Translations under genes and position numbers: made by a program | Assembly: GCF_963921235.1 (NCBI RefSeq) | Contig: NC_086097.1 | Coordinates: 147,252,001 to 147,316,000 of the forward strand | Origin: Mobula hypostoma | Lineage: Eukaryota | DNA length: 64,000 nt | Reading direction: 5' to 3' | Shown here: piece after piece, positions 1 to 64,000 of the stretch | How the letters are laid out: every line of letters starts with the position of its first letter | How positions within the stretch are numbered: position 1 is the first letter of the stretch | Notes under the pieces: generated by a model | What the model was told of the DNA's origin: nothing | Databases searched by the model: none | What the model saw: the letters and a program-made list of their open reading frames with translations, nothing else

Positions 1-273
1 TTTTACTATGTATTAGTGTTATCTTGGGTTTTATGTGTTATTTGGCATGATTTGGTAGGTTATTTTTCGGGGTCTGGGAATGCTCAAAAATTTTTCCCAT
101 ATAAATTAATGGTAATTACTTCTTCGCCTTATGCCATTTCGGCATGAAAGGTTTCATAGGAATGCTCTACCTTAGCGGGGGAAATATGGGACAAGGGCGG
201 TCCCATATGGGACAAACCAATTTAGCCCAGTATACGGGATGTCTCTGCAAATACGGGACAGTTGGCAACCCTA
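1..273. mobile_element. Right end of a non-autonomous DNA transposon (hAT/Tip100-like terminal inverted repeat)
   Basis: Ends in GTTGGCAACCCTA (reverse complement TAGGGTTGCCAAC, a hAT-Tip100-like TIR). Four subterminal ATAYGGGA repeats lie at about 185, 206, 232 and 251. The left end is outside the window. Confidence 0.55.
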
Positions 274-699
274 CACCTCACAGGCTGTCTCAGACTGACT
301 GTCTGTAGTTATGAGCCAAATTTCAGGAACTAGCAGAAAGTATTCAGCCCTAGTCATCACACTGAGTGCAACAGTTAATTTTTATTCATTTATTTTTTGT
401 GTTGAAATAATATTAAATAATGAAACTTAGAATTAAAGGTGTGAAGTATTGTAATATTCTTAAAGAAAGACAGATATGGCCTGTTTGATATGAGAGTTAC
501 AGTGTTTTCTTGTTTGAATTAATTTGAAAGTTTGACAAAAGTATTTTGTGTAATTCAAATACAATTAGCCCAAATAAAAGGCATCAAATTGGAAGTACAA
601 TCTGAGCTGTTTTTTCTCTAAACGATTTAGTAGGTAAATCTTGCCTTTCACTTAGGTCGAGATAAGGGATCTTGGGCTTAAAAAGGTTGGTGACCACTA

Positions 700-1460
700 G
701 CCTAGACAGAGTAGGGGAAGGAATGTTTCCTATCATGGGGGAGTCTAGGACCAGAGGGCACAGCCTCAGAATAGCGGGACTTCTATTTAGAACAGAGCTG
801 AAGAGGAATTCGGACAAAGTGACGCAACAGACTGTTAACACCAAAAATCAGTGAGTTGTTTTGTTATGTCGCCCCTCTCATGTGAAATGGGGAAGCATTT
901 TTTCCCTTATTAGGGAGGGAGAGAGCCTGTGGTATGTCGAATTACCAGGTGAACAATTAGTCTTTGGGGTACTGCAAGTCTGTGTCTTTATTGATGCTTT
1001 GCTGCGCACTTGAGAGCTCAGTGGGGGGCGCCAATGCTTTTTTGCTGGTGGGGGCAGGGTGTTGCCTGGCTGCTGCTTGTTCATGGGAGGGGCCTTGAGA
1101 TTCTAATATTTAACTGTCATTAATTCTTTTGGGCACTCCTCTGTGTTCGTGGATATGTGCAAAGAAAAAGAATTTCATGATGTATATTGTATAGATTTCT
1201 CTGACATTTAATGTACCTATTGAAACCTATTGAATTTCTTTAGCCAGAGGGTTGTGAATCTGAGGAATTCATTGCACCAGATAGCTGTGCAGGCCAAGTC
1301 ATTGGCTATATTTAAAGTGGAGCTTGATAGGTTCTTGATAGTTAAAGGTGTTAAAGATTACAGGGGTGAAGACAGGTGAATGGGATTGAGAGGCCATGAT
1401 GGAATGGCAAACAGACTTGATGGGCTGAATGGCCTGATTCTGCTCCTGTGTCTTATAGTC
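700..1460 (+). mobile_element. CR1 LINE 3' end fragment, interrupted by a nested insertion
   Basis: ORF 672-854 encodes a CR1 ORF2 C-terminal motif (ESRTRGHSLRI...FRTELKRN). It resumes at about 1232 (TTCTTTAGCCAGAGGGTTGTGAAT) and ends in the typical CR1 3'UTR (GATGGGCTGAATGGCCT...TCTTATAGTCT). Confidence 0.85.
811..1231 (+). mobile_element. Non-LTR retroelement 3' fragment nested in CR1
   Basis: Splits the CR1 sequence exactly. Flanked by GAATT (806-810 and 1232-1236) and ends in a short tandem tail (ACCTATTGAA)x2. Confidence 0.6.
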
Positions 1461-2289
1461 TTTTCCTCCAGCAGACTTCCTGCTTTCTTTGTTCAAAAAA
1501 GTCTTAGTGCAATGTTTCAGGCTGATACTATTATTGAGGATTTTTCTCAGGTGTTCTAACAAATGCGAAAAAATGCCAATTACTTAAACCTTATTGATGA
1601 TTTGGAAGTAGCTCTGGCCTCCAGATAAGTAGGTGAAATTAGTTACATGCTGTACAGTTGGAGTTGGGCTGGCAGTCTAGCTTATAACCTTAAGTTAGAA
1701 ACTAGAGTACTTCAGCATGCAACTCAAAAGTCCAGTTAAAGATGCACTAACTTGCAATTTAATACATTTCTTAGAAATTTCTCAGACTTTCATGTAAAAT
1801 GATTGATACTGAAAGGATAGGAATTTTGCATATATCATATTTAACCATAAATGCACAGCAGATGGTGTGAAAGTGATCATTATCATTGATTTAAGTAGGC
1901 AGAAAAGATAAGTAAGTTTGAAGTTGCAAACTGGGCAGGGAGAGGCAGATAGGGCGATCAAAATCTATCTTGCAAGGTGAAGTGAGGGTTGCCCATTTTG
2001 CAGACACATCTGTACGGTCTAGGCAACATAAAACTAATTTATTTTCTCTCATTCCCAGTTTAATTGAAGGAGTTGTGTCCTGAAGTGTTAACTCTGTATC
2101 TCTTTCCACAGATACTATGCGATCTGCTGAGAATTTAAATCATTTTCTGCTTTTATTTTAGTTTTCTAGTATCTATTTATTTAGTTTTCAGAAATGTCAG
2201 TCCAGTTTGTTTGCCCTATTTCTACTGCGTGCCTTATTTTATCTGGCCACTGAGCTGAGTGGGAAGCTGAAAAGTGATCTTCCCAACAT

Positions 2290-4105
2290 GGTCAGTGGGA
2301 GGCCTTCAAAAGTGAAATTTTAAGAGTGCAATGCTTATATGCGCCGGTCAGAATAAACGGTAAAGACAACAGGTACTGGAATCTTGTTTTTCAGGAGATA
2401 TTGAGGCCTTGGTTAAGAAAAAAAGGCAGTGCATAGCAGTGATAGGCAAGTAGGAATAAATGAGGTGCTTATGGATACAAGAGAACACTTATATCAGGAG
2501 AAATATCTAAAAGAAAGCACAAGGGCTGCCCTAGCTGACAAGGTGAAAGAGAATCAAGAACAAAGGGATTGCAAGGGACAAAATGGGTCCTCTGGAAGAT
2601 ATGAATTGTATTCTATTTCTGGAGCCAAAAGAGATGGGCAAGATCTGAAACGGAATTTTTGCATTTGTATTTACTCAGAAGATAGACACAGAGTTTATAG
2701 ATGTGAGGGAAAGCAGCAACAACTTAATGGACCCTAAACACAGTACAAAGGAGGAGGTGTTGGCTATCCTGAGGCAAATCTGGGAGGATAAATACCCAAG
2801 GTGTTCTCTCAAATCCTACGTGAGGCAAGTGCAGAAACTGCCAGGCCCTAGCAGAGATACTTAAATCATCCTTAGCAATAGGTGATATACCATAGGTCTG
2901 AAGGATAGCCAATGTTGTTCCGCTGTTCAAGAAAAGTTCTAAAAATAAACCAGGAAATCATAGGCCAATGAGCCTCACATCCCAGAGTGGTAAGGTTATT
3001 GAAAATATTCTGAGCGACTGAGAATAGTCAGCTTGGCTTTGTGTTTTTTGAGGAAGTTGCCAGGAAAGTTGATGAAGCTAAGGAAGTGGATGTTGTCTAC
3101 ATGGACATTTGACAAGGTCCTGTATGGGAGGTTGGTCAAGAAGGTTCAGCTGCTCGGCATTCAAGAGGAGGTAGTAAATTGGATTAGACATTGGCTTTGT
3201 CGGAAAAGCCAGGGAGTGATAGTAGATGGTTATCTCTCTGACTGGAGACCTGTGACTAGTGGGGTGCCACACAGATTGGTGCTGGGGTCATTGTTATTTG
3301 GCATCTATATCAATGACAAATGTGAGATGTTCCACTTTAGTAGGACCAACCAGGGTAGGAGTTGCACAGTGAATGGTAGGGCACAGAGGTGTGTGGTAGA
3401 ACAAAGGGGTTTGGGAATACAGGTCCATAATTCATTGAAAGTGGCATCACAAGTAGATACAGTTATAAAGAAAGCTTTTGCACATTGGCCTTCATAGAAT
3501 AAATATTGAGTACAGAAGATGGAATGTTATGTTGAAGTTGTGCAAGACACTGGTGAGGCCTAATTTGGAGTATTGTTTGCAGTTTTGATCACCTACCTAC
3601 AGGAAAGTCGTAAATAAGGTTGCAAGAGTACAGAAAAAATTTACAAGGATGGTGCCAGGTCTGGAAGACCTGAGTTGTAAGGAAAGATTGAATAGGTTAG
3701 GACTTTATTCCTTGGAAGATAGAAGATTGCGGGGAGATATGATAGAGATACACGAAATTGTACGGGGTATAGATAGGGTAAATGCATGCGGGTTTTTTCC
3801 ACTGAGGTTTGTTGGAATTACAACCAGAGGTCATGGGTTAAGGGTGAAAGGTAAAAAGTGTAGGGGGAACATGAAGGGAAACTTCTTTACTCAGAGAGTC
3901 ATGAGACCGTGGAATGAGCTGCCAGCACAAGTGGTGCATACAAGCTTGATTTCTACATTTAAGAGAAATTTGGACAGGTACATGGAGGCTGGGTGTATGG
4001 AGGGCTTCTGTAGGTCGATAGGAGTGGGCAGTTTAAATGGTTCACCACAGACTAGATGGACTGAATGGCCTGTTTCTCTGCTGTACTTTTCTATGATTTC
4101 TATGA
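2290..4105 (+). mobile_element. CR1 LINE, 5'-truncated, degenerate reverse transcriptase (ORF2)
   Basis: ORFs 3033-3497 (FDKV..GRLVKKV, WRPVTSGVP..VLG.LLF.IYIND) and 3649-4194 (ERLNRLGLYSLE.RRLRGD, TRGHGL). Tail (TTCTATGA)n at about 4090-4105. Confidence 0.9.
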
Positions 4106-4954
4106 CATACGAGGAGCATGTGTGGCAGACAGAAGTAAATGGACTGCACAAGGAAAAGAAAAAGATGAAAAGTCATCCAGACAGTTTGTTGTAGAACAGT
4201 TTCAGTCATTCCTGAAAGTGAATGGAATAAGATATACAGTGTTACGTCTGCACTGTACCACCCCGCTACAAACGGTTCTGGAAAGGTTTGTCCAGAGTCT
4301 GAAGGACACACTGTGAACAATGTCAGTAGAACACACTACACTGACACTGAATCAGAAGCTTGACAATTTCCTCCCTGCATATCATAATGCAGCATATTCC
4401 ACAAACAACAACTCACCAGCTTTGCTGTTCCTGGGTCATCCCTTGTGCTCACACTTGGATCTCTTCCAACCCAATCTAAGAAAGAGTATGCAGGACAAAC
4501 AGCTGAGATGAATTGAGGGTTCCTTGAACAAGCAGATTCGATGTTTCACTCCTGGTCAAGCAGTCCTAGTGAGAAACTACAGAGGTGATCAAAAGTGGGT
4601 ATTCAAAAAGGTTAAGGACAGAACTGAACCATTCCCTTAAATCGTGAAGATTGTGTCTGATAACATCTGGAGTCAACACAATGATCAGTTGAGGACAGCA
4701 GATTCAATTGTTAGAGGAGAAAGGTGTCCAGAATTATCAGACCCACTTTCTGCAGTTCCAGAGTCAACTTCTACAACCACTACAGAGGAGACCCCAAAAC
4801 CTGAGACTGGTTCACAGCCACAAATCTCTGTGTCGGGAAAATTGTTTCCTACAAGAATACGAAATGTACCACAGTGATTAAATATTTTGGCCTGAATAGG
4901 CAATTTAAAACTTACTATGCCGTGGATATCTATATAGTAGTTGTATTATATAGT

Positions 4955-5030
<76 letters not shown>

Positions 5031-5195
5031 TGTATGTGTATAAATTGAGATGAGATGCATTCTATATTGAGTTGGAGTTTATGGGTAAGCAGGGAGGAGT
5101 GCTGTGTATTTCATACAAAAATATTTTTGTAATATTTTAAATACATTTCATGACCAAGTATTCTTTGTTTACATAGTTCATTATGGGCTCTTTAA
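4104..5195 (+). mobile_element. Gypsy-type LTR retrotransposon fragment: gag remnant, integrase C-terminal region, PPT and start of 3' LTR
   Basis: Integrase-like peptides QFQSFLKVNGIR, LERFVQSLK and LDNFL.AYHNA.YSTNN.SPA.LFLG. Polypurine tract AAGCAGGGAGGAG at about 5087-5099 is followed by an LTR start (TG at 5100). The 3' region aligns with 28885-29100 and 39175-39750. Confidence 0.8.
4958..5040. repeat. (TG)n microsatellite inside the LTR element 3' region
   Basis: Directly visible dinucleotide run. Confidence 0.95.
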
Positions 5196-6267
5196 TTTTT
5201 AGTTTCCTCCAAAATGTGATACTTTGAGAGAGAGAGAAGGTGAGAGAAAGAGGAAGGGAAGGGGGTGGGGGTTGACGGTGGGGGTGGAAAGAGAGAGAGA
5301 GATAGAGAGAGCTATAATTGCATGAAATATTTCCCTTTGACTTCACTCTTCAGCTATTCAGATAATAGCAGATGGTTTCATCAGAGCTTATAAATGAGTG
5401 CTGGGAAATCAAATATTTAGGATTTTGTTGTCTGCGAAGCTAATTGCCTCTCTTAGCTTCAACTCTGTCCCATGTTAAGATCAGTGCCTCAGACATACAT
5501 GCCTTGACCACTTTAACTCAAAATTAATTATGGTGATTTACGTCAACTAATGGAAATCTAACCTATAATTCCCTTCAGATTGCTAGAATAGACAAAAAAA
5601 ATCTGCCACTGCAGATTATATCAAGCAAGATAAAGAATGTTATACCACTATAATTTTATTCGTAAGCATATGAGGAGAATCATAAATTGGAATACTTGAC
5701 AAGACACAAGTAATATGAACATTTATGACATATATATTAGTCCCATCTGTACTGAAAGGAAGTCAGCTGTTGAAAGATAATCAGAAACAAGCTGAAAGCC
5801 TTCAAGTTTTAAACTGAGTTTTCATTTCAAATGAAGGAAAGGAAAGATCAATATGTCACCATCAGTGGTGAGGAAAGAACATTAACAGTTCATATATTTA
5901 ACTTAGTCATGAATCACAATCACACGGTATTCCAAAACACTTTCAGCAAACCAAGTATCTTCACAGTAGAGTTATATTGTGAGTATGTAAGAAAATGGGA
6001 AACTTTTCCTGCACATGGCAACATCTCACAAGTCCACAAATGTAGTTTGAGAGTTAAAATTTGGCCAGAACATTAGGAGGGATTTCATGTTTTAAAATCA
6101 CACAAAGCAAACTTTTCTGCCCACTTTAGACAAATAGGTTATCAATTCATCATCTCATTTAAGAAAGATGATTGAGAAAAATCAATCGATGATCCTGCAT
6201 AGTCTTGGTACTGTATTAGATTGTCAGCCCTGATTAATTGTTGAAATTACCTGAGCAAATTCACATA

Positions 6268-6613
6268 TTCAGGAACACATATTCACAAGTTCAGGAACAG
6301 TTATTACCCCTCAATCATCTGGTTGTTGAACCAAGAGAATAATGATACTCAACTTCACTTGCCCCGTTACTGAGCTGTTCCCACAACCTATGGACTTACT
6401 TTTAAGGACTTTTCATCACATGTTCTCAATATTTATTGCTTATTCATTATTATTATTTTTTATTTGCACAGCTTGTTGTCTTTTGCATACTGCTTGGCCT
6501 TTCATTGATTCTATTATGGTTATTGGATTTACTGAGAATGCCCACAAGAAAACACTTCAAAGCATTGTACAGTAAATATATGTACTTTGATAATAAATTT
6601 ACTTTGAACTTTG
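6268..6613 (+). mobile_element. LINE 3' tail (Rex/Babar-type family)
   Basis: TTCAGGAACAGTTATTACCCCTCA...AATAAATTTACTTTGAACTTTG tail. It is the reverse complement of the family copy at 33995-34510. Confidence 0.7.
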
Positions 6614-6869
6614 TTATTTTTGACCATGTTAACACAGGCATAATGACTGTAAAGTAAAATCTGTCATCAGTGGAGATGCTGCAATCAAATAGGACCTAAT
6701 CTAACTCCAGGTTCCTCACAATTTATCATTCTGTTTCTAGCTTCAGACCTCAACCCAAAATTTATTTGAGAGGATGGTGGCAAGGAAAAGGTAAAATTAG
6801 GGATCCAACACTAACTTAATTGAGTGCCGTGCTTCAGTATCAACAGCAGAAGTAAGCCGAGAAGAAAAT

Positions 6870-8365
6870 CTTGTGCAATGGACCTGTGAGAAACTCAGGA
6901 AGAAATTATAGTTCCTTGCAATGACGTTTGCTTCATCTTTAGCCACAGGTAAAGTTCTGGAAGAATGGAGGCTGGCTAATCTTGTACCATTATTTCAGAT
7001 TGGTAGTAAAGACAAGCTAAACAAGACAGGCCAGTGAGTCTGACATGAGTGGTGATTAATCAGTTAGGTTAGTGGAGGGCATTTTGAGAGACAGGATCTA
7101 TCAATATTTGAACAGACATGGTCTAATTAGGAATAATCAACCCAGCTTTGTGCATGGGAAATCATGTCTGACAAATCTCTTAGAGTTTTTCACATAGGTA
7201 GCAATGAGGATAGATAATGGTAGGGCAGTGGATATTGTCTATACGGGCTTTAGCAAGGCCTTTGAGAAGGTTGCACATGGCAGGCTTGTCTGGAAGGTTA
7301 AGTCACATGGGATCTAGGGAGAGATAGCTAACTGGATTCATAATTACCTCAATGATTGGAAGCAGAGAGTACTGTAATAGTCAAAGGGTATTTCTCAGAA
7401 TTGAGGGCTTTGACTAGTGGTGTGTCATAGGAGTCAGCGCTGGGACACTCGTTCATTATTTATATAAAAATTTGGATGTACATGTATAAATTAGTATGAT
7501 ACTAAAATAAGTAGCAACTTAGTGAAGAATGCTTTCAAAAACTACAAGGGGATCTCAATCAGCTTGGAAAATGAACTGAGGATTGACAACTGGCTTTCTC
7601 ATTGGATAAATGTGGGTTGCTATGTTCTTGGGAACTCAAAACCAAGGCAGGACTTGTACAGTGAATAGATAGGCTCCATGGTTTTGTTGTGGAACAGGGA
7701 GACTCAGGAGTACAGGCATACAGTATGCCGAAAGAGGTGTCACCGCTAGACAGAGTGGTAAAGAAGACATTTGACACGTTGGTCTTCACCAGTCAGGGCA
7801 CTGAGTATTGGAAATGGGATGTTTGTGGCAGTTATGTAAACACTGGTGAAACTACACTTGGAGGATATGAACAGCTTTGGTTGCCCTATTATAGGAAAAA
7901 ATACAGAAACTATTTACGAGATTGCAGCACTCCAGGGTCTGAGTTACAGGAAGAGTTTGGGCAAACTTGGACTATATTCTTTGCAGAATAGGAGCTTGAG
8001 GAGAGACCTTATGGAGGTTTTTAAAGTGACGAAGGACATGCATAGGGTTGACACAGAGTGTTTTTACTAATAGAGGGGATATAAAAATAGAGGACATCAT
8101 TTTAAGATAATAAGTGAAAGATTTATGAAGGATCTGAGAGGGAAATTTCTTCACACAGAGATCAGTTCATATATAGAATGAACTGCAAAGAAAGAAATTG
8201 AATTAGGTACCATACAGTTCTAAAGTAATTGGATAAGTATATAAGAAGCGGTTTCAAAGGATAGGGGCCAAACAGGGAAAAATGCAACGGGCTTGCTGGG
8301 CACTGAGGTCAGCATGGAAGAGTTGGGTTGAAGGGCTTGTTTCATGCTGGATTACTCTAGGACTG
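6870..8365 (+). mobile_element. Degenerate CR1 LINE (RT to 3' end)
   Basis: CR1 RT motifs (W..ANLVPLF, GKSCLTNLLEFF, FSKAF.KV.HGRL, LGLYSL..R.LR.DL) with many stops and frameshifts. Confidence 0.85.
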
Positions 8366-8719
8366 TTACTTTTTTTACACAAGAAACATCTGCTACAGTT
8401 AACAAACTAAAGTCAGACATGCCTCAAAGAAAACCAAAGTGAAAGTGCTTGCAACCTTTTTGCACCTCATCCTCATTAAGGCCTCAGATCTAAAGCACCT
8501 TGCAGCAATTTGACCTCTCATATATTTGCATAGCAACTGGAGCTGTTGGAAAGATATTGGCTTTGCATTTTTGGCAGAGCTTGTTTCATAATGTTATTTT
8601 CCATCTTCTAATTTTTTCCTAGTAATATTCGTTCAGAGTCTAATGCAGTGCTGCTCTGCAGAAGTTGATTTGAAACTTCGAACAGAAGGCATTTTATTAA
8701 CATAATAATCAAGTAATTT

Positions 8720-10160
8720 GCTAAGTAAATTTATTATTATCTCACATGAACAGGGGTACAATCAAAAACGTCTTGCATACTGTTCATGCAGATCAGTTCA
8801 TTAAAATAGTGCACTGAAGTACTACAAGGTACAACAATAGCAGAGTGTTAAATTTATAGGAAAAAAGTGTAGTGCAAGGTCACAACAAGGGAGATTGTGA
8901 CATCAAGAATCAATTTTATTGTACTAGGAAACCATTCAATAGTCATATAGCAATGGGATAGAAGCTGTCCTTGAGCTTGGTGGCATGTAATTTCAGGCAT
9001 TTATATCTTCTTCCCTGTGGGAGACTGCAGAAGAGAGAATATCTGGAGTGGGCAGTGTGCACAAAATGCTGGAGAAACCCAGCAAGTCAGGCAGCATCTA
9101 TGGAAAGGAGTAAACTGTCAATGTTTCAGTCCTGATGAAGGACCCAATTCCTCTCTGTAGGTGGTGCCTGACTTGCCGAGTTCCTCCAGAATTTTACATG
9201 TGTCGCTTAAGATTTCCAGCATCTGCAGAATCTCTTGTGGTTATGCTTGGGTGGGTCGGCTCTTTGATTCTGTTGGCCAAGGCAGTGAGAAGTGTAGACA
9301 GAGTCTGTGGAAGAGAGGCTGATTTTCATGATGTGGTAAGACCTGTCCACAACTCTCTGTAGTTTCCTGTGGTCTGAGGCAGTGAGGTTGTATACCCTGC
9401 CTCGGTGCATCCACTTGTAATGCTGTTTACGGTGCTTCAATAAAAATTGGTGAGAGTCAATGGGGACAGGCAAAATTTCTTTTGTCTCATGAAAAATAGG
9501 GGTCTGGTGTACCTTCTTTGTAGACAATAGACAATAGACAATAGGTGCAGGAGTAGGCCATTCGGCCCTTCGAGCCAGCACCGCCATTCACTGTGATCAT
9601 GGCTGATCATCCACAATCAGTATCCAGTTCCTGCCTTATCCCCATAACCTTTGATTCTGCTATCTTTAAGAGCTCCATCCATCACTTTCTTGAAAACATC
9701 CAGAGACTTGGCCTCCATAGCCTTCTGGGGCACAGCATTACATATATCCACCACTCTCTGGGTGAAAAAACTTTTCCTCAACTCCGTTCTAAATGGCCTA
9801 CCCCTTATTCCTACCCCTTTGTTATGGTGTCTACGTAGCTGGATCCGGATAAGCTATTGGTGATTTTTTACTCCTTGGAACTTGAAGCTTTCGACCTTCT
9901 TGATCTCAGCAACAGTAGCATAAACAAAAGCATGTGCACTGCCCCCTTTCCTGATCAATGACTGGCTCTTTTGTTGAGAGAAACGTTGCCATGATGTCAT
10001 GCTACTAGGGTCTCCATCTCCTTTCTGTACTCTGACTCATCATCCCTAGGGATTTACCCACTATGGTATCAGTTGCAAACTTGTAGATGAAGTTAGAGCA
10101 GAATTTGACTGTGCAAACATGAGTGCAGAGGGAGTAAATGAGGGGCTGAGTATGCTGCTT
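8720..10160 (-). mobile_element. Rex/Babar-type LINE remnant with nested Penelope-derived piece (about 9057-9243) and CR1 tail (about 9520-9810)
   Basis: Minus-strand peptide DHRKLQRVVDRSY.IM..SLSSTDSVYTSHCL is typical of the Rex-type ORF end. The nested CR1 tail begins (TAGACAA)x3 TAGGTGCAGGAGTAGGCCATTCGGCCC. Confidence 0.65.
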
Positions 10161-10959
10161 CTTGTCAATGGTAACCTTCAAGATAAAAATAGTGTAAGAT
10201 TTGGCACTGATAATGATATTGATTGGGTGGGAAGACTATCTCTTCTTGATGTAATCATTGCCAGACAGTTTTGTAGCGCAATCATTGTTTGGTACATATC
10301 AATTCCTGTCTGAAAGTTGTCTCGATCTGGAAAGTCATGGGTTATTGAGGAACTCTTACTAACTCTTATTAAAAACTAATCTCGCAGTGTTCTCTTAATG
10401 GTAATCTGGTGTAACCAGAAGTGAACCTACAGGTTTAGCAGTAGAATTAGCATTGATGTACTTGTGTATTGTTAAATTAGTCGATGGAGTGTCTATTTCA
10501 CCACCATAAAGTAGGAGCAACACATTGATCCCTAAAATAATAAATTCTACTCATCCACTGTTCAGTTTTATGAGATAGCTAAACTCTACATGCAGAAAAT
10601 ATTCAAATAGCTGAAAAGTTCTCAATTACTTTATGGAAGAAGCGTTAGCATTCTTTTCCTGAGTTGCACTGCATGTCAATACCACATATGAACTTCCTTG
10701 AACTGTCATGTCTCTTGAAGCAAGATGATCAGTAGTCTTGCCCATATATAGCATAGTGAATACTGGAATATTTCTATGCATGAGAGATGAAATCTGGTAT
10801 ATATTATTTATTCTGGCATTGTCTTCAAGTAGACTCTAAGCAGGTACTTGTTGAGGATATTTTGTCTCCAACATTTGTTTATTGATGTTTGCCACAATTT
10901 GTGATGTGTTCTTCTTTCCCCACATGGATTCATGTTAAATGTGTCTATTATCAAGAAGG

Positions 10960-11178
10960 GGAGGGAACGTCGATTCAGACCATGAGAGGCCTGCGTCGGG
11001 CATTTTCATGCCTTACAAGGCGCAGATTGGAAGTCTGTGTGGGGCGCCACTCCTCGCACAGACTAGAGCAATGTGTGATTAAGTGCCTTGCTCAAGGGCA
11101 CAAACACACTGCCACAGCTGAGGCTCGAACTAGCGACTTTGAGATAACTAGACGAACACCTTAACCACTTGGCCACGT
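10960..11178 (-). mobile_element. tRNA-derived SINE
   Basis: Minus strand reads GTGGCCAAGTGGTTAAGG (A box) ... AGTTCGAGCC (B box), then the core GTGCCCTTGAGCAAGGCACTTAA. TATCAAGAAGG repeats at 10949-10959 and 11198-11208. Confidence 0.8.
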
Positions 11179-12215
11179 TTAAGATGTCATGGTAAGATAT
11201 CAAGAAGGCAAACGTTTAAGATGTCACGGTAAGGGGAAAGCTCTCTTGTTTACTAAGCACCTTCGTCTACGCATCACATACAGTTTTTCAGAGTCAGTTG
11301 ACAAAATTGCTCCACATATTTCTCTTGAGAAACAACAGATTAAATTTAAAAATGTTATGAGAGACAATGACCAGAAGTCACTCAAGGCTATCAGTCTGTC
11401 AGGTAGCTCATTAGGAGAACTATGCATTTAAGTCCACATCCTATAAAGTTAAAATAGCCCAGTATTTTTATTAACGTGATTCAAGGATAAGCATTAAACA
11501 CAACAGAGCATAGAACACATAGTTCAAACTTTGAACAGAACTCTTCTATATCTAAATAAGAGAGTTCACAATTTAACTTTTCATTTGAAAGATGCCTCCA
11601 CGGATTGTGTGGAATTCTGTGAATGTTGTTGTGAACCTGGATTCTGAGCTCCACTTTCATGAAGCTTCAATCATACTGCAGAGCATGCTACCACTGAGGA
11701 TGCAATATAATAGACTCTAATCAGGCAGTGAGCCAGCCCCTCAGCTGGAATACGCTTCACTCAAGATAAACCAAGGTACAGCCTGCACTCCTAAAAACTG
11801 GACAAGCTTCATGCCCCAGCATTCAGCAGGGAATCAACAGGCTTTGTAATGACCTTTAAAAAGGGTCTGTGAGCTAAAGGAAATTCTGGAGGAATTATTC
11901 ATGCAAAGACACAAAATAGGATTAGATCAAATAATGATAAATATCTCTTTGATTTACAATCCACAAATTTGGATTCAATCTTAATGTTTTTTTGGAACTA
12001 TTAGTACTGATGAAACATCTTTGACTTAAAACATTATTTCTCTTTCCACAGATGTTGCTTGACCAGTTGAATTATTCCAGTATTGATGTTTTAATTTCCA
12101 GTACTTGCATTTTTTTAGATTTATTTAGTTTTATTTTCATTTTTAGAACTGAAATTTTTGTTTCAGAGAATTCTACTGATTAAAGTGCTGATAAAGCCAG
12201 AATTTTTCCTATCAA

Positions 12216-13747
12216 GCAACACACATAAAAGTTGCTGGCAGCAGGCCAGGCAGCATCTCTAGGAAGAGGTACAGTCGACGTTTCGGGCCGAGACTCTTCG
12301 TCAGGACTAACTGAAAGAAGAGTTAGTAAGAGATTTGAAAGTGGAAGGGGAAGGGGGAGATCCAAAATGCTAGGAGAAGACAGGAGGGGGAGGGATGGAG
12401 CTAAGAGCTGGAAAGTTGATTGGCAAAAGGGATATGAGAGGATCATGGGGCGGGAGGCCGAGGGAGAAAGAAAGGGGGACGGGCAAAGCCCAGAGGATGG
12501 GCAAGGGGTATAGTGAGAGGGACAGAGGAAGAAAAAGGAGAGAGAGATAAAGAGTATATATACATATATATATATATTTATAACAATAAATAATGGACGA
12601 CTGCATTGGCGCTGCTTCCTGCACGTGTGCCGAGCTCGTTCACTTCATTAACTTTGCCTCCAACTTTCACCCTGCCCTCAAGTTTACCTGGTCCATTTCT
12701 GACACCTCCCTCCCCTTTCTAGATCTTTCTGTCTCTATCTCTGGAGACAGCTTATCCACTGATATCTGCTACAAGCCTATGGACTCTCACAGCTATCTGG
12801 ACTATTCCTCTTCTCACCCTGTCTCTTGCAAAAATGCCATCCCCTTCTCGCAATTCCTCCATCTCCGCTGCATCTGCTCTCAGGATGAGGCTTTACATTC
12901 CAGGACAAAGGAGATGCTACACATTCCCTTACACTTCCTCCCTCACTACCATTCAGGGTCCCAGACAGTCCTTCCAGGTGAGGCGACACTTCACTTGTGA
13001 GTCAGCTGGGGTGATATACTGCTTCCGGTGCTCCTGATACGGCCTCCTATATATTGGTGAGATCTGGCGCAGACTGGGAGACCGTTTCGCTGAACACCTA
13101 CGCTCTGTCCGCCAGAGAAAGCAGGATCTCCCAGTGGCCACACATTTTAATTCCACGTCCCATTCCCATTCTGATATATCTATCCACAGCCTCCTCTACT
13201 GTAAAGATGAAGCCACACTCAGGTTGGGGGAACAATACCTTATATTCCGTCTGGGTAGCCTCCAACCTGATGGCATGAACATTGACTTCTCTAACTTCCG
13301 TTAATGCCCCTCCTCCCCCTCGTACCCCATCCGTTATTTATTTATTTTATATATATATTTATATATTCTTTTTCTCTCGCTCTTTTTTCTCCCTCTGTCC
13401 CTCTCACTATACCCCTTGCCCATCCTCTGGGCTTCATCCCTCCCCCTTTCTTTCTTCCTAGGCCTCCCGTCCCATGATTCTCTCATATCCCTTTTGCCAA
13501 TCAACTGTCCAGCTCTTAGCTCCATCCCTCCCCCTCCTGTCTTCTCCTATCATTTTGGATCTCCCCTTCCCCCTCCCACTTTCAAATCTCTTACTAGCTC
13601 TTCTTTCAGTTAGTCCTCACGAAGGGTCTCGGCTCGAAACGTCGACTGTACCTCTTCCTAGAGGTCCTGCCTGGCCTGCTGCGTTCACCAGCAACTTTGA
13701 TGTGTGTTGCTTGAAATTCCAGCATCTGCAGATTTCCTGGTGTTTGC
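12216..13747 (+). mobile_element. Penelope-like element (internally deleted RT + GIY-YIG endonuclease) with inverted terminal copy
   Basis: RT C-terminal peptides (DDCIGAAS..FHPALKFTW..LPFLDL..YKP.DSHSYLDYSSSHP) and GIY-YIG (VIYC.RCS..GLLYIGE). 12216-about 12592 is the reverse complement of about 13334-13711. 14-bp TSD ATTTTTCCTATCAA at 12202-12215 and 13748-13761. Confidence 0.9.
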
Positions 13748-14151
13748 ATTTTTCCTATCAAAGTACCTTTGCCTGATTACAGTCAAAACGTGAGACAGGA
13801 TGAACTTCTCTTGAAAGGGCAGTGGGCTAAGTCACTGACACAAGAGTGAGAAAAAGCATTTCACAGACATCCAGCAATCAGACAAGTCTAGGGTGAAGAC
13901 TCAAATTTAGGAGTAAAGGTGGGAGAGGGGTGCATAGTTTGTTATATAAATCATATAGTTAGCGGCAAGATTTGCATTATAAAAAAATTCGGCAGGATGT
14001 AAGGAATTGTGAACAGGCCCAGTATACATGGAAACAGACTTCACTTGAGTGATAACCCTCAACCAATGCTTGAAGCCAAGTAAGGAGAACTATACAGAAA
14101 AGCAACACCAGGTTAAAGGAAAATGCAGATAATTATTGATGTTATATTTCT

Positions 14152-14509
14152 TTCTTTCTTTTTTTTTAAATTTTATTTTTATTTGGATAAGGAGTTCACA
14201 ATTATCATGTACTTTTTTCACACATATAACCTTTTCCATTTTTTATATGTATAAAACTACAATTATTTATACATTCTTAAGTACACATTGAGATGATATA
14301 AAAGCAAAATAAACATTTAAATAGATAATTATGTACTGTGGTAAATCTAACCTATTAGGCTAAGTAATGAAATTAGTTGTTAAGAAAAATGGTAATAATA
14401 GTTTCCATACAACCCTTCTGGACCATTTCCACTGGTCCAAAATGTTGCATACAAGCCTATATACCAACCATTGTAGGTGTTTATATCCCAATTTGTTCGT
14501 GCTTGTTCC
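14152..14509 (-). mobile_element. 5'-truncated L1 3'UTR copy (same family as 50256-57087)
   Basis: Nearly identical to about 50256-50608 with a poly-T on the plus strand. TSD TGTTATATTTCT at 14140-14151 and 14510-14521. Confidence 0.9.
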
Positions 14510-14519
14510 TGTTATATTT

Positions 14520-16900
14520 CTAAGCATAATGAACCATTAAGTTAGCGTTTTTGTGAGCTTTGTCTGGTTTTATCTCATTAGGTTGGATTTAGGAATCATA
14601 TGATTATTAGGGAGATCGTAGATAACTACCTACAGATTTTTGGTGCCCATGCACCAGGTGGCATCCATGGGCCCGTAGATCAGTACATGGGATCGTTAAA
14701 TGATAATGCAGCTGCATCCTACTCCTAAAAGGATTTGGTGAATGGGAAGAAATTTTTCTGGATAACAGTGGTGTGGTAGTCGCATTTTGGCAGAGAACAA
14801 TTTAATCAACAAGGGAACATCAGTAATGCAGAGAAAGGTTGCAGAGGAAGACTGGGGTGATGAAGGATTTTTAAAAGAGTTGTTAGAGGATAGATAAGAA
14901 AGAGATGGCAGGGAAAGAATGGAGGTAAGTAAATGCAGGTAAATGCAGAAAGAAAGGAATGCAAAAGAAGTAGTGTGTCTGAATTGTGGTGACTCAAACA
15001 ATGAAGTCCATGAGCTACACAGGAAGCTTGAAGCAGGTTCTGATTATTCAGTGTGTGAGCAAGAGATTGAACAGCTTCAGTAGAATCACAGAGGCAGAAA
15101 TATATTGATGATTCCTTGAAAGGGGTGCAACATGTGGTGCAGGAATTCAGAAAAGGAAACTATGGAACGCAATGAGAAAGATGTTGGCAGCATATGGCAA
15201 GATGCCCAGGAAGAGACATAAAACAACTCCAGTGGTAATGATGAAACTTACACTTCTCTGGTAGTAAAAGAAGTAAGAAGCAATTTTGGAATCCTCTAAT
15301 GGGGAGAAGATATAGAAGGATGTTTTTTTTGTGAGTGGAAATAATGCCTGTGATATAGGTTTTGATAAATCTGAGGAAGAGAAGATTCTATTTTTCATTC
15401 TGGTGGAGCAGTTCTGTTGAACTCTCAGTGACTTGGAACAAGTTAAACAGTGAGTTAGGGAAGAGATCACCCACTTAAGGTCATGGCACAAAATATTCAG
15501 GGAAAGAAGGAATATCTACAAGAATTTTATAGAAGTTTATGACATGTTTACAAAGCAAAAAAAAAGCAGAGATAGATTAGAATCAATTGCCAGAAGGTGA
15601 TCTTTGACAATCCACAGAACCTATTCTAATGTAACCGTGGCAAGACTAGATTTATAAGGACACAAGTTTGACAGAAAGCTTGAGCTGAGGAGGCTGATTG
15701 TACTTTGGACAAGAAGTTGGTCAAGTGGGATAAGAACCAAAAGGAGGGAATAAAATAAATTAAATCATTCACAGGAAAAGAACCAGCCCCTAAAGAGGGC
15801 ATCAGAGGCAGTGGTAATATGAAGGAACCAGCTTAGAAGGACTTCCAAGTGCAGGGAATGATAAAACTGCAGTGCTTTGCTATTTGTCTTGGGATTACTG
15901 TGTGCTAAGGATAAGTACATAGAAAGGTTCTTGGGAACAGAGGATCTAAGGATCTAATAGTCCGACTGGCCCAAGGTGTGGTGAAGGTAAGCTAGAGAAA
16001 AATGCAATCCCATCTAAACAAGATAGAGAGAAATCTAAATGAGAAACCTCTTCATCCTTTGGGCAATGAAGGAGCAGTAATGTCTCTTGCGCCCATCCAG
16101 TTGAGACAACCATAGAAGAATGAGCATAGATTTAATAGTCAGAAAGAAGACAGGGAATATCTGTTTGAAATAGAGGCAACAGATACATGTGAAGAATTTG
16201 CAGAATTCCAGTTAGTGGCAAACCCTATGTTTAGGAGAATTTCCAGGGCAAAAAAAGATCTTGCTGGTGCAGTATCAAAGCTCTTCCATGTACAAATGGT
16301 ACCACCTGCAACAGAGTGGGCACACTAACAAAACAGCATGAGGAGAGAGGAACATTGGGATCAGACTGGATGAAAGCAAATAGCTTGTTCCCAGCTTAGA
16401 TTGATCATTACATGTGGGAGGGCTTTGTAAGGTTATGTGTTCTGCTGGTTGGCCAAAGAAAGGTGTATGGTTTCAGGGGAGGGAAGCACTCATGAAAAAA
16501 AGGGAGTGGGGTAAAAGCTGTTAAAGAGGAGGAAAGGACAACAGTTTCCCAATGAAGAGAATCATATAAGAATAATAGGAATAAAGATAGTTGCTTGGGG
16601 CAGGTATCAAAGAAAACTCATCGAAAGTGATATAATTTCATTTTCCTTTAAAATTATATAATTAACTTTAATTAAAATAATTAAAATTATAAAAAATATA
16701 ATTTTCCTTTAAAATAAAGACTATCATGGGCTTTAAGGCCTCTGGTATACAAAAACACACTAACGTGTCTATTTATGAAGGATTGCAATGATTGGAGGAC
16801 AGTACATAAGAGGATTTCGGCTTGTGTCCGAGAGTCACCATTATGGTCAAATTAATTAACAGTATAGCATATTCCATGAAATATAAGATAGCTCTGCTGA
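14520..16900 (+). mobile_element. Possible ancient, heavily decayed LINE (L1/Tx1-like)
   Basis: Purine-rich strand with only faint motifs, e.g. KIN....PLKRGI.Q-like at about 15755-15810. No open frame. Confidence 0.3.
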
Positions 16901-17719
16901 GCTTTGGTCACCTCGGCAGGGGACAAAAAGAGTAAACAATTAAGATCACCTTTGAAGGGCAGTAGTACATCTGGTTATGTCTACAACTTGGATTCCATAA
17001 TGGTCTATCAGTTCTCCAACAGTGTATAGATAGAGCATTGTTTGGAAGGATTTGCTGGGATAGTCTCACAGAAAATGCTGAGAAATAAAGGGGATTGACA
17101 AAGAGTTGCTGCAGCTCATTTCAGGATGTGGACTAAAGGTAAACGCTAAAATGGTTCCCATAAGACAAAAGAGGCCCATCTCAGTGCAACTAAACTGAAA
17201 GAAAGTTTCACTTTTAAATTTTCTTAAAGTCTCATTGGAGATTTCTGTAGGAATAACCAGAACTTTGCATACATTAAAACAGAAATTAGCTAAATGACAC
17301 AGCATAGAAGAGTGCTTTACGTTCAAGGAAAAGATACAATCAGCTCAACTATGCGAATAATGAAATAATTTTGGACTGGAATGTGCAGCTACAGAAGTTT
17401 GTTTGCAAACCGTATTGTTATAATTGGTACTTGGGAATCTTAGCTTGGTAGAACTGTCTTCTCAGACATGAACTCAAAAGAAATAATATATTTATCAAGT
17501 GAAGAACATCAATTAGTACCTACTGGATGATTATGCATTTTACAGTTCCCCTGAAAATTGGGTAGCAACCCGACATGATTCTTGATGTAAGGACGGGGTT
17601 CTGCCCAGCCCCACTTTCGGTAGGTGCACTGTGTCATTAGGATCATATGAAATGAAGGTGTAATTACTGAATCATCCAAGCCCTGTAAATTATTTGGGAA
17701 AGGTGAGGAAAACAGGCTC

Positions 17720-18600
17720 AGTATCAGAATCGGGTTTACTTTCACTGAAATACAGTATGTCATGAAATTTGTTGTTTTGTAGCAGCAGTACAGTGCAAGT
17801 CATAAACCATGGATTATAATAAAAATAAATAAATAATGCAAATAACAAGGAAGTGTTCATGGGTTCATGGACCATTTAAAAATCTGACGGAGGAGGGGAA
17901 GAATTTGTTGCTGAAACATTGAGTGTAAGTCTCCTCGCTGATGGTAGTAATGAGAAGAAGACATACCCTGACTGGTGAGTGTCCTTAATGACTGAGGCAG
18001 CACTGTTTGGAGATGTCCTTGATAGTGGGTTGGCTTGTACCAGTGGTAGAGGAGACTGAGTCTGCAACTCTGCAAGTACCTTCAAGCTTGTGCATTGGAG
18101 ATTCCGTACCACACAATGATGCAACCAACCTGAATGCTCACCTTGGTACATCAGTAAAAATTCCCTCGAATTTCCTCAAACTCCTAACAATATAGAACCA
18201 TTGTTGTGCCTTCTTCATGATTGCGTCAATGTGTTGGGACCAGGACAAATGCTCAAAGATGTAGACACCCAGGAACTTAAAGCGGCTCACTCTTTCCACT
18301 GCTGAGCCCTTAATGAAGATTGGTATGTTTTCTCCCAACTTTCCCTTCTTGAAGCCGTCAATCAATTCCTTGGTCCTGCCGATGCCTAGTGCAAGGTTGT
18401 TGTTGGGACACCACTCAACCAGTTGACTTACCTCATCCTGTACACCTCCTCCTCAATCTTTTGTGATTCCGCCAGCAACAGTGATATCACTGGAAAATTT
18501 ATGGATGGCATTTCCCTAGAGTAGAGAGACTAGTGCAGCTGGCTAAGCATACATCTCTGAGGTGCACCTGTGTTGATTGTCAGAAAGGAGGAGACATAAT
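17720..18600 (-). mobile_element. Rex/Babar-type LINE RT fragment and 3' end
   Basis: Minus-strand ORFs: INTGAPQ.C.LS, PIFIKGSAVERVSRFKFLGVYI..HLSWSQHIDAIMKKAQQ, SVIKDTHQSGY.FFSLLPS.RR. Tail AATCGGGTTTACT. Confidence 0.85.
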
Positions 18601-18764
18601 TACAGTAGGGGAGATGCTGGAAACAGAAGGAAGATTTTTGAAGTGCAATCACCCAGAGGGAAGTGATGTTATAAAAAATAGGGTTAAAATATATACTAAA
18701 AGGGTTAAAAGCAGATGGGATATGGAATTTGGAAACCAAGTAATAAAAAAAGCAATATTTTAAT

Positions 18765-19318
18765 ACCATAAGGCAGGAGCAAAATTAAGTCATTCAGTCC
18801 ATCCTGTCTGCTCTACCATTCAATCACGGCTAATTTATTTTCCCTCTTAACCTTATTCTCCTGGTTTCTTCCTATAGCTTTTGACACCATAACCAATTTT
18901 ATATCTATCAACCTCCACTTTAAATATTCCAAATGACTTGGCCTCCATAACCATCTGTAGAAATGAAGTCCACAGACTCACCACCCTCTAGCTAAAGAAA
19001 TTCCTCCACATGCCTGTTTTAAAAGGATGTTGTTTTATTCTGAGTCTGTGTCCTCTGGTCCTAGACTCCCCCACAAAAGAAAACATCCTCTCCATGTCCA
19101 ATCTATCTAGGCTTTTTAATATTTGATAGGTTCCAATCAGATTCTCTCTCATTCTTCTAAACTACTGAGATTACAAACCCACAGCCATCAAACATTCCTC
19201 AGGCAGTATGTTAACCCTGCTCACGAATCTCGGCTGGACTCCCTCCAATGCCAGCACATCCGTTCTTAGATATAGGGCACAAAACTACTCACTGTACTCC
19301 AAATGTGATCTGATCACA
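18765..19318 (-). mobile_element. CR1 LINE 3' fragment
   Basis: Reverse complement of the CR1 3' region seen at 41800-42640. Confidence 0.85.
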
Positions 19319-21274
19319 TCAATGTCAGGATGTAAACCCTCAGCACATCCCTCGTTGAAATGGCTGTATTATCTGAGTGAGAAGCAAGTAGTATTACCTG
19401 CGGTTGCATTTGAGAATCTCCCTTAATTCCGAAAAATCAAGGATGTATATCAACTATGCGAAACACCATTTAAGAGGATGGTGATGCAAGTGGTTAGGAG
19501 CAATGAAGGGAAAAAGCCCAATTTCCAACACAAAGCAAAAATGCACAGTAAAACTGCAAATGAAATGAAAATGCAATTATCTTGTTAAAGGAGGTGCCAT
19601 GGAGGCTGTGCTTTGAGACCTTGTGCAAGCTGCATCAGGAAGAGCAGTGGTAGCAGCAGCTGAACCAGTAAGAGCGATGGCCATAGGGAAGCAAAGGATG
19701 CAGATTCAGTACTCAGGAAGGCATTAGACACGCTGGAAAAGGGGGATTTTTTTGAAAAACCACATGAGTTAATGACAGGGAGACCCATGAGAATTCCAAT
19801 CCACATATTAGTACCTGTTGAAAGAAAAAGATAAAAGTAACTGCAGAAAAATTGCTGGAAACATTGGCCGAAATGTCAAACCATTTGGATAAATTTGAAG
19901 TTACATAAACCACAAGAGAGGAACAATAGGGATTGGGTGAAAGTAAGGCAATTTTCATTCATAGATATGTGTGACCTGCTGTTTAAGAAACTGTACAATA
20001 GTGTGTTAAATGCTTGCCCAATAGTGCCGATGGTACAATTACCCAAGGGGGTAAAATTGGTTTCATGTGAATAAAATTAAACCATATAAATTCAAATGAA
20101 ACACAAAGAGTGAATGAAATATGGTGGACAATGGAAAAGTATAATATATTATATACTGTATATAATCTTGTGAGACTCAGCAAGAGCCAGTGAGACTGAT
20201 AGAAAAAAACTGGTGGCAGAGGGCCAAACAAGAAGATACAGGTAACAAGATTGAAAATGCCAGAGTGGAGTCTCAAGCAACTGCATATGCTGGAACCTGG
20301 AATGAAAAAAATAAACCACTGGAAGAACTCAGTGGGTTAAGCAGCATCTTGGGATGGTAGACATTATGGGTCGAGACCCTGATTCAGTACTGATATAACT
20401 TGCAAGTTTGCAACTACTGTTGAAATTGCAGCAACAACTGCCAAAGGATTCCACCCTTTGCCAGGCAGAAAAGTGATGGTGACCTGTAGTTAGAAAGGAG
20501 ACTTGTTCCAGATGTAATGACATTCATCAATCATTCTACACACACACCTGTTCCTGCAATCAATCATTCTACACACACACTGTGCCAAACTTACTAGATG
20601 GAAGTTCATGGCAAATTTAGAGCTGGAAATAAGGGAATTCTACCCAAGCAATATCTGCACAGGGAATGAAATTCACAGAGGAGGTCACCTACACAATACC
20701 GTTACTACTATGGAGAAGGCAGAGGTAATTTGTACAGGGTGGTTCCTGAATACACTAAACAATTCACATCATTTGGCAAAGTTTGGGTTGGAAGACTACC
20801 ATTCACTAGAAGAAATGTCCTTGCAAGTACTCTGAAATCACACTTGGAAACACTATAAAATACGCAATGAAATCTTTGAAAGATGCCTACACTAGATTCA
20901 CTGGATAAAAGATACATGTGCACATTAAATCTGGTGCCAACCCACAAAAAGCACATCTTGACTGGAGCCAAATGGAAAAGCAAACTGGTTAAAACGAAAA
21001 ACAGTGAAAATGAATCACAGTGAACTGTAAATCCCAACCATGATAGTCCCTGAGGCTGACAAGACAACTGGATTATCAAACAACTACATGTGAGCAGCCA
21101 ATCGGGCAGTCAATGATGAGTAGTAATACTCACTGCTGACATCTCAACATCTGTATGCAGACTTGCCAGAAGCCGAGATTTTCATTGTTAATTTTTTCCC
21201 AATTTGATACTGATGAACAGAGCAATCAGTAACTCAGCATAACTGCACATAAATATCTGAACACTTCTACCATA

Positions 21275-21700
21275 TTCAAAGTTCAAAGTTCATTTACTAT
21301 CAGTATGTATAAATTATACAACCCTGAGATTTATCTGCTTACAGGCAGCCACAAAACAAGAAACACAAAATAACCTAATTAAAATAAAAATCAACACCTA
21401 ATGTGCAGAGAAAGAGAAAAAAAAAACACAAATCATGCAAACAATAGAAGCAAGCAAAAACATTCCAAATTGAGTCCATACATCTGATTCCCCAGAGCAG
21501 CCAGAGTAGGCCCAAGCCTCAGTCTCGGGTCATCGTATAGTGGGGCAAATTGCCATGAAGCATGCAGACACGAAGCACAGCAGCCAGAGCAGTTCACAGC
21601 TTCAGCACCACGGAGAGAGGAATAAACATCGCGGGAGAGTAGGCGAAATTGGCCTGACTCTCACCTCAGGTCCCAATACCTTGCCTTTCAAACTCTCACT
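21275..21700 (-). mobile_element. LINE-tailed non-autonomous repeat
   Basis: Starts TTCAAAGTTCAAAGTTCATTTACTATC...ATACAACCCTGAGATT, the same tail as 33995 and 36795. Non-coding body. Confidence 0.5.
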
Positions 21701-23412
21701 GGTCAAACTCCTGCCTATGTAAAAGAACAATCTTCTCTCCACTACAGCTAATACAGAAAATAACCTATGGAATATGGAGGAAGTTCATAAAAGCCACCAC
21801 CACTTAAATTCCAACTTTCTTCCTTCCATAGCAGCCTCCAGAATGAAGAAATGGGCAGTTTTGTGGGTATAGGAATTGTATACTTTTCCAAACAAAACAC
21901 TATTGTAAATGCTTTACTCAAATTGACACCTGAAGATTCTGATGCTGCTAATGAAAGCACAATTTTCATATTCCTAGCATGGATAATGACATTGTTCTTC
22001 AGGATTTGAGGTATTGGTGATATGAAAACCAAGTGCTAAGCCTGTTTTGACAAACCTTTTTTGGTTTTACTTCATTTAAAACAAATGTTGCAAGCTTGTT
22101 TGTACATTCCAAGAACAGAGTGGTTCTAATAATTCCATCAATAGAAATTTCAAACTTCTAATACATTAATTCTCAAGGCAATGTATTGATCCAATGACTC
22201 ACAGCTGCAGAAGTTTCTCTGGTGATACCTCAGGCTATGCCTATATGAACATAAATGCAGCACTTGTAACGGTTGTAATACAGCTTCTATATTACAAGAA
22301 CGTTGGAAGTAAGAGCATGGGATAGATATTCCCAATATTCTGAAAACATGGATTTAGATTAATTACTTTCAGTACATACCAGAATTGTAAACATGAACTC
22401 TTTCTGAAGTTTCACATCTTAACCATGTATTGATAAAATTTTATATTGGTGACAATATGCATTTAGCCACTGTGCCAGCAACATCACTATTACAGACAAA
22501 AGAGGAAAACACCTGGAAAAACTGCCAAAGAGAATTAGTTTATGATTTGGGTCTTCAACCTTTCCACAGATGTTGCCTGACCTGCTGAGTTTTCTAGCAC
22601 CTGATGTTTTCCACATTTACAGCTTTTGCATTAAAAAAATTATTACAGACATAGATGTCCCAGAAACAGCAATCAAACAGCAAGTGTCAATTTCCACCAA
22701 TCTTCTAAAGCAGAAAGCCAGAAAAATACCATGGGTAGTTCTAACCTTATGTAATATATAGCACGGACTTGATGGTATTCACAGTTCTGATGAGAGTACA
22801 TTGAGCTCCATACTTGACCATAGAATACAGAATAAGAAACAACACTACTGCACTGTGAAGAGGGAAGGTTGAAGCATTGATTTCTACTGATACATAAACA
22901 TGAGGTCACTTTGGTCTCTCATAACCATAGGAGAGTAATAATAGTGAGATTCTAAAACAGCAATACAAAACAACAGAGATGAATAGGTTAAATATAAGCT
23001 CCAGTGGGAAGTCTTCCTGAAGTAATTGGGCTAAATAGTTTGCGCAAGTTACCAACACGGAAATAACTTTTCTCCCATGGGAACTTTCTCAACAACCAAA
23101 TGCTTTGCGCTTGATTCCACTTTTCTTCATGTGATGATCTGATAGTTGAGATTAGTTCATTTCCAGCTGCTTTAGTACTAGACACACTTGTTATTCTGGG
23201 ACAAACGTCAGTTATACATCCAACATTCCTTGAGAATGCATTACCGAGTAGCCTAGAGAACTGGCCAAAGTCCATTTTACTTCAGTTGCAAATATGAAAA
23301 AAGTGAATAAAGATACCAATAATGCCAAGGATGGGTTCCACAAACCAATAAACTTTACAAGGAAGGCAAATCTGTTCTAAACTCCTGGGATAGAATCAAA
23401 GAGTATTTGAAG

Positions 23413-23413
<1 letters not shown>

Positions 23414-23450
<37 letters not shown>

Positions 23451-23452
23451 GT
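23414..23452. repeat. (TG)n microsatellite
   Basis: Directly visible. Confidence 0.95.
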
Positions 23453-23751
23453 CTATAAGAGAGAAAGAAAGAGAGAAGGAAATCTAAAATTTATAGAAAA
23501 CTATCCTCAATATGCATGCTTAGCATGCAGTCAAGCATTGAATATGCATTTTCCTCCATCTCTATTGACTTCTAATGGAATTAAATTTTGTGAATGCCAT
23601 GTTGAAAACCAGTAATGGAATATGTTGATGAAAGAGACTACGGATGAACTGATGAATTTTCACCACTTAATTTCAACAGAAATCAAAGAGGTCTATTTGT
23701 ATTTTGTAGGATGACTGGTACATTGTGTCCCTTTAAAAAAAGAAAAGTTTT

Positions 23752-23869
23752 TTTTCTTTTCATAAGAACACACTTCTATTTTTTATAATAGTTCATTATA
23801 ATTTGAGAGAGAAGTTCATGGAATAGATTATTATAATAATAGCAGATATGTGTTCTTATGAAAAGAAAA
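23752..23869. repeat. Inverted repeat / hairpin
   Basis: TTTTCTTTTCATAAGAACACA ... TGTGTTCTTATGAAAAGAAAA is a perfect 21-bp inverted pair that extends imperfectly inward. Confidence 0.85.
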
Positions 23870-24489
23870 TCTCTGACCCCAATCTAAACAGGCTTCATCA
23901 CAAAATATTCTGAATACAGCACTGCACTAAAGTTTTAAGCTCATATGTATAGTTTATCTGTCTAAGACTCTTACAAGGTACTGCAGTAATTTTATCTATT
24001 GCACTGTACTGATGCCACAAAAAAATCATGAGATATGTGAGTGATGATAAACCTGATTCTGATATGGGTCCGTATTGTGGACTGGGAGTGGGAAGAGGGC
24101 AGGAAGAGGGGAATCATGTTTGGGAAAAGGAGTAGGGAGAGAAGAGAGAGCAGGAAGCATCAGTGAGACATTCTGTAAAGATCAATAAACTGATTATTCG
24201 GAATCAAATGGCCTTACCTGGTGTCCGAGGATTGGATGTGTCCCCACCCACACTACCCCTCGCCTCCAGCATTCCTTCTCCACCACCTGTCTCACACTCC
24301 TCCTGTGGCATTCCCACTCACTATTCCCAACATTTTTTTGCTCCCGCCAGATTGACAAACTCACTCTCTGCTTCACGTTGACAAATACAATGTTGCGCAG
24401 AATTCATATGCACATTAGCTACAAGTCTTAGATTTTTGCACAGTGCTGTACACCTGTCTTATTTCAGATGTTGTATCAAAATTCTGATT

Positions 24490-25068
24490 TGATGGAGGCA
24501 GACGTGAGAGTATGGAGGAACATCTGGAGAAACTTCTGAAATGCCCGCTTCGCTGCCACTGCTACTGTGTGGTAACCAGAATCTCTGGAGCAGAAGGCCC
24601 CGAATCCTCGGCTTTGCTTGTTTCAGTGGCCGGGGCTAGGTCGAAGGCGCTCAGCAGAGGATGGCGCTCTGGAGGCTGTATCGGAGGGGCTGGTCAGAGG
24701 CTCGAATTTTCAGATGGACGGACTCGGTGTCGGCTGTAGTCGGCTGCTTCCAATGCATCGGCAGTTGTCGGTGCCTGGAGGTTTATGGCAGGGAGTTTCT
24801 CCCTTTTGCCGCCTGCTATCAGGGACTCGGGAGTCGATCGGGACTTGAGACTTTTTTTTACCATGTCCATGGTCTGTTCTTTATCAAATTATGGTATTGT
24901 TTTGCACGACTGTAACTATATGTTATAATTATGTGGTTCTGGCAGTGTTAGTCTTTGGTTTGTCCTGTTTTCTGTGATATCACTCTGGAGGAACATTGTA
25001 TCATTTCTTAATGCATGTATGCATTTCTAAATGACAATAAAAGAGGACTGAGTGTTCTCATAATCTAA
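24490..25068 (+). mobile_element. 5'-truncated copy of a CpG-rich non-autonomous retroelement (relative of 57921-58525)
   Basis: Shares GAGGAACATCTGGAGAAA..TCTGAAA, ATCAA.TTATGGTATTGT, TTTGTCCTGT..TTGTGATATCAC..GGAGGAA and the AAATGACAAT tail with the 57921 copy. Confidence 0.7.
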
Positions 25069-26086
25069 AAGTGGAAAATGCTAGATTTCTGGCAGGTACC
25101 ATTTTAGTTCTGTTAGATGACTGTTACTACACAGGTATACTATCTTTTGCCAAGAATCTAAGCCTAAGAGAGATGTGGTAGATGGAATAAGAAAATTGTG
25201 GTGTCTTGGAGTCTTAAAAGCATTCATGATTATGTAGTGATGCAAGTTATGATCTGATACTCATGCATTATAGAGGTTCAATCATTACATAAATAAACGT
25301 AAATTCATTTGGAACTTCTCTTCATCACACTTCCAGCCTTGAAACATCAGCATTAGTACAAAAGTAGATATTTGTTATATATTTTTTCTAGAATTTTCTA
25401 AATAACTTTCTGATAAAGGAAATAAACTTTTGGTTAAAAAATGGTGAAAGAGAGAGAAAAAAAATTAGAGGATTTTGAATGTGAAACAGGTTAAAATTTT
25501 ATACAGGTATTGATTCAATTTAAACTATCAATAAAAATAGTAATTGTACTAATTAATTCATTGTTTTACAACAATAGAAGGAAAGAGGAACAGCACACAA
25601 TGCACATTGCTTTACCAGTTCTTGATCTTTGCACTGAAAGATGCTCACTGCTAATTGAAACCAAAATTCTGATTAACTTGGGAAGCAGATTCTTGAGTGT
25701 TATAATTTAGTATGCATAGGATAGAGATTTGCATTATTTGAGGATACTTACTCACAACAAAGCACTGTACGAATACATAAGCAAATAACTGATCTTTTTC
25801 ACTTAGAACTCATGACAATCTGCTGAATGTGGAATAATTCACAAGCAGGGAAGCATGAAATAGTTGATATGACTGTTCTGACACCTTTATTTCAAATTTT
25901 CTAAAGCATCTACGAGTTTGTTTTTTGTTTTCTGTTTATAGTTGAACAGTTTCTGTCTTTCCTTAAATTTATTTGATTTATGTTTTAAGTAATGAGGAAG
26001 AAAACTTACATTTTGAAGGTGTTCTTTTGCTTAGAATACTTCATTTTATATGTATTTTTTACTGTATTATTGAACAGACTTGTATA

Positions 26087-26925
26087 CATGCCTTGAAAAA
26101 GTATTCAGGCCCCACAACTATTTTCACATTACACGTTCTCATTTTCGGAATTTTAAATAATTGAAGTAGAATTTTTTGAACTAATCTACAAAACATTGTG
26201 CATTATGTTAAATCTAATGAAAATTTTCAAAACTTGTCAACAGTTTACTAAAAATTAAAAACCAAAATTGTAAGGCTGAAAAAATATTCATCTCCTTTGT
26301 AACTACTACACTGACTTTCCGGTGCAATAGTGTATATTATCTTACAAATTCACCCAATGTGTTGACGTAGAAATTTGGAGGACCACCTGTTTTCAATGAA
26401 TTCATAAGAATAAAGACAAACACCCCCTCTATATGTAAGGTCCAGCAGTATAGTAGATTTTCAACAGACCAAACCAAAATGAACACAAAAGAACATTCAA
26501 AACTAGTCAGGGAAATGATAAAAATGAAGCATAAATCTAAGGAAGGGTACAAGACCATCTCAAAGGCACTGAACACACCTTGGAGCTCATCATGGAAAAG
26601 TGGAAAAATATGAAATTGCAGCCACACTGCCTAGGTCAGGCCTTCCTCTAAACTTAATCACTGGAGAAGAACGGCATTTGTAAGAGAGGCTGAGAGACCA
26701 ACAGTCACTCTGAGTGAACTGCAGAAGTCCAGCGGCTGCAACTGGAGATGAAGTTTGTGGCTTCAGAATCTCTAAAGCCTTGCACAAAAATGGTGTTTAT
26801 GGAAAAGTGGCAATGAAGAGCCCTGCCTACAAAAAAAGCATGTCCTTGCCCATAAGAAACTTTGCAAAGCATCACCTAGAAGATATTATAAAGATGTGGA
26901 AGAAAGTCGTGTGCTCGGATGAGAC
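26087..26925 (+). mobile_element. Tc1/mariner transposon, left part with degenerate transposase
   Basis: TA followed by a TIR-like CA(G)TGCCTTGAAAAAGTATTCAG. The transposase from ATG 26479 reads MNTKEHSKLVREMI..HKS.EGYKTISKAL.TPWS...RSGLP.KL..., then FAKHHL...MWKKVVCSDET (first catalytic D). Confidence 0.9.
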
Positions 26926-27170
26926 TATTCCTGCAGAAAGCAGAGGGTTGAGGGGGAGAAGAGGGAGGAGGTAAATATGCATTTGGTGGTAAGATCCTGT
27001 TCAAGATGGTGGAAGTTGCAGAGAATGATAGGTTGGATGTGGAGGCCCATGGGATGATAGGTGAGGAGAAGAGGAACTAAATCCCTGTTAGGGAGGCGTG
27101 AAGATGGGGTGAGCACAGATGTCCAGGAAGTGGAAGAGACGCAGGTGAGGGCAGCAACAATGGTGGGTCT
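26926..27170 (-). mobile_element. Penelope-like element internal fragment truncating the Tc1
   Basis: Minus-strand peptide NRDLVPLLLTYHPMGLHIQPIILCNFHHLEQD..TKCIF matches the Penelope linker also seen at 51960-52010. Confidence 0.75.
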
Positions 27171-27291
27171 CAGACTATTATTTCTTTTTCTCTTTCTCAA
27201 CTTGTACTAAATTTGTTATGTTCATTTTGCTGTTTACTTTTGTGCACATGTAAGTTATATATAATTGATACCAATTTGAGTTGATGTTAAC

Positions 27292-29300
27292 TGTTGTGTA
27301 ATTAATAATTCAGTAGCATTTAAGCAATATTGTAAATGTATTGTTTGATTATGCACTCTTGTTTGTTTAAATTGTTTGAATGTGGCTGAATTGAAGAGAT
27401 TGTATGATATTGTCAGTTGAAAATGGGTTTAATGATGCACCTGGAGATCATTTAGCTTGTGGAATTTTACAAGAAAGTATTTAAAAATGGCTCCTAATGG
27501 AAGCTCTACTTGCATTTCAAAGAGCAGTTGAAACTGCTGTACCATTGGAAACTGCAGACTGAGATGCAATTAAGAATGAAAGTAAGCATGAACAAAATTC
27601 CAACATCTAAACAGAAACAGACCTGGTCAAACAAATTGTTTTACCGTTTTGGCAAGGGCTCACAAACACCAGACCAATGCAGATTTAATGGTGAAACTTT
27701 CAGAAAATGCAACAAAGTAGGGAACAAACAAAGAGTATGTTGGGCAGACAAAAGTAAATGGATGCACAGAGAAAAGGAAAAGCTAAAACATCAAGTTGCA
27801 GTTTCAAAAACAAATTTGAGTGCTGCTGATGAAAAATCTGATAATGATGAGAGTGATACAGGACTGAGTAGCCTTGAGACTTATAATGTGAAGCTAACAA
27901 TAGACAGGCAATATGGCTTGCACCAGAATTGAATGGCAATTTAATTAAATGAGGATTGAACACTGGTTTGGCTGTTTCAGTCATTCCGTAAAATAAGTTT
28001 GAACAACATTTCAAAGATACTAAACTGAAGCCTTAAGATATCCAACCCAGAGCTTAATTTGGAGAAAAGAAAACTCCTGTGAGAATGAAATTTGTAACAG
28101 TGAAATACAACAACCAACAGCCATATTGGGCTTGTATGTGGTAAAAACAGGAGGGCTAGCATTGTGGGGACATGATTGGCTGAGACAACTGCTAGTTGAT
28201 TGGAGATCATGCAGCATGCACATCTCCTGCAAGAGAGTAAAAGTGAATTAAGAATGGTACTGGATGATGTTAAAACTGACTCTGTATTGTACACCAAGAA
28301 CCATTGCCCAGCAGAGGGCAAACAGGTGTTGGTGCCAACCTCTGTGCCTCTGGTGGGAATGCATATTGGATCAAGGAAGGATCATCCTGCTCAGGGGAAT
28401 TGTGAAAATGACCAAAAGCAGTGGTCCAACTCCCCACAGCTTTTGTAGGCGGTATATCAGAAAAGGCTTCTGATATGCTAATCAGGTGGTTACTTAAGAA
28501 ATGTGGCTTAGTTTTCATCTGGAAGAGAGTCCAAGGACCTTCAGGAAAGTTGCAAGCATTTGGTTTTTGTGAGTATAGAAAACCAGAATCTACTCTGTGT
28601 GCATTTAGAGAATTGCATGAACTTCAAGTGAGAGACAAAAAGCTGCTTGTAAAAGTAGATGCAAAGACCAAAGCCCCACTGGATGAATGGAATGCCAAAA
28701 AGAAAGGAGTCAGTGGTGATACAAAAACAGGGGATTCATCAGATGATGCTGTCGATGAGGAAACCAAAAGAGATCAGATCGTCAAGGGAAAAATAAAAGG
28801 ATAAATAAGAGAACTCCAGTGAACTAAATTCACCTTCCCAAGATCAAGATGTACAAACTAGAAGGGAAAAAGAAGGAGAAGAAATGTGTCTACAACTGTC
28901 AGAACCCATTTCCTGCTGTATCAGCGTCAACTCCTACAACCATAATGGTAGAGTGCCCAAAACCTGAAATGGTTTTATATCATGTACTGTGTTTGTCGTT
29001 CAGATGTGCTCTATATTGAGTTAAAGTTAATAGCTAAACAGGGAGGAATGTTGTGCACTTAATATTTCAGTAGCACTTGAGTAATATTGTAAATATATTG
29101 TTTGATTAAGCATTCTTGTTTGTTAAAATAATTCATTACGTGTCCTATGTAAAAATACTGTAAGCGAATTGCATATGTCATCACATTACCGTGTAATGTG
29201 TGTGCATCTTGCTTAAAGTAAACATGAAGTTAGAATCACAGTTTGGACTTCCATCTTTTCTTATTAATTAGTTAATGTTTTCAAGTTACAAGACATAAAA
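27292..29300 (+). mobile_element. Non-autonomous Gypsy-type LTR retrotransposon carrying a captured RBM25 fragment (copy 1)
   Basis: Partial 5' LTR TGTTGTG from 27292. Degenerate gag with two CCHC-like knuckles (about 27635-27740) and a protease-like motif (LNTG.AVSVI, about 27955). RBM25 cargo, PPT CAGGGAGGAA, and 3' LTR 29049-29300. TSD TTAAC at 27287-27291 and 29301-29305. Confidence 0.85.
28326..28884 (+). pseudogene. RBM25: Intron-less retrocopy fragment of RNA-binding motif protein 25 (RRM region)
   Basis: Translates, with frameshifts, to VLVPTSVPLVG.HIG.RKDHP..., FVGGISEKASDMLIRWLLKKCGLVFIWKRVQGPSGKLQAFGFCEYRKPESTL..F.ELHELQV.DKKLLVKVDAKTKA.LDEW.AKKK...DEETKRDQIVKG, then SSELNSPSQ...KKEKK. 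This matches vertebrate RBM25 as I recall it. Confidence 0.92.
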
Positions 29301-29699
29301 TTAACTCATGTTTTTTCTTATTTGTAATCAGATGAGCTGTTGCTGAAGAAATCTAATTTTCATCGTATTTGTATGCTATGTACGTATGTCTTTGATAATA
29401 AAGTAAAACCTGTTCTCAAAACTGCCTTCAAAATTCTTGTGGATATGAAATCTGCTAAATTAATACAAGTTTTACTTTGCTATGCATCAGAGTTTCCATT
29501 TTGTAGGGAAGATATACACTATTCCCAGTACCCTGGCTAATCAATATAAGAAGGTAAGTAAATGAGCTACCTTCATGAATTTTGTGTCTTATGCAAGTCC
29601 ATTTCCAATGTAAATTTACATTAGAATCTACATGTTATGATAGTAACCACACAAAATTAACTCTAATGTGCATTAATATCTGATAGATCCCAATTAATT

Positions 29700-32225
29700 A
29701 TTGAAAGAAATGGCTAGGGAGTAAGCAGATGATTTGATTACCATTTTCCAATATTCTATAAAACAGTTTGTGTAAAAAAGAGTGTGACAAATATCACCTT
29801 ATTATTCAAGAAAGGTGAGAGAGATAAACAAGGACTCAGCCATTAGCAAAAGAAAGACTTTGGAAAATGCTGATCTATAATACACAGTGAGATAAACAGT
29901 TGATTCAAAAGTAATGATATGATTGAGCAGAGTCGCCATAGATTTATGAAAAGGAAACCATGTTCGACTAATCTGATGAAGTTTTTTGAGAATGTACTTG
30001 AAGTAAAAGATGTGGCTGGAATGTGCTTGGATACTCAATAAGTTTTCAACAAGGTCCAACATAAGGTGTGGGTGAACAACGTTAGAGCACACAGAACTAG
30101 GTGCACTACACTGGCATAGAGTGAGTGTCAGTTAATAAAAGGTGAAAATCTAAGGATAAGACAAAAAGGGTCCTTCTCAGGTTGGCAGGCTGTAACTAGT
30201 GCTAAAGGAATTGTTGTCTGACCCCAGTTATTCACTGCCTGGTAGCCCTCCATTGGTTGGGCTCAAGCAGGAATGTTGCATCGTAGCTGTCTACGTAAAA
30301 GTCAACATAGTACTGCCTTAAGGACTCCAGCTCCGGATTTTTCCTTGGGGTTTACTCCTGAAGCCTTCCCCATGAGTGGGTACAGCAGCAAGGCAGCACC
30401 AGTTTGAGATCAGATTTTCATCTCCTAGCTGAACTGCTAACCTTGGCTAATGAACCCTATCTGCCCAGAATGACTGGTTTTAAGGCACTGGTAACCTGTC
30501 TTTGCACCTTCTATTGTCTGCATAAATGGTTCCATAAGGCTTAGTAGCTAAGGTACACCATGAGGCCAGGAGCCGGACATTGGTTTTCAGAGGCTGTTTG
30601 AGATGCATGGCATTGGGAGCATTTAATAGGTTGTCAGAGCTTATCTCCACTACACCCTACCCACCCCTACCCCCCAGCTATGCAACCTTAAGGAACTATA
30701 TTCACAACCTATATTAATTATTAAAGTAGGTGACTCAAATATATTCTAAATTTGCTGAAGAGATTAAATTAAATAGGAATGTGAGTATTGATGAGGATAC
30801 AAAGTCTTCAAAGCAATATCATCATGTTTTAAAGCAATGAAGCAGACCCTTCGAGCCGCCTTATCCATTTTGGCCCTTGAGAACCTATGTATTCTCAGCC
30901 CTTTTTCCAGCACTCAGCTCATTTTCTTTCAGGTCACAGTGTTTCAAGTTCCAATCTAAATATTTCCCAAATTGTGTGAGAGTTCTACAATTCCTTGAGT
31001 TAGGCAGTCTAACTTTCAACTCCTGAGATGAAAGTTGTTTCATCAGATCCACTCTAAAATTTATACTCATTATCTTTTACCCATGCCTTCCTGACTATAG
31101 GTACTTCTTACTGAGGAGTAAAATTCCTCATTGCCTCTCATAGTTTTGTATACCTCAGTCAGGTTGTTCCTTAGCCTACCCAATCACTCATCATAACTGA
31201 AGTCCTCCATCTTAGACAACATCATGTTGAGTCTACTCTCCAGTGCAATAACATCTTTACAACTGTATGGTGATGTGAGCTGCACATAGTACACTGGCTG
31301 TAGCCCAAATAATATTTTATATACTGCTCTGCTGGAGCTAAATGAACAAATAACATTGTGGCATACAGTCCAATGTAAGGTTATGCAGTTGGTCCGAACA
31401 TATGAAGTGTTAAGTATTTTTAAGTAGTGAGAGATTAGAACATCTTGATGTCAAAGAGACCTAACATTCTTGTACTTAAGCCATAGATAGCTAATATTCA
31501 TGTGCAGCTTAAAATTATGGAGACAAATAGCATGTTTACTGTAAAAAACAATTGAATATGTAACTAACAGGAATTCTGCAGATACTGGAAATTCAAGCAA
31601 CATACATCAAGGTTGCTGGTGAACGTAGGGCCTCGGCCTGAAACGTCGACTGTACCTCTTCCTAGAAATGCTGCCTGGCCTGCTGCATTCACCAGCAACT
31701 TTGAATATGTAACTCATGAGTAATATAGGGACTTGATGAGTTTATTTCGGAATATTGTGTGCAATTTTGTTCTCCTGTCCTCTGGAAGGATGTATTCATT
31801 ATTGTGCAGGTTTAACAAAGTTTCACCTTCGATAGGTCTGTCATATGAGAAGGGATTGAATGCCTGGTTTCTACTCCCCAGATTTGAGAAGACTGAAGGA
31901 TGATCTCATTGAAGTAGTTAAAATTTTTTAAAGGACTTCACAGGCTAGAACCTAGTAAAGAATATAGGACAAAGAACAATAGTCTCAAAATAAGAGGTAG
32001 GAGTTTTTGAATGAAATGAGAGGAAATCAAAGGTGGTAAATGTTTGGAATTCTTTACCCTGTCAAACTGTGGAGAGTTAATTGTTGCCTGCATTCAATTT
32101 AGAGCATGACATCTATATGCAGATTAAATAAATTAGGCTTTATGGCAGAAAATAATATTAAAGTAGAAGATAAACTATGATCGTATTGAATGACAAGAGC
32201 AGAGTCAAGGAGCTGAATGAATTTC
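29700..32225 (+). mobile_element. Degenerate CR1 LINE with nested insertions (about 30240-30700 repeat, about 30840-31320 antisense CR1, 31566-31700 Penelope piece)
   Basis: CR1 motifs (GFMKGKPC.TNL, GW.AVTS, KFA...KL) and a CR1-type 3' end at about 32180-32225. Confidence 0.7.
31566..31700. mobile_element. 135-bp fold-back Penelope terminal fragment
   Basis: Consists of an antisense and a sense piece of the Penelope terminus. 14-bp TSD TTGAATATGTAACT at 31552-31565 and 31701-31714. Confidence 0.85.
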
Positions 32226-32810
32226 TTCCCATCACTTATGTTTTTATCAAAAAAAGGACTATGAATTGCAGCATCCTACTGCTTAATAAATGCTAATATT
32301 ATTAAACGTGGTTTCAACAATGGGGTAAAGAACTGCATTTCAAACAAAATTGATCTGATTTTTATGTTTTCATTGGAATGCGTCTCTAAATGCATTCTTC
32401 CCATACAAACAGGCATGAGCACAGCAAAGGACAGAAAACTTGCAGCTGATTTACCTTGAAATTCGGGGTTCATTACCATAAACCTTCTTCACTTTACAAT
32501 ACATGAAAGCATTACTGCCTGTCATTGGTTAAATTGTAGTGCTGATGCATTGCAGCTATAAAATACTGATCCAAGTGAAGACACCATTGTTGAAACTCTG
32601 AGATGATTAACAGCACACTGTGTTCTTTTTGTAAATTCAGTTTTATGACATCAAGTTTCATTGCCTCTTACTTCTGTGTAATCATCAGTGTTTATTTCAC
32701 CTAGATGCAAGCTTTCACATAAGAATATCACAGGTGATTTCATATTTTGAAATATAGTCACCTTTGTATTATAGGCAAGTGAAGTGGCCAGTCAGAAGAA
32801 AAATCATTTA

Positions 32811-33570
32811 AACTCGAGGAATTCTGCAGATGCTGGAAATTCAAACAACACACATCAAAGTTGCTGGTGAACATAGCAGGCCAGTCAGCATCTCTAGCAA
32901 GAGGTACAGTCGACGTTTCGAGCTGAGACCCTTCGTCAGGACTAACTGAAAGAAGAGCTAGTAAGAGATTTGAAAGTGGGAGGGGGAGGGGGCTGCTTTG
33001 TCGAGCATCTTCACTCTATCCGCTGTACCAGCCAGGATTCCACTTGCCATTCCCACACTGCCATGTCTGTCCATGGTCTCCTCTCTTGCCATAATGACAA
33101 CATGGGTTGAAGGAGCAAAATTTCACATTCCGTCCAAGTAGTCTCCAACCTGATGGCATCAACGTTGACCTCTCCAACTCCACTCTGTTTTTCCTCATCC
33201 CTGCAGCCTTCTCATCCCTTCCTTTCCCCTCCCTGGCCTCATGACCCACCCATCTGGTTCTTCATGCCCCTTCCCTTTTATTCTGTGTCTACTCTGCTAT
33301 CAGATTCCTCCTTCAACAATCTGTCTCTTCCACCTATCCCCAGTTTCTCCCTTAAACTCCCTCCCCCATCCAACTGGACTCAACACCTTCTCCCTACCCC
33401 CACCACAACCTTCTTATTCAGGCTTCTGCCCACTTCCTTTCCAATCCTGATGAAGGGTCTCGGCCCACAACATTGACCGTTCATTTCCCTACATAGATGT
33501 CACCTGACCAGCTAAGCTCCACCAGAATTTTGTGTTACTCAAGATTTCCAATATCTGCAGAATAATTTGA
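32811..33570. mobile_element. Penelope-like fragments: antisense terminus (32811-about 32992) followed by an older sense GIY-YIG C-terminus and tail
   Basis: Matches 12216-12350 and 13080-13740. Includes the motif SLQPDG.NVD.SN. Confidence 0.8.
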
Positions 33571-33994
33571 TTTTCAAACTTTTAGTCTACATTTTATCAC
33601 TCCCCACCCCTACTTGGTATTTAAGGTAATATTTATAGGTTTACAAAGTAATGAAGACATAGACATGGTGGATGGTAAAAAAACAATTCTCCCAGACTGG
33701 AGTCTAAAACTGGAGATTTAAGGTGAGGGGGGAAAGGAAAATCATTTACTTAATGAGGTTACTCGCTGCCTGTATTTGGTTGCAGTTTATATAGCTGTAT
33801 AAACTGTTAAAATATGCAACATGGGTAGTTTATGTAACAATGGGCCAGATCAGACTGCACTCACACTTCCTGTCAAAGCCACAATAAACTATTGTAGTTT
33901 TCAAGCCTCACGGCTGCAGCCATTACAGAAGGTTTTCCAAGTACTCACAAACTAGCCATCAGCATGATCTAATCCACTGGGTTAGGTGCCACTG

Positions 33995-34520
33995 TCAAAG
34001 TTCAAAGTAAATTTATTAACAAGGTACAAATATGTCACCATATACAACCCTGAGATTAATTTTCTTATGGGCATACTCAGTAAATCCAAGAACCATAATG
34101 GAATCAATGAAGGACCACATCCAATACGGCAGACAAGCAACCAATGTGCAGAAGTCAACAAACTGTACAAATACAGAAAATAAACAGAAATAATAATAAT
34201 AAACAAAATAGCAATAAATATTGATAACGTGAGATGTAGAAAGTGAGTCCATAGATTGTGGGAACAGCTCAGTGATGGAGCAAGTGAAATTGAGTGAAGT
34301 TTGTCCCCACTGGTTCAAGAGCATGATGGTTGAGGGGTAATAACTATTCCTGAAACTGGAACAGAAACTGTTCCTGAGTCCCGAGACTCCTGTATCTTCG
34401 TCTCAATGGCAGCACTGAGAAGAGAGCATGGCCCGGGTGGCAGGGATCCCCAATGATGGTGGACACCGCCTTCCTGAGACAGCACTCAGTGTAGATGTGC
34501 TCAATGATGGGATCAAAGCT
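33995..34520 (-). mobile_element. Rex/Babar-type LINE 3' end
   Basis: TCAAAGTTCAAAGTAAATTTATT tail. Reverse complement of 6268-6613, plus the ORF-end region. Confidence 0.8.
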
Positions 34521-34527
34521 GTACCGT

Positions 34528-36305
34528 AGTAATAATTATTATAATAGTATCTTATTTTTAGAACACTTTTCATACAAATGATATAGTTCAAAGTGCTTTA
34601 CAAAGAGATAAAGTGCAAATATAAAAATAAGAGGCAAAATAATGTTAGTTAAAAGTAAGGTTAAATAAATAGGTTTTGAGCTGGCTTTTAATAGTGCCAG
34701 CTGAGTCTCCTTCCCTTCTAATTTTAGGTATTGAGTTCCGCAGTTTAGGAGCATTGTTAAAAAAGATGACCTGCCAATTTTCATTTGAGGGAAATTTAAA
34801 AGACTGGTAGAAGACCTGAGAGCTTTAGCAGGATTATAAAGTAAAAACAATTCTGTGATGTACATCAGTCTCAGACCATTGGGAGCTTTCAAAACAATTC
34901 TAAAAGACACTGGAAGACACTGCAGAGTAGCTAAGACTTGAGTGATATGCTCCTTCATCCTGATTTTAGTTAAAGATTAGCAGTGGTGTTCTGAATGAGT
35001 TGAAATTTGTCAATAATTGCTTTAGAAGGCCAGTAAAAAATGCATTGCAGTAATCTAGTCTATTCAATATAAAGGCGTGAATTAGTTTTTCAGCAGCATT
35101 ATGTGACGAAAACAGACGTACCTTAGTAATTATTTCTTAAGTATAGAAATGCTGCTCTGGTCACTTTCTTAAGTGAGACTTAAAATTCAAATCTGAATCA
35201 AGGATAACACCCAGGCTTGTTATTTCTGATTTTACAAGGGGAGCCAAGTTCCCAAGTTTATCAAGAAGTTTATCTCTTTTGGACTTGGGACCAACTAAAA
35301 GTATTTCAGTTTTAGCAAATTATTAATTATCGATTTGTTTAGAGCAGCCATACCAGAAGTCAGAAAAGATAGGTGCCTTGACCAAGATATATGATTGCAT
35401 GTCATCTGCATAACTGTGGAAATCAAGTTTTTATGTTCTTTAATGCACCAAAAGGTAAATTGTCTCTTAGAAAAATGGCCTCCGAGACTGACAAAAAAAA
35501 TTCTTTAAGATATATGAGTGAAACCAATTAATGGCGCTACCAGAGAGGCCAACCTAGTTCTCAAGGCGAACTAGGAGTACATTGTGATCATTTGTGTCAA
35601 AGATAACACTTAGATCTAGGAGAATCTAACTGAGACCTTGTTGACATCAGTGCTAATCATAAGATCTCCAACAATTTTGCTAGGGCCCACCTCTGTGCTC
35701 TAGTTTACTCTAAAACCTGAGTGAAACTTTTCTTGAATATTGTTCTCATTCAGAAAGTTTTCAATTGGTTTAAAATGACATTCTCTAGAATCTGGCCAAA
35801 ACAAATGGTATCAGTAATGCTGATTAATGGAACTATTAAAGTTACTCTCCCTGAATACAAATACTGAATATTGTAAGAATTGATATCAGCCTTAGATTGA
35901 ATCTCACTATCAAGTTTTGGCCTTTTAAGTAGGAGGCTTGACGGACGCAGTTTTGAAGGCATTTGAAAAAACTCTAGTTTCAAGGGATGCATCCAACAGA
36001 TTTGAAAAACACTACGAAAAAACTCTGTAAACGTGCCATGTCACCAACTACACTCTGTGGACACATTGCAGTGAATTTCAGAAAGAATAATTCAGAGGTT
36101 GGCTGCCTTTGGGAAGGACCTGCCTGCCTGTGTGGTCATAGGAACACAGTAAAGAAACATGTTTTTGCATACTTTAAGTACTTTGTTGATTCAAGAAATT
36201 CACATTCATCCATGGAATGAAAGAGAAAAAGTTATTCAGGAATAGTATCGGCAATGCTGATTAAACTATGAAATTTACTCTCCCTGAATACAAATACTGA
36301 ATGTG
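34528..36305 (-). mobile_element. L2 LINE, degenerate RT and 3' end
   Basis: Minus-strand peptides KEHITQVLATLQCLPVSFRI (L2 HITPVL..LHWLPV motif), ...SRLDYCNA.FTG, FH.YADD.Q.Y, LLDLS..FDT.DH and ILENV..NQL. Confidence 0.85.
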
Positions 36306-36792
36306 ACAACTCCCAATTAAGATAATGGATGCACATGCATTGAAAGTCAACAAGTGTTTGATTCAGTCAACATGATACAAAATGGGGCAAATAAAGATGT
36401 CCAAACCTTTGCATTTCCAGGCAAGCATCTCAATTGTCAGACTGGGAGAAGATGGAAACATGCTATAAAACTCTCAAATGAGTCCTTTTGAGAATTCTTT
36501 CTAATTAGAAATGAACCAGTTCTTCTCTTGCCACGAGGAGCAGGAAGAATCTTTCTCACCCCTCCTTAACCTGAGTTTCACAGACTTCCAACTGTCCTAA
36601 TTGAGGAAACCAGCACAGCAAAAGTCAAAAAATTAGCTTTTTCAAAGCATACCATACACCATATAGGACCATGAAGATTACATTTTTGCAAGTAGTCACT
36701 TCATCTGCACAAGTCTCTGATGGTATTCATGGTGATATGAAAAGATGCAGAAAGACAAATGGAGTTAGCCAGAAGAAAATTGGGTATCATTA

Positions 36793-37405
36793 CAAAGTTC
36801 AAAGTATAATGTAAAACTTATTATCAGAGTACATACATATTACCACATACAACCCTGAGATTCTTTTTCTGCGGGCATATTTAGCAAATCTATAGAACAG
36901 TAACTGTAAACTGTAAACAGCAGGGACTGTTATCTGTAAACAAACTGCAATTCAGGTATAAATAAATCGCAATAAGTAACAAGCCCTTAAGTGAGTATAG
37001 CTATCCCCTCTTGTTCAAGAGCCTGATGGCTGAGGACTAATAATTGTTCTTGAACCTGGTAGAGTGAGTCCTGATACACCTGTACCTTTGGACTGATGGG
37101 ACCAGCAAGAAAAGAACATGGCCTGGGTGCTGAGGATTTTTGATGATGGATGCTGCTTTTCTACGGCAATGGTTCATGTAAATGTGCTCAATGGTTGGGA
37201 GGGGTTTACCCATGATATACACCACCGAATCCACTATCTTCTGTAGGATTTTCCACTCAGATGCATTGGTGTTCTCATACCAGGCCATAATGCAGCCAAT
37301 CAGCACATCTTCCACCACACATACATCAAAGTTTGCCGAGGTTTTCAATGAGATGCTGAACCTCCACAAATCCTGAGAAAGTAGAGGCGCTGCTGTGCTT
37401 TCATT
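36793..37405 (-). mobile_element. Rex/Babar-type LINE 3' fragment
   Basis: ORF 37037-37369: VLIGCIMAWY.N.NASE.KILQKIVD...PLPTIEHIY..CRRKAASIIKNPQHPGH.LF.L.PS..RYR...TRFKNNY. Confidence 0.9.
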
Positions 37406-38778
37406 AAGTCATCACTGAAATGACAATGCTCAGACAATCAATTCAATTCAGCCACATGCGCTGAAATGGATTCCCCTCCATTTTGATTCTGCTTATGAAA
37501 CTGAAAGTGTTCTGCAATTAACAACAATTTTGGTTCTAAATGCAGTTGAAACGCAGTCAGACATTTGAATTTGGAAATAGCGCAGTGAAGAATGGTACTC
37601 AAAAATTGAGTATAAACAAGAACACAGCATGTGCTTCTTCAGGAAGAGGAGAGGCTGCTCAAATTTAAAAAAGGCAGGAAATGGACAAATTCACAGGTTT
37701 TTTAAACAGGTGGTACTAGGTGAAAATAATTATAGGTAAAAAAGCTACACCTGGAAGATAGATGGGTTCGATTGCACAAAAGATATTTGGATTTTGTATA
37801 CTAAACAAACTGAGCAATATTTTAAAGCAAGTGAAATAGCCACTGAGAAATAAGTACCAGTTTTGCAGAGTGCTTTGGACTTAAAGGCACACTGTATGCT
37901 TCAAAGTTTGACTCCTCCAACTAAACCTGCTGAAGTTACCTTTGCTGATATCATATCAGGGACGTTCAAAACCAAAACCATTGTTGATTGTAGAACACTT
38001 CCAGTTTCGTAAATGGAATCAAGAGGAAGGGGAGTCTATTTCAGTGCATATGACTGAATTGGACTCCAATATATCTGAGCAGTGATGGATTTAGAGAAGC
38101 ACTACGAAATTGTTCAGTTTTGTGGAATCTTACAAGAAAACATTCAGAAATGGCTCCTAACTGAAGCACAACTTACCTTTAAAAGAGCAGTTGAAATTGC
38201 TTTATCAATGGAAACAGCAGACAGAGATTGAATTGCACTCAGGAATGAAAGTGAGCGTGAGCAAATTTGCAATCTCTAAACAGAAGCAGGCAAACAAATT
38301 GCGATACCATTGTGGCAGGGGCTCACTTGTACCAGATAATGCAGACTTTAAGTCAAAACTTGAAAAAGATGCAACAAAGTAGGACACATATGAAGAGCAT
38401 GTCAGGTAGACAAAAAAAAACAGACTGCTCAGGAAAGAGAAAAAGATAAAAAGTCAAGTTGCAGTTTCAAAAAGAGCACTTTTCAAAATGAGTTTGAATA
38501 ACATTTCAAAGTCACTAAAGTGAAGCCTGCAGATATCCAAGTAAGAAATTATATTGGAGAAAAGATAACTCCTCTGGGAATGAAATTCATAACAGTGAAA
38601 TACAACACTGAATGAGTCACGTTTGGCTTGTATGTGGTAAAAAGAGAAAGACCAGGAGATCCATCCACGGTTTGCATGTCGCATCCTCTGTAATAGAATT
38701 AATTGAAATGAATTAAGAAAGGTACTGGATGATGCCACACTGTACACCATGAACTATTGGACAAGAGAGTGCAAACAG

Positions 38779-39174
38779 GTGTTGTTGCCAACTTCTCTGC
38801 CTGTGGTTGGAAAGCTTATTGATGAAGGAAGGACTATGCTGCTCAAAGAAATCTGAAAAGTGATGAAAGCAGTGGTCCGACTGCAACAGTTTCTATAAGC
38901 AAAATGTCTGATATGTTAATGAAGCAGCTACTTGTGACATGTGGCTTGGTTTTAAGCTGGAAGAGAATTCAAGGAGCTTCAGGAAAGTTGTGAACATTTT
39001 GCTATTGTGAGTGTAAAGAACCAGAATCTACTCTGTGTATATTAAGGTTTTTGCATGAATTTCAAGTGAAAGACAAAAACTGTCTGTAAAAGTAGATGCA
39101 AAGACCAAAGTCGAGCTGGATGAATAGAAGGCCAAAAAGAAAGGCGTCGATAGAGAAATGAAAATCGAGGATTC
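38779..39174 (+). pseudogene. RBM25: Second, more decayed intron-less RBM25 fragment
   Basis: VLLPTSLPVVGK..., SGPTATV, SDMLMKQLLVTCGLVLSWKRIQGASGKL*..CYCECKEPESTL.ILRFLHEFQVKDK..VKVDAKTKVELDE*KAKKKG, with stops and frameshifts. Confidence 0.88.
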
Positions 39175-39402
39175 AACCCTTACAACCACCATGGAGGAGG
39201 CCCCAGAACCTGAGATCTTTTAACACAACAACAAGTCTCACCTGCCAAGCATAATGAACTCCCTTGTCAGGAAAGACATTATCCCAAGGAGTAAGAAATC
39301 CTCCACAGCAATTAAATCTTCAGGCCTGAATGGGATAATTTAAAATTTATTATGCTGTAGTTGTCTAGATAGTAGTTGTATATTATAGTATTTTGTATAT
39401 AC

Positions 39403-39624
39403 AGAAGAAGAAGAAGAAAAAAGCCCTTAACTCCGAGTGGAGTCATCGGGATGCCGTCATGACAGCGTTTTTTTTAGCAGGCTTTCTTATTTTTAAGAAG
39501 CCGAGTTGCTAGCTCAATGCTCAACCCAGCACGGATGGAAAGCGTGCAAGGGAGCCAGCTAGATTTGAACTCGGGAGTCTTCGCTTTGAAGTCCGGCACT
39601 GATGCCACTACACCACCAGCTGGC
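39403..39624 (-). mobile_element. tRNA-derived SINE nested in the LTR element
   Basis: Minus strand has TGGTGTAGTGG (A box), GAGTTCAAATC (B box) and a (TTC)n tail. TSD-like TATTKTGTATATA at 39389-39401 and 39625-39637. Confidence 0.8.
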
Positions 39625-41799
39625 TATTGTGTATATAGTATAGTTTATGAGTTGAGATGCATTCTATATTGAGTTGGAGTTTATAGCTAAGCAGGGAGGA
39701 GTGCTGTGTATTTAATATTTGAGTGATATTGTAAATAGATTGTTTGATTAAGCCATTGTTTGAGTAAGTATTCTTTGTTGTGGACATAATGCATTGCGAG
39801 TTACATGTAAAAGTACGTAAATGGCATAGGTCATTATTCTGCCATGTCATGCGTGCGTGTTTTGTTTAAAATATAAATGAAATACGACATGCATCTCTCA
39901 GTTTCCTTGTCTTTCTTTTGATTAGTTTAATGTTTTGGAGCTACAACACACAGCATCTGCCTGCACTAAATGCTGGCAAGAGAGAGGATAAAGCCTTTAA
40001 TCATTGTACAAGGCATGGATGTCAGTGGTAATTCAAAGGACAACACATCCTAACAGGTCACAACAGAAGAGGATACCCATTTTTTGGAAAAGCTAGCATG
40101 AGAAGCTCTGGATGGACACACAGTGAGCTCAAGCATGTGGAAAATATTTGTGCTATGTGAAGCCTACAGAATCTGGACAGTTGTTTTGGATGTTTTGTTT
40201 TTCATTAAAATCAAGTTAGCATCACAAGGATTGTATCATGTGGACAGTCGATCTTTCTGTAAATGAAGTAACAACGTTCAGGTAGAATATACCCTCAGAC
40301 TTTGTCTACCTCTGTGCATGTGTATGTGGGAGGAAGATGTGGAGACCATGGCTGGAAACAGGCGGTGGGGAGATGGTACTATGCACAATTCAAGTTTTTT
40401 TTGTCATGAATGATGTATTTTTATGTTAGTTTAAATATGCAGCTCCCCTCTGGTATCTTAGCGACTCAGTGAGGGAAAGATCCTGACAGCTAAGATTAAG
40501 GAAAATGCCGTGCAACTAGTCATGAAAAGCCTCGACTAAAGATGTTAGAAGGTTTTCTCAGAAAAGCCACTGAATAAATTATTATTATATGTTTAAAATT
40601 TAAAGACCTTTTGAGAAATCTAAATTAAGTTTCTCCAACTAGCATGGCAGCATTTGAAAAGCCTTTTTTGAGTTTTAAGTCAGGTGAAGTCGTTATATAC
40701 TACATGCAGCATACAGATCTCATAGTTACCAACATAGTGCAATATGAGTAATTAATTTATGCTTGGTAGGATAACTGACAAATGAATGCTGATATGATCA
40801 CCAAAGAAATCTGCCCATTGTTCAAGAAATGGCAGAGAACTTTCATCCTGGGAGCCAGTGGAGTGTTTGTAATGTCACAGGCAATGGCAGCACTGTAGTA
40901 CCTCTACAGTATTGAATAATGTTTATCTAGGAATAGAGCACAAGGGGGAACCTTGATAAAGGAATTTAAGGTTTTAAAGTGTTTATTTTGCCCTATAGAC
41001 AAAGAGAAGATGCTTAGTCCAGCAATAAAAGTCAGAAACAAGATCCACAAGTATCAGACAGTCACTATTAAATCTCTTTATGGTATTCAGGAAAAATGTC
41101 TTTAATCAAGAAAATGCCTAGAATGTGAGAAACCGTTCTTTCATTGCTTTCTAAAGCCAATGCAACTGCTAATAATTGTCTATCCACTGGTCAAGCACTG
41201 CATGACTCTCAGTGTTTATCCTCATCCATTCATTCTTCATTCCACTTGCTCGACACATTTATTGAGGTCAATGAAAAATGAATTGCATTTTGGACATACA
41301 ATTCCCATAACTATTACTGTTTGTAGAAAAGTGTTAGTTTAAAACTTATTCTTATTTGTTCGCTATGTACCCACAACTTTTAGCTCTGGTCTTTCAGTCG
41401 AAACAGAAACTGTTATTTCAGTAATCTTCTTTCTGCTTAGTAAGGTGGACACTTATAATTATTGCCATTAGTAATAGGCTAACAGAAGATGAATGGTTTT
41501 GATGATTGGTTATATAATCATAGTGGGTACACTTTTTAAAGATTTTGAAAGTAAAAATTCTTCAGACAAGTTTTAAAGGCAGGAGACCCAGAGTACTGGG
41601 CTGCTTTGAAGCTGTTCTATGACTCAACTGCTAGAATTATTTTTGCTTCTCATTCTGGAGTCTGAATTAACCAATTTACAGTTCAAAGTGTTAAAGTAGC
41701 AGAAGACAGAAGGAAGGCTGGGTTGATTTTCTTCTTATTTTGAAACATAAACTCACTACAACTGCCGTTACAATTTTTTTCTCACAAAATATCAACTAA

Positions 41800-42640
41800 A
41801 TTAGGAGAATGGCCAAGAAAGTAGCAAATGAAATACAATGTTGGAAAATGCATGGTCATACTCTTTGGTAGTAGAAATAAATATGCAGACTATTTTCTAA
41901 ATGAGGAGAAAATCCAGGAATCTGAAATGCAGTGGGACTTGGGAGTCCTTGTGCAGAACACCCTGAAGGTTAACTTGCAGGTTGAGTCGGCGGTGAGGAA
42001 GGCAAATGTCATGTTAGCGTTCATTTCAACAGGTCTAGAATACAAGAGCTGAGACTTTATAAGGCAATGGTGAGGCCTCACCTTGGGTATCGTGAATAAT
42101 TTTGGGCCCCCACATCTTAGAAAAGATGTGCTGGCATTGGAGAAGATCCAAAGGATGCTCACAAGGATGATTCCAGGAATGAAAGGGTTATCATACGAGG
42201 AATATTTGATGGCTCTGGGTCTGTCCTTGCCAGAATTCAAAAGGATCGGGGAGATCTCATTGAAACCTTTCGAATGTTGAAAGGCCTAGACAGAGTAGAG
42301 GTGGAAAGGATGTTTCCCATGACGGGACAGTCAAAGACAAGTGGGCATAGCCTGAGGAGAGAGGGGTGCCCTTTCAAAACAGAGATGCGGAGAAATTTCT
42401 TTAGCCAGAGGGTGGTGAATTTGTGGAATTTCTTGCCACAAGCAGCTGTGGAGGCCAGGTCGTTGGGTATATTTAAGGCAGAGATTGGTAGGTTCTTGAT
42501 TGGACATGGCATCAAAGGCTACAGGGCAAAGGCCATGAACTGGGGTTGAGGATCAGCCGTGATTGAATGGCGGAGCAGACTCGATGGGCCAGATGGCGAA
42601 ATTCTGCTCCTATGTCTTATGGTCTTATGATCTTATGGTC
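41800..42640 (+). mobile_element. CR1 LINE 3' fragment, relatively young
   Basis: MKYNVGKC.V..FG..N, DLGVLV, GLSYEE.L..LGL, GHSL, RRNFFSQRVVNLWN.LP motifs and a (TCTTATGG)n tail. Confidence 0.92.
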
Positions 42641-42799
42641 CGAACTCTGATTGACCTGAAGCTTTATTTTTTGGAAGTACATTTTTTGATTCCATCAAAA
42701 TAATTTAAATGCAGCTCCATTTCGATAGCAGAATAATATTTTGTGTACAGGTTGATACAATGGATCTGAGGATTATAAAGCATTATGTATGTTAACCAA

Positions 42800-42990
42800 C
42801 AGCAAGCCACACCATGGGACATTCATGTTAATTGACCTCATTATTTAGCTGAACTGGGAGGGTGGAAACCGGAGCACCTGGAGGAAACCCACACAGTCAC
42901 GGGGAGAACGTACAGACAGCTGCGGAAAATGAACCCAGGTTGCTGGAATAGCAAAGTATTGTGTTAACCACTCCGCTAAACTGCCACCCT
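42800..42990 (-). mobile_element. V-type tRNA SINE remnant
   Basis: GGAAACCGGAGCACCTGGAGGAAACCCACACAGTCACGGGGAGAACGTAC is the reverse complement of the V-SINE-like core. Confidence 0.7.
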
Positions 42991-45900
42991 AAATGACCTT
43001 CTCTTAGTCTGTTCCACATGACTACTGTCATGTTATAACTGCTGTCAGATAGGCACTTTATTCACTCTTATCTCTGTAAGTTGTTCAGATGCCTCTGCAT
43101 TATTCCTCTTCATTTTTCTTTTAGTTTCAGCTATAATAAATAATCTTTACAAGTAACGTTTGCCCAAATTGTCTAATAAACATCACCCAGATCACCTATA
43201 CTTTCCGGAAAAGTAACTACTACCACCCTCTCAACACAGCATCAACTGTTGCCTAAATGAGTCCAGAATTCCGACCTAAAACTACATTCCCAGGAATCTC
43301 TTTCATCTACTAATCGGTCTTTGAATATTTCCCGATCTCTCTTTTGAACATGCCTCCATAACTTTGAACAGCGTGTTGTAGTCTTTCGACCTAGGACAAA
43401 TGAAACTATTTCTTTTGGTTTGCACTCTGTATTATGTTAAACATTTGAAGGATCTCAAAGGCTCATTCTGGGAACTTTCTTTCCAAGTAGTAATTTTTTT
43501 TCCATGTGACTTACTTGCACTTCTGTTGGGAGAATTATCTACTCTGACTTCATGGCACAAAAGTTAGGAATTTCAGAATATTTTAAGAAGTGTTTTTTCC
43601 CTCTTCTCCTGCTAATATGCTCCATTGATGCCATCAAGCATTTAGAGATCAGTTTTGGAAAACTACTGAGTAAAAATAACCAATAAAAAAGGTAAAACAG
43701 GAAGAGGCTATTCAGCCACTAAGCTCTTTCTGTCTTGTCTTATTATGTACAAAATTCTTCTTGAACCATTATGGCACAGCTTGGTAAGTCAAATGCTTCA
43801 CTTTATTCACAGGGCAACCATGAAATCTTGACTCTTTCATATTTACAGACATATCCATGTAGCTGTGGGAGCTCCACACAGCTGCTTGAACTAGCCCACT
43901 TGGAAGATAGCATACATGAGACAAAATAACAAAAAACCTATCCATTACAAAGGTATTTTGCTCTAGATGTTAATGCTTTATTTTGCTTGTGAAACAATGA
44001 GTTATTATGGGGCCAAATGACTGATTGTAATAGTGAGTGTGAGAAAGCAATCTCTCCTGTATTTTACTTGTCAAAGTTGAACTTTCCAGATTGTTGACCC
44101 TTTGCTCCTGATGTAAAATCATTGAGTGAATAAAATGCAATAGAAACTTCACACATTATTAAACAAAACCTTGTCAGAAAATTCAAGCCTAGTTGGCATG
44201 CTGGCTCTGGGACCAATATACAACACAGCTTTGAACTTCCATGACATAGGAATGGCAATCTCCAAAACTCACCTTAATCATATTTTTGATTGGGCCTATA
44301 ATTAAAATGCATTTGCTGGACTGGGCATGTCACCGGAAAGTTATCCATTAAGGCAAGTAAGGTAACAAAATTGGTGCAGTGGTCATTCTCACAGTTGCCG
44401 TATGGGTACAATATACTGTACAGTTCTGGGTGCATGTGATTTGCTAATTAAATGAAATGCTGAAGGAGAAGCCACCTTCAGTAATAGTTGTATTCAGGTA
44501 AAGATAATGCATCCTAATAAATTAACAGTATATTATGATTTAGGTCTCCAATTTCCAGAGGTCATATGCACAATGATGAAGATTGCGATGGTCTACTTCT
44601 ACAAGCAGAAAATCATATACTGCTGGTTAAAGTTCTTTACAATAATCAGGTTAGAAGCATGGTGATATCAAATAACAAATATTAAACAACACGCTTTACC
44701 ATCCTCAGAACTAAGCAACTCCCCAGAGCATATTACAGTATAGCTGGACATGAAACACACAATCATATAGAAAATGGCAGGCAGATATAAGTTGGCTGCT
44801 CAGTCATGCCAGTTCCACATTCATATAATCTGAAGGGATCAGTCATTCTATCCATCATGCAGCTAAATAATCTCCAAGGAGAGTAAAAGCAAATAAAATC
44901 CTTGACTGATAAGGGTGGGCATAAATCTTTGGAAACATCTTCACAGATCCAGCTAGCTTTAAGAATCTACTTCTAGAAAAAGAATTAGGATAATTGCTTT
45001 CGTTCTGAAGATAGCTTCATCCTGCATATGACGCCGAGCAGACTTTGCAAGATGGAGGCTAAACAGGGGCCAGCCAATTGGTGGTAGAGGACTTTAGTTA
45101 GTCAAAGTTAAAGTCAAATTAAGTTTATTATTCTGTGCACAAGTAAGTGCATGCATACAGTAAGTGCAATAAAAATAACTTATAGCAGCATCTCTGGCAT
45201 GTAGCTTCATAGTTGCAACATTCAAAAAACAAAAAGTAAACATAAATTGTGTTCAATTTTTACATGAGAAACATTATTCAAACAAAAAGAGAGTGTGAAG
45301 TGATTGTAGTAGCCATGGTATTGCTGAACTGTAATGATCCGTGCTGTGCTAGTTGGTCCAAGAACCAAATAGTTGAAGGATTACTTTTCAGATCATGATG
45401 CAACCAGTCAGAATACTTCTGCAGTGATAAATTGTTGCCTCACTGTTCCAACAACCTAGGTTTTCTTCTGACCTCCAGTGCTGTTTGTATTGAGTTCTTC
45501 CTGAGACAGTCTGAGCTAGTATCCAATCTCTTCCCACATCCCAAAGACAGTATCCAATTTCTTCTCATATCCCAAAGATCTGCAGCTTGGTGCATTAAAT
45601 GATGACTGTAAACCATCTCTTGCATAAGGGATACATGAGGACGCTCACAGGAATGTAGGGAGTACAGGTTACAGGGACGACTAGTGGAAGGGTGGGATTG
45701 CTTTGTGAATTGACTCAGACACAATGAGCTAACATGGTCTCATCTGTTGAATGAAAATATGAGAAATGGCTGGAGTCACCAGTGAAAGTAGTGGAGCATT
45801 TGGAAATTAATCATCATGGCCCTTGGAGACTACTGAAGGAGTTCCTCAGAGAAGTATATGCAGCCGTCAGATGTTTCATTACAAGAGACGGCATGTGATG

Positions 45901-47129
45901 CAGCCATTAGCAGTATCGTCTCACAGCTCCATATTTGAACCTGATCTTAGGTGTGGAATTTCATCTCTGCCCATGCATATATGGGTTCTGATCAGGTCTT
46001 CTGCTTCCTCCTATATTTCAAAGGGCTAGACAGTGACTAGATATTCCATGATGATTGACACACCTGCAGTAAGGCAATAGCACATTCACAATTCACCAGT
46101 TATGGCAGGATTGGACAGCCAATTGCTGCCATTGATCTTATTTTTCATTTCTCTAGCTATACCTATGTTGGATTTCTTTTGGTTGTTCCTCCCTGTACAT
46201 TACATTTCAATGGGAGCTGGTGGGCCTGGGTTTTACACTCAACTTCTTCTCATGTGTGCTGTTCCTATTCATCTTTGCTTTGAGAATGTCAAGTAAAATA
46301 AGTAAAAGAGAGTATAGTGAAGGGAACAGATCCACAAGTGGGACCCGGGGTGAGATTCAGGAAGGTGCCGCCTTCTCAATCTTCAGCCAGTGATACCTTT
46401 GCTCTTTATTTCAGCCAGTCTCTTATTTTTTTGGAGTCCTCTGAGCTGCCACTTCTTCAGAATTCACAACAGAAATGTGCCTTGAGAAACTGAACCACGT
46501 GGTAAGGCGCCGGTCCAGTGTTGCCCATCCTATGGCAAGTTCCATAAAATCCAGCTCAGAGCACCATACTCCTCATTTCACCACTGAATCAAGGTAGCTT
46601 AATGAGATGGTGCCCACATTTAGGACAAGCTTGATGAGAAAAGAAAAGCTGCATTTTTGAAACTATCAACTAAACATTAAGGAAGTATGAAAGAGATAAA
46701 TGTGGGATTAATAAAACTGACTTTAAAATAGAGTAGTATTTGTTGGTAACACCTATTCAGTTGGGACTAATATTTCCCTAATCTAATGATATCTCATTGG
46801 GATGTCCTGTGGGATGCCAAGTAATGAGTCTTACAGCCTCTGACTTGCACTTACAGTTTTAGAATTTATGTGGTTGATTCAGTTGCATTTCTGGGGGTAA
46901 TGTTGACCACAAGAATCTAAGCGAACACTATTGAAGTGGTTTATAGTCATTAAGTAGAAACCATAGCATAGGACAGAGTATAAATGATAAACTTGAACAA
47001 GCATGGGAGACTCGCATAGATGTAGTTAATGAAGCTTGAAGGGCAAAGTAATAGATTGCATGTGATACTGTTTCCATGAACAACATATCAAGGATCCAGC
47101 TGGGAAAAAAAAATTCTGATATTTTCTTG

Positions 47130-47440
47130 TGACAGAGAAGGGAGCCTTTCAACCAACAAAGTCTATGCCAGCTCTCAGACAGTCCATTAGTTCCATTCCC
47201 CCACTTATTTTCCTGCATCCTATTCCCTCACATGACTATCTATTCTCTTGTGAGCCCCCTACACTAATAAGTAATTAAACAGGTCAATCAACCCACCCAC
47301 ATATATTTGAAACGTGAGAGGACACAAAAGCATTCAGGAGAGATACACACTGTCGCAGAAAGAACATGCAAACTCCACACAGACAGTATCTCAGATGATG
47401 ATTGAGCACCACTCAGTAGCAGCATTAACTATTGCACCAT
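47130..47440 (-). mobile_element. V-type SINE remnant with CR1-like tail
   Basis: AGAACATGCAAACTCCACACAGACAG core. Related decayed copies lie at about 45480-45750, 45880-46070 and 48545-48620. Confidence 0.55.
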
Positions 47441-50400
47441 TCTTGACAATTTTTCAGACATGATTAATCAGAAATCTTGCAGAAGATCAAACCTTGGGAA
47501 AAAGAAAACATAATACAGAGGATTTTGAATTTCGTGAGTGTTGCACTTCATTTCAAAATTTGGGTCTAAATTTTAATTAAAGTCAACTATGAATGTAAGA
47601 AGGAGTGGGTTATGAAATAATATAATAGATAAGCAATGCTAAATATTTTTTAAGAAGTTAAAAATTCTCATCAAATATATATTCTCTCCTGAGGAAGTAA
47701 AACTCTAGAAATGGGAGAACTATCACTCCAGCAACATTAAGAATGACGTTGGATTAAAGAATTAGGCTCTCAAGAGGATAACCAAGTCTAATAATTGCAG
47801 TCTATGAAAATGAGCAAAGGATAACTAAAAGACTGGAAGAAAATTAGGGAGGAAACTGAAATACATTAAGAGTGAAAGACCAGTAAAAATAAACCTGGGT
47901 GTTGTAGGGGCAGTATCAAAAGAGATGATCATGAGGAAAGTACTGGAGGTGTTAGGCAAGTATATTGAATGTCCTGTCACAGACAAAAAAAAATACTGGA
48001 AGTTATAGGGAGCCAGTGGTTCAGTGAAAGTAAGGAATGCAAAGCAATTGTTAAAGTTAAGCTACTGGAGAAATTAGGGGAACTAAATAAAAGTTCTCAG
48101 ATCAAAATGTGAATGGAGATCACCGATGATTCTCTCAAAACTGTTCCATCATTCAATATAATCATAGTTGATCTAATAATTCATGTACGTACTTACCTTC
48201 TTCCTATTTCCATTAATGACTTAAAAAACCAGTCTTGGTCCTAAATTAATAATTGATCAAGTATCAAGATGATCCAGACAAATCATCCACAAACTTCTCT
48301 CTTGTAAGACCTAACTTTAATTTTTAGTCCATGCCATTTCTAAGCCAATGTTTCCATCTTCCACATGTAGCAATAGTTTCTTTCTTTTTATTTTATCAGT
48401 TCCCTTCATAAATTGAAATTTCTGTCAAATTACTCCTTAAGCAGAATTTCAGGGATTACCAACTTGTTTTGTGTAGTCTTTGCTCATGATTTAACCCATG
48501 AAATTCTGTCACACACTTCTCTGATCCTGAACTTGGGTGCTTTCTGAATAGAACCTGCCTGTTTCCCTTGTGGCTTTGTGGTTTTCTGTTGTGTTCTTTG
48601 ATTTCCTCCCACGTCACAAAGAATCAGAATCAGACTCAGGTATTATATCACCGGCATATGTTGTTCACTTTGTGGCAGCAGTGCAATGCAATATAATAGA
48701 GGAAAAAACCTGTGAATTACAGTAAGTATATATGCAGGTAAGTTTTTTGACTCCTTAACTTTACCTTTAGTGACAAAAGTGACAAATAGAATCAAACAGC
48801 CGTGTCGGAAGGACGAAGTTGCAGGGGGCATACAGAGACCAATGGGATCACCCTCCTGAAAGTCACCATTGATAAAATGGGCTGAATATTCTCGTTTTGT
48901 GACACGATAGGTAAATAAACCCAGAAATCAAAAGTAAAATAACTAATCATTTTGCAAAAGGAAATATGCCAGACCACGCTTCACATTTGTTCTTACTGAA
49001 TAGTATATTGTTTCCAATTATAGTAGGTTACTAGAGCTATTATTTTGAAGTGTCACTTTTGCCAGCCGAGTTAAGAGTATGATACATTGAAGCCCAGAGA
49101 AATGTGGTGTGTTGTTCGTGAACTGCTGGCAGTGAATCACGATATGCATCTGTTAGTTCAATGACTAGGAAGATTTCAACATATAGATAAACCATTGTCC
49201 AACAGAAAATTTCTGAAAAAGAAAATCCTAAAACAGTACACAGTTGAATAGACTGAGTTTCTATCTCAACTTGTTGAGCAAGAAAGGTCATGAATCTATC
49301 CTGTTCAGCATAATTACTTGTGGCTATAAAAAATTTCTCATCTCATGATCTAGATTCACATGTTCAAAAGAAGGAAGGTGACACAATCAGAGCCAAGAGA
49401 AACAGCCCATTGAACCTGAACCCTTTACTGAAACCAAAGCAGTATGAGATCTATTTTAGAACTGGAAATAATGTTAAATGTTTTTCAACGACCGGTTGGA
49501 AGTCCACCATTTGCATCAGTGGGAATATAATAAAAGGTGAAAGATATTAAGATGCAGGCAATGAAAAATTGATCCACATACAACAATGCTCACACCAAAA
49601 TCAATTAATATGTCATCTAGGCATTCAAATAAATACAAAATCCTGTGGATATCTGGAAGTCCTGGAAATAGCTTAAGCAAACTCACCAGTGAGAAAAAAC
49701 AAGTTTTATTATGTTAATTCAATGAGATTTATAACTGAAAAATATTAAAAGAAGAACGAGAAAGCAGAGAGGCATGAAAGGCAGAAAATGAGGTGAGAAC
49801 GGGTGTACATTACAGCATTACATAACAAAAGAGATGTTAGTACAAGGCAAAAAAGATAATTGAAAATCACAAAAGCTGGATTCCCTTGGGACATTGAATA
49901 ACTTCCATTTTAGTTATTAAAATTGAAATAGATCTCAGTGTCTTCTTTTCAATTCTGGCTGTAAGATCCAAAATTCATTTCTCTGAACCCTTACCATGCC
50001 AACCTTAAGGATTAAGGATTAAGGATCTATGAGATTTGCAATGGATCTTTTGAACATATTTATGAATTTAATACATTTGATGCAAATAGATTCAGACTTA
50101 TATACTATATCCAAGAAAGAAGCTGTTTCTGAAGCAATCAATGTGGGTCTTCAAGCTCCTGTTTCTCCACCCCAATGATAGTAACAAGAAGAAGGCATGT
50201 CCCAGATGGTGAGGTCCTCAGTGATCAATGCCACCTTCTTGAAGCACTGCCTCTTTTTTTTTTTAATTTTATTTTTATTTGGATAAGGAATTCACAAATA
50301 TCATGTACTTTTTTCACACATATAACCTTTTCCATTTTTTTATATGTATAAAACTACAATTATTTATACATTCTTAAGTACACATTGAGATGATATAAAA

Positions 50401-51959
50401 GGAAAATAAACACTTAAATAGATAATTATGTACTGTGGTAAATCTAACCTATTAGGCTAAGTAATGGTATTAGTTGATAAGAAAAATGGTAATAATAGTT
50501 TCCATATAACCCTTCTGGACCATTTCCACTGGTCCAAAATGTTGTATATAAGCCTATGTAACAACCATTGTAGGTGTTTATATCCCAATTTGTTCATGCT
50601 TGCTCCTGCCTGCAGACATAATTATCCAATCCCCATGTACTTATTTACTTAATTTTTTCATTTTTTTTATCCCTTTCCCAAATCTTTCCCTTTACTTGTG
50701 TTAATTCTCTATTTTCCAAAAGAAAACAAAAAAAAAAGACATTTAGACTAGGGGTGCTTACGTTAGCAATATTACTGTGTGGATGAGAAGAGCAGTATAA
50801 ATCATTAGGAGAGTCATCTAAAGTCTGCTCGCATTGGGGTTATATATTCAATCCATTTATTCCAGATTTGATAAAATTTTTCTTTTTGAATTCTCAGGGA
50901 GTAAGTCAACTTTTCCATTTTAAATATTTCCAAGATAATTTTGTGCCAATCTTCTAATGCAGGTGGTATTGGATTTAGCCATTTTCTAGTGATTGATTTC
51001 TTACTTGCCACGAAGAGGGCCTGCAGCAACTTTATATCTTCCTTCTGTTCAAGAAACAATACATGCCCCAAATAGAGCGTCTCAAAGTTCAGAGGTATCT
51101 GGGACCTAAGTACCTTAACTAATGTTCTATGAATACCTTCCCAATATAGACTTAATTTAGGGCAATCCCAGAAAATATGAAAATAATTTGCCTCCTTGGA
51201 GCCACACCTTCTCCAACACATCACATTTGTATCTTTATATTTTTCCTGATATGGGGTCTTGAAGTATCTTATAATGTTTTTCCAACAATGTTCTCTCCAA
51301 GTCAAAGAATTAGTCGAGGACCATTGAAAGCTGCAGATTTTCCCCCAAGCCTCCTCTGAAAGTACCAACCCCGCTTCTTTCTCCCACTTCTCTTTAATAT
51401 ACAGTGTATTTACATTTTTAGCATGGGAGAGTGCATTATATAATCGAGAAACTGATTTACTAGGTATTGAACTGCAAGCCGAATTCAGAATCTTGAAAAA
51501 TTCTAATTCTACTGTTGATAGGTCTGTATATCTACAACTCTGGTTAACATAGTTTCGTACTTGAAGGTACCTAAAAAAGTCATTATGTTCTAGGCCATGT
51601 TTGTCCTGCAGGATTTGGAAACTTTGTAATACTCTTTTATCTATAAATGAGAGGTAGGTTGTAAGACCTTTCTTTATCCATAGCTCAAATCTTTTATCTC
51701 CTCTGTTGGGAAGGAATTCAGTATCATATGCACACCATCTAAAGAGTTTTAACATGTTATTAATTCCACATAAATTAACCACCTTCTGCCATACTTTTAA
51801 TGTAAGATTTATCCAACTGTTTTTTATTTTTTCCAATTGGGCCATCAATCCTTTGTCAGCTATTGAGGCCTGTAGAGGAAAACTGTCAACTAATCCAAAT
51901 TCTATTTCCTTCCAACTAGCCTTATATTCCCTATTACACCAATATAACAGAGGGATTAT

Positions 51960-52947
51960 TCTCCGTAACTTCCGCCACCTCCAACGGGACACATCTTTCT
52001 AAGCACATCTTTCCCTCCCCCCCCTCTGCATTCCGCAGGGATCGCTCCCTACACAACTCCCTTGTCCATTTGTCCCCCCCATCCCTCCCCACTGATCTCC
52101 CTCCTGGCACTTATCCGTGTAAGCGGAACAAGTGCTACACATGCCCTTACACTTCCTCCTTTACCACCATTCAGGGCCCCAAACAGTCCTTCCAGGTGAG
52201 GCATCACTTCACCTGTGAGTCGACTGGGGTGATATACTGCGTCCGGTGCTCCCGATGTGGCCTTTTATATATTGGTGAGACCCGACGCAGACTGGGAGAC
52301 TGCTTTGCTGAACATCTACCCTCTGTCCACCAGAGAAAGCAGGATCTCCCAGTGGCCACACATTTTAATTCCACATCCCATTCCCATTCTGACATGTCTA
52401 TCCACGGCCTCCTCTACTGTAAAGATGAAGCCACACTCAGGTTGGAGGAACAACACCTTATATTCCGTCTGGGTAGCCTCCAACCTGATGGCATGAACAT
52501 TGACTTCTCTAACTTCCGCTAGGCCCCACCTCCCCCTCGTACCCCATCTGTTACTCATTTTTATATACACATTCTTTCTCTCACTCTCCTTTTTCTCCCT
52601 CTGTCCCCCTGAATATACCTCTTGCCCATCCTCTGGGTCACCCCCCCCCCGTCTTTCTTCCCGGACCTCCTGTCCCATGATCCTCTCGTATCCCCTTTTG
52701 CCTATCACCTGTCCAGCTCTCGGCTCTATCCCTCCCCCTCCTGTCTTCTCCTATCATTTTGCATCTCCCCCTCCTCCTCCAGCTTTCAAATCCCTTACTC
52801 ACTCTTCCTTCAGTTAGTCCTGACGAAGGGTCTTGGCCTGAAACGTCGACTGCACCTCTTCCTATAGATGCTGCTTGGCCTGCTGCGTTCACCAGCAACT
52901 TTGATGTATGTTGCTTGAATTTCCAGCATCTGCAGAATTCCGGTTGT
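51960..52947 (+). mobile_element. 5'-truncated Penelope-like element (GIY-YIG endonuclease + terminal repeat) inserted in L1 ORF2
   Basis: ORF 52070-52522: PC..NKCYTC...FTCESTGVIYCVRCSRCGLLYIGET.RRL..F.EH...RLEEQHLIFRLGSLQPDGMN. 15-bp TSD TAACAGAGGGATTAT at 51945-51959 and 52948-52962. Confidence 0.95.
52816..52851 (+). ncRNA. Minimal type I hammerhead ribozyme motif in the Penelope terminus
   Basis: AGTC-CTGACGA-A-GGGTC-TT-GGCCT-GAAA-C-GTC-GACT: stem I AGTC/GACT, CUGANGA and GAAA cores, stem II hairpin, and palindromic ACGT in place of stem III. Confidence 0.65.
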
Positions 52948-55900
52948 TAACAGAGGGATTATCTGTGAGGCATAAAAATAATTTCTCAGGCAAGGAAGAA
53001 CCATACCTCCTCCTTCCTTCCCTAACTGTAAGGTGTTATATCGAATTCTAGGTTTCTTTCCTTGCCAAATGAAGCGGGAAATCCATTTGTCCCATTCCCT
53101 GAATTGATTATCATCCACCTCCACCCGTAAAGTACGGAAAAGATACAATAACCGAGGAAGAATATTCATTTTTATAGTATTTATCCTTGAATTTAAACTT
53201 AAAAAGGGGATAAGATTCCATCTATGCATATCTGCTTTTATCTCTGAGATTAATGGCCAATAATTTACCTGTGACAGTGTTGAAAGATCCTTCGGCAGGG
53301 TTATTCCTAAATATTTTAATGATATAGCTTCCCACTTAAGATCGTATGTATCCTGCAATTTTTTGGATGGTGTATAATTTAGGGACATAACCTGCGTTTT
53401 CTTTACATTTATTTTATAACCTGATATTTTCCCAAAGTCATCCAACAGAGTAAACAATCCTATAAATGATTTTTCTGGTACACTCAGACCAAAACATCAT
53501 CTGCGAATAACGCCACTTTCTGTTCAATCCCTGCCACCTTGATACCTTTTACGATTTTGCTCTGTCTTATTAGTTGGGCAAGCGGTTCAATATATAGCGC
53601 AAAAAGGAGAGGAGAAATTGGGCATCCCTGTCTAGTGCCTCTCTCTAAGATGAAGGAGTCAGAGAGGTCCCCATTTATCTTAATTCGGGCTGTAGGGCTG
53701 TCATATAGAGTCTGAATTACTTTAATAAACTTTTCTTGAAAGCCGAATCTTCCTAACACTCTGTATAGGAATGCCCAACTAACCGAATCAAAAGCTTTCT
53801 CAGCATCCAATCCAACTACCATTGTCTCTGTCTTGTTCTTATTAACCTGTTCTAATATGTGCAGAGTTCTCCTTATGTTGTCCTGTGTTTGTCTTTGTTG
53901 AATAAATCCAGTCTGGTCTAAATGGATTAGGCCAGGTAAAAGCTTTTCCAATCTGCGCGCTAATATAGATGTAAATAGTTTGTAATCTAAATTAAGAACG
54001 CTAATCGGCCGATAATTGCCACATTCTAGTTTATCTTTACCCTCTTTAGGAATAACTGAAATAATCGCTTCTCTCCAGGAAGGTGGAGTCTCTCCTCTCT
54101 GCAAGATCCAATTAAAGGTGTTAAGTAGTAATGGGGCTAACTGTGTCTTCAGGGACTTGTACCACTCTGAGGTAAACCCATCAGAACCCGGGGACTTTCC
54201 AGCCTTTAACCTAGAGATGGCCACGTTCAGTTCTTTGACAGTTACTGGTTCTAATAAACTTTCATTTTGTAAATCTGTAAGTTTAGGTAGATCTAAAAAA
54301 TTCAATACACTGTCTATATAGGGTTCATTGGGGGCCTGGGGTTGGGAGTACAGCTCTCGATAATATGTTTCAAAACTCTCTTGAATTTTCCCTATTGTAC
54401 TCTCCACAAGCTTTGTCTTTGGAATCTTTATTTTATGAATTGTATTGTCTGTTTGCTGTTTTCGTAATTTATATGCTAATAATCTAGCTGATTTACCTCC
54501 TACTTCATAATTCTTTTGTCTCAGATAAAGAAAATTTCTTTGAGTTTCCAACGTATAAATATCGTCAATTTCACTTTGCAATTTCCTAATTTCCTGTTTT
54601 CGATTTGAATTACTTTTGTTGCTATCTACAACTTGAAGTTGTTTTAATTTTCCTTGAAGGTCTGCTAATTTTTGTGCATTGATTTTTTTCATGTGAGTGG
54701 TAATGGAAATAATTTTCCCTCTCAGTACAGCTTTCAATATATCCCATAAGATCACTGGTGATGTTTCTCCCGTGTCATTAAGGTCTAGATATTCTTTGAT
54801 TTCTCCCCTTAATCTCTCCATTACTTTCTGGTTATTGAGTATATGTGAGTTTAGCCTCCATAGTTTTTACCTCATTTTCCTTTCCAGGATTAGAGACATA
54901 GAGACTGGGCTATGATCCGACAGATCAATTGTTGCAATATTACAGTTTTTTATCCTAAGTCTAAATGTATTAAAGATAAAGAAATAGTCTATCCTTGAAT
55001 AGGCTGAATGAGGGAAAGAGTAATATGTATAATCTTTACTAGTAGGGTGTAATTCCCTCCAGACATCTATAATTCCCAACTCCTCCATCAATGAATTCAC
55101 TTTCCAAGTCAGAGGTTTATTCTGAGTAACTATTCTTGAAGAATCTAATATAGGATTTAATCTAATATTAAATTCCCCTCCACAAATTACTACCCCTTGA
55201 GAACTGACCATTAGGTCAAAAATGTGTCTATAAAATGACCATTCACTACCTGGAGGAGCATAAACATTCAGCAATGTTATTTCTGTACCTTCTATTCTTC
55301 CTGTGATTTTTACGAACTGTCCTTCTTTGTCTTTAGTCTCTGAAATATGTTCATAATTAAGAGTACTTGATATTAAAGTAGCTACCCCTCTTTTGTGACT
55401 CAATTTATATGATGAATAAAATACATGCTTAAAGCCCATTCTTTTTAATTTTCCATGTTCAGATTGGCTCATATGTGTTTCCTGGAGGAAAGCTATTTGT
55501 GCCCTCTCTTTTTTCAATTTAGACATAATCTTATTTCTTTTAATTGGATTCAAAACCCCATTAACATTATAGGAAATTATTTTTACAAATTCAGTTTGCA
55601 TTTTTCTCTAGTAGAAAAAAAACACTCTCCTTTTCTAACCAAACAGTAAGCAATCCCCTCTCAACAGTAAACCAAGACATATAACCACACCCTAGACATT
55701 TTTGAACGTGTAACATTTGAAAATTTTTCCCGACTTCTAACAGTGAGGCCTGAGCACCGACCCGCCTCAGTTCAGAGGGATAACCTCTATCTTCACCCTG
55801 TGCTAGAGGGCCCTCAGCAGTTTGAATAATCATAGAGAATTTTCTCCTAATTATGGTCTCGACCAAATTGCTATCATTCAAGTTATTCCTCCTAGTTTAT

Positions 55901-55964
55901 TTTCAGTTACCAGTTTTCATTTTACCTTTAAGTCCGATTTACTCTTTACAGTCATTTCTCTTAA

Positions 55965-56951
55965 TTAATCTGTGTTCTCTGTACATTCACGTCTGAATAT
56001 TTGCAGCTTTTCCTTGTAGTTTGACACTCTGGTTCGTGTGGAGCGTCCTCGCCCCACTGACTGCCACGACTTCTGCTGAATCCTCTCCAGTAGCGACTCC
56101 GGTTGGGTGATAACTTTAATAGGTAGTCCCCGGTCCGCCAGGTCCGATGTTGCCTCCTCTACCGTAGCGTAAGTTTTTGTCCCTTCGTCGTAAAAGACTC
56201 TCAGCCGAGCTGGATACAGGGTCTGGAATCTGATGTTGTTTTCCTTCAGGACTCTCCGTGTTTCCGTATATTCCTTCTGTCTGGCAAGAATCCCCAGTGC
56301 GTAGTCGTGGTCTAAACTGATTTTACAGTTGTTCCACATGAAACCTTTCTTTTTCCATGCCCTTTTAAGCACCTCTTCCTTCGTTCTGTAACTGAGAAAT
56401 CTGACCAGAATCGATCTGGGCTGGGCGCCTGCCAGAGGCTATGGTGCCAACGCGCGGTGACCCCTTTCTATCTGTAGGTCTTTTGCGGCCGGTATATCAA
56501 GGTTCTCTCTAAGTAGCTTCTCCACGAAGGGAATCATCAATCCAGGTTTACCTTCAGTTCCTTCGGGAACTCCGTAGATCCTCACATTTTCCCTTCTCGA
56601 GCGGCCTTCTTGATCTATTAGTTTCCACTGGAGCTGGTCTTGTAGCTTCAGCATTTCTGCTATCACCTTCTCTGCGTTTTGTAGCTTCTCTTCAATTCCA
56701 ACAATCCTCGCTTCGGCTTCATCTATCCGCGAGTTAGTTTTTACTATTTCTCCTTTAATATCTTCCAGCTGTTTGCTGTTATCTTGTCGGAACTCGCGAA
56801 TCTCTCCGAGAATCAAAGACAGAGTCACCGATTCCCCCTCATTATCTCCGTCCTGGCTTGCCGTGGGGGAGCTAGGCCTGTCGCCTTGCTGCGTCTCCTT
56901 ATGTTTATCAGCCTTCGGAGTGGACTTTTTAATCTTGTTCTTAGACATCAT
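55965..56951 (-). pseudogene. L1 ORF1 (coiled coil + RRM/CTD, transposase-22-like), one in-frame nonsense codon
   Basis: Motifs EARIVGIEE, EGRSRRENVRIYGVPEG.E, IERGHR and LYPARLRV. The two ORFs are in the same frame, separated by TAG at 56439-56441. Confidence 0.9.
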
Positions 56952-57087
56952 CCTTGCCCCTTTTATTAATATAGTTATGCAATATTATGTATTTGTCTAA
57001 ATTCGATTTTGGGGCAGTTTACCTTCTTTTTTGTCGAGAGACCTTTTCCTTACGCCGCCATTCCCTTGATGACCCGGAAGTCGCACC

Positions 57088-57480
57088 GAAGCACTGCCTC
57101 TTGAATGTTTCTTTGACAGTGCGCATGATACCCGTGACTGAGTTTGCTGAGTCTGCAATCTTCTGCAGCCTGTTGCATTCTTGTGCATTGGATCCTCCAC
57201 ACCAGGTTGTGATACAATCAGTCAGAATGGTTTCCACTGTATAGAAATGTGTTTATGTTTTTGGTGATACACCAGAACTCCTCAAACTCCTCATGAATTA
57301 GACCTCTGGCATGTTGTCTTCATCATTGCATCAATGAATTGGGCACATGACAGATCCTCTGAGATGTTGACATCCCGGAAGTTAAAGCTGCTCTTTCTGC
57401 CACTTTCCCTAACTTCTTCCTGAAATCCACAACCAGTTCCTTGGACTTGTGGCATTAATTGCAAGGTTCTTGTTACAACA
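57088..57480 (-). mobile_element. Rex/Babar-type LINE remnant that hosts the L1 (continues at about 50140-50255)
   Basis: METILTDCITTWCGGSNAQECNRLQKIADSA on one side of the L1 and (ALITE)DLTIW/HLGHAFF-type sequence on the other. The TSD lies within it. Confidence 0.8.
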
Positions 57481-57920
57481 CCATTCACCACATGACCATT
57501 AAACAAGTTGTTCAGTGGTCGCATTGGACCCTGCCTATGACACGATCTCAGCTGTACTTCAACAAGGAATGAACAAATGCATTTCACAGATGATCACAGT
57601 GGAGAATGTAAGAACAGCACCTGGATTCACCATCTTATTTATTCCTGGAACATTTTCTAGGTGCCATAAGAACAAAAGGAATTAATTTTCCAAGCAATGA
57701 GGGGGAAAAAAAACATACTACTATCACTTGGAAGGTCTGATTTGATACTGCAGAGGAAGAAAAAAATGATTTTGAAATGCAGAACAGAAAGTGGTTTAAT
57801 GACCTACGCAGTTCAGGAAGTACTAGTACATTAACTAAATCATACATGTCCGTGATTTAATCACACGCCTCATCATTCTGCCCTGCCGTGCTCATAGACT
57901 TCAATCCGTGCACCCACGGG

Positions 57921-58525
57921 AGGAGAAGATGGCGGTGCGCCTGTGTGTGCACAGCCCTCCGGTGAAAAATGATATCGTATCTGTTAAATAGGGGCCATGG
58001 ACAATTCTGATTTGATGGAGAATGGATGTGAAAGCACAGAGGAACATCTGGAGAAATTTCTGAAACGCCTGTTCGCTGCTGTCGTTACTGTGTGGACGGG
58101 AATCTTTCCAGGGGTAGGCCTCAAAATCCCCGGCCTTGCCTACTTTTGGCGACCAAGAAGGGGGTCAAATCGTTCAGACAGAGATGGCGCTCAGTACTCG
58201 GTGTCAGGAGCTGATCAGAGATCGAAGTTTTTGGATAACTCAGAGTCGGATTGTGGTCGGCATGGCAGGGAGAGTTTTTCTTCCTTCTCCTGTCTGTGTG
58301 AGATGTGGAACATTTGAGAAACGTTGAACTTTACTGTGCTCATGGACTTCTTCATCAAGTTATGGTATTGTTACACTGTTTGTAACTATATGGTATAAAT
58401 ATGTGGTTTTGTCAGTTTTTTCAGTCTTGGTTTGTCCTGTGTTTTGTGATATCACACCGGAGGAAATAATGTATCATTTAATGCGTGCATTACTAAATGA
58501 CAATTATGTCTTCATAATCATCATC
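57921..58525 (+). mobile_element. About 600-bp CpG-rich non-autonomous retroelement, apparently with its 5' end
   Basis: Starts GGAGAAGATGGCGG, ends AAATGACAAT...(ATC)n and is homologous to 24490-25068. Confidence 0.65.
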
Positions 58526-58744
58526 AACTTTCAGCAGCACCCAATATTGATTTCATGTTCACTTCCCATCTGACTATCTATCATTGACACTTATCCCAGT
58601 CTTTATTCAATGAAGCACATCTGCCTTTCTTTGTCACACTTATCATTAGGATTTCACTTGCAAGTATGATTTTCCCTGTTGGAGGAGAAGAAAAAACAAA
58701 CTGAAAAGACAAGGGAGGGACAAGAAAATATGGGTTATGGGGTT

Positions 58745-60760
58745 ACAGGAACAACTAGAGTCATTGAGAAGGACAGCACAGAAGAACACCCATTGGCCCA
58801 TCTAGTCCATGCCAAAAACCATTTAAACTGCCTACTTCCACTGACCTGCACAGGAACTATAGACCTCCATACCCCTACCATCCATGTGCCTTTACAAACT
58901 TCTCTTAGATGTTGAAATTGAGCTCACATTCATTGTTTGTGCTGGCATTTCAGTCCACACTCCTATGACACTCTGAGTGAAGAGGTTTCCCCTCACATTC
59001 TCCTTAAACTTTTCACCTTTCACTCTTAACCCACAACCTCTGGTTGTAGTCCACCAAACATCAGTGGAAAAAAGCCTGCTTATATTACCCTATCTATGTC
59101 CCTCATAATTTTGTATACCTCTATCAAATCTCCCCTCAATCTTCTAATTCTAAAGAATATAGTCCTAACCTACTCAATCTTTCCTTGTAGCTCAGATCCT
59201 CCAGACCAGCAATATCCTTGTTAATTTTCTCTGCATTCTTTCAACCTTGTTTACATCTTTCCTGTACGTAGGTGACCAAAACTGCACACAATAGTCCAAA
59301 TTATATCTCACCAATGTCTTATGCAACTTCAACATTATATCTCATCTACTGTACTCAGTATATTGATTTATGAAGACCAATGTGCCAAAAGCTTTCTTCA
59401 CAATCCTATCTAGCTGTGACATCTTCTTCATCAAAATATGGACCTGTATTCCCAGATCCCTTTGTTCTACCACACTCCTCAGTGCCCTACCGCTCATTGT
59501 GTAATACCAACCCTGGTTGGTCCTACTGAAGTGCAAAACCTCACACTTGCCTGTATTAAAATCCATCTGTAATTTTTCAGTGCATTTTTCCGGCTGATGC
59601 AGATCCCTCTGCAAGCCATGACAGCCTTCCTTACTGTCCATTACACCCAAAATTTTTGGATCATCCACAAATTTGTTGATCGAGTTAATCAGATTATATC
59701 CAGATTATTGATATAGATGACAAATGACAAAGGACCCAGCACTGCTTTCTGCGGCTCACCACCAGACACAGGCCTCCAGTCAGAGAAGCAACTATCTACT
59801 ACCTCTCTCTGGCTTATCTCACAAAGTCAATGTCTAATCCATCTTGATGCCAAGTGACTGACCCTTCTTGACCAACATCCCATACGGGACCTTGTCAAGT
59901 GCCTTGCTGAAGTCCATATAGACACCATCCATTGCCTTGTATTCATCCACTTTCCTGGTAACTTCCTCAATAAACTCTACAAGATTGGTTAGACATGTCC
60001 TACCACACAGGAAGCCATGCTGACTATCCTTGATCAGTCCATATCTATCCAAATACTTATATATTTGGTCCCTAAGAATATCTTAAAACAAAAGATGTCA
60101 GACACATGGGCCCATTTCTAGATTTATGTTTAGAGACTTTTTTAAACAACTGAACACAATTGGCTATCCTCCAACAGTCTGGCACCTCTCCTGTCACTAA
60201 GGATGACTTAAATATCTCTGCTAGGGCCCCAGAAATTTCTGCACTTGCTTTCCATAGGGTCCAAGGGAACACTTTGTTAAGCCCTGGGAATTTATTCTCC
60301 CTGATTTGTCTCAGGGTAGCAAACACCTCCTCCTCTATAATCTGTACAGGGTCCATGAAGTTGATGCCACTTTGCCCCACTTCTATAGACTCTGTGTCCA
60401 TCTCCTGAGTAAATACAGATGCAAAAAACTTTATTTAAGTTCTTCCCCATCTGTTTTGGCCCAAACACATGGATTACTATTTTGGTCATCCAGAGTACCA
60501 ACTTTGTCCCTTGCAATCCTTTTGCTCGTAACATATCTGGAGAATCTCTTAGGATTTTCCATCACCTTGTCTGCTAGAGCAACTTTTAGCCCTCCTGATT
60601 TCTTTTCTTAAGTGTTCTCTTCCATTTGTTATACTCCAAAAGTACCCCATTTGCTCCTAACTGCCTGAACCTGCTATGCACCTCCTTTATTTCTCTTAAC
60701 TAAGGCCTCAATATCTCTTGAAAACTAAAGTTCCCTACATTTTATTCTGCACGGCCCTGT
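58745..60760 (-). mobile_element. CR1 LINE ORF2 (RT) fragment to 3' end
   Basis: GLIKDSQHGF..GRTCLTNLVEF.EEVT, DFSKA.DKVP, MDD.KI.G, KCEVLHF, QRDLGIQVH. Confidence 0.92.
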
Positions 60761-60824
60761 ATACACAAATTCTCCTCAGTGTCATAGACTGACACTGGAG
60801 CCGAAACATTGAAGATGGCAAGAG

Positions 60825-61228
60825 TGCTGACGAAGGGTCTCGGCCTGAAACGTCGTCTGTACCACTTCCTAGAGATGCTGCCTGGCCTGCTGCGTTCACC
60901 AGCAACTTTTATGTGTGTTGCTTGAATTTCCAGCATCTGCAGAATTCCTGTTGCTTGGGAAGAGGTTTAGTCCAGGTAGTTGTGAGAGTCAGTGGGTTTA
61001 TAATAGACATCAGTAGATAAGCTGTCTCCAGAGACAGAAAAAGGGGAGGGAGATGTCAGAAATGGACCAGGTAAATTTGAGGGCAGGATGGAAGTTGGAG
61101 GCAAAGCTAATGAAGCCAATGAGCTCTGCATGGGTGTAGGAAGCAGCACAAATGCAGTCATCGATGTAGCATAGGAAAAGTGGGGGAGTGACACCAGTGT
61201 AGGCTTGGAATGTAAACTGTTCATGATG
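60825..61228. mobile_element. Penelope-like pieces: sense terminus (60825-about 60955) and antisense RT fragment (about 60960-61228)
   Basis: The terminus is near-identical to 52820-52945. Minus-strand peptide LFLCYIDDCICAAS..FHPALKFTW..YKPTDSHNYLD. Confidence 0.85.
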
Positions 61229-61887
61229 CATCCCAGGCGGCTTCAAGTAAGAAGAAGCAGTCTGCTCAAATCCTTGATCTGACGACTGAGGTTTACGTTG
61301 TCTGGGTTATGTTATCTATGGTTCTGGCAAAGACGCTATCATTTGCACCATTACTCAACCAATGAGCTGCTCACATGCCTGACTGAGATCAATGACATTG
61401 TCAGATTACAGATAATATAATAATTACTATTCTACCTGAGCCACAGACATTTTGGTATCAAAAGTGAGCATGTTGGCTTTCAGTGTTTTCATAGATTCAA
61501 GTAAAAATAAAAATTCCCTTGAAGCTCCATTAAAGTGAGATTTTCTGTGCCATATTTACCGATCCTATCTATTTACTAGAAACCGAGTTGGACTCGTCAT
61601 TTCTGATTGGAAGGCTGATGATCTTGGGTTTCTTCATTTGTACCTAGCTAAGCAGATCTGGGAAGTTGGATCTTCCAAATTATCTGCGCATTCTCACTTG
61701 CAACTCATTACATTGTTAGTATCTATGCAGGTATTTGTCTATACCTTTTGTAATAGAGCAACCTTGAATTTAAAGTCGAGATCTGAGAAAAAGTCTTAAA
61801 TTATTTCCAGAAAATTGTGGTGGAGAAAAGGATATGTCTGAAAGTGCATGGAATAAGAATAAAAGATTAGGGATAGAAGATTAAGGA

Positions 61888-62036
61888 TAGCTGAAGCTTC
61901 TAAAAATACACATTAAGGAGTTGGAGCTGGAACTGGATGAACTCTGGATCATTCGGGAGATGGAAGGGGTGATAGACAGGAGTTCATCCAGTTCCAGCTC
62001 CAACTGCTTAATGTGGATTTTTTTAAGTTTCTGCTA
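61888..62036. repeat. Inverted repeat at the 5' end of a CR1 fragment
   Basis: CACATTAAGGAGTTGGAGCTGGAACTGGATGAACTC ... GAGTTCATCCAGTTCCAGCTCCAACTGCTTAATGTG (one mismatch), extending imperfectly outward. Confidence 0.9.
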
Positions 62037-62039
62037 ATG

Positions 62040-63012
62040 CTGCATGGTGGGGTTTAAGTTAGAGTTTCATGGGAAGGGGACCACAGTGCCAGAACAGATA
62101 GTGGAGAGGTTATGGAGAAAGATGTTGGTCAGACCTCAGACAAAGTCAGGAATCAGAAGGTTGAGCATGGTGTGACTAGTGTCCTGAGCTGTGTAAACTT
62201 CAATGTAAGAAGTATCATAGGAATGACAGATGAGGCCAGGGCATGGATCAACACCTGGAATTATGCACATTGGAGCCATTAGTGAGACTTGGTTGCAGGA
62301 CTGGCAGCTCAGTATTCCTGGCTTCCATTGTTTTAGATATTGCAGAGTGGAAGGGATCAAAGGAAGAGTTGTGACGTTACTCGTCAGGGAAAATGTCATG
62401 ACAGTGGTCCGTAAGAACAGACTGGAGAACTCGTCGAGCGAGGTGTTATGCTGGAACAGAGAAATAAGTAAGGTATGACCACATTAATGGGGCTATATTA
62501 CAGACCACCCAACAGTCCTGGGGATTTAAAGGAACAAGTTTGTAAAGAGATCATATGCTGTTGCAAGAAACATAAGGTTGTTATAGTAGGTGATTTTAAC
62601 TTTCCACATATTGACTGGGATTCTCATACTGTAACAGGATGAGATGGGATAAAGTTTGTCAAATGTGTTCAGGAAAATTTCTGTTGTTGGTACGTAGAAT
62701 TTACAATTAGAGAGCATGTGATACTGGATCTGCTATTAGGGAATGAGACAGGGCAGGTGACTGAAGTTTGTTTAGAGGAATACTGTGCATCTAGTGACCA
62801 CAATGCCATTAGTTTCAAAGTAAACATGCAAAAAGATAGGTCTGATCTGCGGGTTGAGATTCCAAATTGGAGTAAGGCCAATTTTAATGGTATCAGAAAT
62901 TACCTGGGAGGTGTGGATTGGGACGGGCTGTTTCCTGGCAAAGGAGTACTTGGAAAGTAGGATGCCTTCAAAAGTGAAATTTTGAGAGTACAAAGCATGT
63001 AATGTGCCTGCC
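62040..63012 (+). mobile_element. CR1 LINE ORF2 endonuclease region, degenerate
   Basis: APE motifs AISETWL, LYYRPPN, VIVGDFNFPHIDW, LDLLLGNE and SDHNAI. Confidence 0.9.
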
Positions 63013-63802
63013 AAAGGTTCAATAGTTCTATTTAATATCAGAGATTGTGTGCAAAATGCAACCTGAAATTCTTACTCTTCACAGACATCCTCAAAGAACA
63101 TCCCAAAGAATGAATGGCAGAAAAAAACATAAGAACAAAAGCCCCTGTCCCTCTTCCACACACAAGCAGCGACAAGCAACATCAAACTTCCTCCCGCCCC
63201 CCACTTATTATAGCATAAAGTATCAACATTCCCAGCACCCACCATGCCAGCAACTGCAAAGTCCCCAAAGAGAGACCATGGTCTACAGTACATCAAAAAC
63301 TAACCATTCACTCCAATATTTAGACATCCATCAGGCTCTCTCTCTCTCACACACAAACAAGTGAGAGGGAGATATCATTCCTTCCACAGCAAGCAGAGAG
63401 ACAACAAGCACTATTTTGATGCTATAGTCATTGTGAAGCATTGCTTTATATTCTGAGTTCCACAACTCGAGAATAGGCAGAAAACTCTTCCTCACCATTG
63501 GGAGAGAGAGAGAGAGAGAAAGAGAGGTGTTCTCAATTATCTTCAGCCATACCTACTTGTTTCCTATACTCTTGGTCTCATGCCCTCTCTCAGAAACAGC
63601 CTGTCTTGTTCTCTCCTTCAACCCCACCAAGCTTCCACATTCAGCAGATTGTCCATCATGACTTCTTTAATGTTCTTATTCCAGCTTCCTCTGCTTTGTC
63701 AGATTTTCTGTAATATTTTCTCTCCTTACTGTTCAAATTGCCTGAATCCATCTTTTCCATCCATAATTGTTATCACAATAATACTGGAAAGGCCTCCAAC
63801 AG

Positions 63803-64000
63803 CCAGTCCTGACGAAGAGTCTCTGCCTGAAACGTCGTCTGTACCTCTTCCTAGAGATGCTGCCTGGCCTGCTGCATTCACCAGCAACTTTGATGTGTGT
63901 TGCTTATACCTCTCCCCACCCTGTTACTTGTAAAAATGCCATCCTTTTCTCTCAATTCCTCCATCCCCACCCCATCTGCTCTCGGGATGAGGCTTTGCAT
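63803..64000 (+). mobile_element. Penelope terminus plus RT-region fragment
   Basis: AGTCCTGACGAAGAGTCTCTGCCTGAAACGTC...CAGCAACTTTGATGTGTGTTGCTT, followed by sequence matching 12810-12900. Confidence 0.8.

What the first reader, a model, noticed from the sequence alone, without database searches (positions are those of the whole stretch)
27292..29300. Non-autonomous Gypsy LTR element that has swapped its pol region for a spliced RBM25 RRM cassette
Seen in sequence: an LTR-bounded element (TG start, PPT, 3' LTR, 5-bp TSD TTAAC) runs gag, protease remnant, about 560 bp encoding the RBM25 RRM region with no introns, then the post-integrase tail. RT, RNase H and integrase are absent. Established: LTR elements can capture cellular mRNAs by template switching during reverse transcription, and RBM25 is a conserved splicing factor whose RRM region is multi-exonic in vertebrates (from memory). 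Inference: this is a gene-transducing non-autonomous family mobilised in trans, analogous to retroviral oncogene capture. I know of no description of an RBM25-carrying family but cannot check that. The RRM core is still open for 127 codons (28421-28804).
Basis: partly seen in the sequence, partly recalled or inferred. Interest (0 to 1): 0.9.

Follow-up and report, generated by a model that had tools for sequence, protein, structure and literature searches.

The report
Jumping gene carrying spliced RBM25 piece
This is one decayed copy of an old, very abundant Gypsy-type jumping gene that swapped its own copying enzymes for a spliced piece of the host's RBM25 messenger RNA and then spread that piece through the genome, a known kind of accident seen here on an unusually large scale.

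Summary
Confirmed and extended. The element is an LTR-bounded Ty3/Gypsy derivative. Both true junctions lie inside exons at short similarities to the parent element (7 nt; 8 of 9 nt), the template-switch signature. The cassette has no poly-A or TSD of its own. The chimera multiplied: 2,854 candidate places, with a rough estimate of hundreds to a few thousand copies. All 31 copies examined share the 5' junction, and some keep a longer cassette. Trees are star-like, LTR pairs differ by about 20%, and this insertion is shared with two other organisms. The cassette is in frame with gag-protease, but copies decay neutrally and none is fully open. The 127-codon open stretch is ordinary (10 of 31 copies have 120 or more). 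The mechanism is published (Tan 2016); I found no paper on this family. This scan noted the same family at another locus before, and SUDS3, MYH16 and USP35 captures. The scale is what is notable.

The parts
27287..27291 (+). 5' copy of the 5-bp target-site duplication (TTAAC)
27292..27372 (+). 5' LTR stub (first 81 of about 250 nt); a deletion of about 0.65-0.7 kb follows, removing the rest of the LTR, the PBS and 5' gag
27383..27860 (+). 3' part of gag, decayed, with the zinc-knuckle region (boundaries approximate)
   Evidence: aligns to sister copies; sister-copy ORFs score as retrotransposon Gag (0.94) and weakly as zf-CCHC and PNMA (below cut-off)
27900..28267 (+). aspartic protease and linker, decayed (start approximate)
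   Evidence: frames; the L029 ORF scores as a retropepsin (0.92); the same region continues into RT in relative L046
28268..28277 (+). last 10 nt of host RBM25 exon 3; holds the 5' switch point (7 nt shared with the RT-bearing relative; 7 of 10 match in this decayed copy)
28278..28325 (+). 48-nt in-frame alternative RBM25 exon ('3a'), host place C1:99832586-99832633
28326..28498 (+). RBM25 exon 4 (171 nt in host; two 1-nt insertions here)
28499..28556 (+). RBM25 exon 5 (58 nt)
28557..28717 (+). RBM25 exon 6 (161 nt)
28718..28853 (+). first about 140 nt of RBM25 exon 7 (stop at 28802-28804, two small deletions)
28854..28884 (+). purine-rich remnant of the longer cassette after internal deletion, ending at the 3' switch point (about 28 nt into a later exon, '11'); inner breakpoints are ambiguous
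28412..28804 (+). stop-free stretch holding the RRM (Pfam RRM_1, E 4.9e-6); a chance survivor, cut off from gag-protease by upstream frameshifts
28885..29035 (+). post-integrase tail and 3' untranslated region, with about 160 nt deleted near 28965-28973
29036..29048 (+). polypurine tract
   Evidence: same tract in most sister copies
29049..29300 (+). 3' LTR, 252 nt; the terminal CA has decayed in this copy
29301..29305 (+). 3' copy of the target-site duplication

Best explanation
A spliced RBM25 mRNA (an isoform with the 48-nt exon 3a and without the exon-8-like insert) was packaged into a Ty3/Gypsy particle in the germ line (inferred). Reverse transcriptase left the element RNA at the end of integrase for the mRNA at a purine-rich similarity in exon 11. 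It copied back to the end of exon 3 and returned to the element just after protease at a 7-nt identity (junctions shown; the switching is inferred). This replaced RT, RNase H and integrase with about 0.9 kb of RBM25 and kept the LTRs, PBS, PPT, gag and protease. The chimera then used enzymes from RT-bearing siblings (inferred) and multiplied in one old burst (multiplication shown). Internal deletions in the Arg/Glu-rich part gave shorter forms, of which this is one. The cassette was most likely passive cargo, and all copies examined now decay neutrally.
For: Intron loss at four exon-exon junctions inside this copy, plus the exon 3/3a join, and at later junctions in long copies L010 and L015. 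A host probe of intron plus exon 3a matches over its full length only at the gene; 37 of 39 other hits start at or inside the exon edge. Both junctions lie inside exons, with similarity to RBM25-free relatives L046 and window 4105-5200. All 31 of 31 cassette copies have the same upstream segment. Cassette search: 2,854 candidates, with all 40 scored at 80-100% identity. Long-form search: 493 candidates. RT-segment search: 4,091 candidates. Distinct flanks: 2 exact 5-bp TSDs, one 4-bp, three 3-of-5 and one 2-of-5 among 7 testable. Star-like trees with the RT-bearing relative inside the backbone star. Private changes: 285 synonymous and 942 non-synonymous against 299 and 928 expected if neutral. 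No third-position excess in gag or protease.
Against: The parent side of each junction rests on one decayed relative each; a genome-wide junction census was not obtained. Nineteen near-fixed differences from the host are all synonymous. At fourfold non-CpG sites, 11 of 71 is above the cassette's own private rate of 5.5% (P = 0.0016), though not above the 10.5-12% rate from LTR pairs and backbone (P = 0.12-0.23). These changes could not be polarised. The backbone is more diverged than the cassette (terminal branches 0.14 vs 0.08). Copies L002-L030 were the best scorers of thousands, so they are biased to low divergence in the cassette.
Confidence: 0.85

Rival explanations
1. Same capture, but the Gag-protease-RRM fusion was translated and useful to the element for a time (for RNA binding, export or packaging), so the cassette was under purifying selection before the burst.
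For: The 5' join keeps the protease frame in 20 of 31 copies (16 at the same 99-nt distance), and natural ORFs in single copies cross it. All 19 of 19 near-fixed differences are synonymous. Short forms lost the Arg/Glu tract but kept the RRM.
Against: An in-frame join has a 1-in-3 chance, and Tan et al. report in-frame ORFs in 14 of 17 young fly cases. Host-side purifying selection alone explains synonymous-only differences. Changes shared by 5 or more copies are 3 synonymous to 12 non-synonymous, as if neutral. None of the 19 falls in exon 3a. Retention of the RRM is partly ascertainment, because the query was the RRM region.
Confidence: 0.08
2. A LINE-made RBM25 processed pseudogene or cDNA came first and entered the element at DNA level (insertion followed by deletion of pol, or microhomology-mediated repair).
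For: The window holds LINE remnants, including a long decayed LINE at 50814-56984. Microhomology also marks DNA end-joining.
Against: No poly-A and no TSD at the cassette. It is cut at both ends inside exons, and pol is replaced rather than interrupted in 31 of 31 copies. A search with the 3' part of the protein found only the gene.
Confidence: 0.04
3. The chimera formed in another cartilaginous-fish lineage, or from a since-lost paralogue, and entered by horizontal transfer or introgression.
For: Synonymous distance to today's host gene is somewhat above the cassette's private divergence.
Against: No near-fixed amino-acid difference over 192 codons, including loose linkers and exon 3a. The excess vanishes with unbiased rates. 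One RBM25 locus was found.
Confidence: 0.02
4. Capture by splicing (exon trapping between an element donor and the exon 4 acceptor).
For: The visible RBM25 match seemed to start exactly at exon 4.
Against: The 48 nt upstream are themselves a host exon, and the real junctions are inside exons 3 and 11.
Confidence: 0.01

Closest known systems
LTR-mediated retrocopies of animals (Tan et al. 2016, Genome Res 26:1663, PMC5131818; abstract, 12 passages and Discussion read)
   Same: Part of the internal ORF is replaced by a partial spliced mRNA, with microsimilarity at both switch points (median 6 bp there; 7 and 8 of 9 here), sense orientation, often in frame, no poly-A or TSD, and ability to act as a non-autonomous element.
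   Different: The secondary retroposition described in the parts read is small in scale. Here there are hundreds to thousands of copies with a nested deletion series, old (LTR pairs about 20% apart), in a ray-like fish; cartilaginous fishes were not among the species listed.
Maize Bs1 (as described in the Discussion of PMC5131818)
   Same: LTR element carrying exonic host sequence, with all copies sharing the switch points.
   Different: 1-5 copies, three parent genes, reported to make a functional hybrid protein. Here one parent gene, far more copies and no sign of function.
HERV-K capture of FAM8A1 (Jamain 2001, as cited in PMC5131818) and acutely transforming retroviruses with gag-onc fusions (recalled)
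   Same: Host coding sequence replaces viral enzymes, can be fused to gag, and depends on a helper.
   Different: Those are retroviruses; this is an env-less Ty3/Gypsy element, and the cargo shows no selected function.

Membership tests
LTR-mediated retrocopy (template-switch type) | cargo is spliced mRNA | tested here: met
   host exons 3, 3a and 4-7 joined without introns
LTR-mediated retrocopy (template-switch type) | cargo replaces part of the internal ORF, flanked by discontinuous parts of one element | tested here: met
   protease linker continues into RT in L046; tail is preceded by integrase in window 4105-5200
LTR-mediated retrocopy (template-switch type) | microsimilarity at both switch points | tested here: met
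   7 nt at 5', 8 of 9 nt at 3'; one parent copy per side
LTR-mediated retrocopy (template-switch type) | no poly-A or TSD at the cargo | tested here: met
LTR-mediated retrocopy (template-switch type) | transcribed from the LTR | tested here: inconclusive
   no run on record as RNA holds the stretch
Non-autonomous LTR retrotransposon family | LTRs, PBS and PPT kept; RT, RH and IN absent | tested here: met
   LTR and PPT in most copies, a PBS-position motif after the 5' LTR in the 8 copies where it is in view; PBS deleted in the window copy
Non-autonomous LTR retrotransposon family | independent insertions with own TSDs | tested here: met
   30 loci on 17 contigs; distinct TSD-like flanks in 6 of 7 testable, 2 exact at 5 bp; L016 and L020 are a DNA-level duplicate pair (98.8%)
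Non-autonomous LTR retrotransposon family | mobilised in trans by an autonomous partner | not testable with these tools
   RT-bearing relatives of like age exist; no intact one was seen
Ty3/Gypsy superfamily | RT closest to Ty3/Gypsy | tested here: met
   best PDB hits of an L046 RT piece are 4ol8 and Ty3-G Gag-Pol 7q5b, E 1.3e-8 and 5.8e-8; other pieces weak or blank; no RT tree was built
Ty3/Gypsy superfamily | order PR-RT-RH-IN | tested here: met
   RT follows protease in L046 and integrase precedes the tail in window 4105-5200; pieced from two relatives, integrase and RNase H recognised by motif only
Mag clade of Ty3/Gypsy | RT phylogeny within Mag | not tested
   5-bp TSD and PBS look Mag-like from memory only; the homologue search with gag-protease found nothing
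Functional retrogene | intact ORF under purifying selection | tested here: not met
   0 of 31 copies fully open; neutral synonymous to non-synonymous ratio

The most novel reading that the evidence does not exclude
This Gypsy lineage is a serial gene-capturing vector in ray-like fishes, and its RBM25 family spread because the captured RRM, fused in frame behind Gag-protease and so releasable by the element's own protease, helped the element's RNA to be processed, exported or packaged. That would be a host splicing-factor domain recruited as a retrotransposon accessory protein. Hundreds to thousands of dispersed copies might also feed small RNAs against the host gene.
Probability: 0.08. Interest if true: 0.82.

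Novelty: new variant of a known kind. Interest (0 to 1): 0.52.

Why it matters
It shows that LTR-mediated gene capture in a vertebrate can found a full-scale transposon family, not just a few retrocopies. The copies are a fossil of a germ-line transcript: they preserve a 48-nt RBM25 exon that none of the 276 proteins fetched contains and that the host still conserves. They can mislead annotation and RNA-seq mapping for RBM25. Retrocopy pipelines that drop repeat-masked candidates (as the VGP methods state) would likely miss them. If sister captures share the backbone, this genome is a natural series for asking which mRNAs get packaged and which chimeras succeed.

Tried and rejected
A Pfam PWI search did not lead to the host gene; its hits on C76 and C2 do not match RBM25. 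A first pattern for the exon 3a donor and one for exon 11 missed the host. Protein searches found no gag-protease-RBM25 fusion protein and no named polyprotein; no cartilaginous-fish names appeared among the named hits, so this is weak. No RNA holder was listed; contigs of the two guessed RNA runs on the element may be DNA, so expression is open. Summed contig depth was not used as a copy number. No tRNA gene was found in the window. Rejected: exon trapping at exon 4; the 127-codon ORF as a sign of selection; an in-frame return to the integrase tail (16 of 26 placed copies are in one off-frame register, 3 in frame, 4 of 30 not placed); a basal long-form lineage that would polarise the fixed changes (L010 and L015 do not keep host states). 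A weak Pfam hit of the L029 protease ORF to a neurotoxin domain is below cut-off and treated as chance. Literature searches found no description of an RBM25-carrying element. RBM25 has 0 occurrences in the main texts of the manta genome preprint and the VGP preprint (passages only, supplements not seen). Repbase and Dfam could not be searched and may hold the family unnamed.

Full report
Setting. The window is G000:C1:147,252,001-147,316,000 in a 3.48-Gb assembly of 200 contigs. Its repeats look like those of rays; that is recalled, and earlier scan notes say the same, but I did not test it. Exon numbers below are my labels, following recalled human numbering.

Observation. The anatomy is as described. 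An 81-nt LTR match links 27292-27372 and 29049-29129 at 88%. The 3' LTR is 252 nt with a polypurine tract before it, and TTAAC flanks both ends. The 5' LTR is a stub: comparison with fuller copies shows about 0.65-0.7 kb missing (rest of LTR, PBS, 5' gag) and about 160 nt missing from the tail. A full short-form copy such as L026 is about 2.85 kb. The ORF 28412-28804 carries RRM_1 (E 4.9e-6). Its listed homologues (120 of 356) are RBM25 or unnamed RRM proteins at 61-72% identity.

Host gene and intron loss. One RBM25 locus was found, at C1:99.79-99.84 Mb on the minus strand, about 47 Mb from the window. I fetched its exons one by one (sequences). Exons of 171, 58, 161 and 177 nt, kilobases apart in the gene, align end to end with window 28326-28853. 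With 21 nt of intron plus this exon as probe, only the gene matches over the full length. Of the 39 other scored hits, 31 start at the exon's first base, 6 start two bases inside and 2 start one to three bases earlier. None of 276 fetched proteins holds this 16-residue insert (best local score 28 against 87 for self).

Junctions. Upstream of exon 3a the copies carry the last 10 nt of exon 3. The first 7 of these are shared with an RT-bearing relative at C76:29,373,180 (L046), which continues into RT there. At the 3' side, long copies L010 and L015 run on through later exons, without the 18-residue insert seen in 3 of 10 proteins scored, across one more splice junction, and stop about 28 nt into exon 11. 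An RBM25-free relative at window 4105-5200 has integrase before the same tail and matches the host at 8 of 9 purine-rich bases at the switch. So both junctions lie inside exons, pol is replaced rather than interrupted, and no poly-A or cargo TSD exists. Each parent side rests on one decayed copy; a genome-wide junction census was not obtained.

Superfamily. An L046 RT piece hits 4ol8 and Ty3-G Gag-Pol 7q5b best (E 1.3e-8 and 5.8e-8). Two other pieces gave E 0.088 and nothing. ORFs of cassette-bearing copies score as retrotransposon Gag (0.94) and retropepsin (0.92) in the Atlas, and Pfam hits are below cut-off. Ty3/Gypsy is supported; the clade is untested.

Family. The cassette gave 2,854 first-look candidates; all 40 scored matched, 39 of them non-self at 80-83%. 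The long extension gave 493 candidates, exon 3a 801 and the RT segment 4,091. Candidates are not copy numbers. A 35-place pattern had 107 exact matches including the gene and hit 5 of 25 assessable copies, which gives about 530 copies (260-1,550), biased low because those copies are the least diverged. I examined 31 cassette copies: L001-L030 and a second copy in this window at about 37.6-39.95 kb. All share the upstream segment; 27 are short, 2 intermediate (L016 and L020, a 98.8% duplicate pair) and 2 long. Seven had both ends in view: TSDs were exact at 5 bp in 2, 4 bp in 1, 3 of 5 in 3 and 2 of 5 in 1, all different; one further fetch missed the LTR start.

Age. Three near-complete LTR pairs differ by 20-21%, and this copy's 81-nt pair by 12%. 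Cassette and protease trees are stars with almost no supported forks, and the RT-bearing relative sits inside the protease star. Contigs from organism B (16 differences in 790 nt) and organism C (65 in about 800 nt) bridge this copy's 3' LTR and unique flank, so the insertion predates those splits (2 DNA or unlabelled runs, one per organism). Sharks mutate slowly (7e-10 per base per generation, PMC10587355, passages), so tens of millions of years or more is likely; I have no calibrated date.

Function. The cassette joins in the protease frame in 20 of 31 copies, 16 at the same distance, and natural ORFs in single copies cross the join. It returns to the tail off frame in most (16 of 26 placed in one register). 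Copies are 85.5-90.3% identical to the host (the second window copy 78.7%), every one has a stop or frameshift, and private changes are neutral: 285 synonymous and 942 non-synonymous against 299 and 928 expected. Gag and protease show no third-position excess. Against plain neutrality: 19 sites differ from the host in at least 70% of copies and all 19 are synonymous. At fourfold non-CpG sites that is 11 of 71, above the cassette's private 5.5% (P = 0.0016) but compatible with the 10.5-12% per lineage from LTRs and backbone (P = 0.12-0.23). The simplest reading is host-side change under purifying selection plus ascertainment of low-divergence copies, with capture shortly before the burst. Selection on an early fusion protein is not excluded without outgroups. 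The backbone's higher divergence (0.14 vs 0.08) is only partly explained by ascertainment; recombination with varied helper elements is a possibility I did not test. Expression is unknown.

Comparison. The mechanism and its hallmarks are those of Tan et al. 2016 (PMC5131818; abstract, passages and Discussion read), where Bs1 has 1-5 copies. Seven searches found no paper on an RBM25-carrying element. Two genome preprints have no main-text mention (supplements unseen), and repeat databases were not searchable. This scan had already noted the family at another locus and captures of SUDS3/RNF213, MYH16 and USP35. I confirmed only that the Sds3 domain is dispersed in many places (119 matches of 150 scored), not its LTR context.

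Verdict. The mechanism is known; the scale, the deletion series and the fossil alternative exon are what is new. Interest 0.52.

Noticed in passing
window 37626-39950: Second, more decayed RBM25-carrying copy of the same family, with a SINE-like insert and a deletion at the cassette's 3' end; a short inverted gag piece lies at 37401-37542.
   Followed up: partly
window 4105-5200: Sister deletion derivative without RBM25: a scrap of gag joined to the integrase C-terminal half, tail and 3' LTR.
   Followed up: partly
L046:1900-4710 and L046:600-1300 (C76:29.37 Mb): Decayed RT-bearing relative (gag, protease, RT, RNase H) and, beside it on the other strand, an internally deleted integrase-tail-LTR piece.
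   Followed up: partly
L057 (C1:99832586-99832633): A 48-nt in-frame alternative exon of RBM25, absent from all 276 proteins fetched and nearly unchanged since capture.
   Followed up: partly
L015:527-1203: A 51-bp tandem array has grown out of the integrase-tail sequence right behind a long cassette.
   Followed up: no
L016 and L020 (C96, 1.2 Mb apart): Inverted near-identical pair of intermediate-form copies; L016 also holds a tandem second cassette.
   Followed up: no
window 50814-56984 (- strand): Long LINE with ORF1-like and endonuclease-RT frames in few pieces, interrupted by another repeat near 51900-52800.
   Followed up: no
window 26270-26935: Decayed Tc1/mariner-like transposase remnant just upstream of the element (recognised from the translation, not searched).
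   Followed up: no
G000, genome-wide: Sds3 domain matches at 119 dispersed places, some in open frames of 500-680 codons, for example C76:11186977-11187441.
   Followed up: no

What the first reader, a model, noticed from the sequence alone, without database searches (positions are those of the whole stretch)
37738..39955. Second, independently diverged copy of the RBM25-carrying element shows the chimera was amplified
About 10 kb downstream the same order recurs: gag, GAATTAAGAA.GGTACTGGATGATG, TGTACACCA.GAA..ATTG...GCAAACAG, RBM25 VL.PT..., tail, PPT, LTR. The 5' junction is the same, but flanks, deletions and many substitutions differ. Copy 2 keeps residues closer to canonical RBM25 where copy 1 differs (QLL, LVLSWKR, QGASGK, KEPE), so neither copy derives simply from the other. 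Two copies in 64 kb suggest a high genome-wide copy number (inference).
Basis: partly seen in the sequence, partly recalled or inferred. Interest (0 to 1): 0.8.

Follow-up and report, generated by a model that had tools for sequence, protein, structure and literature searches.

The report
Retrotransposon family amplifying captured RBM25 piece
Two decayed jumping-gene copies here carry an intron-free piece of the host splicing-factor gene RBM25 where their own copying enzymes should be, and sequencing depth suggests roughly a thousand such pieces per genome, so the hybrid likely multiplied with help from intact relatives: a known kind of gene capture at an unusually large scale.

Summary
Largely confirmed. 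Copy 2 (about 37560-39955) and copy 1 (27292-29300) are decayed Ty3/gypsy-type LTR elements whose RT-RNaseH-integrase core is replaced by intron-free RBM25 RRM sequence. They are 78-83% identical, and homology stops at the element ends. Copy 1 has LTR ends at both termini and a 5-bp target duplication, so these are separate integrations. Each copy keeps RBM25 residues the other lost (18 versus 9 of 78 sites); pairwise dN/dS is 1.17, fitting neutral decay. Contig depth over the best-covered RBM25 bins is about 740-1,940 times single-copy in three related organisms, a rough order of 10^3 copies; that these are all LTR-borne was not shown. Copy 2 is orthologous in a second organism. Corrections: the 5' junctions differ by 12 nt, and copy 2's 3' junction lies about 190 nt earlier, likely a private deletion. 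New details: the 39-nt junction spacer is likely an RBM25 alternative exon, and copy 1's 3' switch has 9-nt microsimilarity. The mechanism is known (Tan et al. 2016); the scale, versus 1-11 copies in the examples read, is unusual. The scan noted this family 11 times before in the same genome.

The parts
37401..37551 (-). Inverted gag fragment of the same family abutting copy 2's 5' end, where the 5' LTR is missing
   Evidence: tblastn to P0150 residues 75-134, E 3e-6; 78.7% to copy 2's own gag 37965-38126
37560..37739 (+). Repeated sequence upstream of gag, likely the element's 5' leader (start approximate)
37740..38473 (+). Copy 2 gag with zinc-knuckle region, broken by stops and frameshifts
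   Evidence: tblastn P0150 residues 6-237, E 3e-10; P0227 E 4e-8
38485..38657 (+). Copy 2 protease remnant; the first part of the protease (present in copy 1) is deleted
   Evidence: P0182 E 8e-10, P0150 residues 314-369; alignment to copy 1; loose ends of 325 contigs at 38480 in X1 show that other copies continue
38709..38739 (+). Last element sequence before the 5' switch (protease-RT linker)
   Evidence: 25 of 26 identical to copy 1; position in the polyprotein judged by eye from P0150/P0227; the last 5 nt are assigned to the element by inference only
38740..38778 (+). 39-nt spacer, likely an RBM25 alternative exon or acceptor extension
   Evidence: Same length, place and first three residues as the 13-residue insert of one RBM25 isoform, P0023, 1 of 120 proteins; host gene sequence not available
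38779..39175 (+). Copy 2 RBM25 coding piece (pre-RRM linker and RRM), with two stops (38991, 39125), frameshifts near 38820 and 39080 and a 12-nt deletion near 38900
39173..39396 (+). Integrase C-terminal tail and 3' untranslated part of the element
   Evidence: 78.3% to the RBM25-free family member at 4761-4961
39400..39628 (-). Very high-copy short insertion, likely a tRNA-derived SINE, absent from other family copies
   Evidence: Depth about 192,000-224,000 in X1; joints skipping about 39381-39650 in all four runs; no Rfam or ARAGORN hit; SINE label from recalled A/B-box pattern
39688..39701 (+). Polypurine tract
   Evidence: Sequence directly before the LTR, shared by all three family members
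39702..39955 (+). Copy 2 3' LTR, 254 bp, TG...CA with perfect 8-bp terminal inverted repeat
   Evidence: depth falls to single-copy beyond 39955
27292..29300 (+). Copy 1: 5' LTR stub 27292-27372, gag from about 27377, protease 27890-28218, spacer 28287-28325, RBM25 28326-28884, tail, 3' LTR 29049-29300
   Evidence: identical 5-mer at 27287-27291 and 29301-29305 (target duplication); LTR-LTR 71 of 81 identical
28876..28884 (+). Copy 1 3' switch point: 9 nt that read both as RBM25 (end of KKKEKK) and as element tail
   Evidence: 8 of 9 identical to 4714-4722 of the RBM25-free member; translation matches RBM25
4105..5183 (+). Third family member: gag piece, integrase 3' half, PPT and partial LTR, no RBM25; serves as the unchimeric reference for the 3' junction
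   Evidence: P0150 residues 1075-1236, E 1e-25

Best explanation
These are two decayed, separately integrated copies of a Ty3/gypsy-type LTR element in which about 600 nt of intron-free RBM25 sequence stands in place of the RT-RNaseH-integrase core; the hybrid likely arose once by reverse-transcriptase template switching onto a co-packaged RBM25 mRNA and likely multiplied to the order of a thousand copies using the enzymes of intact relatives. Shown: replacement of roughly residues 405-1245 of a 1324-residue relative polyprotein by RBM25; separate integration; reciprocal divergence; high depth in three organisms; copy 2 shared with a second organism. Inferred: (1) switch out of the element in the protease-RT linker onto RBM25 mRNA at an exon boundary; (2) switch back through 9-nt microsimilarity into the integrase tail, keeping PPT and LTR; (3) trans-mobilisation as a non-autonomous element, since all cis signals survive; (4) neutral decay after insertion, in copy 2 with loss of the 5' LTR, deletions, a SINE-like insertion and a further deletion of about 190 nt across the 3' junction at a 3-nt match. 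RBM25 most likely rode along as cargo without a function.
For: RBM25 identity. Domain order gag-zinc knuckle-protease-RT-RNaseH-integrase in relatives and the parts that copies 1-3 cover. No intron-sized gap over about 185 residues, including the KLQ/AFG site where isoforms P0048 and P0113 differ by a 5-residue insert that likely marks a splice junction. No A-run of 8 or more at either 3' junction. 3' microsimilarity 8 of 9. Flanks unrelated; target duplication and LTR ends on copy 1. 78 conserved RBM25 sites: 45 kept by both, 18 only by copy 1, 9 only by copy 2, 5 differ in both, 1 shared change. dN 0.231, dS 0.197 over 93 codons, Fisher p 0.71. Depth over bins 38944-39195 relative to the single-copy flank: 853-1942 (X1), 743-1592 (X5), 849-1934 (X9); 118 distinct X1 contigs at site 38938. 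Organism B contigs match copy 2 with 4 differences in 331 nt, 4 in 251 nt across the 5' junction and 5 in 228 nt. Contigs of all four runs resume the tail at 39173-39174 with other sequence upstream, so copy 2's 3' junction is not the general form (table 8). Same mechanism and secondary retroposition described in PMC5131818 (sections read).
Against: The depth ratio is not a copy number: the tool says so; short overlapping contigs inflate it, and the 80% cut-off deflates it (only 60-67 times at 38776-38859 and 381-446 times at 38860-38943). Apart from the organism B orthologue, no listed contig spans RBM25 plus element, so that the other RBM25 pieces are LTR-borne rests on the two local copies and on unchecked scan notes. 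The 5' junctions differ by 12 nt, and 5' microsimilarity could not be tested without the host gene. Copy 2 has no 5' LTR and no testable target duplication. The 5-kb 3' flanks gave one gappy local alignment above 30 shuffles (score 110.8 versus maximum 52.6); it lies 2.2-2.5 kb from the element ends inside a dispersed repeat. dS rests on only 59 synonymous sites.
Confidence: 0.85

Rival explanations
1. RBM25 mRNA was captured more than once by the family, and copies 1 and 2 come from independent template switches.
For: 5' junctions differ by 12 nt and 3' junctions by about 190 nt; copy 1's two LTRs share an 11-nt segment that copy 2's LTR lacks; PMC5131818 reports recurrent switch sites in one Gypsy family.
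Against: Both copies leave the element at the same motif and enter RBM25 at the same 39-nt stretch; RBM25 and element parts diverge equally (K2P 0.20-0.27); one shared change at a conserved residue; copy 2's 3' junction is explained by one deletion at a 3-nt match and is not the general form.
Confidence: 0.06
2. The capture step was splicing (an element inside an RBM25 intron read through and spliced to host exons) and not template switching; amplification as in the best explanation.
For: The 5' junction lies at the start of a likely exon, and the 3' junction lies at the KKEKK stretch where tetrapod and fish proteins differ by an insert, likely an exon end.
Against: The 3' junction shows 9-nt microsimilarity; return to the element's own tail is not explained by splicing alone; template switches near exon junctions are reported.
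Confidence: 0.05
3. The high RBM25 depth comes from ordinary LINE-made processed pseudogenes, and the LTR chimera itself has few copies.
For: No listed non-orthologous contig bridges RBM25 and element; retrocopies are common in cartilaginous fishes (14,081; bioRxiv 10.64898/2026.06.26.734816, passages).
Against: Both RBM25 pieces in this window are LTR-embedded, 3'-truncated and without poly(A); no other RBM25 part (such as PWI) was found in the window; 44 X1 contigs cover the junction spacer at 38765; 11 scan notes describe LTR-embedded RBM25 elsewhere in this genome (unchecked).
Confidence: 0.03
4. Copy 2 arose from copy 1's locus by local segmental or tandem duplication.
For: The copies are 10 kb apart in the same orientation; one weak gappy alignment lies 2.2-2.5 kb downstream of each.
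Against: No homology next to either end; copy 1 has its own target duplication; copy 2's 3' flank differs from it; the downstream alignment is in a dispersed repeat.
Confidence: 0.01

Closest known systems
LTR-mediated retrocopies of animals acting as non-autonomous LTR elements (Tan et al. 2016, PMC5131818; abstract and sections 5, 6, 9 read), e.g. Drosophila CG17604_r and CG10212_r
   Same: Partial spliced mRNA replaces part of the internal ORFs, microsimilarity at a switch point, no poly(A), LTRs kept, further rounds of retroposition
   Different: Those cases are young with few insertion sites (18 sites for nine retrocopies; 5 of 7 zebrafish cases LTR-made); here the copies are about 20% diverged, shared between species, and on the order of 10^3 by depth
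Maize Bs1 (as described in PMC5131818 discussion; original papers not read)
   Same: Host exons inside an LTR element, all copies with the same switch points, secondary retroposition
   Different: One to five copies, three parent genes, reported functional hybrid protein; here one parent gene and decayed frames in both copies examined
Pxyfem of Plutella xylostella (PMC9674220; passages)
   Same: Multicopy partial cDNA of a host gene joined to LTR-element gag through template switching
   Different: 11 W-linked copies that make silencing RNAs against the parent gene; no such function was tested or shown here, and copies here are far more diverged from the parent
Ty3/gypsy elements with gag-protease-RT-RNaseH-integrase polyprotein (unnamed relatives P0150, P0227)
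   Same: Gag, zinc knuckle, protease and integrase tail homology; LTR and PPT
   Different: RT, RNaseH and the integrase core are absent, replaced by RBM25

Membership tests
LTR-mediated retrocopy (Tan et al. 2016) | Partial, intron-free host mRNA copy flanked on both sides by one LTR element | tested here: met
   exon positions inferred from isoform inserts, host gene not seen
LTR-mediated retrocopy (Tan et al. 2016) | Retrocopy replaces part of the internal ORFs and does not merely interrupt them | tested here: met
   About 840 residues of the relative polyprotein are missing between the junctions
LTR-mediated retrocopy (Tan et al. 2016) | Microsimilarity at the 3' switch point | tested here: met
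   Copy 1, 8 of 9 nt shared with the RBM25-free member while still reading as RBM25
LTR-mediated retrocopy (Tan et al. 2016) | Microsimilarity at the 5' switch point | not testable with these tools
   Neither the host RBM25 mRNA nor an intact element nucleotide sequence was available (no genome; no hit)
LTR-mediated retrocopy (Tan et al. 2016) | No LINE hallmark (poly(A) tail) at the end of the retrocopy | tested here: met
   No run of 8 or more A at either 3' junction
LTR-mediated retrocopy (Tan et al. 2016) | Both LTRs present in the integrated product | tested here: inconclusive
   Copy 1 has a 5' stub and a full 3' LTR; copy 2 has only the 3' LTR, its 5' end being rearranged
LTR-mediated retrocopy (Tan et al. 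2016) | Secondary retroposition to several sites | tested here: met
   Two copies with unrelated flanks, target duplication on copy 1; high depth
LTR-mediated retrocopy (Tan et al. 2016) | Co-transcription from the LTR | not testable with these tools
   Only contigs of a run guessed to be RNA were available
Ty3/gypsy LTR retrotransposon | Domain order protease-RT-RNaseH-integrase | tested here: met
   In the relatives P0150, P0227, P0152; in the window protease precedes and the integrase tail follows the gap
Ty3/gypsy LTR retrotransposon | TG...CA LTR, PPT, 4-6 bp target duplication | tested here: met
   (copy 2 LTR ends intact; copy 1 target duplication; copy 1's last base pair is altered)
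Ty3/gypsy LTR retrotransposon | Primer binding site and RT-based placement in a named clade | not tested
   PBS region deleted in both copies; RT absent; no tree built
Functional retrogene | Open frame under purifying selection | tested here: not met
   Stops and frameshifts in both copies; pairwise dN/dS 1.17

The most novel reading that the evidence does not exclude
The captured RRM was not passive cargo: in both copies the element's protease-linker frame runs without a stop through the 39-nt spacer into the RBM25 frame (their junction difference is 12 nt, frame-neutral), so the active hybrid may have made a Gag-protease-RRM polyprotein whose splicing-factor domain helped its RNA be processed or packaged, explaining how a pol-less element reached about a fifth to a third of its family's depth; or the thousand copies feed small RNAs that regulate host RBM25.
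Probability: 0.1. Interest if true: 0.85.

Novelty: new variant of a known kind. Interest (0 to 1): 0.5.

Why it matters
LTR-borne host-gene capture with secondary amplification is known in animals, but in the papers read the copy numbers are 1-11. A vertebrate family in which one captured piece of a conserved splicing factor reached the order of a thousand copies, shared across related species, offers a natural experiment: do cargo exons evolve neutrally or under selection while the element is active, and do such copies silence or titrate the parent gene? It also warns that retrocopy counts and RBM25 read mapping in this lineage may be inflated by one transposon family. No paper describing an RBM25-carrying LTR family turned up in the listings of searches; subscription journals, repeat libraries and preprint supplements were not searched.

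Tried and rejected
No whole genome was held, so loci could not be counted directly. Protein search with the integrase tail of the third member found nothing at E 1e-10; the profile-free search of representatives then gave 1565 hits. The junction-spanning peptide found no candidate. No chondrichthyan RBM25 and no Gag-RBM25 fusion protein was among the 120 listed of 356 hits; weak evidence. Pfam found only RRM_1 above cut-off, in 1 of 14 window peptides. Rfam and ARAGORN found nothing at the SINE-like insertion. No RNA holder listed; run X22 is only guessed to be RNA, and its contigs over RBM25 (one with 32 differences in 202 nt, continuing beyond 39174) may be the host mRNA or other copies, so no claim on expression is made. 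No target duplication could be assigned to copy 2: its 3' flank 5-mer occurs at four upstream places, none at the boundary. Absolute dating was not attempted: LTR-LTR distance rests on 81 nt, and the one rate read (7e-10 per generation, epaulette shark, PMC10587355 passages) is for another species. Look-ups of earlier findings by sequence and by relatives were blank. No structure or complex prediction was run, as it would not bear on the question.
Full report
Observation. A self-comparison of the window shows three blocks shared by 27423-29295 and 38085-39950. Six-frame translation and tblastn place RBM25 at 28326-28871 and 38779-39178. The copy 1 peptide returns RBM25 proteins at 61-72% identity among the 120 listed of 356 hits and Pfam RRM_1. 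Relatives found with the integrase tail of a third family member have the order gag, zinc knuckle, protease, RT, RNaseH, integrase. Mapped back, copy 2 covers residues 6-237 and 314-369 of the 1324-residue P0150, copy 1 covers 123-384, and neither has RT, RNaseH or the integrase core. After RBM25 both copies resume in the integrase tail, 78% identical to the RBM25-free member at 4714-4961, then PPT and LTR. The host is a vertebrate; that it is a cartilaginous fish rests on recalled repeat types and an unchecked scan note (e1-7942110).

Separate integrations. Copy 1 runs from 27292 to 29300 with the same 5-mer on both sides, and its LTRs are identical at 71 of 81 alignable bases. Copy 2's LTR is 39702-39955 with a perfect 8-bp terminal inverted repeat; its 5' LTR is gone and an inverted gag fragment (37401-37551) stands there. 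The 1-kb flanks score like shuffles and the 5-kb flanks give no blastn hit at E 0.01. One gappy alignment above shuffles lies 2.2-2.5 kb downstream of each copy inside a dispersed repeat and is not continuous with the ends. The copies differ by K2P 0.20-0.27 in gag, protease, RBM25 and LTR alike. Of 78 RBM25 sites conserved in at least 90% of 120 proteins and covered by both copies, both keep 45, only copy 1 keeps 18, only copy 2 keeps 9, both differ at 5, and 1 change is shared. Pairwise dN/dS over 93 codons is 1.17 (p 0.71), fitting neutral decay but with few synonymous sites.

Junctions. At the 5' side both copies leave the element at the same motif, then have 17 nt (copy 1) or 5 nt (copy 2), then a shared 39-nt stretch, then RBM25's VLVPT. 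One of 120 RBM25 proteins, P0023, has a 13-residue insert at exactly this place, with the same first three residues, so the stretch is likely RBM25's own alternative exon or acceptor extension and the switch lies at an exon boundary; this is inference from one protein. The frame of the linker runs without a stop into the RBM25 frame in both copies; that this is the pol frame was judged by eye against P0150 and P0227. At the 3' side copy 1's 28876-28884 reads as the end of RBM25's KKKEKK and also matches the RBM25-free member at 8 of 9 bases: microsimilarity as expected from template switching. Copy 2 joins RBM25 to the tail about 190 nt earlier at a 3-nt match. In one search tail contigs of all four runs begin at 39173-39174 with other sequence upstream and the listed RBM25 contigs end at 39174 or before, so this junction is likely a private deletion.

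Copy number. With no assembly held, contigs of four of 24 listed runs were laid on 37600-40100 at 80% likeness. Single-copy depth is 16.8-17.8 in X1 (three contigs without a difference), 11.0 in X5 and 7.5 in X9 at the 3' flank. Relative to that, bins 38944-39195 give 853-1942, 743-1592 and 849-1934; the more diverged bins 38776-38943 give 60-446; gag peaks at 5695-7068 and the PPT bin at 6147-7559. At single RBM25 sites more than 100 distinct contigs carry another base than copy 2 (118 at 38938 in X1). The tool warns that summed contig depth is no copy number; overlap of short contigs inflates it and the likeness cut-off deflates it, so several hundred to about two thousand is the honest range. 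The near-equal ratios in three organisms indicate that the burst preceded their split (inference). Organism B holds copy 2 itself (4 differences in 331 nt, 4 in 251 nt across the 5' junction, 5 in 228 nt), and organism C has an LTR piece with 14 differences in 232 nt, probably the orthologue. No listed non-orthologous contig bridges element and RBM25, so the LTR context of the other copies is not shown here. Eleven scan notes describe LTR-embedded RBM25 at other places of this genome (10 seen; unchecked); they agree but are leads only.

Mechanism. Most likely a co-packaged RBM25 mRNA was copied between two template switches, replacing about 2.5 kb of pol with about 0.6 kb of cDNA while LTRs, leader and PPT stayed intact, so intact relatives could mobilise the hybrid in trans. 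The copies then decayed; copy 2 lost its 5' LTR, part of the protease and the original 3' junction, and gained a SINE-like insertion that other copies lack (joints and loose ends). Replacement, separate integration, decay and high depth are shown; single origin, template switching and trans-mobilisation are inferred.

Comparison. Tan et al. 2016 (PMC5131818; abstract and sections 5, 6, 9 read) describe this structure, microsimilarity, and secondary retroposition in flies, with cases in zebrafish, chicken and mammals, and cite maize Bs1 at one to five copies. Pxyfem (PMC9674220; passages) has 11 copies and silences its parent. A review (PMC5470649; passages) treats LTR-mediated retrocopies as established. 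A survey of 244 vertebrate genomes (bioRxiv 10.64898/2026.06.26.734816; passages) does not name RBM25 in its main text; its supplements were not seen and may bear on novelty. Search listings for RBM25 with retrotransposon (20 of 29 listed) and with shark (4 of 4) showed nothing on this family.

Verdict. The feature is real and the reading is supported. It works like, and by the features testable here belongs to, LTR-mediated retrocopies that act as non-autonomous elements. The variant aspect is scale and age in a vertebrate. A functional role of the RRM during amplification or in silencing RBM25 is not excluded (about 10%) but has no positive support beyond the in-frame junction. Interest 0.5.

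Noticed in passing
window 28287-28325 and 38740-38778: The 39-nt stretch before RBM25's VLVPT matches in length, place and first three residues the insert of a cyprinid RBM25 isoform (P0023). It may be a little-known alternative exon or acceptor extension of RBM25 conserved across jawed vertebrates and preserved in the element.
   Followed up: partly
window 37401-37551 (-): Inverted gag fragment of the same family, 79% like copy 2's own gag, sits where copy 2's 5' LTR should be.
   Followed up: partly
window 4105-5183 (+): Third member of the same LTR family with another internal deletion (gag joined to the integrase 3' half), no RBM25; its LTR region is closer to copy 2 (87.6%) than to copy 1 (76.7%).
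   Followed up: partly
window 50255-56984 (-): Nearly complete L1/Tx1-type LINE with long open frames (394, 228, 460, 246, 157, 181 residues); its end is 95% like 14159-14511, so the family looks young. Family label recalled.
   Followed up: no
window 12212-13746, 32810-33179, 52133-52948, 60823-61165, 63805-64000: Several 85-94% identical copies of a repeat in both orientations, including a 335-nt inverted pair 775 nt apart; looks like a Penelope-type element (recalled label).
   Followed up: no
window 39400-39628 (-): SINE-like insertion with the highest depth of the laid stretch in all four runs, including the run guessed to be RNA.
   Followed up: partly
bioRxiv 10.64898/2026.06.26.734816: The top retrocopy parents in cartilaginous fishes are unusual genes (MIPOL1, SUDS3, SDF2L1, SLU7, ZNF276); element-borne amplification as seen here could explain them. 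RBM25 is not in the main text; supplements were not seen.
   Followed up: no
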